From positions 7,436-71,435 of the forward strand of contig CAKOMY010000004.1 in assembly GCA_934096815.1 (NCBI GenBank): DNA of 64,000 bases, written 5' to 3'. Shown here piece by piece: positions 1 through 64,000 of the stretch. A program made the position numbers and the translations under genes. The stretch comes from an uncultured Bacilli bacterium. GTDB lineage: Bacteria; Bacillota_I; Bacilli_A; RF39; UBA660. The notes below the pieces were generated by a model that was not told the origin of the DNA, ran no database searches, and was given only the letters and a program-made list of their open reading frames with translations. Numbering within the stretch: position 1 is the first letter of the stretch; every line of letters starts with the position of its first letter.

Positions 1-94
1 ACCTATTAATAATATTAATGTACTTTTTATAAATTTATTTTTCATATTTAAGTATATGATTTATTTATTATTTTAATTTAATTTGTTATAATGT

Positions 95-361
95 TTGTGG
101 ATAAAGATGAGGTTAAAGATGGATGAATTTAAATTTAAGTCTTTAGAAGAATTGTATAAAAAATTAATACCTGCTTTTAATGTTAAAATAAATGATTTAA
201 GAAGAAATAATATTAAAGGAATAGATAGAAAAGATATTTGGAATTATTTAAAAAGTACGTATTGGATGAAAAGAGAACATTTAACTTTAGGAGAAATGGT
301 TAATGATATTATTACAGTTTCTGATAAGGAATTAATAAATTATAAAATTAACAATAGATAG
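95..361 (+). CDS. small protein, possibly a ComN/YrzD-like post-transcriptional regulator
   Basis: 88-aa ORF just upstream of relA. The motif D-I-W-N-Y-L-K...W resembles the D-V-W-x-F-L-K...W core of Bacillus ComN (YrzD), which lies in the same neighbourhood in Bacillus. Similarity judged by eye only. Confidence 0.3.
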   Translation: MWIKMRLKMDEFKFKSLEELYKKLIPAFNVKINDLRRNNIKGIDRKDIWNYLKSTYWMKREHLTLGEMVNDIITVSDKELINYKINNR

Positions 362-364
362 GAT

Positions 365-2467
365 TTGATAAAAATGTTTGAAAATATAATTAATAAACTT
401 AGTGAATGTGCTAGTAGTAGTGAACTTGATTTAGTAAATAAGGCATATAATATTGTTAAAGAAACTGCAAGTGATGACCATTATTTAAGAGTTGCTACGA
501 TTGTATCTGAATTAAATGCTGATAGTACTATGATTATAGCAGCTCTTTTACATGATGCATATGCAAAAGAAAATATTACCTATGATAAAATTAATAAAGA
601 ATTTGGTAGTAATATTGCTAATTTAGTTGCTAATTTAATTAAACTTAGAAGTATTAAATTAAATGATTATAATGAATCATCAAGTGTTTATTTAAGAAAA
701 GTATTAGTTGGAATAAGTGATGATGTAAGAGTTATAATTATTAAACTTGCTGATAGATTAGATGAAATGCAGACTAAAGAGTATAGTGAAGAAGAAAAGA
801 AACAAATTGCTAATGAAACTATGAATGTATTAATTCCAATTGCTCATAGATTAGGTATTAATAGTATTAAATCTAAATTAGAAAATCTATGTTTAAGATA
901 TACTAAACCAGATGTTTATGATGAAATAGCTGAAAAATTATCAGGAACAAGAAAAGAGCTTTCCGTTAGCCTTGAAGATATGCAAAATGAACTTATTGAG
1001 ATTTTAACTGAGCATGGTATTAATTTTCATATTAAATCAAGAGTTAAAAGTGTTTATAGTATTTATAATAAATTATCTACAGGTAAAAAATGGAGTGATA
1101 TTTATGATATTTTAGCACTTAGAATAATTTTAGATACTCCGGAAGATTGTTATTTGGTCGTTGGACTTATTCATGCTAAATATAGACCAATTCCTAAGAG
1201 ATTTAAAGATTATATTGCGATGCCTAAGGAAAATATGTATCAGTCTTTACATACATCTGTTTTTGGTGTTGATGGTCATATATTTGAAATTCAACTTAGA
1301 ACTAAGGAAATGGATGAAATTGCTGAGCATGGTATTGCGTCTCACTGGTCATATAAAGAACATTCAGATGGAACAGTTAAGAATTTAATGGAACAAAAGC
1401 TTGAAATATTTAGAAATACCATAGATTTAGCAACAAGTGATGCTAGTAATGAATTATTTGAACAAAATATGGAAATGGAGCTTTTATCGAAACAAATTTA
1501 CGTTTTTACACCTAAAGGTGATGTAATGGAACTTCCACTTGGTTCTACGCCAGTTGATTTTGCTTACCGAATTCACTCAGATATAGGAGACCATATGGTA
1601 GGTGCAATTGTTAATGATAATATTGTTCCACTTGATTATGAACTTAATGATAACGATATAATTAAAGTTAATACAAATGCGAGTGCTAAACCTAATATAG
1701 ATTGGTTAAAATTTGTTAAAACTAGTCAAGCTAAGAATAAAATTAAAGCATATTTTAGCAAACAAGATCGTGAAAGATATATTGAAGAAGGTAAAACTTT
1801 AATTGAAAAAGAATTAAGAAAGAGAAAATTACCTTTAACTACTTTAAATGAAGAAGAAAATATTGATAAGATTTATAAAAACTTAAAGATTAATAATATG
1901 GATGATATGTATTTAAGTTTAGGTGCTTTAAGATATACTCCAACCTATATTGTTAATTTAATTACAGAAGAAAAACAATCAATGAATGACTTGATGCTTG
2001 AAAGAGTTAATAGTAATTTAGAAATAAAAGAAAATTATAAGAATGACATTATTGTTGATGGTGTAGATAATATTAAAGTTAATGTAGCTAAGTGTTGCCA
2101 TCCTGTTCCTGGCGATGAAATAATAGGATATATTACTAAGGGTGAGGGAATAATTGTTCATAAGAAAAATTGCCCAAATATGAAAAATATTGATACTAGA
2201 TTAATAGATGTTACTTGGAACGATACTAATAGTGATAAATTATTTATTGCAAGAATAAGAGTTAATACTGATTCAATGAATAATCACATTCTAGATATTG
2301 TTACTAAAGCAAGTACAAGAGGAATAACAATTTCTAGTATAAATGAAATTAATGAAAAAGATGCAGTATCATATGAAATAAGTGTTAAAGTTAAAAATAA
2401 GGAGGATTTATCATTACTTATTGAAGATTTAAGAATATTACCATTTGTTAAAGAGGTTGTAAGATGA
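365..2467 (+). CDS. relA: bifunctional (p)ppGpp synthetase/hydrolase Rel (RelA/SpoT family)
   Basis: 700-aa ORF. HD hydrolase motif (LLHDAY), synthetase block (ILALRIILD...FKDYIAMPKENMYQSLHT), TGS region and C-terminal ACT-like domain. The relA-dtd order is conserved. Confidence 0.9.
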   Translation: MIKMFENIINKLSECASSSELDLVNKAYNIVKETASDDHYLRVATIVSELNADSTMIIAALLHDAYAKENITYDKINKEFGSNIANLVANLIKLRSIKLNDYNESSSVYLRKVLVGISDDVRVIIIKLADRLDEMQTKEYSEEEKKQIANETMNVLIPIAHRLGINSIKSKLENLCLRYTKPDVYDEIAEKLSGTRKELSVSLEDMQNELIEILTEHGINFHIKSRVKSVYSIYNKLSTGKKWSDIYDILALRIILDTPEDCYLVVGLIHAKYRPIPKRFKDYIAMPKENMYQSLHTSVFGVDGHIFEIQLRTKEMDEIAEHGIASHWSYKEHSDGTVKNLMEQKLEIFRNTIDLATSDASNELFEQNMEMELLSKQIYVFTPKGDVMELPLGSTPVDFAYRIHSDIGDHMVGAIVNDNIVPLDYELNDNDIIKVNTNASAKPNIDWLKFVKTSQAKNKIKAYFSKQDRERYIEEGKTLIEKELRKRKLPLTTLNEEENIDKIYKNLKINNMDDMYLSLGALRYTPTYIVNLITEEKQSMNDLMLERVNSNLEIKENYKNDIIVDGVDNIKVNVAKCCHPVPGDEIIGYITKGEGIIVHKKNCPNMKNIDTRLIDVTWNDTNSDKLFIARIRVNTDSMNNHILDIVTKASTRGITISSINEINEKDAVSYEISVKVKNKEDLSLLIEDLRILPFVKEVVR

Positions 2468-2907
2468 AAGTTGTTATTCAAAGATGTAAAAGTGGATCTT
2501 GCACGGTAGATGATAAAATAGTAAGTAAAATTGATAAAGGATTAGTGGTTTTAGCTGGATTTAATGTTAATGATACTATTGATGATATAAATTATATTGT
2601 AAAAAAAATAGTTAATTTAAGAATTTTTGATGATGAAAACGGAGTTATGAATAGAAGTGTTATTGATGTTAATGGAGAAATTTTATCAATAAGTCAGTTT
2701 ACTTTGCAAGCTATAACAAAAGATGGCAATAGACCAAGTTATGTTAATGCGATGAAGGGTGAAGATGCTATTAAGTTATATGATATATTTAATAGTAAAT
2801 TAAATGAAAACGTTAAAACTTATTCTGGGGTGTTTGGCGCTGATATGTTAATTAAAATAGATAATGATGGACCAATAACAATTGTAATAGATAGCCAAAA
2901 TAAATAA
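2464..2907 (+). CDS. dtd: D-aminoacyl-tRNA deacylase
   Basis: 147 aa. The N-terminus MKVVIQR...VVLAGF and the C-terminal SQFTL...G.RPS motif are typical of Dtd. Overlaps the relA stop (ATGA), as in relA-dtd operons. Confidence 0.85.
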   Translation: MKVVIQRCKSGSCTVDDKIVSKIDKGLVVLAGFNVNDTIDDINYIVKKIVNLRIFDDENGVMNRSVIDVNGEILSISQFTLQAITKDGNRPSYVNAMKGEDAIKLYDIFNSKLNENVKTYSGVFGADMLIKIDNDGPITIVIDSQNK

Positions 2908-2920
2908 TAGGGAGTTAAAT

Positions 2921-4078
2921 ATGGGGAAAAAGAATTTATATATCGTGTTTGATCAATTACCAGGAAAAAAAACAGGAGGACTAGTTACAACATATGTAAG
3001 AATTTCCAAATTATTAAAAGAAGAATATAATATAAAAATATTAAGTATTTTTAATTATGAAGAAAATGAATTATTTAAAGAAAATGAAGTAATTTATATT
3101 AATAAAAATACGGTATCATCAGATTGTATTAATATAATTAGTTATATAAAAAAATTTGACTTTAAACAAACAATCAAAGCTCTTAAAAATTTATTTCTAT
3201 ACTTTGTTACAATTCCTTATAATCGAAGAAAAGTATCAAAATTAATAAATAAAGATGATTTAGTTATAGTTTCTTGTCCATCTGCTGCTATATTTATGCC
3301 TAAAAATATAGATTTTATATTAGAAATTCATATATATTTTAAATATTTTTATGGAAGTAATTTAAAAGGCAGATTACAATCATTATTTATGCAAAAACCT
3401 AAATTAACACTTTATCGTACCAAAAGTGATATGATTGAAGCTAAAGATGCGGGATTTAAAGATGTTGGTTATGTATATAATTTCTTTGAAAATAAAAATA
3501 TAAAGCCAAATAAAAAACTTGTTAAAAATAAGATCTGTTTTGTTGGCAGACTAGAGAAACAAAAAGATTTGCCTCGAATGATAGAAATTGCTAGTAAATT
3601 AAGACAAATAAATAATAACTTTATCTTAGATATATATGGTGAGGGGAGTCAAAAAGATACAATTAGTAGACTAATAAAAAAGTATCACTTAGAAGAAAAT
3701 GTTTTTTTAAAAGGTTTTACTCAAGATAAAAATATATATGCTAATTACTCAATTATGTGGATGACATCTTCTTTTGAGGGATTTGGTTTAACAATTATAG
3801 AAGCAAAATCAAATGGAGTTCCAACAATCTCTACTAATTGGGGTAATGGCGTGTATGAAGTAATTAATGATGGAATAGATGGATTTATAGTAAATAATAA
3901 TGAAGATTTTATTGATAAAACGACTATTTTATTATCAGATGATAAAAAGTTGGAAGAATTTAAACAAAATTCATTACATAATTTTGATAAATTTTCTAAA
4001 GAAAGAGCAAAAAAAATTTGGATATATATACTTAATAACTATAAAAATAAAAATATTGATAATTTTTTTGATGAATAG
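2921..4078 (+). CDS. GT4-family glycosyltransferase
   Basis: 385 aa. C-terminal EGFGLTIIEAKSNGVPTIST...DGIDGFIV is the GT4 E-x7-E nucleotide-sugar binding region. Confidence 0.75.
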   Translation: MGKKNLYIVFDQLPGKKTGGLVTTYVRISKLLKEEYNIKILSIFNYEENELFKENEVIYINKNTVSSDCINIISYIKKFDFKQTIKALKNLFLYFVTIPYNRRKVSKLINKDDLVIVSCPSAAIFMPKNIDFILEIHIYFKYFYGSNLKGRLQSLFMQKPKLTLYRTKSDMIEAKDAGFKDVGYVYNFFENKNIKPNKKLVKNKICFVGRLEKQKDLPRMIEIASKLRQINNNFILDIYGEGSQKDTISRLIKKYHLEENVFLKGFTQDKNIYANYSIMWMTSSFEGFGLTIIEAKSNGVPTISTNWGNGVYEVINDGIDGFIVNNNEDFIDKTTILLSDDKKLEEFKQNSLHNFDKFSKERAKKIWIYILNNYKNKNIDNFFDE

Positions 4079-4169
4079 AGCTGTTGCTCTTTTTAATTTT
4101 ATTAAAAAATATACAAATATCATACGTATATGTTATAATTTAACTAGTTATAAAGAAAATAGGTGAAAT

Positions 4170-5120
4170 ATGAAAGATTTAATTACAGTTGTAATACCAA
4201 TATATAACGTAGAAAAATATTTAGAACGCTGTATTAAAAGTATAATTAATCAAACATATAAAAATATAGAAGTATTACTTGTTAATGATGGATCACCAGA
4301 TAATTCAAAAGAAATAATGGAAAAATATAAAGAAAATGATAAAAGAATAAAATGCTTTTATAAAAAAAATGGTGGATTATCTGATACTAGAAATTATGCC
4401 ATAAATATTGCTTCTGGTAAATATATTTGTTTTATTGATGGCGATGATTATATTGATAATACCTTTGTAGAAAAATTATATAATAAGATAATAGAAGATA
4501 AATCGGATTTAGCTTGGTGTAATTTTAATTTAGTAAATGATGATGGAAAATATGATGAAATTATAATCAATGATAAAAATATTTATGATTTCGAAATGCC
4601 TTCAGCTTGCAATAAATTATATAATGTTGATATTTTTAAGAAAAATAATATTTATTTTCCAGTTGGGATTTGGTATGAAGATTTAGCAACAACTCCTAGA
4701 ATTTTATTTAGTACAAATAAAATTAGTTGGGTAAATGAAGGCTTATATAATTATTATTTTAATGTTGAATCAATTACTAATACATATAGTATAAAGGTAT
4801 TGGATTCATTAAAGGCGTTAAAAATAGTTGATGACTTTGTAAAAGAAAATAATATTCAAAATGTTGATGAATATTTAGAATATCTATATTTATATAATGG
4901 AATATTAAATACAGTTTATAGATTATCTATGTGCAATGAAGCAAAAATCAGTGATATTAAAAATGTTGTTAAAATTTGTGAGGAAAGATTTCCAAAATTA
5001 TTAAATAATAATGCTTATATAAAAAAATTGGATACAAGTAGAAAGATTTTAAGATTATTATTAAAATTAAAATTATATAGGTTTACTAGATTCATAATAA
5101 GATTTAAAAAAAGGTGGTAA
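4170..5120 (+). CDS. GT2-family glycosyltransferase
   Basis: N-terminal VVIPIYNVEKYLERCIKSIINQTYKNIEVLLVNDGSPDNS...FIDGDD is the classic GT2 DxD fold. Confidence 0.8.
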   Translation: MKDLITVVIPIYNVEKYLERCIKSIINQTYKNIEVLLVNDGSPDNSKEIMEKYKENDKRIKCFYKKNGGLSDTRNYAINIASGKYICFIDGDDYIDNTFVEKLYNKIIEDKSDLAWCNFNLVNDDGKYDEIIINDKNIYDFEMPSACNKLYNVDIFKKNNIYFPVGIWYEDLATTPRILFSTNKISWVNEGLYNYYFNVESITNTYSIKVLDSLKALKIVDDFVKENNIQNVDEYLEYLYLYNGILNTVYRLSMCNEAKISDIKNVVKICEERFPKLLNNNAYIKKLDTSRKILRLLLKLKLYRFTRFIIRFKKRW

Positions 5121-5121
5121 T

Positions 5122-6072
5122 ATGAAAAAAGTATCTATAATTGTACCATGCTATAATGTTGAAAAATATATAGAAAGATGCTTAAATTCCTTAATTAATC
5201 AAGAATATAAAAATATTGAAATTTTATGTATTGATGATGGTTCTAAAGACAATACAAAAGAGATTATAGAAAACTTTTTAGAAAAAGATAAAAGAATTCA
5301 ATATTTTTATAAAGAAAATGGTGGATTATCAAGTGCGAGAAATTATGGATTAAAATATGTTGATGGCTACTATTGTTGCTTTATTGATAGTGATGATTAT
5401 GTTGATTCAACATATGTAAGTAAATTGGTCAATTCTATTGAAAAAAATAATTCAGAAATGGCTGTATGTGAATTTGATAGAGTATATGGAAAACATATAA
5501 CTCATAAAGAAATGAAAATGAAAGATATAGAAAATTATATAGTTCCTGCTGCATGGAATAAAATGTTTATTAGTGATTATTTTAAAGATTTATCCTTTCC
5601 AGAAGGCTTATGGTATGAAGATTTAGCAACTATACCAAAATATATAATGAAGCATAATAAAGTGTCTATAGTTAATGAATCATTGTATTTTTATATTCAA
5701 AATCCTAAATCAATTATGCATACAAGTGATAATCGTATTTTTCAAATTTATAATAGCATTGATTGTATTGAAAAATATGCTTTTGATAATAATATTTATA
5801 ATGATTATCAAAAAAATTTAGAGTTTGCAAATATATATCATATTATTGTCGGAACTGTTTTTAGAGCGTCAGGACATAGTGATTTTAGTATTAATATGAT
5901 TAAGGATATTGTTTCTATTGTTGAAAAAAAATATCCGGATTGGTATAATAATTGTATGATTAAAAAGGATTTTTCATTTGTTTATAGAGCCTATTTATGG
6001 TTTATAAAAAGAAAATTGTATTTTGTTGTTTATTTAGTGCTCAAATTATTTGGAAGATTTATGCATTTATAG
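5122..6072 (+). CDS. GT2-family glycosyltransferase (paralog of the previous gene)
   Basis: SIIVPCYNVEKYIERCLNSLINQEYKNIEILCIDDGSKDNT...FIDSDD. About 45% identity by eye to 4170..5120. Start abuts the stop of the upstream gene. Confidence 0.8.
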   Translation: MKKVSIIVPCYNVEKYIERCLNSLINQEYKNIEILCIDDGSKDNTKEIIENFLEKDKRIQYFYKENGGLSSARNYGLKYVDGYYCCFIDSDDYVDSTYVSKLVNSIEKNNSEMAVCEFDRVYGKHITHKEMKMKDIENYIVPAAWNKMFISDYFKDLSFPEGLWYEDLATIPKYIMKHNKVSIVNESLYFYIQNPKSIMHTSDNRIFQIYNSIDCIEKYAFDNNIYNDYQKNLEFANIYHIIVGTVFRASGHSDFSINMIKDIVSIVEKKYPDWYNNCMIKKDFSFVYRAYLWFIKRKLYFVVYLVLKLFGRFMHL

Positions 6073-6089
6073 AAATGAGTTGAAGTATT

Positions 6090-6770
6090 GTGAAAGTATT
6101 AATTATTGTTCCGGCATATAATGAAGAATTAAATTTAAAAAAAGTAGTAAAAGATATCAAAAAAAATTGCAATTATGATTATTTAATTATCAATGATTGT
6201 TCTACTGATAATACTGAAAAATTATGCATTGAAAATAATTTTAATTATTTATCTTTGCCAATAAATTATGGATTATCAAGTGTTATTCAATTAGGATTTA
6301 AATATGCACTTAAGTATGATTATGATGCGGTTGTTCAATTTGATGGTGATGGACAACATCATGCAAAATATATTGATGAAATGGTTAAAGAATTAGAAAA
6401 AGGTAATGATATTGTTATAGGTTCAAGATATGTTACAAAAAAGAAACCATTTTCATTAAGAATGATAGGTAGTCGTATAATTTCATTTTTGATTAAAATT
6501 ACAACAGGTAAAACAATAAATGATCCAACGTCTGGTTTTAGGATTTATTCAAAAAAATTAATTCCGGAATTTGCTAATTATATTAATTATCCGCCAGAAC
6601 CTGATTGCTTAGTTTATTTATTAAGAAGAAAATTTAGGGTTAAAGAAGTTCAAGTTGAAATGAGTGAAAGAGAATTTGGAACAAGTTATTTAAATGCATT
6701 TAAATCTTTTGAATATATGCTTAGAATTTGTGTTTCTATTTTATTTATACAGCTATTTAGGAGGAAGTAA
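6090..6770 (+). CDS. GT2 polyprenyl-phosphate sugar synthase (GtrB/CsbB/DPM1-like)
   Basis: 226 aa. LIIVPAYNEELNLKKVV...INDCSTDNT...FDGDGQH and the short single-domain length are typical of GtrB/CsbB-type enzymes that make C55-P-sugar. Confidence 0.65.
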   Translation: MKVLIIVPAYNEELNLKKVVKDIKKNCNYDYLIINDCSTDNTEKLCIENNFNYLSLPINYGLSSVIQLGFKYALKYDYDAVVQFDGDGQHHAKYIDEMVKELEKGNDIVIGSRYVTKKKPFSLRMIGSRIISFLIKITTGKTINDPTSGFRIYSKKLIPEFANYINYPPEPDCLVYLLRRKFRVKEVQVEMSEREFGTSYLNAFKSFEYMLRICVSILFIQLFRRK

Positions 6771-6772
6771 AG

Positions 6773-7111
6773 ATGAACATTACATTAAGAATACTATTAT
6801 TATTTTTTTCTATTTTGTATTTTGGTTATACAATTTTTAAAGTAAGAAAGGCAAGCCTTAATATTGAAGATGCTATTTTTCCTATAGTTTTTTCATTACT
6901 TTGTGTTTTTATGAGTATATTTACAAAATTTATTACTTATATTTCAGATAAATTAGGGTTTATGAGTGTTTCAAATTTTGTGTTAGTGTTTGTTATTTTA
7001 GTACTTAGTATTTATAATTTAAAAATTGTTACTAAGTATTCAAAATTAAATGAAAATGTAAAAAAACTAAATCATTTTATTGCCTTAAATGAAAAGGAGA
7101 ATAAGAAATGA
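6773..7111 (+). CDS. GtrA/GtcA-like small membrane protein (putative flippase subunit)
   Basis: 112 aa with three to four predicted TM helices. Lies directly downstream of the GtrB-like gene with a 2-nt gap, which is the standard GtrA position. Confidence 0.4.
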   Translation: MNITLRILLLFFSILYFGYTIFKVRKASLNIEDAIFPIVFSLLCVFMSIFTKFITYISDKLGFMSVSNFVLVFVILVLSIYNLKIVTKYSKLNENVKKLNHFIALNEKENKK

Positions 7112-9252
7112 TAAGGTTAACATTAATTTTTTTACCATTTTTATTTATTTTATTACCTACGTGTTACTTAGTTGGTAGTTTAGTTATTGAAAAAATAAAA
7201 TTAGAATTTAATAAATATTTGAGAGTATGTATTGGTTTTATTACTTTGATTGCTGTATTTCAAATACTTTATTATCCAGCAATGATTTTACAGTTACCTA
7301 GTTTGTATATAACTATTGTTGGACTTATGATTTCATTAACTTTATTTGTGTTAGATATTAAATATTTTAAGAAAATTAAGGGCTTTTATAAAGATAAATA
7401 TATTTGGGGTATATTATTTATGGCTTTTATATTTTTCTTTTTGTATATGAGAACAGTACCGGAAGAATATTTTTATTATGACGATAGTTTTTATTTTCCT
7501 TTGATGTATCATAATGCGAACACGAATAAATTATTTTCTATAGAACCTAGAGTAGGTACAGAGGTAGATTCAATAACTAGTTATTATATGTATCAAGGAT
7601 ATTATTTAATTGGTAGTTTTTTTATTAGTATATTTAACTTATTAAAAAATGTTTTTGATTTAAAATTTTCTTATGTTTCAGTTGTTCTTTATTTTATGTC
7701 TGTTCCAACATTTACAATATTGGTTTTAACAATGTTAGGATTAATCAAACAAAAAGAACTAAGTAAATTAGAAAAAATATTATTTGTATTATGTTGTTTA
7801 TTTTATGTTATATATTTACCAATTGATTCTAATATTTATAATAATATATTTATGACTGGTTATTCGGGTGTGTTTAGTTCCTTAACAGTTATATATCCAT
7901 TTTTTATGTATGTTGTGCTAAACTATTATAAACATAAAAACTATAAATATTTACTTATGATTTTATTTTTTACATTATTAAGCTATGCAAGCTTTAATCT
8001 TTTTAATATTATTATTATACTTTTTGTTATGTTACTACTCCAAATGATTAATAATTTCGAAATTAATTATAATAATTATTTTTTATTGTGTTTTCCTGTA
8101 TTGTTATATTTAAGTGCATTTTTAATTAGCAATAATTATGTATCAATGATTGCATTTATTTTAGTTATATTATTATATTTATTGTATTTTAAAAAAATAA
8201 TTAAAAAATATAATTTAAATGACTTAAATAAATACAATAAAGTATTTAAAACTATTATGTTAGTAATATCTTTTTTACCAGTTCTTTTATCAATAATTAT
8301 GTTAATTTTAAAATTAACTATAAAAATAGACACATTATACTATATAGATACATTGATTAATGATTTCTTTCCATTATTTGGTAATTATCAGTTTCATTAT
8401 TCATATTTACCTATCACTATTTTTTATATTGTTTTAGGTTATTTACTAGTGTTTAATGTTTATAAAAGAAGATATGAATCGACTGATAAGAAAATTATTT
8501 GGTTTATTATCTTAATTGGATTAATATTCTTGAATCCTTTAGCAATTCCTTTTATATCAACAGCAATGACTTCAGAAGTCTTTTCAAGAATATTTCCATT
8601 AATATTTAACCCATTAGTTATGTTTACTATTTTAAAGCCTATTATTAATAGTTTTAAATGTAAAAAATGTTTAGCATATTTAATGATAATATTTATTGTT
8701 GGCATTTCTATGGTTGAATTAAAATCTTTAAGTTTTTCAGTTGGACAAACTGGTGGATCTGATAAGGTTTATAGAATGAGAACTAGAGATGTAGCAGCAT
8801 ATATTAAACTTGAAAGATATTTAAATAATTATGATATTGATAATCCTGTAATTGGTTCAAATCATAGTGATATGAGAATTCTTAATCCCACTATTAAAAG
8901 TAGTTATGATAGATTTATTTCATTAAAGCCTAATAAAAGTTTTACAAAATATGCTTATTATCAATTAACACTTTATAGATTAAATCAAGGGATAATTAAC
9001 ACTAAATATTTAGATGATGGAGATACACTTTATGATGCAATTAAATATTTAGGAGTTAATTTAATTACGGTTGACTTAAAATGCTTAGATAAAAGTGTAA
9101 TTGATGATATAGGTGGTGTATGTATTTTTGATAGAGAAAATACAGATACCGAAGAATATAAAGAAGCCAGTAAAATATATAAAGATTTACTTAAACATAT
9201 GGATTTAATATATGAAACTGATAGGTATAGATTATATTATGTAGGAGACTAA
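7108..9252 (+). CDS. large polytopic membrane protein, candidate GT-C-type glycosyltransferase / polymerase (YfhO/GtrC-like role)
   Basis: 714 aa with more than 12 hydrophobic segments followed by a ~200-aa soluble C-terminal domain. Sits third in the GtrB-GtrA-X arrangement. Role assigned by context only. Confidence 0.35.
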   Translation: MIRLTLIFLPFLFILLPTCYLVGSLVIEKIKLEFNKYLRVCIGFITLIAVFQILYYPAMILQLPSLYITIVGLMISLTLFVLDIKYFKKIKGFYKDKYIWGILFMAFIFFFLYMRTVPEEYFYYDDSFYFPLMYHNANTNKLFSIEPRVGTEVDSITSYYMYQGYYLIGSFFISIFNLLKNVFDLKFSYVSVVLYFMSVPTFTILVLTMLGLIKQKELSKLEKILFVLCCLFYVIYLPIDSNIYNNIFMTGYSGVFSSLTVIYPFFMYVVLNYYKHKNYKYLLMILFFTLLSYASFNLFNIIIILFVMLLLQMINNFEINYNNYFLLCFPVLLYLSAFLISNNYVSMIAFILVILLYLLYFKKIIKKYNLNDLNKYNKVFKTIMLVISFLPVLLSIIMLILKLTIKIDTLYYIDTLINDFFPLFGNYQFHYSYLPITIFYIVLGYLLVFNVYKRRYESTDKKIIWFIILIGLIFLNPLAIPFISTAMTSEVFSRIFPLIFNPLVMFTILKPIINSFKCKKCLAYLMIIFIVGISMVELKSLSFSVGQTGGSDKVYRMRTRDVAAYIKLERYLNNYDIDNPVIGSNHSDMRILNPTIKSSYDRFISLKPNKSFTKYAYYQLTLYRLNQGIINTKYLDDGDTLYDAIKYLGVNLITVDLKCLDKSVIDDIGGVCIFDRENTDTEEYKEASKIYKDLLKHMDLIYETDRYRLYYVGD

Positions 9253-10586
9253 TGATGAAGGAAAAAATAAAAAAAATTTATAATAAAATATTAGAAAGAA
9301 AATTAATTAAAAATTTTTTAATGATATTTACTGGACAAGGAATATCATCAGTATTTGGACTTTTTGCTACGATAATGATTATATCTACAATAGGATCTGA
9401 ACAACATGGCATATTAATAGTTATTCAAACATATTCAACGTTATTTTACAGTTTTTTTTCTTTTAAAACATTTCAAGCATTAATCAAATATTTAGCACAA
9501 GCAAAAAAAGAAAATGATACAGAAAATATTAAAATATATATAAAATGGTCTTTTTTGTTAGATTTGTTATCTTTATTACTAATGTTTGTCTTTGGAATTG
9601 TTTTAAAAAATCTTGTAATAAGTTGGATGAATTGGCCTACCAATATTACTAAGTATTTAATGATTTATTTAGCATTACAAATATTTTATATACAAGGAAC
9701 TACAATTGGAGTTTTAAGATCATATGAAAAATATAACTATGTTGTAACTTCACAAATTATTTCCAATGTAGTAAGGTTTGCTTTATATTTATATTGTTAT
9801 TTGAGTAAAAGTAGTTTTGATGCATTTTTTCTAGCAGAAGTTATAGCTACTTTTGTAAATTATATATTGCTTATTTATTATACTGTTAAAGTTCTAAGAG
9901 AAAATAAATTATTAGATTTTTATAAAGTTAAATTAAAATATAAGAAAGAATTTTTCATGTTTAATATATATAGTAATTTAACATCTACTTTAGATTTGCC
10001 AATTAATCAAGTTACTCAACTAATTATAAATAAATATTTAGGATTTAGCGCTAATTCAGCATATAATGTATTTGAAAAATTAGGAACTGTAATTAATAAA
10101 CTTGGTGATCCTATTAATCAAATAATATATCCAGAAATGAATTTAAAAATTGTAGATAAAGATTATGATGGAGCTAGAGATTTATCTAAAAAATTAAAGA
10201 AATTAATGTTAGGCATATTTGCAGTTTGCTTTGTAGGAACTTTGTTAACTTATAAATTATGGTTTCATTTATTTATAGATGATGTAGATTTATATATAAT
10301 TCCATTTTGCTTATATTTGGCGTTTATATCATATTCTAATGCTGCTATGGGAACGCATAATTTATTTATGGCCTTGGGGTATGTTAAATATAATATTCCG
10401 ATTTTAATAATAGTTAATTCAATATATTTGGTATTTTTGTTCTTTGCTATTCAAAATCTTGGACTAAGTGGCGTATTACTTGCTTATTTAATTCAAGCAA
10501 TGGGAATGGTTGTAATAAAAGAAATAATTTTAAAAAAACATAGATATATGGAATATGTAGATAAAAAAGGAGTCAAGAATGCTTAA
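9252..10586 (+). CDS. Wzx-type polysaccharide flippase (MOP superfamily, 'polysaccharide biosynthesis protein')
   Basis: 444 aa, about 12 TM segments. The N-terminal LMIFTGQGISSVFGLFATIMIISTIGSEQHGIL is typical of the Wzx/RfbX family. Confidence 0.65.
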   Translation: MMKEKIKKIYNKILERKLIKNFLMIFTGQGISSVFGLFATIMIISTIGSEQHGILIVIQTYSTLFYSFFSFKTFQALIKYLAQAKKENDTENIKIYIKWSFLLDLLSLLLMFVFGIVLKNLVISWMNWPTNITKYLMIYLALQIFYIQGTTIGVLRSYEKYNYVVTSQIISNVVRFALYLYCYLSKSSFDAFFLAEVIATFVNYILLIYYTVKVLRENKLLDFYKVKLKYKKEFFMFNIYSNLTSTLDLPINQVTQLIINKYLGFSANSAYNVFEKLGTVINKLGDPINQIIYPEMNLKIVDKDYDGARDLSKKLKKLMLGIFAVCFVGTLLTYKLWFHLFIDDVDLYIIPFCLYLAFISYSNAAMGTHNLFMALGYVKYNIPILIIVNSIYLVFLFFAIQNLGLSGVLLAYLIQAMGMVVIKEIILKKHRYMEYVDKKGVKNA

Positions 10587-11541
10587 ATATTCAATAATTG
10601 TACCAACTTATAATGCAGAAAAATTTATTATTAAATGTGCTGAATCTTTAAAAAATCAAAATTTTGAAGATTATGAGGTTTTATTTATTAATGATGGTTC
10701 AACTGATGATACATTAAATATATTAAATAATTATATAAAAAATAATAAATTAGATAATTTTAAAGTTATAACTAAAAAGAATGAGGGAGTAAGTAGTTCT
10801 AGAAACTATGGAATAAAGCATGCTAAGGGTGAATTTTTACTTGCAGTTGATAGTGATGATTTTGTAAGTGAAGATTTTTTAACAAAAATAGATGAGGCAG
10901 TAAATGATGATGTTGATATATTAATATTTAGTTTTTATGAATATTTTAATGATGATAATAAAAGAAAGAAAATTGGAATAAGTTCTAGTTGTGAAGATAT
11001 TAAAAGAAACGCTATGATATCAGCACCTGCTCAGTGGAATAAAGCAATTAGAAGAGAACTATTTATAAAAAATAATATTTTTTTTCCAGAAGGATTAATT
11101 TATGAAGATTTAGGAACTATTCCAAAACTTTATTTATTAACAGATAAAATTAAATTTATTGATGAGTATATTTATTATTATCGTCAACAAGAAAATTCAA
11201 TAATGCATACTTTTAATGAAAAGATATTTAATATATATCCCATATTAGAAAATTTAAAAGATTATTATGATAAAAATGATATAAAAAAATTGTATACTAA
11301 TGAATTAGAAAAAATATTTATATATAATACATTTTTTATTGTAAATACTCTTGGTTGTGTTAAATTTAAACAAAAATTAAAATATCAAAATGATTCCATA
11401 AAATTTTTGAATAAAAGTTATCCAAAGTGGTATAGAAATCCTTATTTAAAAAATGAGAAATTTAAAACAAGATTACATATTTTAATCATGAAATATAATT
11501 TCTTATTATCTATTTATAATTTGATTAGAGGTATAATATGA
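10579..11541 (+). CDS. GT2-family glycosyltransferase
   Basis: SIIVPTYNAEKFIIKCAESLKNQNFEDYEVLFINDGSTDDT...VDSDD. Paralogous to 4170..5120 and 5122..6072. Confidence 0.8.
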   Translation: MLKYSIIVPTYNAEKFIIKCAESLKNQNFEDYEVLFINDGSTDDTLNILNNYIKNNKLDNFKVITKKNEGVSSSRNYGIKHAKGEFLLAVDSDDFVSEDFLTKIDEAVNDDVDILIFSFYEYFNDDNKRKKIGISSSCEDIKRNAMISAPAQWNKAIRRELFIKNNIFFPEGLIYEDLGTIPKLYLLTDKIKFIDEYIYYYRQQENSIMHTFNEKIFNIYPILENLKDYYDKNDIKKLYTNELEKIFIYNTFFIVNTLGCVKFKQKLKYQNDSIKFLNKSYPKWYRNPYLKNEKFKTRLHILIMKYNFLLSIYNLIRGII

Positions 11542-12641
11542 AAAAGAAAGTTTTATTTATAATATGGTCATATTCTTATGGCGGAGGAGCAGAGAGAGTA
11601 CTTACAAATATCGTTAATAATTTAGACTCTTCTAAGTATGAAATTGATATTTTAGAATATTTATATGCTGGTATAAAAAAAGAAGAAATAAACGATAATA
11701 TTAATTTGCTTGATCCAATTATAGATATAACCGATAGATCTTTTGTTAATAGGGTTAATAATTGTGTCAAAGAAAAAATTGTTTTTAGGTTTCCTAAATT
11801 ATTAAGGAAAAAATATATTAAAAAAAATTATGATGTTGAAATAGCATTTAATTATTTAATTCCTACTTTTTTACTTGACTATAATGTTAAAACTATTGGA
11901 TGGTGTCATGGAGCAATAACTGACTTAAAAGATAATGATAGATTAAGAAATCTTCAAAAAAAGTATTTTGATAAAATAAATAAAATAGTTGCTATTTCTA
12001 ATAAAACTTTTGATTCTATTTTAGAAGTTTATCCAGAATATAAAGATAAAGTTAAGCTAATTTATAATGGTTTTGATAAAAATAATATTTTAATGCAAAT
12101 TAATGATTATAAATCTGATCCAATTGATATTCTTTATTGTGGTAGATTTGATGAAAATAAAAATCCAAGTAAATTTATTGAAATAATTAGAAATATAAAA
12201 AAAGTGAAAAAGGATGTTAAAGCTGGTATGCTTGGAATTGGTAAATTAGAAAAAGATATAAAAAAGATGATTGATAAGTATGAGCTTAATGATAATGTAA
12301 TATTATATGGTTATAAAAACAATCCTTATCCAATAATAAATGGCACTAAAATTATGTGTATGACATCTTATTCAGAAGGCTTTCCAACTGTTTTAATGGA
12401 AGGAATGATTTTGGGTAAACCTTTTATAAGTACTGATGTTGCTGGTACTAAAGAAATGTCTAATAATAATAAATGTGGATTTATTAGCAATGATAATAAT
12501 GAGCTATGTGATTATGCATTAAAATTATTAGATGATAAAAAACTATATGATAAAATGAGTAAAGATTCACAAATACATGCTGAAAATTTTACTTTAATGA
12601 GTCAAATAAAAAATATAGAAAGTTTGATTGATGGGAATTAG
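11538..12641 (+). CDS. GT4-family glycosyltransferase
   Basis: 367 aa. CMTSYSEGFPTVLMEGMILGKPFISTDVAGTKE is the GT4 EX7E region. Confidence 0.75.
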   Translation: MKKKVLFIIWSYSYGGGAERVLTNIVNNLDSSKYEIDILEYLYAGIKKEEINDNINLLDPIIDITDRSFVNRVNNCVKEKIVFRFPKLLRKKYIKKNYDVEIAFNYLIPTFLLDYNVKTIGWCHGAITDLKDNDRLRNLQKKYFDKINKIVAISNKTFDSILEVYPEYKDKVKLIYNGFDKNNILMQINDYKSDPIDILYCGRFDENKNPSKFIEIIRNIKKVKKDVKAGMLGIGKLEKDIKKMIDKYELNDNVILYGYKNNPYPIINGTKIMCMTSYSEGFPTVLMEGMILGKPFISTDVAGTKEMSNNNKCGFISNDNNELCDYALKLLDDKKLYDKMSKDSQIHAENFTLMSQIKNIESLIDGN

Positions 12642-12644
12642 AAT

Positions 12645-13694
12645 ATGAAAAGGATTTTAATAACTGCTGGTTATATGGGAACTGGTTCTTCAGCAATGAC
12701 TGATTTACTAAGCGAATTTAAAAATGTTAATAATAAATATAAAGATTTTGAATATATATTTTTGCATTGTCCTAATGGATTATTTGATTTAGAAGACAAA
12801 TTGCTAGTTGGCAATAATTCTATGCGTAGTGATGAAGCACTTCATGTTTTTAGAAATGCAATGAAAGACTTATATGATGTAAAATTTTGGTGGCCTGGTA
12901 ATTATAAAAATATTATTGGAGAAGACTTCATGAACATAGTTGATGAATATATTGATTCAATAACATTATTTAAAACTGATAATTTTTGGTATTATCAAGA
13001 AAAACCTACTAAAATTAATATGTTAAAATGTATATATTTTTATATTCTAAATAAGATATTTAATAATAAGTTTAAAGATAAGAAAGTTTTGAGATATGAT
13101 ACAATGCTTTTATCATATGTTGATAGTGATATATTTTACGATAAATCTAAAATATTTATTAATAAAGTAATTAATGAAATAGATAATAATGATGATGATA
13201 TATTATTAGATCAATTATTGTTACCTCATAATGCGTGGAGAATTGATAAATATTTTGAAAATAATACTAAGATGTTTATTATAGATAGAGATCCTAGAGA
13301 TTTATTTGTTCTAAATAAATATGTTTGGAGTAAAAAAGGTATCACGGTTCCTTATTCTTTTGATGTTAACAAATTTTGTATGCAGTATAGAGAAATAAGA
13401 AAAAATGTTAAAGAATATAATTCAAATTATGTTATGAAAATAAAATTTGAGGATCTTATATATAAATATGATGATACTTTAAAACAAATCAAAAAATTTA
13501 TGAATTACAAAGATAATGATCATATAAATAAGAAAAAAAGATTTGATCCAAATAAATCTATAGCTAATACGCAAGTATTTTTATCAAAAAATATTAATAA
13601 GGAAGAAATAAAATATATTGAAAAAGAACTTAAAGAGTATTTATATGATTTTCCGTATGTGGTTTCTTCTGCAATTGAAGATACAATAGATTAA
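12645..13694 (+). CDS. putative sulfotransferase-family protein
   Basis: 349 aa. N-terminal Gly-rich loop (ITAGYMGTGSSAMTDLL) resembles the 5'-PSB loop, and the mid-protein DRDPRDLFVLNKY resembles the sulfotransferase R-x-P-x-D 3'-PB region. Motif-level call only. Confidence 0.4.
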   Translation: MKRILITAGYMGTGSSAMTDLLSEFKNVNNKYKDFEYIFLHCPNGLFDLEDKLLVGNNSMRSDEALHVFRNAMKDLYDVKFWWPGNYKNIIGEDFMNIVDEYIDSITLFKTDNFWYYQEKPTKINMLKCIYFYILNKIFNNKFKDKKVLRYDTMLLSYVDSDIFYDKSKIFINKVINEIDNNDDDILLDQLLLPHNAWRIDKYFENNTKMFIIDRDPRDLFVLNKYVWSKKGITVPYSFDVNKFCMQYREIRKNVKEYNSNYVMKIKFEDLIYKYDDTLKQIKKFMNYKDNDHINKKKRFDPNKSIANTQVFLSKNINKEEIKYIEKELKEYLYDFPYVVSSAIEDTID

Positions 13695-13712
13695 AAAGCT
13701 TTGATAAATGTA

Positions 13713-14072
13713 TTATTTTTGCCCAACATTAGATATCATTGAACCTAACATTGAAGAAAGCGTTATTACTAAATAATATATAAATGTATTAAATGTTAAT
13801 TCATTATGAAATATAAGACTTAATAATAAATATAATATAGATGTAATAAGTCCTAATAATAGGCCATGAATATATTTCCTTTTTTGCATTTCTTTACTTA
13901 AATAATAGCCAGATATAAACATAACTATAGACATCATGATTAATATAAATATATTGTTCGTTTTAAAACCTAATAGATTGGTTATACTAAATAAGATAGC
14001 CATAATTATTAAAGAAATAAAGGGTATTGCTAATGTTTTTAAATATTTAATTATATAATTCAAAAAAATCAC
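13713..14072 (-). CDS. small integral membrane protein (3-4 TM)
   Basis: 119-aa hydrophobic ORF. No recognisable family. Confidence 0.4.
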   Translation of the reverse strand: MIFLNYIIKYLKTLAIPFISLIIMAILFSITNLLGFKTNNIFILIMMSIVMFISGYYLSKEMQKRKYIHGLLLGLITSILYLLLSLIFHNELTFNTFIYYLVITLSSMLGSMISNVGQK

Positions 14073-14093
14073 CTAATAAATATTATGTGATTT

Positions 14094-14441
14094 TTATTTA
14101 TTTATGCATGTACTTGCACATTTACCATATGTTCTAGATAAGTTAGATGCACCTAGCTTTGTTCCACCATAGAATCTAACTACAGCAATTAAATGATTAT
14201 TAAGACTATTCCTATCTAAATTATTTAAGAAAGAAATAGAAATATTACCTGGTTCTTTATCATCAGATTTACCTGCAGTGTTGTTAAAATAATAAGCATA
14301 TGGTATGTGTCTATATCCTTTGTTTTCTTCTTTTAACTTATTTAATATTAGTTTAACTTCATCTAGAGTATCTAATTTATATAAATAGCCATAAAATTTT
14401 GATTTTTTAATTTCAATATAACTTGTATTTATTAATTTCAT
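14094..14441 (-). CDS. IMPACT/YigZ-family N-terminal domain protein
   Basis: 115 aa. IEIKKSKFYGY...VVRFYGGTKLGASNL matches the UPF0029 (IMPACT) signature R-(Y/F)-(F/Y)-G-G-x-K-L-G. Only the N-domain is present. Confidence 0.5.
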   Translation of the reverse strand: MKLINTSYIEIKKSKFYGYLYKLDTLDEVKLILNKLKEENKGYRHIPYAYYFNNTAGKSDDKEPGNISISFLNNLDRNSLNNHLIAVVRFYGGTKLGASNLSRTYGKCASTCINK

Positions 14442-14478
14442 ATAACATCTTTATCATTATATCAATTAATTTAATAAT

Positions 14479-15471
14479 GTGCTATATTATTTGTGTGTAA
14501 TGAAGTGTTACAGTAGTAGGGAGTTTAGCAAAAATATGTTAGATGAAGATAATAAAACAATACTTTGTAATAGAATAATAAATATATTAGCTAAAAAGGG
14601 ATTTGATAAGATAGAAGAGCCTCGAAATTTACGTTTAAGAGAACAACTTGATATTAAAGAATCTTTTAATATTGTTCTTGAGTTTTTAAAGAAGTTTGAT
14701 ATAAATTTATATAATATGTTTTTAAACTTAGCAGAAAATGATAAAGAAAGTTTTTTATTTTTAAACGAAGATATTAATGAAGATATTAAAGAATTTGCTT
14801 ATGGTTGTGTTAAAGAAGATGGAAAACTTATAATTATAGTTAAAAATAATATACGCGATGTATTTACAATTGTTCATGAGTTTATTCATAAAGTTTATTT
14901 TCAAAAACATATTAGTTCTAAAATCAATTTTAATAATTTTGTGGAAGTTTCGTCTATAACAATTGAACTATATTTGTATAAATATTTAATGGACTATACT
15001 GAATATGAATTGGATGCTGAAAAAGTAATGAAAGAACGTTACTTTTATGAGACATTAACTGGCTTTTATATAAGCTATGTTAATTTTATTAAAGAAATAT
15101 TTAAAGAAGATCCATGGGAAGCAATAAATATAGATAATTATGAAGATATCTTTAATAAAGAAATACAGTTATTACCAGTATTATATAAAAATACGTTTAT
15201 TAAGTATCATAAATATTTTGATGGTCTAATTAAAGAAGATGGTACTGATTTAGAAAATAAATTAAATTTTAGATTTAGATATGTAAATGGGCTTTATTTA
15301 GCTTCATATATTTTATATCATGATGATAGAGAATTGTTTGATAAAATGGGACTTGCAGCATATGATGATACAATTACTTTTGATTTAGATTATTTGGAAG
15401 CTGATGAATGTTTTTATAATTATTTTAATAAGTTTGTAAATAAAATCAATAATATAAGTAGAATTAGGTGA
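14479..15471 (+). CDS. hypothetical protein with HExxH motif (possible metallopeptidase-like fold)
   Basis: The ORF contains IVHEFIHKVYF (HEFIH). The start is uncertain: an internal ATG at 14537 follows a GGGAG-like RBS. Confidence 0.3.
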   Translation: MLYYLCVMKCYSSREFSKNMLDEDNKTILCNRIINILAKKGFDKIEEPRNLRLREQLDIKESFNIVLEFLKKFDINLYNMFLNLAENDKESFLFLNEDINEDIKEFAYGCVKEDGKLIIIVKNNIRDVFTIVHEFIHKVYFQKHISSKINFNNFVEVSSITIELYLYKYLMDYTEYELDAEKVMKERYFYETLTGFYISYVNFIKEIFKEDPWEAINIDNYEDIFNKEIQLLPVLYKNTFIKYHKYFDGLIKEDGTDLENKLNFRFRYVNGLYLASYILYHDDRELFDKMGLAAYDDTITFDLDYLEADECFYNYFNKFVNKINNISRIR

Positions 15472-17234
15472 TTATTTTGTTTAAAGAAGAATTAGAATTA
15501 GTTCCTACTAAACCAGGATCTTATCAGATGTATGATAAAAATGATATAGTTATATATGTTGGTAAAGCCAAGAATTTAAAGAGAAGATTAAGTTCATATT
15601 TTAATAGAACTCAAACTGGTAAGACGGCGGAACTTGTTAAAAATATTGCTTATTTTAAGTATATAGTTACTAATACGGAGTTGGAGTCTTTTATATTAGA
15701 AATTAATTTAATTAAAAAGTATAATCCAAAGTATAATATTTTACTTAAAGATGATAAGAGTTATCCTTATATTGAATATAGTAGAAAGCCTTATCCAACG
15801 CTTAAGGTAGTTAGATATTTAAAGGTTAAAAATAGAAAGGATAAATATTTATTTGGACCATATGTTAATGCTTATGCGGCTAGAAGAATTGTTAATTTAA
15901 TAAATAGATTATATCCTTTAAAGAAGTGTGAAGGAATGCCTAAAGATGTATGTTTATACTATCATATTCATGAATGTTTAGGTTATTGTAAAAAAGATAT
16001 CGACCAAGAAAAAATAGATGAAATGGAAAAAGATATATTATCTTTCTTAAGAGGAAATGAAGATATTATTAAGAGTAAATTAAAGGAAAAGATTGAAGCT
16101 TATTCTGAATCTATGAATTATGAACTAGCGCTAGAGCTTAAAAAAGAACTTGATTATATGACTGTTGTATTAGAAAAACAAAAAGTTGAGCTTAATCCAA
16201 GTGAAAATTTAGATGTAATTAATTATGCTTTTAAAAATGGATTTTTATCATTACAAATCTTGTTTGTTAGGAATGGTAAATTGATAGGCGCTAATAGTGA
16301 AATATATCCAGTTATGGAGAATTATTTAGAAGAATTAGAATATTACATTGCCATGTTTTATAACAAAAAGGAAATACCTAAAGAGATATTACTTCCTGAT
16401 GAGGTTGATGATAATATTTTAAAAGAGATTATTGATACTAAGTTTATTAAAATTAGTAAGGGTAGCAAAAGAAAGCTTCTTAATATGGCTAAAGATAATG
16501 CAGAAATTAATTTAGATAATAATTTTGAAAGATATCAACAAAAATTAAATAAAACTAGTGGGGCTAATGATGAACTATCAGCACTACTTGGAATTGGCAT
16601 TAACCGAATTGATATATTTGATAACTCTAATTTATTTGGTACATATGCAGTATCAGGAATGGTTGTATTTGTTAATGGAATGCCTGATAAATCAAAGTAT
16701 CGTAAATATAAGATAATTGAAGATAAAAATGATGATTATAACACGATGAAAGAAGTAATATACAGAAGATACTATCATGGATTAATTGATAAAGATTTGC
16801 CTGAGTTAATACTAGTTGATGGGGGATTGAGTCAAATTAGAGCTGCTAAGGAAGTATTACAGGAACTTAATCTTGATATAAAAGTATGCGGTCTAGTTAA
16901 AAATGATAAACATCAAACTAATGATTTGTTAGATGGTGATACATTAGAGTTATATGATATTGATAGAACTAGTAATTTATTTCATTATTTAACTAGAATG
17001 CAAGATGAGGTTCATAGGTTTACAATAACTTATCATAAACAAATAAGGAGTAAAGGATCTATTCAAAGTTTACTTGATAATATTCCGGGTATTGGTGATA
17101 AGAGAAGAAAAGAATTAATTAAAAAGTTTGGTAGTGCTAAAAAGATAAAAGAGGCAAGTACTGAGGAAATAGCTGAAATAATACCGCTAAATGTAGCCGA
17201 AAACTTAAAGAAATATTTAGATAAGAATTTATAG
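15468..17234 (+). CDS. uvrC: excinuclease ABC subunit C
   Basis: 588 aa. N-terminal GIY-YIG domain (PGSYQMYDKNDIVIYVGKAKNLKRRLSSYF), UvrBC-interaction region, RNase-H-like endonuclease domain and C-terminal HhH (LLDNIPGIGDKRRKELIKKFGS). Confidence 0.9.
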   Translation: MIILFKEELELVPTKPGSYQMYDKNDIVIYVGKAKNLKRRLSSYFNRTQTGKTAELVKNIAYFKYIVTNTELESFILEINLIKKYNPKYNILLKDDKSYPYIEYSRKPYPTLKVVRYLKVKNRKDKYLFGPYVNAYAARRIVNLINRLYPLKKCEGMPKDVCLYYHIHECLGYCKKDIDQEKIDEMEKDILSFLRGNEDIIKSKLKEKIEAYSESMNYELALELKKELDYMTVVLEKQKVELNPSENLDVINYAFKNGFLSLQILFVRNGKLIGANSEIYPVMENYLEELEYYIAMFYNKKEIPKEILLPDEVDDNILKEIIDTKFIKISKGSKRKLLNMAKDNAEINLDNNFERYQQKLNKTSGANDELSALLGIGINRIDIFDNSNLFGTYAVSGMVVFVNGMPDKSKYRKYKIIEDKNDDYNTMKEVIYRRYYHGLIDKDLPELILVDGGLSQIRAAKEVLQELNLDIKVCGLVKNDKHQTNDLLDGDTLELYDIDRTSNLFHYLTRMQDEVHRFTITYHKQIRSKGSIQSLLDNIPGIGDKRRKELIKKFGSAKKIKEASTEEIAEIIPLNVAENLKKYLDKNL

Positions 17235-17242
17235 TATTGATA

Positions 17243-17272
17243 AGCATAAGCAACACTTATGTTTTTTTCTAT
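17243..17272 (+). terminator. rho-independent terminator after uvrC
   Basis: The hairpin cataag-caaca-cttatg is followed by TTTTTTTC. Confidence 0.5.
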
Positions 17273-17412
17273 GAAAGTTAAATAGTGAACAAATGGTTGT
17301 ATTATTATGAATTATATGGTAAAATATAGCTTAAGTTTATGAGGGACTGCAAAGATTAAGTTATAGTTAAAATAAATAATAAATTATTTTAAATGAAATT
17401 TAGGGGGATTTT

Positions 17413-18438
17413 ATGATAAAAGATAATTTTACTAATATTGATAAACAAATATTTGATTCTATTTTTAGAGTTACAGAAACAATTGAAAGACTTTATGAGG
17501 GATTATATAATTTAGAAATCAAAGGACTTAAAAATAGTGAGGAATATAATAGAAAACTTAATTTGTTAAAAATATTTTTAAAGCAAGAAGAACAATTATA
17601 TAATGATGTTAAGTTTGATAAAAATAAGGTTTATTCTTGGCTAAAATATATAAAAATTGCTAAAAATGTTGGTTGTTTGGGAAATAATTTTGATAGTGTT
17701 ATATATGGTAAATATGAAAATAAAACAATAAGACGTATTTATAATAAATTATATAAGGAACTTCATATAATAAATTTAAATATTGGAGATTATTTAAATA
17801 ATGGATTTACTTTTGTAAGTTTAGGTAATGAAAATAATAGTAATTTAGAAAAGTTAATTTATAATTTAGCAATTACATATAAAGATAAAATTGAGGAAGA
17901 AGTTGATAAAGATTTTAAAAAGACTTTTTTTACTATCTTAAATGAATATATTAATGATCAAAATTATTTAGCAGTTAGAGATAAATTAATTTATACAAAA
18001 TATTATTTTTCGTTTATTTTTAGTAAATCAGAAGAATATATGCTTAGACATAGTTTTAGTGTTCCAGCTGATACTTATTTACTTTCTAAAATGGAATCGT
18101 CGAATTTAGGAGATTTATTTACAGAATCTTTTGAGGATGTTAAAGATGATTTTTGTAACGATTTGGTTACTAAGTATATAAATATATTGATTGATCAATT
18201 TGAAAATATGGAAAGTGATTTAGAAGTTATAATTTGTAAAACATTTATTAGGGCATTACTTATTAATATGAGTTATAGTCGTGTTAAAAAATTAAAAGAT
18301 GATTTTGAATACAGTTTAAATAAATTAGATAGTAATTTTCTTCAAAATAGTAAATATTTTGGATGGAATTTAGTTAATGATTGTTTCAATTCTATTAATA
18401 AAGATAGAGAAAAAGTTAAATTGATTACTTTAAAATAG
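17413..18438 (+). CDS. hypothetical protein (paralog family member 1)
   Basis: 341 aa. Shares architecture and local motifs (LYNDVKFDKNKVYSWLKYIK vs LYNDLNFDLRKIDGWICYIK) with the next ORF. Preceded by TGgTAAAAT (extended -10) and a GGGGGA RBS. No known family recognised. Confidence 0.5.
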   Translation: MIKDNFTNIDKQIFDSIFRVTETIERLYEGLYNLEIKGLKNSEEYNRKLNLLKIFLKQEEQLYNDVKFDKNKVYSWLKYIKIAKNVGCLGNNFDSVIYGKYENKTIRRIYNKLYKELHIINLNIGDYLNNGFTFVSLGNENNSNLEKLIYNLAITYKDKIEEEVDKDFKKTFFTILNEYINDQNYLAVRDKLIYTKYYFSFIFSKSEEYMLRHSFSVPADTYLLSKMESSNLGDLFTESFEDVKDDFCNDLVTKYINILIDQFENMESDLEVIICKTFIRALLINMSYSRVKKLKDDFEYSLNKLDSNFLQNSKYFGWNLVNDCFNSINKDREKVKLITLK

Positions 18439-18451
18439 TAAGGGAGACGTT

Positions 18452-19465
18452 ATGATAAAATATAATATGAGTGAAAGAGATTTGCAAGAATTAAATAAAT
18501 TAATTGAGTTTGAGAATTATATTAAAAAAATATATAAAAGATTAATTTTACTTGAATCAACAGATAGAAAAAATACTTCTAAATATCGAAAATTAATTGA
18601 ACATTTAGATGAAATAGTATATTTAGAAGATAAATTATATAATGATTTAAATTTTGATTTAAGAAAGATTGATGGCTGGATTTGCTATATTAAAAATAAT
18701 AAGTTGACTCATAAAAGAGCTGAAGATATGATAATTAGTGGATATGCTGATTACATAACTTATGAAAGAATTTATTATGCATTGCAGTATATTCGAAATT
18801 TAAAAATGAATAGCTTGGAAGATTTATCTTGGCTTGGTATAAAAATTGAACAAGTCTCTTTTGGAAAAAATGTGAAAACAGATACATTAGATCAACTAGT
18901 AGCAATGACCTCAAAATTATCAAATGCATATTTAGAAGATTATTGTACTGTTGCATTAATGTTTTTAGAAGAATGTATTCAAAAAGAGATAAACGATGAT
19001 GTTAAGAAAAAGTTAATTGAAAGAAAGTATTATATTATTTATATTTATAGAACTATTGAAAAAATGATGTTAAATAATACGTTTGAATTTCCTAAACAAA
19101 TTTATTCTAATTCAAAAATGGTAAGTAGTATATTTAATTATGACGATCAAATTGATAGAGATAATTATTTTTCAATGAGTTTAACAACATTAATTAATCA
19201 ATATATGAATATTGAACTTTTTGATAAAAATTATACTGATTGTATGGCATCTAAGAAAGTAATTGAATGTTTAATTAAAAGTAAACTTGCAAATGTGAGT
19301 GTGGAGATGATAGAAAAAGATATTATTTTTTTAAAGCATAACTTAGAACAATTATTAAATGTTTCAGTTGTTAGAGATAAAGCAAAAGAAGTTATTGATT
19401 TATTAAATAATACTAAAATTTATCGTGAGCGTGTAGGTACTATTACATTTGGTATTAAAAGATAA
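18452..19465 (+). CDS. hypothetical protein (paralog family member 2)
   Basis: 337 aa. Distant paralog of 17413..18438. RBS GGGAG. Confidence 0.5.
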   Translation: MIKYNMSERDLQELNKLIEFENYIKKIYKRLILLESTDRKNTSKYRKLIEHLDEIVYLEDKLYNDLNFDLRKIDGWICYIKNNKLTHKRAEDMIISGYADYITYERIYYALQYIRNLKMNSLEDLSWLGIKIEQVSFGKNVKTDTLDQLVAMTSKLSNAYLEDYCTVALMFLEECIQKEINDDVKKKLIERKYYIIYIYRTIEKMMLNNTFEFPKQIYSNSKMVSSIFNYDDQIDRDNYFSMSLTTLINQYMNIELFDKNYTDCMASKKVIECLIKSKLANVSVEMIEKDIIFLKHNLEQLLNVSVVRDKAKEVIDLLNNTKIYRERVGTITFGIKR

Positions 19466-19496
19466 TAACAATTTTATTTAAAAGGGGGATTTTATT

Positions 19497-20327
19497 ATGA
19501 ATACTGTACAAAAAGACTTAAATTATATATTTAGTGATAAAAAGCAAGGCGACTTTGCTTATTTGTATTCAAGAACTAATGAAGATTTAAAAAGATTATT
19601 TGAAATTATTGATGTTAGAAATAAAAATGTATTGTCTGTTTTATCTTCTTCTGATTATTTATTTTCAGCATTATATAAGGAAGCTGGAAATATAGAAACA
19701 TTTGATATTAATCGTATTACTTATAGATATTATTTTTTAAGAAAATGGCTTATTCAAAATGGATATTTAGATGCTGGTAAAGTGTGTACACAAGATATAT
19801 TTAAAATTATTTCTTCTATTAAAACAGATAATCAAGGTGAAAAAGATAGCTTATTATTTTGGAAATATTTCTTTAATCTTTCAAGATGTAAGAAAGATAA
19901 TTTATATTATTATGATAATTTATTTATTGATATAAATGCTAAGAAAATGATATATGAAGATGATTTAAGTAATGTAGCAGATATTTTAGATGGCTATAAC
20001 TTGCAGTTTAAACATATGAATGTATGTAATGGATTTAATTCTGATAAGAAATATGATGTTATCTTTTTATCTAATATTATGGATTATAATAGAAATAGTA
20101 AATCTAGGATTAATGATATACGTGATAATTTAGATGATTTGTTAACGGATGATGGAATTATTGTTATGGCGCATTTTAATTTCTTTTCGGGATTTAATAT
20201 AGAAAAAGATGTTTTTAATAAAACGTTTGATTATATTCCTCTTGATATTACTGATAGTTCAATAACTTATTATGCTTATAAAAAGAAAAAGAAATATTAT
20301 AATGGTGCAAAGATTAAAACCAGATAA
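19497..20327 (+). CDS. hypothetical protein, weakly class-I SAM-methyltransferase-like
   Basis: 276 aa. NVLSVLSSSDYLF (motif-I-like), IETFDIN (acidic motif-II-like) and DVIFLSNIMDY (motif-IV-like). This is a weak, motif-only call. Confidence 0.25.
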   Translation: MNTVQKDLNYIFSDKKQGDFAYLYSRTNEDLKRLFEIIDVRNKNVLSVLSSSDYLFSALYKEAGNIETFDINRITYRYYFLRKWLIQNGYLDAGKVCTQDIFKIISSIKTDNQGEKDSLLFWKYFFNLSRCKKDNLYYYDNLFIDINAKKMIYEDDLSNVADILDGYNLQFKHMNVCNGFNSDKKYDVIFLSNIMDYNRNSKSRINDIRDNLDDLLTDDGIIVMAHFNFFSGFNIEKDVFNKTFDYIPLDITDSSITYYAYKKKKKYYNGAKIKTR

Positions 20328-20330
20328 ATT

Positions 20331-21185
20331 TTGTTATTTAAGCAAAACAGAAAGGGTGATATCGTGAAGATATATGAATTAAAAGATGGATGTCAATTAA
20401 AGCTAATACAAAAAATACATAAGTTAGAAATATTTGGACAAGATGTTGAAGATATTTCTTATGATATTAAAATAATAACCGATGGTTTTATTGATTCCAA
20501 TAATGATATAAGTGAAATATATGACTATTATTCAAAAGATGATATTGTTAGAACTACAAATTTATATTTAAAAAATTATACTTATGCTATTGTTTTAACT
20601 ATTGGACGTGAATCATTTTATAATGGTAAAGTCGGAGGCGTTATTGATTGCATTAAAAATATTACTTTATATTTAAGAAATTTAAATGATAAAGAGGCAT
20701 TAAAAACAGCAAAAGAAGTAATAAAGCAAATTAGACAAGCAAATAGAGAATATAAAGACTTTTCAATGAATTCTTTATTGCGAGAAGAAAATAATGATTT
20801 TATATTTAACGTTCTTGATGAAAATGTATATTTTGCAAAAAAACTAATTAATGAAAAAACAAAAAAATATAGAGTATCTGATTTATATTTGATAAGTGCT
20901 AAGGGTAAAGAAAGAATAAACTATTTTTTATGCACATATAATCCTTTATATAATTGTTATATCGAGGTTTTAACAAATAATATTATAGAGCCAGATAGCG
21001 ATATAGAAGAAAATTACCTTCCTTCAATTCTAAATGAACTTAATATAAAAATAAGTTTACATAAAAAATTAAATTATTATGAGTTGATATATTTATATGA
21101 TAAGATTAGGAATATATCTGTTCCTAATTTAGAAGATAAGCATAATTTGATTGATAGTGGTAAGAAAGTAATAGTTAAAAAATAA
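20331..21185 (+). CDS. hypothetical protein
   Basis: 284-aa ORF with a normal RBS. No family recognised. Confidence 0.45.
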   Translation: MLFKQNRKGDIVKIYELKDGCQLKLIQKIHKLEIFGQDVEDISYDIKIITDGFIDSNNDISEIYDYYSKDDIVRTTNLYLKNYTYAIVLTIGRESFYNGKVGGVIDCIKNITLYLRNLNDKEALKTAKEVIKQIRQANREYKDFSMNSLLREENNDFIFNVLDENVYFAKKLINEKTKKYRVSDLYLISAKGKERINYFLCTYNPLYNCYIEVLTNNIIEPDSDIEENYLPSILNELNIKISLHKKLNYYELIYLYDKIRNISVPNLEDKHNLIDSGKKVIVKK

Positions 21186-21193
21186 AGCCTAAT

Positions 21194-21244
21194 TTGAACA
21201 AAAACGAACAAAAGATTAAAATTATATAAGAAGTATGCTATAAT
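21194..21244 (+). promoter_or_regulatory. cassette promoter P-A1 with phased upstream direct repeats
   Basis: GAACAAAAACGAACAAAAG (two GAACAAAA repeats 10 bp apart), then a TTAAAA -35, a 17-bp spacer and TGCTATAAT (extended -10) at 21236..21244. Confidence 0.55.
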
Positions 21245-21265
21245 ACCAGTAATTTAAGGGAGTGA

Positions 21266-21895
21266 ATGGTTATGGAATTTAAAATATATTTTAATGATAA
21301 TAATAGTGTTGAAATATTAGATGAAGAACTACAAAAAATTGGTATTAATGAACTTTTACAAAGATTAAAAAATAGTGATTATAATGAAGAACATAAATTT
21401 ATTTTTCTCGATTCAAATAATAACGAAATTTGGTTAGAAACATTTGAAGGCTATGGAACTACTTTATGTGAAATTAATGTTGACGCTAGGTTTAGAGGTT
21501 ATTATGATGTAGATCGTAATGCTAGTTTTGAGTTAAAATTTGATATGGAAAACATTAATTATCATGCATTTGGTAGAGGATCATCTTGTGGTGCAAATTA
21601 TTTTACATTTGGTAATGATGTAATAAATGACATAATAGATTGTTGGTGGGAAAAAGCGTGGCTTTATAGAGATTATGGAAATTTTGAAAATATTTTTAAT
21701 TCTATTTTAAAAATTGAATTTCAAAGAGCAATAGATTATCGGAAACATAATTTTTCTAAAATAAAAGAACATCTTTTATTTTATCAACAAAGGCTTTTAT
21801 TTGAAAAGAAACAAATAGATGATAAATTAGAACATAATTCTTTATTACTTTCAAAATTAGAAGATGAGAAAAATAAAGGGTTACGTATAAAGTAA
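21266..21895 (+). CDS. cassette protein A1 (conserved N/C termini, variable core)
   Basis: 209 aa. The N-terminal ~43 aa and the C-terminal NIF.SILKIE.QRAIDYR..NF..IKEHL block are shared with 22618..23253 and 24005..24649. The central ~80 aa are unrelated between copies. Confidence 0.6.
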   Translation: MVMEFKIYFNDNNSVEILDEELQKIGINELLQRLKNSDYNEEHKFIFLDSNNNEIWLETFEGYGTTLCEINVDARFRGYYDVDRNASFELKFDMENINYHAFGRGSSCGANYFTFGNDVINDIIDCWWEKAWLYRDYGNFENIFNSILKIEFQRAIDYRKHNFSKIKEHLLFYQQRLLFEKKQIDDKLEHNSLLLSKLEDEKNKGLRIK

Positions 21896-21914
21896 TAAGT
21901 GTAAATAATATAGG

Positions 21915-21945
21915 AATTAGTTTGAAATATAACTAATTTTTATTT
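21915..21945 (+). terminator. rho-independent terminator (cassette unit 1)
   Basis: AATTAGTT-tgaaatata-AACTAATT hairpin followed by TTTTATTT. The same element recurs at 23275 and 24673. Confidence 0.6.
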
Positions 21946-21965
21946 GGCTTTAGACGAGCAAAAGG

Positions 21966-21994
21966 TTGAAATTATATAAAAAGTGTGCTATAAT
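21966..21994 (+). promoter_or_regulatory. cassette promoter P-B1
   Basis: TTGAAA at 21966..21971, a 17-bp spacer, then TGCTATAAT. Confidence 0.6.
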
Positions 21995-22019
21995 ACCAGT
22001 AATTTAAGGGGGAATTATT

Positions 22020-22601
22020 GTGAATAATATGATTATTACATATGATTATGTTGGATTAGATGGTAAAGTATATTCTGATTCTTGTAGAGGAAATTCTGAA
22101 AGATTATTTTTGAATCTAGATGCAATTATTTCTTTTAGTGTTTACTATTTTGATGAGCAAGGAAAGTATGTTAGAGAAGCTTATTTTATTTTAAATAAAG
22201 AGAATGAGTATAGCGATAGACTTAACGAATTATATTTTAGGGAAAGTCAAAGACTAATACGTAATTGGATTAATCAAAGAGGCCTTAATAAAAATGGATA
22301 TTTTGATAGATATGATGCATTATATATTGATGGTTTTAGCACATATTCTAATGAGGAATCATTTAAAGAACTTAAAAATAAATTAGAAAAATTAGATTCA
22401 CAAAAGAATGAACAAAATGCTTTATTAAACGTTCTTGGCAAAATTAGTGATTATGCAATTTTTTTAGAAACATCATCGAATACAACAGTAGGAGAATTTA
22501 TGAATCATACTTATATGTGTTCTTCAAGAAATGAACTTACTGCTAAATTAATGGAAATGATGTTGTATGCAGAAAAAGAAAACAAAGGTAAAAGAAGATA
22601 A
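22020..22601 (+). CDS. cassette protein B1
   Basis: 193 aa with a GTG start after GGGGG. Near-identical (only a few substitutions) to 23407..23988. Confidence 0.6.
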   Translation: MNNMIITYDYVGLDGKVYSDSCRGNSERLFLNLDAIISFSVYYFDEQGKYVREAYFILNKENEYSDRLNELYFRESQRLIRNWINQRGLNKNGYFDRYDALYIDGFSTYSNEESFKELKNKLEKLDSQKNEQNALLNVLGKISDYAIFLETSSNTTVGEFMNHTYMCSSRNELTAKLMEMMLYAEKENKGKRR

Positions 22602-22617
22602 AAATTCAAGGGAGTGA

Positions 22618-23253
22618 ATGGTTATGAAATTTAAAATATATTTTAATGATAATAATAGTGTTGAAATATTAGATGAAGAACTACAAAAAATTGATATTAA
22701 TGAACTTTTACAAAGATTAAGAGATAGTGATTATAATGAGGACCATGAAATTGATTGTTATACACCGGATAATACAATTCATTTGCTCGTTAATTGTATT
22801 GATGATGTGGTAAATGATATTTTATACCAAATTTATGTTGAAACTATATATGATGATAAACATAAAGATAGTGAAAATCTAAATATGAATTTTAAAATAA
22901 CTCATGTTCGTTATGATATAGGTTCTATATATAATGCGATGTCTTTTGTTAGAAATTATGATGTATTCAGTAATGAAATGAATAATTTAATTGATGAGTG
23001 GTGCAAAAAGTCAGTTAATAATTTTAGTGAAAAAAATGAATTGAGAAATATTTTTAGTGCTATTTTAAAAATTGAAATCCAAAGAGCAATAGATTATCGA
23101 ACCAATAATTTTACTAGAATAAAGGAACATCTTCATATTTGCAAAGAAATTCTTATATATCAAAAATTAGAGATAGTTCATAAAATTGAGTCTTATTCTA
23201 AATTATTTTCAGTATTAGATAATGAAAGTAAAAGAAAAAATTTAAAGAAATAG
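22618..23253 (+). CDS. cassette protein A2
   Basis: 211 aa. Follows B1 by 16 nt carrying an AGGGAG RBS (co-transcribed). Termini conserved, core variable. Confidence 0.6.
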   Translation: MVMKFKIYFNDNNSVEILDEELQKIDINELLQRLRDSDYNEDHEIDCYTPDNTIHLLVNCIDDVVNDILYQIYVETIYDDKHKDSENLNMNFKITHVRYDIGSIYNAMSFVRNYDVFSNEMNNLIDEWCKKSVNNFSEKNELRNIFSAILKIEIQRAIDYRTNNFTRIKEHLHICKEILIYQKLEIVHKIESYSKLFSVLDNESKRKNLKK

Positions 23254-23274
23254 ATATAAAATATTTTATGTATA

Positions 23275-23305
23275 AATTAGTTTGAAATATAACTAATTTT
23301 TATTT
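23275..23305 (+). terminator. rho-independent terminator (cassette unit 2)
   Basis: Identical AATTAGTTtgaaatataAACTAATT hairpin plus a T-run. Confidence 0.6.
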
Positions 23306-23330
23306 GATTTTAGGTGAGAAATACTTAATT

Positions 23331-23380
23331 TGAACAAAAACGAACAAAAGGTTGAAATTATATAAAATGTATGCTATAAT
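23331..23380 (+). promoter_or_regulatory. cassette promoter P-B2 with phased upstream direct repeats
   Basis: GAACAAAAACGAACAAAAG, then TTGAAA at 23352..23357, a 17-bp spacer and TGCTATAAT. Confidence 0.6.
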
Positions 23381-23406
23381 ACCAGTAATTTAAGGGGGAA
23401 ATTATT

Positions 23407-23988
23407 ATGAATAATATGATTATTACATATGATTATGTTGGATTAGATGGTAAAGTATATTCTGATTCTTGTAGAGGAAATTCTGAAAGATTATTTTTGA
23501 ATCTAGATGCAATTATTTCTTTTAGTGTTTACTATTTTGATGAGCAAGGAAAGTATGTTAGAGAAGCTTATTTTATTTTAAATAAAGAGAATGAGTATAG
23601 CGATAGACTTAACGAATTATATTTTAGGGAAAGTCAAAGACTAATACGTAATTGGATTAATCAAAGAGGCCTTAATAAAAATGGATATTTTGATAGATAT
23701 GATGCATTATATATTGATGGTTTTAACGCATATTCCAATGAAGAATCATTTAAAGAACTTAAAAATAAATTAGAAAAATTAGATTCACAAAAGGATGAAC
23801 AAAATGCTTTATTAAGTGTTCTTGGCAAAATCAAGGATTATGCAATTTCTTTAGAAACATCATCAAATACAACAGTAGAAGAATTTATGAAACATACTCA
23901 TATGTGTTCTTCAAGAAAAGAATTTACTGCTAAATTAATGGAAATGATGTTGTGTGCAGAAAAAGAAAACAAGGGTAAAAGAAGATAA
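23407..23988 (+). CDS. cassette protein B2
   Basis: 193 aa with an ATG start. Near-identical to B1. Confidence 0.6.
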   Translation: MNNMIITYDYVGLDGKVYSDSCRGNSERLFLNLDAIISFSVYYFDEQGKYVREAYFILNKENEYSDRLNELYFRESQRLIRNWINQRGLNKNGYFDRYDALYIDGFNAYSNEESFKELKNKLEKLDSQKDEQNALLSVLGKIKDYAISLETSSNTTVEEFMKHTHMCSSRKEFTAKLMEMMLCAEKENKGKRR

Positions 23989-24004
23989 AAATTTAAGGGA
24001 GTGA

Positions 24005-24649
24005 ATGGTTATGAAATTTAAAATATATTTTAATGATAATAATAGTGTTGAAATATTAGATGAAAAATTACAAAAAATTAGTGTTAATGAACTTTTACAA
24101 AAATTAATAGATAGTGATTATAATGAGGAACATGAAATTGAATTTTATACAAAAAATAATGACAAAATTTCTTTTATAGCAGGAAATTCTTATGAAGTGT
24201 TAAACGGAACTTTATATCAAATTCGTGCTAAAGCTTTTTGCTATGATGATTTATTAGATTTTAAATATATTGGTTGTTTAGATATATTTTTTAAAATATC
24301 CGAGGTTTATTGCTATATAAGCAATTTATACAGTCCTATGCTCTTATATCCAAGTTATAGTTTATTCAATGAGAAAATGAATGATATAATTAATAAATGG
24401 TGGAAAAGCACAGTTAATATTAGTGTAAATGATGAATTTAGAAATATATTTAATGCTATTTTGAAAATTGAAATTCAAAGAGCAATAGAATATCGAACTA
24501 ATAATTTTACTAAAATAAAGGAAAATCTTCTAGTTTATAAAAAAATTCTTTTAGATCAAAAGAAAGAGATAGATGATAAAATTGATTCTTGCTCTTCAGT
24601 ATTGCTATTATTAGATGATGAAAGTAAAAAATTAAATTTAAGGAAATAA
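24005..24649 (+). CDS. cassette protein A3
   Basis: 214 aa. Termini conserved, core variable. RBS AGGGAG. Confidence 0.6.
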   Translation: MVMKFKIYFNDNNSVEILDEKLQKISVNELLQKLIDSDYNEEHEIEFYTKNNDKISFIAGNSYEVLNGTLYQIRAKAFCYDDLLDFKYIGCLDIFFKISEVYCYISNLYSPMLLYPSYSLFNEKMNDIINKWWKSTVNISVNDEFRNIFNAILKIEIQRAIEYRTNNFTKIKENLLVYKKILLDQKKEIDDKIDSCSSVLLLLDDESKKLNLRK

Positions 24650-24672
24650 ATATTAAATATTCTTATATAAGA

Positions 24673-24703
24673 ATTGGTTTGAAATATAACTAATTTTTAT
24701 TTA
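24673..24703 (+). terminator. rho-independent terminator (cassette unit 3)
   Basis: AATTGGTTtgaaatataAACTAATT hairpin plus a T-run. Confidence 0.55.
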
Positions 24704-24779
24704 GTTTAGGTGAAAAATAGTTTGACTTTATGGGCTATTTTAAGTAAAATATTAGTATAGTTGATTATTAAAGAAGAAG

Positions 24780-24975
24780 TAATTATTAGGCAATATATTT
24801 AAAGAGAGAGTTAGTTGGTGGAAATACTTAATATGTAATAATTATGAGACATTCTTAATATAAAATAATCCGGGTAACTACGATATAAGTTTAATAAAGG
24901 CTTTAACAAGTGAAATAAGGTGGCACAGCGGATATATTTCGCCCTTAACTATTATTTCCTTGTTTTTTATTTTAA
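24780..24975 (+). promoter_or_regulatory. putative T-box riboswitch leader of the hisS operon
   Basis: AAUAAGGUGGCACAGCGG at 24914..24931 resembles the T-box consensus AAUUAGGGUGGUACCGCGG. An alternative pairing of GAAAUAAGG with CCUUAACUAUUAUUUC precedes a U-run (24960..24973). An AGAGAGA-rich 5' region and CAU/CAC triplets are present. The full fold was not verified. Confidence 0.45.
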
Positions 24976-24990
24976 GAAAGGATGATTTAA

Positions 24991-26250
24991 ATGATTACTA
25001 AACCAAAAGGAACTTATGATGTTTATGGGCTTGATGCGAAGAAGAGAGAATATGTTAATGAAATTATTAAAGGAATATGTCAAAAATATAATTTTGTTAA
25101 TGTAGAGACTCCAGTATTTGAAGATTCAAGTTTATTTCATAGAAGTGCTGGAGAAACTAGTGATTTAGTTAGTAAAGAAACTTATGATTTTAAAGATAGA
25201 GGAGATAGAAATTTAACTTTAAGACCAGAAGGAACTGCGGGAATTGTTAGATGGTTTATTGAAAATAAGTTATATGGTAATATGACTGAACCAGTTAAAG
25301 TTTATTATAATGAGAAGATGTATCGTTATGAAAGACCACAATCAGGAAGAAATAGAGAGTTTACACAGTTTGGTGTAGAAATGATTGGATCAGATGATAT
25401 TGCTAGTGATGTTGAGGTTATTTCTTTATGCTATAATATCTTCAATTTATTAGGACTTGATGCAGTTATTAAAATAAATACTTTAGGAGATAGAGAATCA
25501 AGAGAAAAATATCATGATGCTTTAACTAATTATTTAAAACCTCATATTAAAGATTTATGTGAAGATTGTCAAAGAAGATTTGAAACTAATCCTTTAAGAA
25601 TACTTGATTGTAAGATTGATGGAGATAAAGATATAATTAAGAATGCTCCTAAGATAGCTGATTATTTAAATGAAGAAAGTTTAAATAGATATAATAAGTT
25701 AAAAGAAGAACTTGATTTATTAGAAATAAATTATGAGGAAAACACTAATTTAGTTAGAGGACTTGATTATTATAATCATGTAGTGTTTGAAATTAATGTA
25801 AACATTGATGGAATTGATACGCTAGCAATTGGTGGTGGCGGAAGATACAATAATTTAGTAGAAAGTTTGGATGGTCCAAGTGTTCCTGCTGTTGGTTTTG
25901 CAATTGGTTTTGATCGATTAATGATGTGTTTAGATATGGCTCATGTAAATATTCCAGTTAATAATGATGTTGATGTATATATTATGTATGTTTCTGATAC
26001 TGAAAAAGATACGGCTTTATATATTGCTCAGAACTTAAGACTAAATGGATTTACAACTGAGATGGATTATTTAGGAAAAGGATTAAAAGGACAATTTAAA
26101 GCAGCTGATAGATTTAATGCGAAATATTTGGTTATATTAAATGATAAAGATTTAGAAGATATGATGGTAAACGTTAAGGATAATGTTACTAAGGAAGAAG
26201 AAAAAGTTAATATTAATGATTTATCTGATTATTTAGATATGAAATTATAG
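24991..26250 (+). CDS. hisS: histidine--tRNA ligase
   Basis: 419 aa. Class II motifs, including the HisRS-specific LRPEGTAGIVR and the GGGRYNNL region. Confidence 0.9.
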   Translation: MITKPKGTYDVYGLDAKKREYVNEIIKGICQKYNFVNVETPVFEDSSLFHRSAGETSDLVSKETYDFKDRGDRNLTLRPEGTAGIVRWFIENKLYGNMTEPVKVYYNEKMYRYERPQSGRNREFTQFGVEMIGSDDIASDVEVISLCYNIFNLLGLDAVIKINTLGDRESREKYHDALTNYLKPHIKDLCEDCQRRFETNPLRILDCKIDGDKDIIKNAPKIADYLNEESLNRYNKLKEELDLLEINYEENTNLVRGLDYYNHVVFEINVNIDGIDTLAIGGGGRYNNLVESLDGPSVPAVGFAIGFDRLMMCLDMAHVNIPVNNDVDVYIMYVSDTEKDTALYIAQNLRLNGFTTEMDYLGKGLKGQFKAADRFNAKYLVILNDKDLEDMMVNVKDNVTKEEEKVNINDLSDYLDMKL

Positions 26251-26253
26251 GAG

Positions 26254-27627
26254 ATGTTAAAAATGGATATAAAAGATTTATTTAAAGAAAGTTATATTGG
26301 AAAAAAAGTTACAATTTCAGGATGGGTTAGAAATCATAGAAAGAGTTCAAATTTTGCTTTTATAGTACTATCTGATGGAACAACTATTAATACTTTACAA
26401 GTTGTTTATGATACTAGTTTAAGTAATTATGAAGAAATTAATAAAGTACTTGTTGGATCTAGTTTAGAAGTAGCCGGAACTATTGTTGAATCTAGTGGAA
26501 ATCAAGATTTTGAACTTAAAGCAGAAAGTATTAAGGTTCTTGGACTTGCTGATGAAACTTATCCAATTCAAGCTAAAAGACATACTAGAGAGTTTTTAAG
26601 GGAAGTAGGTCATTTAAGAGCTAGAACTAATTTATTTAATGCGGTATTTAGAGTAAGAAGTGTTGCTGCTATGGCAATTCATAAATATTTTCAAGATCGT
26701 AATTATGTATATTTTCATGCTCCAATTATAACTAGTTCTGATTGTGAAGGAGCAGGAGAAATGTTCCAAGTTACAACTCTTGATTTAAATCGTATAGCAT
26801 CAAGTGGTAAATATGAACCGGAAAAAGATTTTTATGGTAAAACAACGGGATTAACTGTTAGTGGCCAATTAGAGGCTGAAACATTTGCAACAGCGTTTAA
26901 GAAAACTTATACTTTTGGTCCTACTTTTAGAGCAGAAAACTCAAATACGAAAGTTCATGCTTCTGAGTTCTGGATGATTGAGCCGGAAATTTCCTTTTGT
27001 GATTTAGAAGGCGATATGGACATAATGGAAGATATGCTTAAATATGTTGTTAGTTATGTTTTAGAAAATGCGAAAGATGAAATGAAATTCTTAGATCAAT
27101 TTGTAGAAAAAGGATTAATAGATAAGTTAACTAGATTAGTTAATAGTAAATTTACAAGAATTGATCATAAAGATGTTATTACTATTTTAAAAAAAGCTGA
27201 TGTTAAGTGGGAATTTGAGCCAGCCTATGGTGAAGATATTGCTAAAGAACATGAAAAATATATTACTGAATACTTTAATGGACCAGTATTTATTAAGAAT
27301 TGGCCAAAAGATATTAAGGCATTTTATATGAAACAAAATGAAGATGGAGAAACAGTTGCTGCTGTTGATTTAGAAGTACCAGGTGCTGGTGAATTGATGG
27401 GTGGATCTCAAAGAGAAGAAAGTTATGAAAAATTAGTAAAACGTATGGATGAACTAGGAATGAATAAAGAAGAACTTGCTTGGTATTTAGATTTAAGAAA
27501 ATATGGTACTTGTATACATTCTGGATTTGGTATGGGATTTGAAAGATTACTTATTTATATTACAGGTATTGATAATATTCGTGATGTTATTCCTTATCCA
27601 AGAACACCAGGAAATTGTGAATTTTAA
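26254..27627 (+). CDS. asnS: asparagine--tRNA ligase
   Basis: 457 aa. N-terminal OB anticodon-binding domain, motif 2 FRAENSNTKVHASEFWMIEPE and motif 3 GFGMGFERLLIYITGIDNIRDVIPYPRT match AsnRS. Confidence 0.8.
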   Translation: MLKMDIKDLFKESYIGKKVTISGWVRNHRKSSNFAFIVLSDGTTINTLQVVYDTSLSNYEEINKVLVGSSLEVAGTIVESSGNQDFELKAESIKVLGLADETYPIQAKRHTREFLREVGHLRARTNLFNAVFRVRSVAAMAIHKYFQDRNYVYFHAPIITSSDCEGAGEMFQVTTLDLNRIASSGKYEPEKDFYGKTTGLTVSGQLEAETFATAFKKTYTFGPTFRAENSNTKVHASEFWMIEPEISFCDLEGDMDIMEDMLKYVVSYVLENAKDEMKFLDQFVEKGLIDKLTRLVNSKFTRIDHKDVITILKKADVKWEFEPAYGEDIAKEHEKYITEYFNGPVFIKNWPKDIKAFYMKQNEDGETVAAVDLEVPGAGELMGGSQREESYEKLVKRMDELGMNKEELAWYLDLRKYGTCIHSGFGMGFERLLIYITGIDNIRDVIPYPRTPGNCEF

Positions 27628-27646
27628 TTTTTAGAAAGGATTATTT

Positions 27647-28936
27647 ATGAAAAGAGTATTAATTAAAAATTTAGAAGAGAATGAATTATCTAAAATTTCA
27701 GGAATGATTAAAACTATTAGAAATACCAAGTATATGATTTTTATTAAATTAAAAGATAGAACTGGGTATATTCAAGTTTCGGTTGATAAGATTAAAGAAG
27801 AACTTGCTGAGAAATGTGCTGCTTTAACAACTGGTTCTTTTGTATCATTTACTGGTAAAATGGTTATGAGTGAATATGTTAAAGATGGTGGTAAGGAATT
27901 TTTACCAGATGATGTAGAGATTTTATCACTAGCAGAAGCTTACCCAATTGAAGAAAATGCATTACCTGATAAGAAGTTAGATTATAGATGGATTGATTTA
28001 AGATGTGATGCTAAAGAATATATTATTCCTATTCAAAGTGCGTTTGTTAAATATTTGAGAGATTATTTATATAATCAAGATTTTACTGAGATTCATACTC
28101 CTAAGATTATAGGTACAGCTTCTGAATCTGGTTCATCTGTGTTTGAAGTTAAATATTTTAATGATAAAGCTTATTTAGCTCAAAGTCCTCAATTTTATAA
28201 ACAAATGGCTATTGCTTCTGGTTTAGAAAGAGTTTTTGAAGTTGCTCCGGCATTTAGAGCAGAGAACTCTAACACTAATAGACATTGTACTGAGTTTACA
28301 TCTTTTGACCTTGAATTTGCTTATATTAATTCATATGAAGACGTTATGCATTTAGAAGAAGAAATGCTTACTTATGCACTTGGAAAATTAAAAGAAAATT
28401 TTGGAGATATAATTAAAGAAAGATTTGGACAAGAAGTTATTGTTCCTAATAAGGCTTTTCCTAAAATTAAGTTATTTGATTTATATAAAGAATTAGAAAA
28501 AAGATATGGTTATAAAATTCCAGAACATGATATTGGAGATTTAAATGCGGAAACTGAGAAGTTAGCTTGTAAATTTGCAATGGAAGAATATGGTTCTGAA
28601 TTCTTATTCATAACTGATTATAATAAGGCTAAAAGACCTTTCTATCATATGAGAGATGAAAATGATGTTCCTCAAGGATATGACTTATTATGGAGAGGTA
28701 TGGAAATAACTAGTGGTTCTCAAAGAGAACATAGATATGATCATTTAAGACATAATGCGGATGAAAAAGGTTTAACTAAAGATGTTGAATTTTACATGCA
28801 ATTCTTTAAATATGGTATGCCACCTCATGGCGGATTTGCAATTGGAGTAGATAGATTAACATTATTGTTATTAGGACTTGACCATATTAGGGATGCACAG
28901 TTTATCTTTAGAGGACCTAATAGATTATATCCATAG
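27647..28936 (+). CDS. aspS: aspartate--tRNA ligase, archaeal/eukaryal type (AspRS2, likely non-discriminating)
   Basis: 429 aa. FRAENSNTNRHCTEFTSFDLE and the C-terminal GGFAIGVDRLTLLLLG...RGPNRLYP are typical of type-2 AspRS. Sits immediately upstream of gatCAB. Confidence 0.75.
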   Translation: MKRVLIKNLEENELSKISGMIKTIRNTKYMIFIKLKDRTGYIQVSVDKIKEELAEKCAALTTGSFVSFTGKMVMSEYVKDGGKEFLPDDVEILSLAEAYPIEENALPDKKLDYRWIDLRCDAKEYIIPIQSAFVKYLRDYLYNQDFTEIHTPKIIGTASESGSSVFEVKYFNDKAYLAQSPQFYKQMAIASGLERVFEVAPAFRAENSNTNRHCTEFTSFDLEFAYINSYEDVMHLEEEMLTYALGKLKENFGDIIKERFGQEVIVPNKAFPKIKLFDLYKELEKRYGYKIPEHDIGDLNAETEKLACKFAMEEYGSEFLFITDYNKAKRPFYHMRDENDVPQGYDLLWRGMEITSGSQREHRYDHLRHNADEKGLTKDVEFYMQFFKYGMPPHGGFAIGVDRLTLLLLGLDHIRDAQFIFRGPNRLYP

Positions 28937-28980
28937 GAGAAAGAATATTTATTCTTTTTTCTTTAAGTTAAGGAGGATTT

Positions 28981-29271
28981 ATGGATTTTACAAAAGAAAA
29001 AATAAGAAAACTTGCTGATTTACTGATGATTGGTTTAACTGATGAAGAAACTGATATGGTATTTGATGAGTTTGAAATTATAGATAAAAATATTAATAAA
29101 ATAAATGAGATTGAAAATATAAGCGAAGTTTTACCTATGACTCATGCTCTTGATGATTTTTATGCTGAATTAAGAGAAGATGTTTATGAAGAATCTATTC
29201 CAAGAGAAGAATTACTTGCTAACTCTGATCTAAATGATGGTGCTTCAGTAGTTTTACCAAAGGTGGTGTAA
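28981..29271 (+). CDS. gatC: Asp/Glu-tRNA amidotransferase subunit C
   Basis: 96 aa in the gatC-gatA-gatB order. KIAKLA-like N-terminus. Confidence 0.8.
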   Translation: MDFTKEKIRKLADLLMIGLTDEETDMVFDEFEIIDKNINKINEIENISEVLPMTHALDDFYAELREDVYEESIPREELLANSDLNDGASVVLPKVV

Positions 29272-29274
29272 ATA

Positions 29275-30732
29275 ATGCTAAATAAAACTATTAAAGAATT
29301 ACATGAGGATTTAATAAGTGGTAAAGTTACTAGTGATGAACTTGTTAAGGAATCTATTAAAATGTCTCATGAAGTAGAAAATAAATATAATGCTTTTGTA
29401 ACTATTTTAGATGATGCTAAAGGAGGTAAAGTTACTGATAATTTACTTTCTGGTATTCCTTTTGGAATTAAAGATAATTATTCAACTAAGGGAATATTAT
29501 CAACTGGTTCATCTAATACTTTAAAAGATTATGTTCCGTTTTTTGATGCTACGGCTGTAAGTAATTTGTATAAAGCAGGTGCTATTCCAACTAATAAAAC
29601 TGCTCTTGATGAATTTGGAATGGGTGGAACGGGAACAACTTGTCATACAGGCACAGTATTAAATCCATGGGATAGAACAAGAATGTGTGCTGGATCATCG
29701 GCTGGATCTGCTTGTGCGGTTGCGGCAGGAGTTTACCCTTATGCACTAGGATCAGATACTGGTGATTCAATTCGTAAGCCAGCAGCTTATTGCGGAATTG
29801 TTGGATATAAACCTACTTATGGAATGATTTCTAGATATGGATTATTTCCTTTTGCTTCAAGTTTAGATACATGTGGAGTTTTAACTAGGTGTGTTGAAGA
29901 TGCAACAATTGTTACAGATAATATGAAAGGTATTGATGAAAATGATATGACTTCATTTGATTCAACAAATATGCATTTATATGACAATTTAGATAAAAAT
30001 ATTAAGGGTAAAAAATTATTTTATATTAAGGAATTAATTGATGAAGAAAATTATCCTAATATGAATGATGAACTTAAAAAACATTTAGAAATATATCATG
30101 AAACAATTAAAAAATTAGAAGAAATAGGAGCAAGTGTTACAGGTGTTTCTATCGATAAAAAGATTCTTAATGCCTTACCATCAGTTTATGTCGTATTATC
30201 ATGTGCTGAAGCAACAAGCAATATGTCTAATTTAACTGGATTTATTTTTGGACCTAGAGAAGATGGTAAAAATTACATTGAAATGATGAAAAATTATCGT
30301 ACTAAGAACTTTTCTTCTTTAATTAAACGTAGATTTATAATTGGATCTTATGTTTTACAAAAAGAAAATCAAGAGAGATATTTTATTAATGCTCAAAGAG
30401 TTAGAAGATTAATTGTTGATATAATGAAAGATTATTTTGAAGAGTATGATGCAATGATTATGCCGGTTGGAGTAGGTGCTGCTAAACATATTGATGGATC
30501 TTTAGATATGATTGATAAAAACACTTCTGTACTTGATGAATTTTTACAAGTTGGTAATTTTGGAGGATTTCCTTCAATAACTATTCCGAATGGATTTATA
30601 GATAATTTACCTGTTGGAGTAAATATTACTGGTAACTGCTACGATGATCAAAATGTTTTAAATATTGCTTATGCTTTAGAAAGTGTTATGCCTTATAAAA
30701 ATCAAATTGCTAAGGAGGTAAATCATGAATGA
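29275..30732 (+). CDS. gatA: Asp/Glu-tRNA amidotransferase subunit A
   Basis: 485 aa. Amidase signature (GGSSAGSACAVAAG ... GSDTGDSIRKPA). Confidence 0.9.
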   Translation: MLNKTIKELHEDLISGKVTSDELVKESIKMSHEVENKYNAFVTILDDAKGGKVTDNLLSGIPFGIKDNYSTKGILSTGSSNTLKDYVPFFDATAVSNLYKAGAIPTNKTALDEFGMGGTGTTCHTGTVLNPWDRTRMCAGSSAGSACAVAAGVYPYALGSDTGDSIRKPAAYCGIVGYKPTYGMISRYGLFPFASSLDTCGVLTRCVEDATIVTDNMKGIDENDMTSFDSTNMHLYDNLDKNIKGKKLFYIKELIDEENYPNMNDELKKHLEIYHETIKKLEEIGASVTGVSIDKKILNALPSVYVVLSCAEATSNMSNLTGFIFGPREDGKNYIEMMKNYRTKNFSSLIKRRFIIGSYVLQKENQERYFINAQRVRRLIVDIMKDYFEEYDAMIMPVGVGAAKHIDGSLDMIDKNTSVLDEFLQVGNFGGFPSITIPNGFIDNLPVGVNITGNCYDDQNVLNIAYALESVMPYKNQIAKEVNHE

Positions 30733-32161
30733 TTATAAAATAACTATTGGAATTGAGATGCATTGTGAGGTTTCTAAAACTAATAGTAAAGTATTTTCAA
30801 GTGCTAAGAATGGTTATTCTGATACTCCTAATATAAATGTTAGACCTGTTGATATGGCTTTTCCAGGAACTCTTCCTGTGGTAAATAAAAGATGTGTTGA
30901 AATGGGGCTTATGATGAGTAAGATTCTAAATTGTAAACAACCTGAATATTTATATTTTGAAAGAAAGAATTATTACTATCCTGATTTACCTAAAGGATAT
31001 CAAATAACACAAAATACGATACCTGCTCCAATTGGATATGATGGATTTATTGATATTGAAAGAGCAGACGGAAGTATTTTTAAAGTTGGAATTGATAATA
31101 TTCATTTAGAAGAAGATTCAGCTCAGATGACTCATGAAGAGAAGGCAAGTAAAATTAATTATAATAGAGCAGGAGTACCTCTTTTAGAACTTGTTACAAC
31201 ACCTTGCTTTCATGATGTAAACGATGTTATTACTTTCTTAGAATATATGAGAAGTATTTATCAATATACAGAAATATCTGATGCTGATTCTAAAAAAGGA
31301 CAAGTTAGATGTGATGTAAATATTTCTTTAAGTAATACGGATGAGCTTGGAACTAAAGTTGAGATTAAAAATGTTAATTCATTTAGTGGAGTTAGGGATG
31401 CTATAAATTATGAAGTTCAAAGACAACTTGATTTAATTAAGAATGGCGAACAAGATAAAATTGAACAAGAAACAAGAAGATTTGATGATGTAAGTTGTAC
31501 AACAATTAGGATGCGTTCTAAAGTTGATGCGATTGACTATAAATATTTTGTAGAGCCTAATATTCCTAAAATTAAAATAAATGAAGAATGGAAAGAAAAA
31601 ATATTTAAATCAATACCAGAACTTCCTTATGAACGTAAAAATAATTATATGACTGAATATAATTTATCTAGTTATGATGCAAATATATTAGTTAAAGAAA
31701 AGAAAATTGCTTTATACTTTGAAGAATGTATTAAATTAGGAATTGATGCTAAAATAGCAGCTAACTGGATTATTTCAACTATATTGGGATATATTTCTAA
31801 AGAAAATATTGAAATAGATGAATGTTTTGTAACGCCTAGTAGATTAAGTGTTATTATTAGCAATTTAAGTGAAAATAAAATATCTTCTAAACAAGCTAAA
31901 GAATTATTTAATTTATGCTTAGATAGAAGAGAAGAACCTGATAAAATAATTACTGATGAAGGAATGGTTCAAATTTCTGATGATAGTGAATTAATTAAAA
32001 TTGTTGATAATATTTTAGCAAACAGTCAGAAACAAATAGAAGATTATCATAATGGGAAAACAAATTTATTTGGATTCTTTGTTGGACAAGTTATGAAAGA
32101 AACTAAAGGAAAAGCAAATCCGGTTAAAGTTAATGAAATATTAAAAGATAAATTAAAATAA
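30725..32161 (+). CDS. gatB: Asp/Glu-tRNA amidotransferase subunit B
   Basis: 478 aa. GatB N-terminal catalytic domain (IGIEMHCEV...) and C-terminal YqeY-like tail. Confidence 0.9.
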   Translation: MNDYKITIGIEMHCEVSKTNSKVFSSAKNGYSDTPNINVRPVDMAFPGTLPVVNKRCVEMGLMMSKILNCKQPEYLYFERKNYYYPDLPKGYQITQNTIPAPIGYDGFIDIERADGSIFKVGIDNIHLEEDSAQMTHEEKASKINYNRAGVPLLELVTTPCFHDVNDVITFLEYMRSIYQYTEISDADSKKGQVRCDVNISLSNTDELGTKVEIKNVNSFSGVRDAINYEVQRQLDLIKNGEQDKIEQETRRFDDVSCTTIRMRSKVDAIDYKYFVEPNIPKIKINEEWKEKIFKSIPELPYERKNNYMTEYNLSSYDANILVKEKKIALYFEECIKLGIDAKIAANWIISTILGYISKENIEIDECFVTPSRLSVIISNLSENKISSKQAKELFNLCLDRREEPDKIITDEGMVQISDDSELIKIVDNILANSQKQIEDYHNGKTNLFGFFVGQVMKETKGKANPVKVNEILKDKLK

Positions 32162-32162
32162 A

Positions 32163-32200
32163 AATTATAGACTCACGATCTATAATTTTTTATAGTGATA
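32163..32200. terminator. bidirectional rho-independent terminator between gatB (+) and the 32190..32843 gene (-)
   Basis: AATTATAGA-ctcacga-TCTATAATT hairpin flanked by T-runs on both strands. Confidence 0.55.
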
Positions 32201-32843
32201 AAGTTTTTATTTTTGCATCTTTAACTGATTTAATTTTTTCATGAATTTCATCTATTGATTGAGGAATTAAGATATCTCTGATATCAGCACCATCATATGA
32301 TTCAAATTGTTTTTCAAAATTATAAGCTGGTGTAATTAAATCTCTTCCAATAAATAATCCGATTGCATCTTTATATTCATAATGTTCTGTACAATAATAT
32401 GGATCACGATGATATATTTTATCTTCGTATCTTTTTACATTGCAATCTAAAAAACGTATAAATTTATAACTTATGTCTATGTCATATAAGTTATTATTCC
32501 AAATTGGGTGGTAAGAATGAATCTTTAATAATGTATGATCGTTAATTAGAAAGATCATGTCTTTAGCATCTTTTAAAACATTATGTTCTGCTTCAGTTAA
32601 ATACAGTAATTCATTTTTAGTAAAACCTGAAAATAATTCTGCGATAGGTTTTTCATAACAATCCCAACTATGAGAATTTTCTTTGATGACTCTATTTGAT
32701 TTTTCTAAATCATATCTTGCTTTTAATAATAATTTGTTATAAGTATTATATGTAGATATTAATCGATATAGATCATAAAGTATATTTTCTTGTTCAATTC
32801 CTTTTTCAATTTCTAAATTTAAATTTGATAATGTGTTATTCAT
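32190..32843 (-). CDS. hypothetical protein (paralog pair member 1)
   Basis: 217 aa. Paralog of 32957..33607 (shared MNN...LYDLYRLISTYNTYNKLLL / MYKFISTYNVYKLLL and C-terminal ...KIK.VKDAKIKTLSL / ...KLKETRDIKVKTLKL). RBS AGGAGG. Confidence 0.5.
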   Translation of the reverse strand: MNNTLSNLNLEIEKGIEQENILYDLYRLISTYNTYNKLLLKARYDLEKSNRVIKENSHSWDCYEKPIAELFSGFTKNELLYLTEAEHNVLKDAKDMIFLINDHTLLKIHSYHPIWNNNLYDIDISYKFIRFLDCNVKRYEDKIYHRDPYYCTEHYEYKDAIGLFIGRDLITPAYNFEKQFESYDGADIRDILIPQSIDEIHEKIKSVKDAKIKTLSL

Positions 32844-32917
32844 ATATTTCCTCCTATTATTATTATCTTTTTAAATCTTCTCTTGACATTATTAATATAT
32901 CATGCTTAAACTGTTAG

Positions 32918-32940
32918 TACACTCTATGATGTGTAGAGTG
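32918..32940. promoter_or_regulatory. palindromic operator upstream of 32190..32843
   Basis: TACACTCTA-tgatgtg-TAGAGTG is a 7-bp inverted repeat with a 7-bp spacer. It is identical to the site at 33655..33676 upstream of the paralog. Confidence 0.55.
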
Positions 32941-32956
32941 ATGTTTTTTTATTAAT

Positions 32957-33607
32957 TTATAATTTTAACGTTTTAACTTTAATATCTCTTGTTTCTTTTA
33001 ATTTTTTACTAATATCATCTATTGATTGAATTTTTAAAATATCATTAATATCAATATTATTATAATACGGTAGTTTATCGTCTAATTCATATCCTGGTGT
33101 TATTATTATTTCATTATTATATAAATAATCCCACGGAGCAAATGTATTTATAATTTCATCGACATTGTTGAATACATAATAACGTGGGCTTTCATTGATG
33201 GATTGATATTCAATATTTGTTGCTTTGTTATTGTTAATTTTTATAATTTCATATTCTAAATCAATAACTTCTTTATAAATAGAAAAATTATGTTTAAAAG
33301 GATAAATTACTAAAAGGGTGTTACTATCTATTAAGAAAGATATAATTTTCTTAATAGAATTTGATGAATTCAAATATAATAATTCGTTATCCTTAAATAA
33401 TGAAAGTAATTCATAAACTTGTTTTTGATAACATTCTGGAGGGTAAAATTCAGTGTCTGGATAAAATAGATGAAAATTATATTCTTTATTTTTACAATGT
33501 GCTAATAAAAGTTTATACACATTATAAGTTGATATAAATTTATACATTTCTTTAATTTGTTCTACTTCTTTTACTCCTTCTAATAGTTCTAATTCTATAT
33601 TATTCAT
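32957..33607 (-). CDS. hypothetical protein (paralog pair member 2)
   Basis: 216 aa. RBS AGGAGG. Paralog of 32190..32843. Confidence 0.5.
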   Translation of the reverse strand: MNNIELELLEGVKEVEQIKEMYKFISTYNVYKLLLAHCKNKEYNFHLFYPDTEFYPPECYQKQVYELLSLFKDNELLYLNSSNSIKKIISFLIDSNTLLVIYPFKHNFSIYKEVIDLEYEIIKINNNKATNIEYQSINESPRYYVFNNVDEIINTFAPWDYLYNNEIIITPGYELDDKLPYYNNIDINDILKIQSIDDISKKLKETRDIKVKTLKL

Positions 33608-33654
33608 TATAAATGCCTCCTATGTAATTAAATGGTAACATAGTATGTTTAATT

Positions 33655-33676
33655 GTACACTCTATGATGTGTAGAG
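33655..33676. promoter_or_regulatory. palindromic operator upstream of 32957..33607
   Basis: The same TACACTCTAtgatgtgTAGAGT site as at 32918. Confidence 0.55.
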
Positions 33677-33813
33677 TTTGTAATTATTTATATAAACGCT
33701 GTGCAGTAGATTGTTAGTGATGTGGGTATTTATACCAACATAGACAAAAATCATTGCAAAAATAAGTTTTTTTGTATATAATAACTATTATATTTTTAGG
33801 AGGAAATATTATT

Positions 33814-34449
33814 ATGAATGAATATAAAGGAGATTTGAATTTTGTATTATTTTACCCAGTTAGTATATGCTTGATGGGGGAACAATTTAAATATTGTATT
33901 AAGGATAGTCTATCTTATCCATGTTTACTTGGTTTTATAACTGCTGAAAGTTTGGGATCCTACGAATTAAAATGTTTTGAAGTTATTACCGGTAGAAAAT
34001 TTGATATTATTGATATATATGATTTTGAAAATCCTTATTTTGTAGATGATATAAATACTTCTAAAGTTATGGAAAATCCAGCTTGTATATGCCGTTGGGT
34101 TAATAATTCATTAGAAAATTTACAATTAATTGAAAAATATATTGATGCTAAAGGAAATTTAAGTCAAAATGAAATAGCAAAATCTGATGATTTTTCTTAT
34201 AGATTAAACCGTTTGCTTTCTAATCGACCTATAAAATATTCTACAAATGATGACACATTAGGGTTCTATGATACATTAAAAAATTATGAAGCATCTAAAG
34301 ATTATTTACAAAAAATTGATATTGTAAATTTAAAAACAATTAAAGAAATTGAATATATTATGAGCGACAAAAATGAAAACTGTACTCTAACTGAAAAACA
34401 TGATATTATTTTTCGACTAAAAAATAAACTTCCTCATACAAAATTATAA
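33814..34449 (+). CDS. hypothetical protein
   Basis: 211 aa from the ATG at 33814, which follows AGGAGG. The longer ORF from 33772 lacks an RBS. No family recognised. Confidence 0.45.
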   Translation: MNEYKGDLNFVLFYPVSICLMGEQFKYCIKDSLSYPCLLGFITAESLGSYELKCFEVITGRKFDIIDIYDFENPYFVDDINTSKVMENPACICRWVNNSLENLQLIEKYIDAKGNLSQNEIAKSDDFSYRLNRLLSNRPIKYSTNDDTLGFYDTLKNYEASKDYLQKIDIVNLKTIKEIEYIMSDKNENCTLTEKHDIIFRLKNKLPHTKL

Positions 34450-34645
34450 AAAATAAATAATAAAAAAATTATACATAAAAGTGGATTTATTATTGCCCCG
34501 ATTGTAAATATACAAATATTGGTTTAAATTTGCTAAACTTGTTTAATGAATAGAATTTATCAAAAAAATTAAAGTAGGAAACTATTTTGATTTTTTTTAT
34601 TTTATTTTTATGTTATACTTTTTATAGAATAGAAGGTAGATTAAA

Positions 34646-36409
34646 GTGTTTGGAAAAATTAAATTTATAAGTGATAATATTGTTATTGTTGCAATTAATA
34701 AAGATGCAGGTGTAATTCAAAATTTAATGAATTTACATGTTGTGTTTGAAAATGATAGTACTAAACTTTTAGGTGAGGTAAAAAATATAGATGAAGAATC
34801 TATTAAAATTGAATTACTTGGTGAATTTGTTGGAACTAGGTTTATTGCTGGTACAATAAAAAAACCAACTTTAAATAGTACAATAAGAGTAATTAATAAT
34901 GAAGAATTAGATATTATTATGGGTAAAGAAGATGAAAAGAGTTTATATATTGGTAAGAGTCCCATATATGAAAATCGTAAGATATATGCTGGTATAAATG
35001 ATTTATTTTCTAACCATATGGCTATATTTGGTAACTCTGGATCTGGTAAATCATGTTCAGTATCAAGAATAATCCAAAATATATTTTTAAATCCAAAAAT
35101 TTTAACTTATAATGCGAATTTGTTTATCTTTGATGCTTATGGAGAATATAAAAATGCGTTTAAAAATATTAATCAAATAAATCCAAATTATCAATATAAG
35201 TTTATTACGACTAATCCTGCTGAACAGGGTGATGAATTACTACAAATTCCTGTTTATTTACTTTCTAATGATGATTTAGCGTTACTTTTAAATGCTGAAA
35301 ATCACAGTCAATTAACAATTATAGAAAGAGCTAGTAAACTTGCTAAAATATTTAGTGAAAATAATGATAATGTTAATAAACTTAAAAATCATTTAATTGC
35401 ATCAGCTATCCAAAGTGTATTATTTTCTAATCAAAATGCTGCTGGCAAAAAGAATGATATATTCCAAATATTAGCTTCTTGTTCTACTAATGAATTTAAT
35501 GTTAATGCGGAACTTAAAGGAATTGGTTATACAAGAAGGTTTGCAAATTGTTTTCAAATTGATAATAAAGGTGAATTTGGTGAAAGTGTATTAATTAATG
35601 AATATTTAGCTAATTTTATTAAGCCCGATTTAGAGAGTCAAATTGAGGTTAATGATAATGCCTTTTATAATTTAAAAGATTTTGCTAAAGCATTAGATTT
35701 TGCTTTAATAGGTGAAGGATTCTTAAACAATAGAATTATGCAAGATTCAGCAATAATTTTAAAGGTAAGATTAAATTCAATTATAAATAGTAAAAATGGT
35801 AAATATTTTGAATTTGATAAATATATATCACTAGAACAATATATTTCTAAATTAATTGTTTTAAATTCAAGAAGAAGTCAAATTATTAATATTAATTTAG
35901 AAGATATAGATGATGCTCTTGCTAAAGTTATAGTTAAAATTATTTCTAAAATGATTTTTGATTTTGCTAAGAAGAGAAAAGTTAGAGCTTCTATACCGTT
36001 CCATTTGATATTAGAAGAAGCACATAGATATGTTCAAAACGATAATGATAAGTTCTTATTAGGATATAATATATTTGAAAGAATTGCTAAAGAAGGACGT
36101 AAATATGGAGTTATTATTGATTTAATTAGTCAAAGACCTGTTGATATATCTGAAACAGTTGTTGCTCAGATGAGTAATTTCTTAGTTCTTAAAATGACAC
36201 ATCCTAAGGATTTAGAATATATTGAAAAGATGCTTCCTAATGTATCTAGCGATATAATTGAAAAACTTAATTCGTTACAAGCTGGTACTTTAGTATCATT
36301 TGGTAATGCGTTTAAAATACCATTATTAATTAAAATGGATTTACCTGATCCACTTCCATATTCAGCTAACTGCGATGTACTTGAAAGATGGAAAGCAAGT
36401 GGAAATTAA
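34646..36409 (+). CDS. HerA-like ATPase/helicase (HAS-barrel + FtsK/HerA P-loop, DUF87-type)
   Basis: 587 aa. N-terminal beta-barrel region, Walker A AIFGNSGSGKSCSVSRII, Walker B/helicase-II-like HLILEEAHRYV, and a C-terminal KEGRKYGVIIDLISQRP arginine-finger region characteristic of HerA. Confidence 0.7.
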   Translation: MFGKIKFISDNIVIVAINKDAGVIQNLMNLHVVFENDSTKLLGEVKNIDEESIKIELLGEFVGTRFIAGTIKKPTLNSTIRVINNEELDIIMGKEDEKSLYIGKSPIYENRKIYAGINDLFSNHMAIFGNSGSGKSCSVSRIIQNIFLNPKILTYNANLFIFDAYGEYKNAFKNINQINPNYQYKFITTNPAEQGDELLQIPVYLLSNDDLALLLNAENHSQLTIIERASKLAKIFSENNDNVNKLKNHLIASAIQSVLFSNQNAAGKKNDIFQILASCSTNEFNVNAELKGIGYTRRFANCFQIDNKGEFGESVLINEYLANFIKPDLESQIEVNDNAFYNLKDFAKALDFALIGEGFLNNRIMQDSAIILKVRLNSIINSKNGKYFEFDKYISLEQYISKLIVLNSRRSQIININLEDIDDALAKVIVKIISKMIFDFAKKRKVRASIPFHLILEEAHRYVQNDNDKFLLGYNIFERIAKEGRKYGVIIDLISQRPVDISETVVAQMSNFLVLKMTHPKDLEYIEKMLPNVSSDIIEKLNSLQAGTLVSFGNAFKIPLLIKMDLPDPLPYSANCDVLERWKASGN

Positions 36410-36648
36410 TATATAAATTGATTTATCTCTTTTTTAGTACATTTATATCATTGTTTTTTAATCAATTTAAATATATAATATTTTTAATGAATGGATTGAT
36501 AATATGATAGAAAAATCTAAAATTTGTACTTTAAGCATAGAAGAATTAGAAGATATGAAAAAAGCGGAAGTAGAAAATCAAATTGAATTGTACAATAAAG
36601 CGGAAGAAGAGATTATATTTCGATAAATTTTATATTAGGAGGATTGTT

Positions 36649-37185
36649 ATGGAAGAAAAAATTGACGTTTTAAATGAATTAGGAGAATTTACGGGAGAAG
36701 TTGCTACTAGAGATGAATGTCATAAAAAAGGACTATGGCATAGAGCCGTATATGCTTTTATTATAGATGATAAAGGAAACATATTATTGCAAAAAAGGAG
36801 CAACAATAAAAAGTTATGGCCTAATATGTGGGATGTAACTGTTGGAGGACATGTTGATGCAGGGGAATTTGGAAGACAAGCGCTAATAAGAGAAGTAAAA
36901 GAAGAACTAGGGATTTCAATTAATGATGATGATATTAAATATCTAGTTGGTTCTACATCAATAAATGAACAAGGAAATATTATAAATAAACACTATAATG
37001 AATGTTATTTAATTACAAAAAATATTGATATTTCAGATATAAAGATACAAAAAGAAGAAGTATCAGAGGTAAGATATTTTTCAAAAGATGAATTATTAAA
37101 AAGAATTTCAAATAATTATGAAGATTTGGCAGAAAAAACAGGACCATGGAATTTTCTAAAGAAAATCTTAGAGAAATATGTGTAA
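36649..37185 (+). CDS. NUDIX hydrolase
   Basis: NUDIX box GGHVDAGEFGRQALIREVKEELGI. Start taken at the ATG at 36649 after AGGAGG. An upstream 41-codon ORF (36504..36629) overlaps the extended frame. Confidence 0.75.
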   Translation: MEEKIDVLNELGEFTGEVATRDECHKKGLWHRAVYAFIIDDKGNILLQKRSNNKKLWPNMWDVTVGGHVDAGEFGRQALIREVKEELGISINDDDIKYLVGSTSINEQGNIINKHYNECYLITKNIDISDIKIQKEEVSEVRYFSKDELLKRISNNYEDLAEKTGPWNFLKKILEKYV

Positions 37186-37309
37186 TTAGGTAGATTTATT
37201 GATTTTTAAATAAAAATATGATAAAAAATTAAAAGCTTATAAAGCAGATTAAGTAGCAAAGGTCAGACTATTTAATAACTTAACTAAATAATTTTAGGAG
37301 GAATAACCT

Positions 37310-37864
37310 ATGTTCATAAAGAATAAGTTGGAGAGTATGAAGAAAATAAGCGAACTTAGCCTAAACAAATTTCCAGAGCAATTATTCAAAGCAGGTGAAC
37401 AAGAAAAAGTTAGAGAATTTTTAACGTGTTATCCTGCTCGATACTATGCAATTCGGGACAAATCAAAAGCATGTGGCATTTTTAAATTAAAAGTTGCCGC
37501 AAAAGATGTTTTGGCAGAGATAAATGATTACGATTTATTCACTATTAATGTGAGTTCAGCAAATTATATAGATAATCAATTGTTAGTGGGAGAAATACAA
37601 ATCTTATCAAATGGAGAAGTTTATGCAACATTGTCTGTAGATCCAACTGCATCTGTAAGAGATGCTTTGAGAAATCCTACATTCAATTTGAAAACAGACA
37701 TATTTGATAAAAAATTAAATAAAATCCCACACTTTGATTTAATTTATGAATACATCATAACTCATAATTTGCAAAATGTAATTGTTGAATTTGCTTTGTT
37801 TGACAAAAAAGTAGGCATAAGAAAAGAAAGAATTATAGTCTACGAATTAAGAACACATTATTAA
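37310..37864 (+). CDS. hypothetical protein
   Basis: 184-aa ORF with an AGGAGG RBS. No family recognised. Confidence 0.4.
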   Translation: MFIKNKLESMKKISELSLNKFPEQLFKAGEQEKVREFLTCYPARYYAIRDKSKACGIFKLKVAAKDVLAEINDYDLFTINVSSANYIDNQLLVGEIQILSNGEVYATLSVDPTASVRDALRNPTFNLKTDIFDKKLNKIPHFDLIYEYIITHNLQNVIVEFALFDKKVGIRKERIIVYELRTHY

Positions 37865-38223
37865 ATTCTGACCTAGGAGCATTTAGTTAAAAATGGATGC
37901 TTCTTTTTTATTTTTTAAAATTTTAAAATTATAAAACAAATAAAATAAATACACTCTTTTAGTATATTTTTCGCGATTTAGTGTAAATTGATTATAATCT
38001 AATTGTTAAATATAAAAACTTTTGATATAATTAAATTACCTAATAGATGTCGATTTACATAAAACCGACTATGTGTGATGTAAGGGAATCTAATTAAAGG
38101 ATGGTGTTGAATGCTAGCTCAAAGAGTTAGAATCCTAAAGTTCTTTATGTGATGCCCACCTGCGAGAATGCGGGATTTTATCACAATTGATGTCTAGTTA
38201 GGTTTTTATTTTGGAGGGATAAT

Positions 38224-38892
38224 ATGTTTGATAGATTAATAGCGTTATTTGGACAAGATCGCTTTACTAAGTTAGAAAAAGCAAGAGTGTTAGTTGTTGG
38301 ACTTGGTGGGGTAGGAGGATATGCGTTAGAGGCATTAGTTAGATCTGGTGTTAAAAACATAACTATTGTTGATGGGGATGTTGTTGAAGAATCTAATTTA
38401 AATAGACAGATTATTTCCAATAATAAAAATATTGGAATATCTAAATGTGAAGCAGCAGCTGAAAGAGCTTTGAGTATTAATAAAAACGCTAATATTTCAA
38501 TAATATATAAGTTTATAACTGAGGATAATTTTAATGATTTATTAGTTAATAAATATGATTATGTTATTGATGCTTGTGATGATGTTAAAGTTAAATTATT
38601 ACTTATGAAAAATGCTAATAAATATAAATTAGTTTCAAGTATGGGAACAGCAAACAAGACTGATCCATCTAAATTATCAATTACTACTCTTGATAAAACT
38701 AGTGGAGATCCACTTGCGAAAATATTAAGAAAGAAAGTTAAAGAAAATCGTATTAGAACTAAATTTAAAGTTGTTTCTTCTACTGAAGTTCCAACTAAGA
38801 ATAAAGACAAAGTGCTTGGCACTGTATGCTATATGCCAGGTGTTGCCGGATTATTATGTGCAAGTTATGTAATTAATGATATAACAAAATAA
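38224..38892 (+). CDS. ThiF/MoeB-family E1-like protein, TcdA-type (tRNA threonylcarbamoyladenosine dehydratase-like)
   Basis: 222 aa. Rossmann nucleotide loop VLVVGLGGVGGYALEALVRSGV...IVDGDVVEESNLNRQ. The short single-domain length fits TcdA/YrvM rather than ThiF or MoeB. Confidence 0.65.
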   Translation: MFDRLIALFGQDRFTKLEKARVLVVGLGGVGGYALEALVRSGVKNITIVDGDVVEESNLNRQIISNNKNIGISKCEAAAERALSINKNANISIIYKFITEDNFNDLLVNKYDYVIDACDDVKVKLLLMKNANKYKLVSSMGTANKTDPSKLSITTLDKTSGDPLAKILRKKVKENRIRTKFKVVSSTEVPTKNKDKVLGTVCYMPGVAGLLCASYVINDITK

Positions 38893-38928
38893 AAATATTA
38901 GATTTATCGTCTAATATTTTATTATGGG

Positions 38929-40134
38929 TTATTGTTTTTTCTTTTCGTTATCTATTTTATTAAGATTGTTTTCGTAAGCATTATTTTTAGGATAGTAGAA
39001 TTTTTCGTTTTTAATATTGTCGGGTAAGTATTGTTGCTTAACCCAGCTATTTTTATAATTATGAGGATATAAATAATCCTTACTATTGGTATGAATATGT
39101 TTAGGAACATTTCCACAGTTTTTAGTTCTAATTGTAGTTAATGCTTTATCAATTGCTAGATAAGCACTATTACTTTTAGGAGATAAAGCCATTTCAATTA
39201 CTATTTCAGATAATGGAATAATACATTCAGGAAAGCCAACTCTGGTTGCAGCATTAATAGCAGCATCTAATTTTGGACCAATAGATGGATTTGCTAAACC
39301 GATATCTTCATAAGCAATTACTGATAATCTTCGAAAAATTATATCTAAATCTTGTGCTTCTAATAGTACACCTAAATAATAAACTGCCGCATCAACGTCA
39401 CTACCTCTAATTGATTTTTGTAAGGCACTTATTGAGTTATAATAATTATCGTCGTTTTTATCAATATATATTATTGGTTTAGCGTTAATACTTTTTAAAA
39501 CATCTTCAGTTATGATATGATTTGTTGAACTATAATAAGCCATTTCTAGTAAATTTAAAGCACTTCTAACGTCTCCATTTGAAGAAGATGAAATAATATT
39601 TAGACAATTGTCATCGATTTGAATACCTTCTAAATTGTCTTTAGCTTTAATAAGAATTTTAACGATATCTTCAGGTTTAAGAGATTTTACCTCAAAGATT
39701 TGACATCTTGATCTTATAGCTGGATTAATACTATGATAAGGATTTGATGTTGTTAAACCTATCATAATAATTTTACCATTTTCTAAGTAAGGAAGAAGAA
39801 TATCTTGTTTATCTTTGTTCATTCTATGAATTTCATCTATTATAAGAATCATTTGACCATTCATTTTAGCTTCTTCGATTACGATATCAAAGTCTGTTTT
39901 TTTATTCATTACAGCGTTTAACATACGATATGGCATATTTAATTCATTAACTAAGGCATTTGCGATACTGGTTTTACCACAACCGGGATTACCATAAAAT
40001 ATCATAGAAAATAATTTTTTATTTTTTACTAGATTAGTTAGAATTTTTCCTTCACCTATAAGATGATTTTGCCCATATATATCATTTAATTTAATTGGTC
40101 TAATATTATTTGCTAATAGTTCCATAACAGTCAT
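38929..40134 (-). CDS. rarA: replication-associated recombination protein A (AAA+ ATPase)
   Basis: 401 aa. Walker A GNPGCGKTS, Walker B ILIIDEIHR, and MgsA/RarA C-terminal domains. Confidence 0.8.
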   Translation of the reverse strand: MTVMELLANNIRPIKLNDIYGQNHLIGEGKILTNLVKNKKLFSMIFYGNPGCGKTSIANALVNELNMPYRMLNAVMNKKTDFDIVIEEAKMNGQMILIIDEIHRMNKDKQDILLPYLENGKIIMIGLTTSNPYHSINPAIRSRCQIFEVKSLKPEDIVKILIKAKDNLEGIQIDDNCLNIISSSSNGDVRSALNLLEMAYYSSTNHIITEDVLKSINAKPIIYIDKNDDNYYNSISALQKSIRGSDVDAAVYYLGVLLEAQDLDIIFRRLSVIAYEDIGLANPSIGPKLDAAINAATRVGFPECIIPLSEIVIEMALSPKSNSAYLAIDKALTTIRTKNCGNVPKHIHTNSKDYLYPHNYKNSWVKQQYLPDNIKNEKFYYPKNNAYENNLNKIDNEKKKQ

Positions 40135-40182
40135 TCCTTTGCCTTTATATTATATATTAAATTTGCTTATTTTTAAAGATAT

Positions 40183-47681: not shown

Positions 47682-48458
47682 TTATTTACTAGATCTTGCT
47701 TCAATTTCTGCTATTTTTTCAAATACTTCAGAAGCATTTTCTGTATTAATAGTGGTGTAACCTAATTCACGTAAGGCTTGAAATCTAATTGTGTTTAATT
47801 GTTGAGTACGCGATAATTTTTCTTCATTACGAGATTCAATATCCTCAACAAATCGTTTTCTTGACTCTATTACTCTACTTTTTGAAGGGTTACCATTAAG
47901 ATATAAATTAAAGGCAGAATGAATGATACCTTCAAACATAAATTGTTTATTTTCATTAAATTTAAATTCATTTGGATTTGTAAATCCTGCGTATTTAGAC
48001 ATATATGCTAATAAATACTTAATTTCTTCAATATTATCAACACATTGTAATAAGTGAAAAGTGTATAGTAGAGTGTAATACCTCTCTTCTCTATCGTTTC
48101 CTTCTAAAAGTTTATCTTTAATAAGGAATGTTATATCACTAACTAATTGTTGTTCTTCTTTTTTTAATCCTTTTAAATCTAATAATTCGTTTGATGAATT
48201 TGATTTTAATACTTTATTTAATCTTTCTTCAACTTCTAAAAGATAGTCTGTATTTACTTTAATATCATTTAAAGTATCCTCTTCTCCATCTTCTATATCT
48301 AATAATTTTAATAGGGCAATTTTCTTTTCTCTAGGCCATTCATTAAGTGAATTTAATTCAAGATAATTATAAACCATTTGTCTAGAAACGCCTAAATATT
48401 TAGCTAATCTTACTTTAGAAATACCTAATTCTTGTAATATTTCATTTAGTCTTTTCAT
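47682..48458 (-). CDS. XRE-family helix-turn-helix transcriptional regulator
   Basis: 258 aa. N-terminal HTH LGISKVRLAKYLGVSRQMVYNYL and a long C-terminal domain. Confidence 0.6.
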   Translation of the reverse strand: MKRLNEILQELGISKVRLAKYLGVSRQMVYNYLELNSLNEWPREKKIALLKLLDIEDGEEDTLNDIKVNTDYLLEVEERLNKVLKSNSSNELLDLKGLKKEEQQLVSDITFLIKDKLLEGNDREERYYTLLYTFHLLQCVDNIEEIKYLLAYMSKYAGFTNPNEFKFNENKQFMFEGIIHSAFNLYLNGNPSKSRVIESRKRFVEDIESRNEEKLSRTQQLNTIRFQALRELGYTTINTENASEVFEKIAEIEARSSK

Positions 48459-48570
48459 TATGTTTACCTACTTTCTTTACACTATAATCATAACTTATTT
48501 GACACATATATGTCAAGCAATATACTTCTTTTTGTAAAATTAAAAAGTACAAAATCGTACTTAATTTAAT

Positions 48571-49677
48571 TTATAAATACCAAAGTTTTTCACCATTTTT
48601 CATGACTGTTTTAATGATTCCTGAACCTAAACATTGTTCACCTAAATATAATACACATGCTTGCCCTGGAGTAACTGCTTTAACTTTTTCGGGATATCTT
48701 ACTAATATTTCATTGTTTTCTAAGTATTCAAGCATTACTTCATAATCTGGTCCTCTATATCTAAATTTTGCGGTACAGAATGTATGTCTTGTTTGACATA
48801 AGAAATTAACATTTTCAATTATACATGAATCAGAATATAAATACTCACTATCTTCTCCAAATGCAACATAAAGTTTGTTTTCTGCAACGTTTTTACCAAC
48901 TACAAAGTGCTTTTCTAAATTACCGGAAATTCCTACATTACGTCTTTGACCAATTGTATAATTCATTAAACCAGTATGTGTACCAATTACTTTATTTGTT
49001 TCAATATCAATTATATCTCCAGGATTTGGTTTTAAATAATTTGATACAAATTTTTGATAATTTCTTTCACCAATAAAACATATTCCAGTTGAATCTTTTT
49101 TAGTAGCTGTTGGTATGTTTTGTATTTTAGCTATTTCACGTACTTCTGGTTTTGTTAGATCACCAATAGGGAATAACACATCTTTTAAAGCATCTTCACT
49201 TACTTGAGCTAAAAAATAGGTTTGATCTTTATTTAAATCAACAGCTCTTAATAGTCTATTTCCTACAATTCTGGCATAATGACCGGTTGCAATATAATTG
49301 GCTCCTAATCTTTTAGCTTCTTTTTTAAATAAATCGAATTTTATATATTTGTTACACATTAAATCAGGATTAGGGGTTCTTCCTTTTTTTAATTCATCTA
49401 AGAAATATGTAAAGACATTATCCCAATATTCTTTAACAAAATCAATTCTATGAAGTGGTATACCTAAATGATTACAAACTGCTAAGGCATCATTATAATC
49501 TTGTTCTTGGGGACAAATATTATTATTTAGATTAGGATTACCTTTAATATCATCATTTACTAGTGAATCCCAATTACGCATAAATAAACCAATTACTTCA
49601 TATCCTTGTTTTTTTAACAAATAAGCGGCAACAGATGAATCTACTCCACCACTCATTCCAATTACAACTTTTTCCAT
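48571..49677 (-). CDS. mnmA: tRNA-specific 2-thiouridylase
   Basis: PP-loop GMSGGVDSSVAAYLL, catalytic Cys regions and a C-terminal barrel. Start taken at MEKVV. The longer track ORF (to 49746) overlaps the upstream gene and is hydrophobic nonsense. Confidence 0.85.
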   Translation of the reverse strand: MEKVVIGMSGGVDSSVAAYLLKKQGYEVIGLFMRNWDSLVNDDIKGNPNLNNNICPQEQDYNDALAVCNHLGIPLHRIDFVKEYWDNVFTYFLDELKKGRTPNPDLMCNKYIKFDLFKKEAKRLGANYIATGHYARIVGNRLLRAVDLNKDQTYFLAQVSEDALKDVLFPIGDLTKPEVREIAKIQNIPTATKKDSTGICFIGERNYQKFVSNYLKPNPGDIIDIETNKVIGTHTGLMNYTIGQRRNVGISGNLEKHFVVGKNVAENKLYVAFGEDSEYLYSDSCIIENVNFLCQTRHTFCTAKFRYRGPDYEVMLEYLENNEILVRYPEKVKAVTPGQACVLYLGEQCLGSGIIKTVMKNGEKLWYL

Positions 49678-49729
49678 AAACATCACGTAATTATTGTAGC
49701 AAAAAATTGCAATTATTAATAGGCTAATA

Positions 49730-50299
49730 TTATATAAATATGGCAATTATTTTATTACCATAGTAATATAAAAAGATATCATTTAACAAAATAATTAATA
49801 ATGTAATTGATGTTCTTAACATATAACCATTTAAATTAACTATCTTATAATGATTATTTATAAAAATTTTTATATATTTATATGTTAAATAAAAGATATA
49901 TGATAAAAGAATTAAATATATTAATTTATTAGTAATTGTAAATATGAGAAAATAGTAAATTCCTTTAATATTTTTATAATGTAATAATGCTGAAAATAAA
50001 AAACCAATAGATGCTCCTTCATATATATAATATATTGTTAATGGGATAAATCCCACAATAAAGCTTGATAGTATAATTATGAGGCTTATTATAAATAAAT
50101 GGATTAGAATGTGATTTTGTTTTACATCGCCAATATTGTTAATCGTTGTTGCAAGAGTTAAATCGATATTACTTTTGATGTCTTGGGTGCATTTAAGATA
50201 TACAACTATACCAATAATTATTCCTAAAAATAAAAAAGTAAGGAGAAACTTAAAACGGCTACGTATAATCTTCATATAATTAAATTTCATTCTTTTCAC
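49730..50299 (-). CDS. polytopic membrane protein (SpoIIM/DUF95-like?)
   Basis: 189 aa with 5-6 TM segments. Family uncertain. Confidence 0.35.
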   Translation of the reverse strand: MKRMKFNYMKIIRSRFKFLLTFLFLGIIIGIVVYLKCTQDIKSNIDLTLATTINNIGDVKQNHILIHLFIISLIIILSSFIVGFIPLTIYYIYEGASIGFLFSALLHYKNIKGIYYFLIFTITNKLIYLILLSYIFYLTYKYIKIFINNHYKIVNLNGYMLRTSITLLIILLNDIFLYYYGNKIIAIFI

Positions 50300-50502
50300 C
50301 TATTTAATCATATTATTTTCTTTTAATTTTATGATATTTTTTGTATAATTATTTTGAGGTGAATAAGTATTATGGCTTATAGAGCAAAAAAGAAAAGTAT
50401 TGGTTCTAAAATTTTAGTGTGGGTATGTTTATTTGCAATTATTGCAAGTACTATCAGTGCACTGATTTATTATATTTTAGTATATTAAAAACTTAATAGA
50501 AT

Positions 50503-50715
50503 CTATCTACTAAGTTTTTTGTTTGAACTATTTACAATATAATTTTCTATATTTAGGCCATTATCAATTGCATTATTTATTATTTCTTCATCTGATAGAT
50601 TGTCAATGTCAAATGATTGCATTAGGGCTGCGCCATAACCTAATGTAAAATATGCTGATTCATAATAATCTTTTAAATCCTGTTTTAATTTATTAATATC
50701 TATTTCTATCATCAT
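50503..50715 (-). CDS. small hypothetical protein
   Basis: 70-aa acidic ORF directly upstream of lepA. Its stop lies 8 nt from the lepA start. Confidence 0.35.
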   Translation of the reverse strand: MMIEIDINKLKQDLKDYYESAYFTLGYGAALMQSFDIDNLSDEEIINNAIDNGLNIENYIVNSSNKKLSR

Positions 50716-50726
50716 GTTATCCTTGA

Positions 50727-52502
50727 TTATTTATCTGTCTTTAAGATTGATAGAAATGCTTCTGGTGGAACTTCAACAGAACCAACCATCTTCATTCTTT
50801 TTTTACCTTCTTTTTGTTTCTCTAATAGTTTTCTTTTACGAGATATATCGCCACCATAGCATTTAGCAAGTACATTTTTTCTCATTTGAGCAATGTTTTC
50901 TCTAGCGATTACTTTTGAACCAATTGATGCTTGAATAGGTACTTCAAATAGTTGCCTTGGAATTAGTTCTTTTAAAGCTTTTGTAATTGCTAAACCACGA
51001 TGATATGCAGCATCTTTATGTACAATAACAGATAAAGCATCAACTATTTCACCATTAATTAAGATGTCCATTTTTACTAAATCACTTACCTTGTAATCGG
51101 ATAATTCATAATCAAATGAAGCATATCCTTTAGTATAACTTTTTAATTTATCAAAGAAGTCATAGACAATTTCGGCAAGTGGTAATTCATATATTATATT
51201 AACTCTTTTCTCATCAATATATTCTGTTGTTTTATATATACCTCTTTTTTCTTGACAAAGTTCCATTATAGCACCAATGTATTCACTTGGAACAAATATA
51301 CTTGCTTTAACAAAAGGCTCACTAATTGAACTAATATTGACCTTATTTGGCATTTTTGATGGATTATCTACTTCAATTACATTTCCATTAGTTAATTCTA
51401 CTTTATAGATAACAGATGGTGATGTAGCAATTATATCAATACCAAATTCTCTTTTAATTCTTTCTTCAATTATTTCCATATGAAGTAGTCCTAAAAATCC
51501 ACATCTAAAGCCAAAACCTAAGGCTTCTGATGTTTCAACTTCAAAGGTAAGGGAAGCATCATTTAATTTTAATTTTTCTAGTGCTTCTTTTAAATGATTA
51601 TATTTATTTGGTTCAATTGGATATATACCACTATAAACCATTGATTTAACTTTTTTATATCCTTCTAGAGGTGTTATAGCTCTATCACGTTTAGTTGTAA
51701 TTGTATCGCCAACACGTACTGATTCAACACTTTTAATAGCGCCAGCAACCCATCCTACATCTCCGGCTTTTAATTCAGGTAATAATTTTTCATTTGGAGT
51801 ATTTACTCCTACTTCAGTTACTACGTATTCTTCGTTGTTGTTCATCATAATAATTGTATCACCAATTTTAATAGAACCGGATTTAACACATATTGATGCA
51901 ACTACTCCTTTATATTGATCAAAATAAGAATCAAAAATTAGAGCTTTAGTTCCTTCTTTTAAATCTTGAGGTGGCTGTATTCTTTCAATTATAGCGTCAA
52001 GTAATAAATTAACATTTTCACCTGTTTTACCACTTACAGGTATAATTTCATCTTCCTTAAAGCCAAGAACTTTTACTAATTCAGCAGTTACTTTGGGAAC
52101 ATCAGCATTTGGTAAATCAATTTTATTAATTACTGGGATAATTGTTAAATTATGATTTAAGGCTAGATATAAATTAGCAAGTGTTTGAGCTTCGATTCCT
52201 TGAGTTGCATCTACGACTAGAATTGCTCCATCACAAGCTGCTAAACTTCTTGAAACTTCATAGGAAAAATCGACATGTCCTGGGGTATCTATTAAATTAA
52301 ATTCATATCCTTTATAATTTAAATTTACAGTATTTAACTTAATTGTGATGCCTCTTTCTCTTTCAATATCCATTGAATCAAGCATTTGCTCTTTTAGTTC
52401 TCTTTTTGATACTGCTCCAGTAAGTTCTAAAATTCGATCGGCTAATGTACTTTTACCGTGATCAATATGAGCAATTATACAAAAGTTACGGATGTTTTGC
52501 AT
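50727..52502 (-). CDS. lepA: elongation factor 4
   Basis: 591 aa. G-domain motifs [14 protein letters not shown] and NKID, plus the LepA-specific C-terminal domain. Confidence 0.9.
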
Positions 52503-52518
52503 TTTTTATCACATTCCT

Positions 52519-53031
52519 TTATATTCTATCTTTTAACATATTTTCATGCTGATAGATTTTATATTCTTCATCATTCATGCTATTTAAAATATCAGCAATT
52601 TCTTTATTAATTAAAGACTGTTCTTTATATTTTTTAGCATAAAGCAATTTACAATTAGGACTAATCTTATCATTATTGTAAATATCAATAATATTGTCTA
52701 TTTCATTATTCACACCATTATAATCATTAACTATGATTAATTTAACAGTTTTTTTATTTGTATATTTTAGATACTTCATTAATAATAAATCAGTTTTTAA
52801 TAAATTATCATTTTCTTTGAAGTTGAAATCAATAAATAATAATTTTGTTTCTGATTCTAAAATTACATAACTTCTAACGTTGTTTAAATTATCATTAACA
52901 AAGGGTAAAAGTATATAATCTTCATTATCATTAATTATTTCGTTTGCTAAAGCACAAATAAATTTTTTACCTGTTTCATTTTTCCATAAATAATGGAATG
53001 AATAAGGATTTAGCAAGTTTATATTTTTCAT
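52519..53031 (-). CDS. hypothetical protein
   Basis: 170-aa ORF between alaS and lepA. No family recognised. Confidence 0.4.
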   Translation of the reverse strand: MKNINLLNPYSFHYLWKNETGKKFICALANEIINDNEDYILLPFVNDNLNNVRSYVILESETKLLFIDFNFKENDNLLKTDLLLMKYLKYTNKKTVKLIIVNDYNGVNNEIDNIIDIYNNDKISPNCKLLYAKKYKEQSLINKEIADILNSMNDEEYKIYQHENMLKDRI

Positions 53032-53108
53032 AATTTCTTTACCTCCTATATATACTTATTACCCATCTTGTACCATTTTACTTTTTATTTATTGAAACTT
53101 TACACTTT

Positions 53109-54872
53109 TTATTCAATTACTGCTTTAATACGTCTTACTCCAGCAGAGGATGCTTCTTCTTTTAATATTTTAAATTTGCCAATTTCACTTGTATGTTCAA
53201 CATGTGGTCCCATACAAATTTCTTTAGATATGACTTCTCCAGTTGTTTTATCACTTATTGTATAAACTGTGACAATATCAGGATATCTTTCAATAAACAT
53301 TGCTTCAGCACCGCTATTAACTGCATCTATTTTGTTTTCTTCAGTAATTGTTACAATTAAATCTCTTTGAATCCATTCATTTACTAGATTTTGGGTTTGT
53401 TCTAATTCTTCTTTAGTTAGCTTACGGTCAAATGAGAAGTCAAAACGCATTCTTTCATTTGTAATATTTGAACCTTTTTGATGAACGTTTTCATTTAACA
53501 CTTTTTTAAGGGCTGCATTTAGCAAATGTGTGGCAGTATGATATCTTGTTTCTATTTTAGAATCTCCTGCTAAGCCTCCTTTAAACATACCTTTAGAAGC
53601 AGTTCTTGATAATTCTTGATGAGCTTTAAATTTTTCTTTAAATCCTTCTATATCTACTTCTAAATTCTTTTCTTTTGCTAGTTCTTCTGTTAGTTCTATA
53701 GGAAAACCAAATGTATCATATAATTTGAACGCTAAATCTTTATCAATTGTTTTAATATTTTGAGTTTCTTTTTCAAATACTCTTAAGCCCTTTTCTAATG
53801 TTTTACTAAATTTAGACTTTTCTTTTGCTAGTTCAGCAATTATAAATTCTTTATTATTAGATAATTCATCATAATATTTAGCATATTTTTGAATAATCAA
53901 ATTAGCAATTTGCTCTTCCCAGTTAGTGCTGTTATCAATACCTAGGTTTCTAGCACATCTTATAGCACGTCTAATTAATCTTCTTAATATATAGCCTCTA
54001 TCGGTATTTGAAGGAACTATTTTAGCGTTATCTCCTAATATAAAGGTTGCTGTTCTAATATGATCGGCTATAATTCTAATATCTTTTTTATTTTCTTCAT
54101 ATTTTTTATTAGAAATTTGTTCAATTAACTTAATAACATCTATCCAAACTGATGATAAGTAGTTGTCATTTACACCTTCTAGTATAGCTGCTACTCTTTC
54201 AACTCCCATACCTGTATCAACGTTCTTTTTAGGAAGTTCAGTAACGTTTCCATTTTCATCTTTAAAATATTGCATAAATACGTTGTTCCAAATTTCAACC
54301 CATCTATTATCATTTGGATCAAAAAAGTCAGGGATCTCATCGTTTGATCTAAAATAGAATATTTCAGTATCTGAACCACATGGTCCACTTTCTCCGGCAA
54401 TCCAGAAATTATCTTCCTCACCTAAGTAAGCAATCTTTTTAGGATTAATACCTAACTCAATCCATTTATTTGCGGATATAGTATCTTTAGGAATTTTATC
54501 ATCCCCAGCAAATACGGTTACGGCTAATCTTTCGATATCAATATTTAATACTTTAGTTAAAAATTCAAAACTGTATTCAATTGATTCATTTTTAAAATAA
54601 TCTCCTAATGACCAATTTCCTAACATTTCAAAGAATGTGTGATGTGTTTCATCTCCAACTGAATCTAAATCATTAGTTCTAACACATTTTTGATAATCAG
54701 TTAATCTTTTACCATAAGGATGCTCTTTTCCCATTAAATAAGGAATTAATGGTTGCATTCCAGCTGTATTAAATAAAACACTTGCATCATTTTCAGGTAC
54801 TACTGGCGCTGATGGTATTTGTTTATGTCCTTTACTTACAAAATAATTAATATATAGATCTTTTAAATTCAT
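53109..54872 (-). CDS. alaS: alanine--tRNA ligase, short form (catalytic + editing domains, no C-Ala domain)
   Basis: AlaRS class-II core (FNTAGMQP, HHTFFEMLGNWSLGDYFK) and editing-domain HxxxH plus C-terminal CGTHV-like block (HTATHLLNAAL ... CMGPHVEHTSEIGKFKI...RRIKAV). The protein ends at residue 587, whereas typical bacterial AlaRS is about 870 aa. Confidence 0.75.
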   Translation of the reverse strand: MNLKDLYINYFVSKGHKQIPSAPVVPENDASVLFNTAGMQPLIPYLMGKEHPYGKRLTDYQKCVRTNDLDSVGDETHHTFFEMLGNWSLGDYFKNESIEYSFEFLTKVLNIDIERLAVTVFAGDDKIPKDTISANKWIELGINPKKIAYLGEEDNFWIAGESGPCGSDTEIFYFRSNDEIPDFFDPNDNRWVEIWNNVFMQYFKDENGNVTELPKKNVDTGMGVERVAAILEGVNDNYLSSVWIDVIKLIEQISNKKYEENKKDIRIIADHIRTATFILGDNAKIVPSNTDRGYILRRLIRRAIRCARNLGIDNSTNWEEQIANLIIQKYAKYYDELSNNKEFIIAELAKEKSKFSKTLEKGLRVFEKETQNIKTIDKDLAFKLYDTFGFPIELTEELAKEKNLEVDIEGFKEKFKAHQELSRTASKGMFKGGLAGDSKIETRYHTATHLLNAALKKVLNENVHQKGSNITNERMRFDFSFDRKLTKEELEQTQNLVNEWIQRDLIVTITEENKIDAVNSGAEAMFIERYPDIVTVYTISDKTTGEVISKEICMGPHVEHTSEIGKFKILKEEASSAGVRRIKAVIE

Positions 54873-55104
54873 ATTTTATGCACTCCTCTTAACTACGTTT
54901 ATATTATCATATTTTCATCTTTTATAAAAGAAAATAAATTAATTAATAAACAATTATTTAGTAATTATTCCTAACTAATTATAATATTTCTATTTTATAG
55001 CCCATGTTTATTATTATATTTCGTAAGGTTATATTAGTCAATAAAAACCGTACATTTGTTAAATGCTTAGAACAAAAAAATAAATATTTATTTTATCTAA
55101 ATAT

Positions 55105-55398
55105 TTATTTATATTCTTTAATAATTTCTTCAATTTCTTCTTTTGTTTTAAATCCAACAAAATGAGTAACCATCTTTTTATTTTTATATATTTCAACTGT
55201 AGGAATGCTCATCACACCGTGACTTTGTGCAAGTTCTCCATGAGTATCAACATCAACTTTAATTATTTTGTTTGGTAACTCTTCTAATTCCATACCAATC
55301 ATTTTACAAGGTGAACACCAATTGGCAAAAAAGTCTACTATGGTTAATTCATCTGTTAAAACGTCTTCTAATTTTTGATTACTTAAATATTCTATCAT
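55105..55398 (-). CDS. trxA: thioredoxin
   Basis: About 97 aa from MIEYL. Active site W-C-S-P-C-K in the thioredoxin fold context (FFANWCSPCKM...MSIPTV). The track ORF is extended 10 codons upstream. Confidence 0.75.
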   Translation of the reverse strand: MIEYLSNQKLEDVLTDELTIVDFFANWCSPCKMIGMELEELPNKIIKVDVDTHGELAQSHGVMSIPTVEIYKNKKMVTHFVGFKTKEEIEEIIKEYK

Positions 55399-55399
55399 T

Positions 55400-56140
55400 T
55401 TATTCCTCCTTCTCATTATTATTATCATTATTTTGATTATTATTTATAACATCTTTTATATTTTTAATTCCTAATTTTCCATTATTACTTAATTTTTCTG
55501 CTGATTCTTTAGAAATTATTTCGTATTTTAATAATACTTCTAAACATTTTCTATTAGCTTCTTCTTTATCACTGCTATTTTGATATTCTAGAGTTATATC
55601 ATAAACATTTTTAATAGATAAATATGTTTTTTCTACTACATCAGATAGAAATGGCGTTTTAGAAACTATTTGATTGCCATATTTTGATTCTTGATATATT
55701 TTGGCTGTGTTTGCAAAAGTACTAAATAAGAAACAAATGAAGAATGCGATTAGAAATCCCTGAAATAAGCCAAATATTAAGCCTAATATCCTGCCTACTA
55801 AACCTTCAGAAAATATTCCAAGTGTTAATTTACCAACTAATCCAGTTATTTTAGAAATAATTTTAAAGATAAAGCTTAATATTGATAATGTAATAAGAAA
55901 ACTGATACCTTCATAAATTAAAATATTATAAACACTTATACCACTATAAAATCCACTTATTTTAAAAAATGGAAAATGTTCATATAAGAATACTGATATT
56001 GGATTTTTTAAATAAAACGCTAGGATAATTACTACTATTGTTCCAATAAAATTAATTAATGAACCAATAAATCCTCTTTTATATCCGTATAAAGCACCTA
56101 GAATAATAATTATTAATATTAAATAGTCTAATATATTCAT
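55400..56140 (-). CDS. cvpA: CvpA-family membrane protein
   Basis: 246 aa, four TM helices in the N-terminal half. GYKRGFI motif. C-terminal soluble Asn-rich tail. Confidence 0.6.
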   Translation of the reverse strand: MNILDYLILIIIILGALYGYKRGFIGSLINFIGTIVVIILAFYLKNPISVFLYEHFPFFKISGFYSGISVYNILIYEGISFLITLSILSFIFKIISKITGLVGKLTLGIFSEGLVGRILGLIFGLFQGFLIAFFICFLFSTFANTAKIYQESKYGNQIVSKTPFLSDVVEKTYLSIKNVYDITLEYQNSSDKEEANRKCLEVLLKYEIISKESAEKLSNNGKLGIKNIKDVINNNQNNDNNNEKEE

Positions 56141-56213
56141 TTTTTATACTCCTAGTTTAATTATATTATAATTACTTAAAAAAATAAAGAAATAATTAAA
56201 AAGTTATGGTATT

Positions 56214-57179
56214 ATGAAGTTGGTGATGTTTATGACAATTGTATTTACAGTAAGTGATAATGTAAAAAATAGAATGATTAGTTTTTATGCGGATAAAAGA
56301 AGACAAAAAAATCCTCCTTATGCTATATTTCAAGCAGATGATGCGGATACAAATATAACTCTTTATAATTCGGGAAAAGTTGTTTTTCAAGGCAATAGTG
56401 CTGATATCGAGGCTCAAATTTGGAAAGATTTAGAGATGAGTTTAAATAAGCGTAATATTGATAGTGAACTTAAAAAGAATGAAGATAAGAAGAAAGATAA
56501 AGTTAAAGAAGAGACGGATTTAAGATTTAAGGATGTTGCTACTATTGGTTCAGATGAGGTTGGAACTGGTGATTATTTTGGACCAATTGTTGTTACAGCC
56601 TCATATGTAAGCAAAGAAAATATTAAGGAAGTAATGAATTTGGGAGTAAAAGATAGTAAGAAAATAACGGATGATATTATTCTTAAAATTGGACCTAAAT
56701 TAATTAAGACTATTCCCCACTCTACTTATATTTTAGATAATCAAACTTATAATAAATATCCTACTAATATGAATAAAATTAAAGCAATATTACATAATAA
56801 GGTTCTTGTTAATATGGTTAGGAATAATTATAATGATGTTAAATATGTAGTTGTTGATCAATTTTGTTTTCCTAAAAATTATTTTGAGTATATTAAGGCT
56901 GCTAAGGAAGTTTATAAAAATATTACTTTTACTACTAAGGCGGAAGATAAATGCTATGCAGTTGCTGTTTCTTCAATAATTTGTAGATATGTATTTTTAA
57001 TGGAAATGAAAAAGATTGAAGAAAAATATCAAATATTTATAAAAAAAGGTGCTGGTCCAGAAGTTGATAAACAAGCTGCTATGATAGCAAAAAAATATGG
57101 AGTGGATGAACTTAGAAAAATTGCTAAATTAAATTTCAAAAATACAGAAAAAGTGAAAAATATATTAGAAAATGAATAA
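56214..57179 (+). CDS. rnhC: ribonuclease HIII
   Basis: 321 aa. N-terminal TBP-like domain plus RNase HII/HIII catalytic core IGSDEVGTGDYFGPIVV. Confidence 0.8.
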   Translation: MKLVMFMTIVFTVSDNVKNRMISFYADKRRQKNPPYAIFQADDADTNITLYNSGKVVFQGNSADIEAQIWKDLEMSLNKRNIDSELKKNEDKKKDKVKEETDLRFKDVATIGSDEVGTGDYFGPIVVTASYVSKENIKEVMNLGVKDSKKITDDIILKIGPKLIKTIPHSTYILDNQTYNKYPTNMNKIKAILHNKVLVNMVRNNYNDVKYVVVDQFCFPKNYFEYIKAAKEVYKNITFTTKAEDKCYAVAVSSIICRYVFLMEMKKIEEKYQIFIKKGAGPEVDKQAAMIAKKYGVDELRKIAKLNFKNTEKVKNILENE

Positions 57180-57209
57180 AAAGTTATTGCTTTCTTTACA
57201 ATAACTTTT

Positions 57210-59003
57210 TTAAATGTGTTTATTAGAAATTTTTGGCTCTAGATTTAGTGTACATATATAGTTTATTAGATTTTGATTTAAATCATGGCTATATCCTTTT
57301 GTCAAGGCACACATAGCGGTTTGAATTTCAACTTGTGAATAATTTTTTAGTATATCAAAATCTTCATCATGAATATTTGCCAGACTGCTTATATTCCCTT
57401 GAAGTAATTCTTGTACTAGTTTATTTGTTAAATTAATATCACTATTTTGAGCAATTATTTTTATTACTTTTTGTAAATAATATGGAAGTTTTTCTATGGA
57501 TGAATTATTAGATGAAATATTTGGAATATTTTCTTTGTTACTTACATTATTATATTTTTTTCTTAAAATAGTAAGTAATGCATAACTATAAATATCTTGA
57601 TTATTATTTGGAATGTAATCTTTAGTTAGATTTTTAAATTCTGTTAATATTTCTTCATGACTATATTTTAATAATCTATTACGATAGTTTTGATTACCAT
57701 TGGTAATATGACATGCATCTTTTCTAGTAATTAAAGCTTTTAATGCAACTATAGCATGATTAAAACCATATTTATTATATGTGGTAGTAATTGATGCCAT
57801 AAATAATTCATGAAGATTATCATTTTTAACTATCTTATTTGGCATAAAACTATGAACATAATTTTCAATATTTCCATTTGCTATATTTATAACTTCTTTA
57901 GGTGATAGATATTTAGCAAAACTATATCTAAAATTATTATCTCTTGTAATTGCGTTTGGGTTACCATTTATATATGTTTTTAAATATTTTAGAGTATTAT
58001 CAACACCATTGTATTTTTTTATAGCATATCTAATGTACTGATCTAATAATTCTTTTTTATTTTTATTATTTGGCACTGGTTCATTTTCAAGGTTTCGAAT
58101 TAGAGTATCGTAATATATAGATAATCTTTGAAATGATTCTTTATTTTGACTAATAAGTACATGATTATAAAAATCGTTCATATTTGTGTATTCATTTAAG
58201 GACATATTTATTAATCTAAATACTTCATAAAAATTTGCTAGAGCTTCTCCATCATAATTAAAACGTTTTTTGTTTATAAGAAATTCTTCATCATAAATAA
58301 AATCTTCTAATTTAGTTTGATTTATAAAGACATCATTAAAATACTTTTGAGAAAATCTTTTAAAATCATTATAACTTACATTATCGTAATTAGCTGTTTC
58401 CTTAAAATATTTAGTTATAAGATAAGCGAGTGTGGAGTTATAACTTAATTTTTTATCACTTGCAATTCCAACTACTCCTGATTTCATCAAAAATGGATTT
58501 GTTTTACGTGCTTTACTAGATAGGTATGGATCATTATTGATAAAATTAATAACTTTATTTGCTTCATCTGGATTAACCATTCTTAAAACTACTGAATCTG
58601 ATCTAACGACATCTGATACTTTAGAATATGTTGCAAAATTATTTTGATTAATATAATCAAATATACGAATTACACAAGATTCCATATCTTCCTTACAAAA
58701 TGTTACATATATTTTTATATGACCTTCAGTATTTCTTCCACCTGATGTGTGAAATTGAAGGAAACCTTTTTGCATATCACTTTCAAAAACATCTAAGTTA
58801 GTATTTTGAAAATGATTTATCCAATTAGGAAACATATATTTAATACTTTTATTTTGCTTTTCTTCCTCACTTATTCCATAGGTTGCTAACCCGTAATAAA
58901 TGGTATCTCTTACAATTGGTAAATTCGGATTTTGTTTATATATTCTTGCATAATATTTTAAAAATTCTTCAATTTCTACTGGATTATTCATGAGATTCAC
59001 CAT
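57210..59003 (-). CDS. hypothetical protein (597 aa)
   Basis: Long ORF with no recognisable motifs. A 46-aa acidic upstream ORF (58984..59124) overlaps its start. Confidence 0.4.
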   Translation of the reverse strand: MVNLMNNPVEIEEFLKYYARIYKQNPNLPIVRDTIYYGLATYGISEEEKQNKSIKYMFPNWINHFQNTNLDVFESDMQKGFLQFHTSGGRNTEGHIKIYVTFCKEDMESCVIRIFDYINQNNFATYSKVSDVVRSDSVVLRMVNPDEANKVINFINNDPYLSSKARKTNPFLMKSGVVGIASDKKLSYNSTLAYLITKYFKETANYDNVSYNDFKRFSQKYFNDVFINQTKLEDFIYDEEFLINKKRFNYDGEALANFYEVFRLINMSLNEYTNMNDFYNHVLISQNKESFQRLSIYYDTLIRNLENEPVPNNKNKKELLDQYIRYAIKKYNGVDNTLKYLKTYINGNPNAITRDNNFRYSFAKYLSPKEVINIANGNIENYVHSFMPNKIVKNDNLHELFMASITTTYNKYGFNHAIVALKALITRKDACHITNGNQNYRNRLLKYSHEEILTEFKNLTKDYIPNNNQDIYSYALLTILRKKYNNVSNKENIPNISSNNSSIEKLPYYLQKVIKIIAQNSDINLTNKLVQELLQGNISSLANIHDEDFDILKNYSQVEIQTAMCALTKGYSHDLNQNLINYICTLNLEPKISNKHI

Positions 59004-59138
59004 TATTTATATTATTATTTTGATTGTTATCGGCATCGATATCAATATCTGCAGGATATTCTCCATTTAATTTAATTACGATATTAATTTTTTTGTTATC
59101 TAATTTAATTTCTTGTGTTTCCATTTTTACCATCCTTT

Positions 59139-60041
59139 TTATACTATAACACTGCTTATGAATGTTTTTAAAATATTATATTTATCTTTATCGGTAGATT
59201 TTAAATCTAAATCTGCTTTTGCTAAATTTATAAGTATTTCTTTTAGCTCTTGATTACTATATTTACTTGTACGTCCTTTTGCTTTAACAAAGGGATAATC
59301 ACTATTTACGTTAAATAATTTCATTAAATAATCTGACGATTTATTTGTTATTTTACAGGCATAAATATACCTATATTGCATTGCTAGTAGGGCAATAAAT
59401 GGAATTACTTCTTTTCTAGCTTCAATAAATTCATTAAGTAATGGAGAAATCTCTTTTGTTTTCTTTTCAACTATAGCATCACATAATTCGAAACTATCAT
59501 CATTTGGAATAAATGAACCATAAGTGTTAATTGTATCTATTGTAATATTATTTGAAATTATACTTAATTTGTTTATTTCACTTATAACTAAATCTAAATC
59601 ATTTTGATTTTTATCTAATAAATAATTTATGTCATTATAACCTATTTTAATTTTCTTTTCTTTGCAGTAATTATTTATTTTATTTATTATTTCATTTGGC
59701 TTTAGTCCTTTTATTTCAACAATATTGATTTTATCTTTTATATCTTTATATATTTTATTTCGTTTATCATAATTATTGCATATCAATACTAGTTTGACAT
59801 CTTTATTGGGATTTTCTAAATAATTTATTAATTTGCGGGCTTCTTCATTTAGTTTAAAATTCTTAACAATTACACATTTTGAAGTATCAATTAAAGAATA
59901 ATACGAACATTCTAGGATAACATCATCTATTTTTAAATCATCATAATTTAAATTAATAATGTTATCTTCTTTGGAAACTATTTTATTTATTTCTTCTTCT
60001 AATAGGTAATTAGAATATATGTTTAAAATATAGTTTTTCAT
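59139..60041 (-). CDS. holA: DNA polymerase III delta subunit
   Basis: 300 aa. Position upstream of lepB/dnaJ and the AAA+-like delta N-domain architecture. The sequence is divergent. Confidence 0.5.
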   Translation of the reverse strand: MKNYILNIYSNYLLEEEINKIVSKEDNIINLNYDDLKIDDVILECSYYSLIDTSKCVIVKNFKLNEEARKLINYLENPNKDVKLVLICNNYDKRNKIYKDIKDKINIVEIKGLKPNEIINKINNYCKEKKIKIGYNDINYLLDKNQNDLDLVISEINKLSIISNNITIDTINTYGSFIPNDDSFELCDAIVEKKTKEISPLLNEFIEARKEVIPFIALLAMQYRYIYACKITNKSSDYLMKLFNVNSDYPFVKAKGRTSKYSNQELKEILINLAKADLDLKSTDKDKYNILKTFISSVIV

Positions 60042-60547
60042 TCAACAATTCCTATTTTATTAAATGGAAAAATTACTAAATTAGTTTTTCCTTTAATATT
60101 TTTGATATTTACTGGTCCTATTACACGGCTGTCTTTAGATACTTCTCTATTATCTCCCATTACAAAGTATTCATTATCTTTTAGTATAACATTTTCAAAA
60201 TTTTCAGTTTCGCTTTTAGAATAATTATCTTCAATTACTTTACCATTAATATATAACTTATTATCACTATACATAACTGATTCACCAGGAAGTCCAATTA
60301 CTCTTTTTATAATGTATTTTCCATTTGATTCAACAACAACTATATCAAAACGATTAATTCCTTTTTGTAAGCCAATTTTATTTAATATCATAAATTCTTT
60401 GTCTTGTAAGGTTGGATACATGCTACTGCCATTTACTCTAATTGGTGAATAAAAAAATATTCTAATTATGATAATTATTAAAAGTAATATAGTAAATAAT
60501 AAGTTTTCTTTAAGCCATTTTTTTATTTGTTCCATGCTAATAATCAA
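60038..60547 (-). CDS. lepB: signal peptidase I
   Basis: 169 aa. N-terminal TM anchor, catalytic Ser box (GSSMYPTL), Lys box (IKRVIGLPGE) and GDNR..S.DSR. Confidence 0.85.
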   Translation of the reverse strand: MIISMEQIKKWLKENLLFTILLLIIIIIRIFFYSPIRVNGSSMYPTLQDKEFMILNKIGLQKGINRFDIVVVESNGKYIIKRVIGLPGESVMYSDNKLYINGKVIEDNYSKSETENFENVILKDNEYFVMGDNREVSKDSRVIGPVNIKNIKGKTNLVIFPFNKIGIVE

Positions 60548-60602
60548 CTACTTTCTTGTACTACTAAATTATATCAAATATAAAAAGTTTAATAAACTCT
60601 GA

Positions 60603-61742
60603 TTATAGATATTTATTAAACTTTTTGATTTCTTCGTTATTTGTTAAGTCTGTTTCATTTAAATCTTTAAACAACGCTTTTTGAGCTCGATCTAATTTTT
60701 TAGGAATAACAACCTTGATTTTAATAATCATATCTCCGGTCTTACCGGTACGTTCTTCAGTTATTCCTTTTCCACGAAGCTTCAATTCTTCGCCATTTTG
60801 AATTCCAGCATCAATTTCAATTTTAGTTTTACCATTTATGGTTGGAATTTCTTTTATGCAGCCAAGAACAGCTTCTGTAATTGTAAGAGGGACTTCTAAA
60901 ATAATATTTCGTCCATCTCTAACAAATAATGGATGTTCTTTAACTGCAAATTCGATATATATATCGCCATTTGGTCCACCATTAGTTCCTGCTGAACCTT
61001 TTCCAGCCATACGCATTTGATCTCCTTCTTTAACACCTGATGGAACTCTTAATGTGATTTTTTTTTCACCTTTACATCTTCCTGTACCACGACATGTTGA
61101 ACATGTTTTTGTAAATTCTTCACCTGTTCCACGACAATTAGGACATACTGTTTGAACTGTAGTTACACCGAACAATGTTCTTTGTTGTGAAAGAATACGA
61201 CCTTTACCATTACATTTTGAACATGTATGGGAATTTAAACCACCTTTACCATTACAATCAGAACACATAGTATTTAAACTTATTTTAAATGATTTTTCAC
61301 AACCAAATACTGCTTCATCAAATGTTAAGTTAATTCTTACTAGTGAATCTTCACCTTTAGTTGCTCCTGCTTTTCTTGATTTGGATGAACTTCCACCAAA
61401 GAATGAACTAATAATGTCTTCTAAATCATCTTGACCAAAACCAAATCCAGAAAAATCTCCAAATCCACCTTGAAATCCACCAAAACCACCAAATCCTCCA
61501 GCACTACCTTGACCAGCATTATTTACAGCATCGGCTCCATATTGATCATATATTTTTCGCTTATTTTCATCAGATAGAACACTATAGGCTTCAGATATTT
61601 CTTTAAATTTTTCAGCAGCACCAGGTTCTTTATTTACATCTGGATGGTATTGTTTAGCCATTTTTCTGAATGCACTTTTAATTTCTGCATCAGTAGCGGT
61701 TTTATCTACACCTAATGTTTCATAATAATCCTTTTTAGCCAT
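60603..61742 (-). CDS. dnaJ: molecular chaperone DnaJ
   Basis: 379 aa. J-domain with HPD (YHPDVNK), Gly/Phe-rich linker, four CxxCxGxG zinc-finger repeats and a C-terminal domain. Confidence 0.9.
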   Translation of the reverse strand: MAKKDYYETLGVDKTATDAEIKSAFRKMAKQYHPDVNKEPGAAEKFKEISEAYSVLSDENKRKIYDQYGADAVNNAGQGSAGGFGGFGGFQGGFGDFSGFGFGQDDLEDIISSFFGGSSSKSRKAGATKGEDSLVRINLTFDEAVFGCEKSFKISLNTMCSDCNGKGGLNSHTCSKCNGKGRILSQQRTLFGVTTVQTVCPNCRGTGEEFTKTCSTCRGTGRCKGEKKITLRVPSGVKEGDQMRMAGKGSAGTNGGPNGDIYIEFAVKEHPLFVRDGRNIILEVPLTITEAVLGCIKEIPTINGKTKIEIDAGIQNGEELKLRGKGITEERTGKTGDMIIKIKVVIPKKLDRAQKALFKDLNETDLTNNEEIKKFNKYL

Positions 61743-61746
61743 TTTA

Positions 61747-63549
61747 TTACCTCTTTCTTAATATTTTTTGATACTCTTTAACTGTTTCATCAAAGAAATT
61801 TATTGCATCTACTAATACATCAGGTTTAGTAATATCTATTCCTGCGTATTTTAATTCTTCACTTGGGTAATTTGAACCACCACTCTTTAAAAACTTTTTA
61901 TAATTTTCTAAAGCGTTTGGAATTTTATTATAAATGTCTCTTGCAATTTTACATGCACATGCAAGACCAATAACATATTTATAAACATAGAAATCATAAT
62001 AGAAATGTGGAATTCTTTCCCATTCATACATTATTTCTTTATCTACTATAACATCCTTACCAAAATAGATTTTATTTAAATCATAATATTTTTGACATAA
62101 TAATTCATATGTTAATGCTTCACCATTACTTCTTAAATTATGCATATTCATTTCAAATTCAGCAAACATAGTTTGACGATAAATAGTAGATTTAAATAGT
62201 TCCATGATTTGATTTAATATATATAATTTTTCATTATCATTTTTAGAATTATTAAGTAGATAAAGTCTTAATAACATTTCATTAACGGTTGATGCTACTT
62301 CAGCAACAAAGATTTTATAACTTGAATTATTATATGTGTTGTTATGACAAGATAGGTAAGTATGAACAGAATGTCCTAATTCATGAGCAAGAGTTGATAC
62401 GTCATCTAATTTTCCTTCAAAGTTAAGAAGAACATAAGGATATGTATCATAAAATCCACTTGAATATGCTCCACTTCTTTTTCCAACATTATTATATACA
62501 TCAATCCATTTTTCATCAAAAGCTTTTTGCAAAATATTTAAATAATCATCGCCTAATGGTTTTAATGCTTTAAATACTAAATCTTTTGCTTCTTCAAATG
62601 TAAACTCACGATTGTAATCTTGCTTTAAATCAACATATATATCATATAAATGAATTTTATCTAATCCTAAACATTCTTTCTTTAAATTATAATAATTATA
62701 AAGAGGTTCTAAATTGCTTTTTACTGTGTTAATTACATTTATATAAACATCTTTACTAATTGCATCATCAAATAAGGATGCTTCTAGTGAAGATGAAAAA
62801 TTTCTTATTTTAGCTAAATTTATTAATACATCAACATTACCAGCAAATGTACTCGATAAGGTGTTTTTAAATTCAGCGTATCTTTTGTATAATAATTTAA
62901 ATCCTTTTTTACGGACATTTCTTGATGGAGATCTTGCAATTTTACTCCAATTACTTTCAGTAAATTCAATTATTTTACCATTTTCATCTTTTATATTACC
63001 AAATTTTAAATCACTATCAGTTAGAGCTTCAAATGTCTCAGCATTTTTACCTAATACATCTGATAGAGTACCTAATATTTTTTCTTCTTTATCTGTTAAT
63101 GTATGTTTCTTATAGCGATAAAAATCTTCTAAATTATGTTCATAATCTTTTAACTTACTATTTTCTTCAATTAATTTTTTAACATAATTAAATTCTTTCT
63201 TCATCATTTCTGGTGCTACAAAAGATGTATCTTCAGTATATTTTGTTAATATTTTTTGAATTTTTTGATAATATTCTTGATATTTTGGATTCGTTGTATC
63301 TTCATCATGTTTTAAATTTGCATAATAATATAATTTATATAGTTTTCTTTCTATTTTTTCACTTGTTTTAAAATAATTATAAAGTGAATCAGAACTATCT
63401 AATATATGACCTTTAAACTTAATAATTTCATTTACTAAATCTTTGCTTTTATCTAATTCTTTTAAAAACTCTTCGTCATTTTTAAATATTGCAGTTAAAT
63501 CCCATTTATATTTATCATCTATATCATTTCTTGTTTTTTGTTTTATCAT
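61747..63549 (-). CDS. pepF: oligoendopeptidase F (M3B family)
   Basis: 600 aa. HELGHSVH zinc-binding motif at the position typical of M3B. Confidence 0.8.
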   Translation of the reverse strand: MIKQKTRNDIDDKYKWDLTAIFKNDEEFLKELDKSKDLVNEIIKFKGHILDSSDSLYNYFKTSEKIERKLYKLYYYANLKHDEDTTNPKYQEYYQKIQKILTKYTEDTSFVAPEMMKKEFNYVKKLIEENSKLKDYEHNLEDFYRYKKHTLTDKEEKILGTLSDVLGKNAETFEALTDSDLKFGNIKDENGKIIEFTESNWSKIARSPSRNVRKKGFKLLYKRYAEFKNTLSSTFAGNVDVLINLAKIRNFSSSLEASLFDDAISKDVYINVINTVKSNLEPLYNYYNLKKECLGLDKIHLYDIYVDLKQDYNREFTFEEAKDLVFKALKPLGDDYLNILQKAFDEKWIDVYNNVGKRSGAYSSGFYDTYPYVLLNFEGKLDDVSTLAHELGHSVHTYLSCHNNTYNNSSYKIFVAEVASTVNEMLLRLYLLNNSKNDNEKLYILNQIMELFKSTIYRQTMFAEFEMNMHNLRSNGEALTYELLCQKYYDLNKIYFGKDVIVDKEIMYEWERIPHFYYDFYVYKYVIGLACACKIARDIYNKIPNALENYKKFLKSGGSNYPSEELKYAGIDITKPDVLVDAINFFDETVKEYQKILRKR

Positions 63550-63628
63550 AAATTACCCTTTTATTTATATTTTTTAATCATAATTAGTTAAAAGTTCTAG
63601 CAATAACTAGAACTTTTTGCTTTACTAA

Positions 63629-64000
63629 TTAGTCTTTGTTTACAAATTCGGCTTCTTCAGCACCATCATTTTTATCTGATGAATCATTGTTTTTATTTGC
63701 TTCAGCTGTTTTAGCAGCTTCTTCATAAACTTTAGTTGCTAATGCCATCGCTTTATCATTTAATGCTTTTGTTTTATCTTTTATTGCATCAATATCTGTT
63801 CCTTCTAAAGCTTTCTTTAAGTCAGCAATTAAATCTTCAGTTTCTTTCTTTTCAGTATCAGTTAATTTTTCGCCTAAATCTTTAACAGCTTTTTCACAGG
63901 CAAATATTGTTTGATCAGCTTCATTACGAGTATCGGCTTCGGCTTTACGCTTTTCATCGGCTTCTTTATTGGCTTCTGCTTCTTTCATCATTTTATCGAT
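63629..64000 (-). CDS. dnaK: molecular chaperone DnaK, C-terminal end (partial; continues beyond the window)
   Basis: C-terminal lid and acidic tail (...ADLKKALEG...EEAAKTAE...EAEFVNKD). The reading frame stays open to the window edge. The dnaK-dnaJ order is as expected. Confidence 0.8.
   Translation of the reverse strand: MDKMMKEAEANKEADEKRKAEADTRNEADQTIFACEKAVKDLGEKLTDTEKKETEDLIADLKKALEGTDIDAIKDKTKALNDKAMALATKVYEEAAKTAEANKNNDSSDKNDGAEEAEFVNKD

Follow-up and report, generated by a model that had tools for sequence, protein, structure and literature searches.

A strain-variable accessory slot of independent modules between uvrC and hisS in an uncultured gut Bacilli species

Introduction

Hotspots located between core genes and filled with varied defence cargo are well established, for instance cDHS1/2 in Pseudomonas aeruginosa (PMC10250203) and those of Escherichia coli (PMC10121019). 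Among the proteins of relevance here, SoFic has been validated as an abortive-infection defence (PMC12249575) and DUF3419 proteins are of the BtaA/BTA1 type (PMC10685587).

The present analysis concerns the interval between uvrC and hisS in a window of 64,000 nucleotides from an uncultured Bacilli bacterium (GCA_934096815.1 CAKOMY010000004.1:7436-71435). Uncultured gut Bacilli with reduced genomes are common in the guts of non-industrialised humans and of animals. To our knowledge, next to nothing is known about their accessory genes. As in the P. aeruginosa and E. coli hotspots, a fixed place between conserved housekeeping genes carries here a strain-dependent cargo, most of it uncharacterised, and the same core-gene position differs in content between conspecific strains. 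In contrast with these hotspots, the uvrC-hisS slot is tiny (0.2-7.5 kb), its cargo forms an operon behind one promoter without mobile-element genes, and a single variant contains anything that resembles a defence gene. The locus appears as a small, clean case of a slot that lies between two core genes and is exchanged by recombination, and it offers a convenient entry point for the search for strain-specific conflict genes in these Bacilli.

Strain Variation between uvrC and hisS

A first-pass annotation of the window had described four genes, here named O1 to O4, as one accessory block, possibly a defence or competition locus functionally linked to the neighbouring A/B cassettes. The four ORFs were confirmed on the plus strand at the coordinates that it gave, with intergenic spacings of 13, 31 and 3-36 nt from O1 to O4 (Table 1). 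The slot extends from the uvrC terminator (around 17.27 kb) to the hisS promoter and T-box (around 24.72 kb). Identity to conspecific contigs breaks sharply at 17346-17351 and picks up again at 24645-24722.

Table 1. Features of the uvrC-hisS interval (positions counted from the first nucleotide of the window)
Feature	Position	Strand	Remarks
uvrC terminator-like hairpin (9 bp) followed by U7	17242-17268	+	Left edge of variable region; fold -6.9 kcal/mol
Putative operon promoter, TTGTAT-17 nt-TGGTAAAAT, extended -10	17297-17325	+	Conserved across island variants
O1, 341 aa	17413-18438	+	Predicted all-alpha cytoplasmic protein; large uncharacterised family
O2, 337 aa	18452-19465	+	O1 paralog; gene most diverged between strains
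O3, 276 aa	19497-20327	+	Putative divergent class-I SAM-methyltransferase-fold protein (DUF3419/NodS/CheR-like)
O4, 273 aa (284 aa from TTG 20331)	20364-21185	+	Lineage-restricted, polymorphic mosaic
71-nt promoter/5'UTR repeat, copy 1	21190-21260	+	Head of cassette array; repeat family D4
A/B cassette array (A1, B1, A2, B2, A3)	21266-24649	+	Neighbouring module, not obligate partner
54-nt terminator-like repeat, final copy	24665-24718	+	Right edge of variable region; repeat family D5; hairpin -11.3 kcal/mol
hisS promoter-like site	24722-24750	+	Start of conserved flank
hisS T-box leader	24762-24949	+	Rfam RF00230, 47.5 bits, E=3e-8

Ten arrangements were found between uvrC and hisS in contigs considered conspecific (flanking proteins 97-100% identical). 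O1 to O4 are present together with cassettes in L001-L007, and one conspecific variant has the order O0-O1-O2-O3-O4 plus cassettes; O0, present in other variants, is deleted in the window. Elsewhere, only parts of this set are observed. L034 has divergent alleles O1' and O2' only, with a pseudo-O4, and L098 has O2''-O3 without O4. O3-O4 stand alone in L109 and are followed by a single cassette in L107 (O3-O4-B-A). In L108, a SoFic-like Fic gene occupies the position of O1-O2 and precedes a frameshifted pseudo-O3 and an intact O4. The cargo of some strains comprises this Fic gene or a gene for a 330-aa repeat protein, and the number of cassette units varies from 0 to 3 among conspecific contigs. 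As intact ORFs, the exact sequences of O1, O2, O3 and O4 were counted on 57, 45, 37 and 15 contigs, respectively.

Two parts of the initial description are not supported by these comparisons. O1-O2, O3 and O4 are separable (L034, L098, L107, L108, L109), so that the four genes are not one block, and the cassettes and the O genes each occur without the other, which gives no support to the proposed functional link. The accessory status, on the other hand, is borne out, with presence, absence and mosaicism among conspecific contigs and absence beyond them. In the nearest sister species (uvrC 76% identical), the slot holds unrelated genes, with uvrC-hisS gaps of 1.4 kb (L008) and 5.6 kb (L009), and the O1-O4 segment is likewise absent from the other uvrC loci, those of more distant relatives. 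Neither universal, conserved presence in relatives nor correspondence to a known metabolic operon, both looked for as evidence against an accessory status, was found. The view of uvrC and hisS as conserved neighbours applies to the closest relatives only; in most other related genomes, hisS is not found within 10 kb. Genes of the O1, O2 and O3 families were also found alone elsewhere, in unrelated contexts.

Behind a single conserved promoter, the block comprises three or more independently segregating modules. Since each of them is found apart from the others among conspecific contigs, O1-O4 are not one fixed system. The uvrC-hisS interval is therefore very probably a strain-variable accessory slot with independent modules in this uncultured gut Bacilli species. 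The cargo is assembled from separately gained and lost modules, namely (O0)-O1-O2, O3, O4 and 0-3 self-contained B-A cassette units, and one putative promoter would drive whichever cargo is there. The modules were probably swapped by homologous recombination via the conserved flanks and the shared promoter and terminator repeats. The dS values of uvrC, hisS and aspS are mosaic, indicating that recombination reaches the flanks too. To the overall explanation, including the roles proposed below for O1-O4, we assign a probability of roughly 0.5.

O1 and O2

O1 and O2 had been described as a related and highly diverged pair. BLASTP supports this relationship (29% identity over 316 aa, E=8e-14), the peptides first quoted as an example corresponding to residues 62-81 of both proteins. 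In the divergent allele L034, positional orthology is kept, with identities of 64% between O1' and O1 and of 47% between O2' and O2. The O2 alleles of L034 and L098 are just 43-47% identical; the hisS and aspS proteins of these contigs are 98% identical to those of the window.

The family to which the two proteins belong comprises at least 590 clusters (50% identity clustering; profile search, E<=1e-3), with 300 at E<=1e-10. Homology extends over the full length of a ~340-aa profile. Some ten residues are conserved among 123 diverse members, and both O1 and O2 carry Y28, E35, E59, Y63, R108, K196, Y197 and E207. No match to O1 or O2 was obtained in Pfam, NCBIfam, PADLOC or the PDB. Scans of O1-O4 and the neighbouring genes against Pfam, PADLOC, NCBIfam and PHROGs yielded no significant match, the methyltransferase matches of O3 being sub-threshold. 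An AlphaFold2 model of O1 built from the 123-sequence alignment has a pLDDT of 93.1 and a pTM of 0.91; a poor earlier model from a 12-sequence alignment was discarded because of its pLDDT of 59.5. Structural relatives of the retained model were searched for in the PDB and BFVD and none was found. Likewise, sequence and profile searches of the PDB with O1, O3, O4 and the alignments A1, A3 and A4 yielded no match below E=0.05, and hhalign revealed no internal duplication in O1. No hydrophobic segment pointing to a signal peptide or a membrane span was found in the proteins, and all are soluble. O1 and O2 represent a protein family of considerable size that curated libraries do not name and whose confident model has no solved structural relative in the PDB or BFVD.

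Members of the family recur as tandem pairs (L103) and as a fused two-copy protein of 694 aa accompanied by a third copy (L102). This recurrence suggests that O1 and O2 most likely act jointly as a paralog hetero-oligomer. Moreover, the conservation of the polar set E35, E59, Y63, R108, D167, K196, Y197 and E207 suggests a catalytic or ligand-binding site; both proposals derive from gene order and residue conservation. The strain-variable C-terminal surface (residues ~256-315) may be the recognition part. As to gene neighbourhoods, one member adjoins TraG/VirD4 and RelA_SpoT genes (L100) and a Card1-like nuclease is encoded near the family genes of L103. Contigs with O1/O2-family genes are mostly short.

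A role in genetic conflict, either in anti-phage or anti-mobile-element defence or as a toxin-like abortive function, is tentatively favoured as the most likely one for O1 and O2. It is made plausible by the position in the slot, by the Fic alternative and by the fast evolution of O1, O2 and O4. The dN/dS ratios are 0.36-0.52 for O1, 0.56-0.66 for O2 (diverged comparisons L007, L034 and L098) and 0.48-0.99 for O4, although gene-wide values below 1 are also compatible with relaxed constraint. The Fic protein of L108 has a HPFTDGNGRTSR motif, scores 43.4 bits with Pfam Fic (cut-off 24) and matches the PADLOC models PDC-S04 (E=7e-12) and SoFic (E=5e-8). It is the sole cargo alternative that resembles a known defence protein, the other cargo being unrecognised. 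It is, however, not present in the window and has no sequence relation to O1-O4, so that it bears on the nature of the slot alone.

A PADLOC-DB 2.0 scan of O1-O4, A1 and B1 returned no match at E<=1, and among the 123 family members five scattered single PADLOC matches were obtained, all at E 4e-4 or weaker and none consistent. By their type, O1 and O2 resemble the single-gene abortive-infection proteins AbiD/AbiF (Abi_2, HEPN-type) of Firmicutes, which are likewise cytoplasmic all-alpha proteins of ~340 aa, single or tandem, fast evolving and found in low-GC Gram-positives. However, no Abi or HEPN match in Pfam or PADLOC was found among the 123 members, and R108, though conserved, is not accompanied by a conserved His within 4-6 residues, as expected for an Rx4-6H motif; the resemblance is one of type alone. 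With the ClyA-family bi- and tripartite toxins (Nhe, Hbl, Ahl, YaxAB), O1 and O2 share the tandem arrangement of diverged ~340-aa paralogs and an elongated all-alpha shape with a very small beta element. A ClyA-like pore-forming toxin was rejected, given the lack of a structural match and of a hydrophobic segment. Trafficking domains of polymorphic toxins (LXG, Rhs, CDI and similar) and signal-type segments were looked for and not found.

In its boldest form, the conflict role would make the O1/O2 family, with its fold without a solved relative, a new one- or two-gene defence family against phages or mobile elements, widespread in gut Bacillota, in which a paralog hetero-oligomer would combine a conserved catalytic or ligand site with a surface for recognition that is hypervariable; on this view, the slot would amount to a defence hotspot in miniature, where this family alternates with a SoFic-like gene. 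We regard this version as doubtful. If O1 and O2 do form a defence or toxin module, the family would contribute a new system, in a clade that has been little sampled.

Alternatively, the genes could be lineage-specific cellular genes of Erysipelotrichia-like gut Bacilli with reduced genomes, O1 and O2 having a regulatory, structural or enzymatic function and O3 being a methyl- (or aminocarboxypropyl-) transferase acting on lipids, small molecules or proteins; their variability would result from relaxed constraint and recombination, which affects the flanks as well. Several members of the O1/O2 family indeed stand singly between housekeeping genes (pnp-smc, M20 peptidase-glyA, upstream of tyrS), with no mobile or defence neighbours. 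The ten or so conserved residues across 123 members are enzyme-like, O3 is under stronger constraint and has stand-alone homologs (see below), and defence matches are lacking. However, L107 and L109 lack O1-O2 at the locus, L108 has Fic in their place, the divergence of O1-O2 between near-conspecific strains is unusual for cellular functions, and O4 is restricted to one lineage in which it forms 65 allele clusters. The cellular alternative is rather unlikely; were it true, the O1/O2 family would still be a conserved uncharacterised protein of that clade.

Origin and Coherence of the Cargo

Returning to the slot as a whole, one may ask if O1-O4, either by themselves or jointly with the A/B cassettes, constitute a coherent and interdependent defence or competition system. 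The tight spacing and the single upstream promoter would agree with such a system, as would the joint occurrence of O1-O4 and cassettes in L001-L007 and the lack of a terminator before A1, none having been found between O4 and A1. Nevertheless, in L034, L098 and L107-L109 each module is seen without the others, genes of the O1/O2 and O3 families stand on their own in other genomes, and profile comparison revealed no relation of O4 to the O1/O2 family. An interdependent system is therefore very unlikely.

That the genes are what is left of a decaying mobile element or prophage, devoid of present function, is more improbable still. Pseudo-O4 in L034, pseudo-O3 in L108 and the deletion of O0 in the window point in this direction. 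On the other hand, intact ORFs are found on dozens of contigs, dN/dS is below 1 and the family residues are strongly conserved. In addition, no integrase, transposase or recombinase domain, flanking direct repeats, att site or tRNA was found in the window, tblastn gave no phage match for O1, O3, O4 or B1 and no plasmid match for O1, and no IMG/VR relatives were detected with the O1/O2 (A2) and O4 (A3) alignments.

O3 and O4

The faint SAM-methyltransferase motifs noticed in O3 are real, with all matches below curated cut-offs; an above-threshold match to a methyltransferase family was sought and none was found. In Pfam, O3 scores 20.4 bits with DUF3419 (cut-off 28.2) and 15.8 bits with CheR (cut-off 27), and also hits Methyltransf_31 and Methyltransf_12. 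Among 27 O3 homologs, 13 match NodS, 9 DUF3419 and 9 Methyltransf_31 at E<0.01, and a PDB profile search with O3 retrieved CheR (E=0.05). The N-terminal residues 20-79 align to the start of DUF3419 and the C-terminal residues 168-230 to motifs of CheR, NodS and Methyltransf_31. With class-I SAM methyltransferases, of which DUF3419, NodS and CheR are the nearest Pfam families, O3 further shares the near-invariant acidic D70 after the second strand and a YD...LSNI.DY block. It differs from them by its motif I, VLSVLSSSDYLF (VLSVLSSSD), which contains no glycine and hence no GxGxG. A similar serine-rich motif is probably present in DUF3419 proteins. Within this motif, V48, L49, S51 and D53 are invariant, as are F69, R82, K83, W84, Y186, D187, S192, N193 and I194.

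O3 probably binds SAM. Its dN/dS (0.15-0.22, vs 0.03-0.15 for uvrC, hisS and aspS) and its homologs, which stand alone in other genomes with no conserved gene partners, are consistent with a SAM-dependent transferase under purifying selection, which would be common as a stand-alone enzyme in this bacterial group, its place in the operon being incidental.

O4 is highly polymorphic and restricted to one lineage. It had been described as a 284-aa unknown protein; no domain was indeed recognised, with no match in Pfam, PADLOC, NCBIfam, PHROGs or PDB sequences, but the length has to be revised. The start codon is most likely the GTG at 20364, since it is preceded at 6 nt by a AAAGGGTGA ribosome-binding site, homologs begin with MKIYELKDG, gene callers give 273 aa and this exact 273-aa form is found on 15 contigs. 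The relatives of O4 form 65 clusters at 60-96% identity, with nothing more distant. Alleles are mosaic, with a conserved core (residues ~76-150) and variable flanks. All-against-all BLAST among O0, O4, A, B and orf330 showed no link.

The adjacency of O3 and O4 in the window and in L107-L109, with a gene of putative methyltransferase fold immediately 5' of a fast-evolving orphan, could evoke a type II restriction-modification pair with O4 as the endonuclease, but this was rejected as the least probable of the readings because O3 lacks DNA-methyltransferase matches in Pfam and PADLOC as well as the D/N/S-PP-Y/F and PC/ENV motifs looked for in its invariant columns, because O4 is intact in L108 although O3 is frameshifted there, a state that would be lethal if the pair were active, and because O3 occurs without O4 in L098 and in distant homologs.

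Regulatory Elements at the Edges of the Slot

The idea that the segment has its own promoters and terminators was retained for specific elements, namely the uvrC terminator hairpin and the operon promoter, and not for a generic scan, which yielded 99 promoter-like sites vs 113.9 +/- 10.2 in shuffled sequences. At the equivalent place 3' of uvrC, L001 has another sequence with the same hairpin and U-run (z=-3.25). The operon promoter is kept in L001, L107, L108 and L109, where it adjoins O0 or O3, whichever comes first. Preceding O1, O0 or O3 depending on the variant, it can be regarded as one conserved promoter ahead of a varying cargo. On the hisS side, the T-box match spans the full RF00230 model, yet its score is below the gathering score of 93. 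Within the array, copies of repeat family D4 start at 21190, 21940 and 23326, one at the head of each cassette unit.

Content of the uvrC-hisS Interval

The four genes O1-O4 found between uvrC and hisS lie on the + strand at the coordinates of the first-pass annotation, and the paralogy it saw between O1 and O2 stands (29% identity over 316 residues, E = 8e-14 in a single comparison; the peptides it quoted are residues 62-81 of both proteins). The start of O4 is more likely to be GTG 20364, giving 273 aa, since a ribosome-binding site, AAAGGGTGA, lies 6 nt upstream, homologs start with MKIYELKDG at this position, gene callers give 273 aa and the exact 273-aa product occurs on 15 contigs. None of the proteins has a hydrophobic segment (maximum Kyte-Doolittle 19-residue means 0.7-1.3). 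G+C is about 22% across the whole window, so that the O1-O4 segment is unmarked by composition.

Features of the uvrC-hisS locus and of related contigs (A and B, cassette genes 3' of O4)
Feature	Sequence	Position	Strand	Remark
Polysaccharide-biosynthesis cluster	window	7108-13694	+	upstream of the locus
HEFIH protein	window	14479-15471	+	330 aa; overlaps uvrC start at 15468
Hairpin + U7, 3' side of uvrC	window	17242-17268		9 bp
Promoter	window	17297-17325		TTGTAT-17-TGGTAAAAT
O1	window	17413-18438	+	341 aa
O2	window	18452-19465	+	337 aa
O3	window	19497-20327	+	276 aa
O4	window	20331-21185	+	284 aa as first placed
71-nt promoter/5'UTR repeat	window	21190-21260, 21940-22010, 23326-23396		head of each cassette unit
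54-nt hairpin repeat	window	21908-21961, 23268-23321, 24665-24718		end of each cassette unit
T-box leader	window	24762-24949	+	upstream of hisS
Synthetase paralogs	window	26254-27627, 27647-28936	+	after hisS
6S RNA	window	38034-38208	+	RF00013
O0	L001	9545-9985		146 aa
Fic protein	L108	7452-8927		491 aa
Repeat protein	L005, L007	16735-17727, 16999-17991		330 aa

The content of this interval varies (table below) between contigs that match the window at 97-100% identity in their uvrC and hisS proteins. Between these two core genes lies an accessory slot whose content differs from strain to strain and is preceded by a shared promoter. Its modules, (O0)-O1-O2, O3, O4 and the B-A units, segregate independently, and other cargo is found in some strains. 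This separate segregation among conspecific contigs contradicts the view of O1-O4 as one coherent four-gene system. As for the proposed functional link with the A/B cassettes, these are absent from L034, L098, L108 and L109 and occur without O1-O2 in L107, so that an obligate link is unsupported.

Slot content in conspecific contigs (O1', O2', O2'': diverged alleles)
Contig	Content
Window, L004	O1-O2-O3-O4-A-B-A-B-A
L001	O0-O1-O2-O3-O4-A-B-A-B-A
L002, L003, L006	O0-O1-O2-O3-O4-A-B-A
L005	O0-O1-O2-O3-O4-B-A-B-A, A fragment, repeat protein
L007	O1-O2-O3-O4, A copy, A fragment, repeat protein
L034	O0'-O1'(64%)-O2'(47%)-pseudo-O4
L098	...O2''(43%)-O3
L107	O3-O4-B-A
L109	O3-O4
L108	Fic protein, pseudo-O3, O4

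The extra ORF O0, between uvrC and O1, has no domain match; it is present in L001-L003, L005 and L006, has a diverged form (42% identity) in L034, and is cleanly absent from the window (~17330-17412) and L004. It may form part of the O1-O2 module. The Fic gene of L108 brings a terminator of its own; its insertion site is 3' of the uvrC terminator and 5' of the operon promoter, with copies of ATTGCTATT(A/C)T on either side. Its product carries the motif HPFTDGNGRTSR and matches Pfam Fic (43.4 bits) and, in PADLOC, PDC-S04 (7e-12) and SoFic (5e-8); O3 is frameshifted in this contig and O4 intact. At the right end of the island in L005 and L007, just 5' of hisS, the 330-aa protein is built of ~40-residue repeats (FVGxFDxVxVxxTNFxGSKGxxINPQ), its sole Pfam match being an odd 30-bit one to Helic-prim_T7_N.

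Transcription Layout

The first-pass annotation gave the segment its own promoters and terminators. A generic scan for such elements yields a count not above shuffled expectation and thus supports nothing by itself; a comparison of the variants tells more. The promoter downstream of the uvrC hairpin is kept in every island variant, directly 5' of the first cargo gene, be it O1, O0 or O3. At the hairpin site, L001 has another sequence with the same structure. Moreover, O1, O2 and O3 share a ribosome-binding and start context, AGGGGGATTTTATG (repeat family D8). O4 adjoins A1 physically with no terminator between them, and transcription may run on from O4 into A1. The 71-nt repeat (TTGAAA/TTAAAA-17-TG-TATAAT plus AAGGG) and the 54-nt repeat bracket the cassette units, so that the array reads [A1][B1-A2][B2-A3], a series of autonomous transcription units; both repeats are likely recombination substrates for changes in cassette copy number. 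The layout is thus that of a single operon whose composition varies, with autonomous cassette units behind it. Further on, hisS is preceded by a promoter-like site of its own and by a T-box leader, which matches the model over its full length (47.5 bits, E = 3e-8) and was missed by the default Rfam scan because its score is below the gathering score of 93.

Distribution, Rates and Exchange

Copies of the locus, identical or almost so, come from human-gut metagenome contigs, Hadza samples included. At the protein level, uvrC shares 98% identity with "uncultured Bacilli" MAGs and UBA6331, 76% with the next species, and 42-65% with Candidatus Coprovivens, Coprobacillus sp. CAG:605, Erysipelotrichaceae-type MAGs and more distant Bacilli. 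When 80 uvrC loci were compared, one genome per species, relatives of O1-O4 were found in two, only those with 98% uvrC identity (tblastn and family HMM agree). In two sister species, the uvrC-hisS gap measures 1.4 and 5.6 kb and is filled by unrelated genes. The segment is thus lineage-specific, and its description as accessory is upheld both by this synteny comparison and by the differences among same-species contigs. The description of uvrC and hisS as conserved neighbours holds among the closest relatives only; in most others, hisS is not within 10 kb of uvrC. In the sister-species locus L009, the interval contains a gene for a 267-aa protein.

Nei-Gojobori dN/dS, each comparison being made against the window, is 0.03-0.15 for uvrC, hisS and aspS, 0.15-0.22 for O3, 0.36-0.52 for O1 and 0.48-0.99 for O4. 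For O2, it is 0.56-0.66 in the three diverged comparisons (L007, L034, L098) and 0.22, from very few substitutions, in the near-identical L005 copy. O2 falls into three allele classes, only 43-47% identical; the contigs that carry them have hisS and aspS proteins with 98% identity to those of the window. Conversely, the window and L001-L003 share O1-O3 (17413-20327) with no or almost no difference (dS at most 0.017) while uvrC has dS 0.07-0.2, which suggests a recent transfer or sweep of the cargo allele across strain backgrounds. The exact window sequences of O1, O2, O3 and O4 occur on 57, 45, 37 and 15 contigs, respectively.

Nucleotide identity to the window is lost sharply at 17346-17351 and regained at 24645-24722. 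No direct repeats were found flanking the variable region, no tRNA lies within the window and no recombinase domain was found. Searches with O1, O3, O4 or B1 turned up no relative in phage records, nor did O1 in plasmid records or the O1/O2 and O4 alignments in IMG/VR contigs. As mobility genes are absent, we infer that cargo would be exchanged by homologous recombination via the conserved flanks and the repeated regulatory elements.

The Cargo Families

Of the by-products, the O1/O2 family stands out most: it is large and unnamed and has a confident model with no solved relative (PDB, BFVD). A word-seeded search gave only 11 clusters of relatives, at least 66% identical; an exhaustive profile search gave 590 clusters (defined at 50% identity) at E<=1e-3 and 300 at E<=1e-10, the best 150 being nearly all full-length (~300-370 aa). 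No member looked up bears a name, 123 diverse members show no consistent Pfam, NCBIfam or PADLOC match, and there is no PDB sequence match. With a shallow alignment, the AlphaFold2 model of O1 was poor (pLDDT 59.5); with the 123-sequence alignment, it reached pLDDT 93.1 and pTM 0.91. The model is all-alpha, with ~16 helices, one of 43 residues, and a two-stranded mini-sheet. Foldseek found no relative of it in the PDB (best E = 0.37, TM<=0.2), nor was there one in BFVD (best E = 0.36), and O1 shows no internal duplication. Twelve positions are kept in 89-99% of members (Y28, E35, Y45, L52, E59, Y63, R108, D167, K196, Y197, E207, F215), and the polar ones point to a candidate catalytic or ligand site. 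A candidate recognition surface would be the C-terminal third, which varies between strains and has its entropy peak at residues 256-315.

Elsewhere, the family occurs as two tandem copies flanked by pnp and smc, a few genes from a Card1-like nuclease (L103), as a 694-aa fusion of two copies accompanied by a third, near an XRE regulator (L102), and as a single copy adjoining TraG/VirD4, RelA_SpoT and AraC genes (L100). Other members are single, among ordinary housekeeping genes, also in a spore-former. Tandem copies are 22-35% identical to each other, a divergence equal to that across genomes. Such repeated pairing, in tandem or by fusion, makes it probable that O1 and O2 act together. Most contigs with a member are short, at 1-25 kb, and in several of them the gene lies at or next to the contig end; this fits a location in strain-variable stretches, where metagenome assemblies break.

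The first-pass annotation saw faint SAM-methyltransferase-like motifs in O3. Its 38 homologs range down to 34% identity, the distant ones being stand-alone genes in unrelated contexts. Class-I SAM-methyltransferase families recur in their matches (NodS 13/27, DUF3419 9/27, Methyltransf_31 9/27, CheR 5/27), but every score is below the cut-off; a PDB profile search gave CheR at E = 0.05. V48, L49, S51 and D53 are invariant where the glycine-rich motif I is expected, as are F69, R82-K83-W84, Y186-D187 and S192-N193-I194, with D70 nearly so. O3 is probably a SAM-dependent transferase. Betaine-lipid synthases of BTA1 type are annotated as DUF3419 (PMC10685587); with all scores below cut-off, membership of O3 is not established.

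The relatives of O4 form 65 clusters, all 60-96% identical; nothing more distant was found. O4 has no domain or PDB match and is unrelated to the O1/O2 family. Its core (~residues 76-150) is conserved, its N- and C-terminal parts are variable, and its alleles are mosaics of alternative segments (e.g., VSDLYLISAKGKERI vs. LDDLYVVWNKNDKDI).

Possible Role of the Cargo

The locus is real and somewhat richer than the first-pass annotation held. It is an accessory hotspot of a known kind with uncharacterised cargo families, whose function we infer from position and evolution only. The leading guess, to which we give roughly one chance in three, is a role in conflict, whether in defence against phages or mobile elements or as a toxin-like function. 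It is suggested by the Fic protein occupying the slot in L108, SoFic being an abortive-infection defence (PMC12249575), by the fast evolution and deep allele classes of O1, O2 and O4, and by precedent, as defence genes of unknown type are known to collect in hotspots flanked by core genes (PMC10250203, PMC10121019). However, defence models give no match, and several O1/O2-family members stand alone among housekeeping genes. That O1-O4 are instead lineage-specific cellular genes is a serious alternative, if a somewhat less likely one. A restriction-modification pair made of O3 and O4 is unlikely: O3 has no DNA-methyltransferase motifs and is found alone elsewhere, and L108 combines a pseudo-O3 with an intact O4. 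Decaying mobile-element remnants are likewise unlikely, the ORFs being intact on dozens of contigs with dN/dS below 1.

Neighboring Genes

The 330-aa protein overlapping the uvrC start carries an HExxH-type motif (HEFIH) and has no match in Pfam, NCBIfam or PADLOC. It is hypervariable among conspecific contigs (85%, 70% and 32% identity; dN/dS 0.3-0.8) and is therefore a second variable gene, on the upstream side of uvrC. In L034 and L107, the gene is duplicated and fused, giving 610-618-aa proteins. The polysaccharide cluster encodes a DUF6077-like 714-aa protein, a Polysacc_synt flippase, GT2 and GT4 glycosyltransferases and a 349-aa unknown. The tandem class-II aminoacyl-tRNA synthetase paralogs, of AspRS/AsnRS type and 26-27% identical to each other, are followed by gatCAB. 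The 6S RNA (50.3 bits, above the gathering score) is the sole Rfam match at gathering threshold in the window.

Follow-up and report, generated by a model that had tools for sequence, protein, structure and literature searches.

Upstream of the promoters of a repeated gene cassette in an uncultured Bacilli bacterium, two A-rich octamers follow each other as direct repeats up to the edge of the -35 hexamer, which raises the question of what, if anything, reads them. The original prediction took them mainly for an OmpR/PhoB-type activation site that switches the cassette array on in response to a specific signal, and named an UP element as a second possibility. We examined the repeats in their window, i.e. 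the whole stretch of 64,000 nucleotides, and in related loci. Our preferred reading, to which we give a probability of roughly one half, is that they form an UP-like upstream element of a strong promoter, in which the stable part is the copy next to the -35 and the distal one an optional duplicate.

The geometry of the repeat is borne out by the coordinates. Both P-A1 and P-B2 carry two copies of GAACAAAA that start 10 bp apart and are separated by AC, with 2 nt between the proximal copy and the start of the -35 hexamer (Table 1). The range 21194-21213 given for P-A1 covers the repeat plus two leading T residues that lie outside it. P-B1 has, as predicted, one half-site only, a single degenerate proximal copy; it reads GGCTTTAGAC-GAGCAAAA-GG ahead of the -35 at 21966. 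Promoter numbering here assumes a transcription start 7 nt 3' of the -10. On this assumed start, the proximal copy occupies -45 to -38 with its A-run AAAA at -41 to -38, the distal copy occupies -55 to -48 with the A-run AAAAA at -51 to -47, and a tract AATTT lies at -60 to -56.

Table 1. Coordinates of the repeats, promoters, hairpins and duplicated unit in the window.
Feature	Position	Strand	Description
P-A1 upstream element	21196..21213	+	distal GAACAAAA 21196-21203, AC, proximal GAACAAAA 21206-21213
P-B1 single degenerate proximal copy	21956..21963	+	GAGCAAAA; distal copy gone via a ~26-nt deletion relative to P-B2
P-B2 upstream element	23332..23349	+	distal GAACAAAA 23332-23339, proximal GAACAAAA 23342-23349; same as P-A1
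P-A1 core promoter	21216..21244	+	TTAAAA, 17 nt, (TGc)TATAAT; drives A1 (21266-21895)
P-B1 core promoter	21966..21994	+	TTGAAA, 17 nt, (TGc)TATAAT; drives B1 (22020-22601) and A2 (22618-23253)
P-B2 core promoter	23352..23380	+	TTGAAA, 17 nt, (TGc)TATAAT; drives B2 (23407-23988) and A3 (24005-24649)
Entry promoter (second island class)	17287..17325	+	GAACAAATGG 17287-17296, TTGTAT 17297-17302, 17-nt spacer ending TGg, TAAAAT 17320-17325
AT-rich hairpin and U-run after A1	21910..21943	+	likely intrinsic terminator
Equivalent hairpin after A2	23266-23307		
Equivalent hairpin after A3	24663-24704		
Two tandem copies of a ~1387-bp unit (promoter, B, A, terminator)	21940..24711	+	repeat families spaced 1386-1397

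The core promoters downstream of the repeats are the top sigma-70-type matches within the 64-kb window, P-B1 and P-B2 scoring 11 of 12 consensus positions plus TG and P-A1 scoring 10 of 12 plus TG. The cassette promoter is a strong, probably constitutive one of near-consensus sigma-A type with an extended -10. The terminator hairpins of the cassettes have dG values of -7.9 to -10.4 kcal/mol and are followed by UUUUUAUUU.

These promoters lie within a strain-variable island of orphan genes (17235-24720) between uvrC (15468-17234) and hisS (24991-26250), which we compared across L001, L005, L006, L007, L043, L069, L127, L131, L134, L137 and L143. The comparative loci come from human-gut metagenome assemblies and from two GTDB genomes designated 'uncultured Bacilli bacterium' (L043 and L069); a metagenome scan with the core-promoter pattern returned 12 matches, one of them a true relative (L143), and a viral scan with the same pattern returned no relatives. 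The A/B cassette number ranges from 1 to 3 by strain, other strains having a single B-A pair, and some strains have a Fic-domain gene (538 aa) instead of the 341/337-aa paralogues. An extra 146-aa gene is found in L001, L002 and L007, and a 133-aa gene takes that place in L006, L069 and L134. Gene B encodes 193 aa and gene A about 210 aa. The A genes are conserved at both ends and hypervariable in between (about residues 46-125), and B alleles fall to 66% protein identity. Both are orphan families, whose 31 (A) and 36 (B) members all belong to this lineage. Against 1.84 billion representative proteins, a profile of A retrieved its own family only; it had no match among PDB sequences, and nothing significant was found for A or B in Pfam, PADLOC or PHROGs. 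The structural model of A is confident (pLDDT 86) and found no structural neighbour; that of B is poor (pLDDT 57). Neither profile nor structure searches of the cassette proteins pointed to DNA binding or to any specific inducing signal.

The double repeat is present twice because a whole promoter-gene-terminator unit has been duplicated, the gene part of this unit being 99% identical between its copies. All three promoters are versions of a single 71-nt module, at 83-94% identity, the P-A1 and P-B2 modules being 94% identical. P-A1 and P-B2 are therefore paralogous and count as one observation, not two, which voids any argument from recurrence. P-A1 is the same promoter fused straight to an A gene, and the join lies at a microhomology, AATT(T/C)AAGGG, that is common to the B leader and the B-A junction (21251-21260 and 22603-22617). 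A further rearrangement footprint, the ~26-nt deletion of P-B1 relative to P-B2, falls at 21940-21965 of the window. The duplication junction reads ...GAAATAC|TTAATTTGAAC and adjoins a TTTGA that is also found in the hisS -35 region. The hisS promoter (24710-24760) consists of GGTGAAAAATAG-TTTGACT, 17 nt and TAAAAT and resembles the upstream part of the cassette promoter (ACGAACAAAAGG-TTGAAA); the hisS leader (about 24780-24980) has a T-box-like GGTGGCACAGCGG, and Rfam gave no T-box there at its gathering threshold.

Comparison among strains separates the two copies of the repeat. We found 15 distinct promoter variants. All of them except P-B1 (GAGCAAA) have GAACAAA as proximal copy, and the distal copy, where present, reads GAACAAAA, GAGCAAAA, AAACAAAA, GAACAGAA or AAACTAAA. 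It is deleted in P-B1 and replaced in L005 and L134, the nearest AAACAAAA in L134 being 17 bp away, and the downstream genes are intact in all three cases. L005 and L134 keep an A-run at the distal phase though the GAAC is lost. Measured as the fraction of columns in which at most one of the 15 variants deviates, near-invariance amounts to 0.20 in the distal decamer, 0.80 in the proximal decamer, 0.83 in the -35 hexamer, 0.88 in the spacer and 1.00 in the -10 hexamer. Moreover, the upstream haplotypes vary up to the proximal CGAACAAA, and it is precisely there that the conserved promoter module sets in. On these comparisons, it is the -35-proximal copy, GAACAAA(A/T)NG, that is functionally stable. 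The flanking housekeeping genes are near-identical among all loci (hisS 97-98.7% overall and 92-97% at third codon positions; uvrC 90-94%), so all loci belong to one species complex; conservation of the motif therefore carries little weight, and the proximal motif could persist by descent alone. In L043 (2890-5160, minus strand), the double repeat is complete at both cassette promoters. The first of the A-type genes there appears frameshifted, and the second promoter drives the gene of a 330-aa protein, which has only the A-type N-terminus in common.

The proximal copy also recurs outside the cassettes. The entry promoter, which sits after the uvrC terminator and ahead of a run of genes for 341, 337, 276 and 284 aa, has a single GAACAAATGG abutting its -35 and no second copy. 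In other strains, this module, GAACAAA(T/C)GG-TTG(T/C)NT ... TAGAAT, precedes different genes, and its conserved block begins exactly at GAACAAA with five different sequences directly upstream. The entry promoter has one copy and its conserved edge lies at GAACAAA, and thus what recurs is the proximal motif on its own rather than the direct repeat. The proximal copy is thereby shown to be the 5' edge of two portable island promoter modules. The pattern GAAMAAAWNG(N)TTG matches twice in the window, both times at island promoters, against 0.2 ± 0.4 matches expected, and a looser pattern, run over ~230 kb of conspecific sequence that is partly redundant, found nothing beyond the two promoter classes. 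Downstream of the common 13-mer, identity between the two classes is 50%, where random windows give 32.7 ± 6% (top 0.34%), and so they may be old paralogues.

For the two A-rich blocks, the secondary suggestion of the original prediction, an UP element, is the best-supported reading, by A-tract position, predicted bend and variability of the distal copy. As in UP elements, the A-rich blocks stand one helical turn apart and directly 5' of a sigma-A/sigma-70 -35, and the proximal block is weightier than the distal one; on the assumed start, the A-tracts lie 10 bp apart and 2 nt from the -35, much where an UP element would be expected to have its tracts, centred near -42 and -52. Upstream-element systems of this kind reportedly include E. 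coli rrnB P1 and those treated by Aiyar, Gourse & Ross in 1998. The UP consensus of Estrem et al. (1998/1999) is said to be NNAAAWWTWTTTTNNNAAANNN in full and AAAAAARNR for the proximal subsite. Against the E. coli proximal subsite, CGAACAAAA agrees at about 5 of 8 specified positions (counted by hand), a moderate match, and the distal copy fits the distal subsite poorly, having an A-run where the E. coli consensus has a T-run.

The predicted shape of the DNA points the same way. Curvature at P-A1 and P-B2 reaches the 96th-99th percentile of the window, with its peak 16-18 bp upstream of the -35, and stands at the 83rd percentile at P-B1, which lacks the distal copy; these values come from a wedge model and are approximate. 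AA periodicity at the repeat is at the 95.8th percentile of the window. By this approximate model, bending and A-tract phasing are above background at the repeat.

Some features set the element apart from a generic UP element. The upstream region is no richer in A+T than the genome (77% vs ~76%; the window has ~24% G+C), the G and the C of GAAC vary no more than the A residues, and the motif is absent from about 15 other candidate promoters in the window; neither the invariant G and C nor this restriction is what a generic UP element predicts. Parallels also come from Bacillus. One proximal UP subsite in Bacillus is CAAAATAGC, which the CAAAA core of the repeat matches, and two tandem copies of that subsite raise expression 8.2-fold (PMC9655642). 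Promoters of B. subtilis that depend on the alpha C-terminal domain have AT-rich blocks centred at -43 and -53 (PMC4495994), whereas the A-tracts here are centred at about -39.5 and -49, 2-4 bp closer to the -35.

Taken as an UP-like element, the feature would consist of an A-rich decamer duplicated in tandem, [GAACAAAAAC][GAACAAAAGG], at about -55 to -36. The proximal copy may act as an UP-like proximal subsite, and the distal copy would add a second A-tract one helical turn upstream, which together with the AATTT tract could produce a phased, intrinsically bent upstream region. Such a region could dock a second alpha C-terminal domain and so raise promoter strength; the distal copy would be dispensable, and a dedicated signal-responsive regulator would not be needed. 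The element would then be one more A-rich upstream element on a strong Gram-positive-type promoter, here from an uncultured, low-GC Bacilli lineage of the human gut. It defines two portable promoter modules that start with GAACAAA and drive a strain-variable orphan-gene island, and it offers a natural series of one-copy and two-copy promoters for studying how duplication of the proximal upstream subsite bears on promoter strength.

We also searched for the repeat at large, and its setting in unrelated genomes likewise speaks for the UP-like reading. The 18-mer had at least 119 matches in the genome collection, mostly unrelated and from many phyla. Among the matches listed, a perfect TTGACA-17-TATAAT follows the 18-mer within 30 nt in 3 of 118 cases from unrelated genomes, against none of 118 in the opposite orientation and none of 2360 random positions; two of the three, L013 and L076, are mutually orthologous, so the number of independent cases is smaller. 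In L014 and L035, longer arrays of A-runs with a 10-bp period lead up to TTGACA. The promoters of L013 (about 1940-2030, minus strand; a Bacillales UBA2298 MAG) and L076 (1921-1990; an Acholeplasmataceae MAG) have the 18-mer 4-5 nt ahead of a perfect TTGACA-17-TATAAT, the -35 of which lies inside a terminator-like hairpin. They precede a gene that starts with MKA(I/L)(I/L)SGDPMI and is presumably 2-hydroxyacid-dehydrogenase-like.

A rather unlikely alternative is that the repeat has no function of its own, but is a 10-bp slipped-strand duplication carried along by the segmental duplication and seemingly conserved through kinship. As a repeat it is indeed unexceptional: exact 8-mers recurring at a 10-bp offset number 5 in the window, against 4.63 ± 2.21 expected from first-order Markov simulations, which is the chance rate, and GAACAAAA occurs 10 times against 5.85 ± 2.58 expected, a count that 10 of 100 shuffles reach. 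The 18-mer pattern with at most 3 mismatches has 9 matches in the window against 4.07 ± 1.71 expected; the seven that are not at promoters all have 3 mismatches and all lie within coding sequence, and at 2 mismatches or fewer no match was found in the window beyond the promoter copies. Only the placement of the repeat against the -35 of the window's best promoters is unlikely by chance, and a post-hoc estimate puts that coincidence at ~0.01-0.05. A neutral origin would also account for both occurrences being paralogous, for the free variation of the distal copy, and for the 0-2 differences seen in 18 nt, which is the neutral expectation when the flanking genes are 90-98.7% identical. What such an origin explains less readily is that in two promoter classes the variable flanks break off precisely where the proximal GAACAAA begins, that the proximal decamer varies no more than the -35 while the cassette genes next to it have only 66-80% protein identity, and that its position coincides with the known contact zone of the alpha C-terminal domain.

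A single GAACAAA(W)GG might instead be recognised by a specific factor acting next to the -35, for instance an island-encoded regulator or a cofactor that assists the alpha C-terminal domain as Spx does, and this factor would coordinate both promoter classes and leave the distal copy as a spare; we consider this unlikely. Support for a specific factor comes from the motif abutting the -35 in two promoter classes with differing spacers, forming the exact 5' edge of both conserved modules, occurring in the window only at island promoters at the excess over expectation given above, and keeping its G and C invariant within an AT-rich genome. In its layout the motif resembles the trxB element of B. 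subtilis, in which Spx and the alpha C-terminal domain jointly bind AGCA at -45 to -42 and a poly-A at -41 to -36 (PMC2801614). Like the Spx elements of trxB, trxA and nfrA, the motif places a G/C-containing tetranucleotide at about -45 to -42 and an A-run that reaches the -35, and one copy is enough; the GAGCAAAA variants even contain AGCA, shifted by 1 nt. However, AGCA occurs in these variants only, and the predominant GAAC/AACA lacks the G of AGCA, which is described as the most critical base of the Spx element (PMC2801614), the register being 1 nt off. Moreover, the 64-kb window has no gene for an Spx homologue, there is no evident tie to redox genes, and the island proteins are without a recognisable DNA-binding domain. 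It also counts against a specific factor that old paralogy might by itself account for the two promoter classes, and that divergence at strain level is too low to prove constraint. Somewhat less probable still is the bolder version, that GAACAAA(W)GG is the element of a new -35-acting factor, perhaps a lineage-specific regulator or again a cofactor of the alpha C-terminal domain, which controls both promoter classes of the hypervariable uvrC-hisS orphan island, the tandem copy tuning how strong the response is. If a specific factor does bind the proximal motif, it would provide a handle on the regulation of an opaque and hypervariable locus.

That the two copies of GAACAAAA are tandem half-sites for an OmpR/PhoB-type winged-helix dimer, giving signal-dependent activation of the cassette promoters, is highly improbable. 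The geometric part of that claim stands, as the direct repeats have a 10-bp period and abut the -35, much as the half-sites of the E. coli pho box, PhoP and OmpR recur with a period of about 10-11 bp by or overlapping the -35. Each repeat also has an ACA core, as in sites of this family, and P-A1 has the weaker -35 (TTAAAA). The B. subtilis PhoP repeat is TT(A/T/C)ACA, and PhoP-activated promoters normally have four or more such repeats. TGAACA-N4-CGAACA resembles this repeat at 5 of 6 and 4 of 6 positions, but only two repeats are present here. It is the regulator part of the claim that finds no support, by core strength, loss of the distal half-site and the lack of a regulator in 64 kb. Unlike sites of the OmpR/PhoB family, the repeats stand before a good -35 and an extended -10, P-B1 and P-B2 having TTGAAA, 17 bp and TGn-TATAAT; a core so near to consensus is therefore not activator-dependent in appearance. 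The second half-site is not conserved, being lost, replaced or shifted in three natural variants with intact genes, and the entry promoter has one copy only. phmmer searches with OmpR, PhoB and CheY against the 89 ORFs of at least 80 aa in the 64 kb gave no match at E<=10, so that neither a receiver-domain or winged-helix protein nor any other regulator gene of this kind was found nearby. The search for a regulon that shares the repeat turned up only the island promoters, in the window and in ~230 kb of conspecific sequence, with no further site at other promoters of the window or of the conspecific loci; in the two related GTDB MAGs, the 18-mer was, among the matches listed, only on the cassette contigs. 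Altogether, the OmpR/PhoB model fails 3-4 of its 5-6 testable features and is not supported, and neither is the claim that the cassette array is switched on by a specific signal, given the near-consensus core and the lack of a regulator or regulon in these searches.

Other identities were rejected on the motif itself. A LexA/Cheo box (CGAACNNNNGTTCG; CGAAC-N4-GTTCG) matches at P-B2 only, with 2 mismatches, which 65 of 100 shuffles equal, and it would have to use the -35 itself, wrongly spaced, as its second half. The CtsR operator (RGTCAAA-NAN-RGTCAAA) is likewise a 7-nt direct repeat with a 3-nt spacer, a central A and a 10-bp period, but the heptads agree at only 5 of 7 positions each (GAACAAA vs RGTCAAA), the genes are not clp or heat-shock genes, and the promoter repeat was not among the matches to RGTCAAANANRGTCAAA at <=3 mismatches. 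Inspection by eye dismissed an ECF-sigma promoter (GAAC, 16-17 nt, CGT), since there is no CGT at the right distance, a CcpA cre, in which the CG would be out of register, and a Spo0A 0A-box, with agreement at only 4 of 7 positions per box. An RNA structure was also rejected, the promoter region being less structured as RNA than its shuffles (z = +2.07).

An Rfam scan of the window had 6S RNA as its sole match, away from the repeats. This 6S RNA gene (38034-38208, + strand; RF00013, 50.3 bits) has a TTGTTA-17-TATAAT promoter ahead of it, with the -35 starting at 38003. Among the distant matches to the 18-mer, about 11 Cloacimonadota-type genomes (L017, L024, L030, L033, L039, L050, L055, L065, L097, L102 and L124) have it in a longer conserved context, TTAGCAAC-GAACAAAAACGAACAAAA, which is unrelated to the window; evidently, a conserved element of Cloacimonadota contains the 18-mer. 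Four archaeal contigs from Bathyarchaeia MAGs (L021, L051, L086 and L115) likewise have ~70 nt in common around the 18-mer (ATAAGAGARACAACCAAAAC...GAACAAAAACGAACAAAACAGCCAA...), which form a conserved element.
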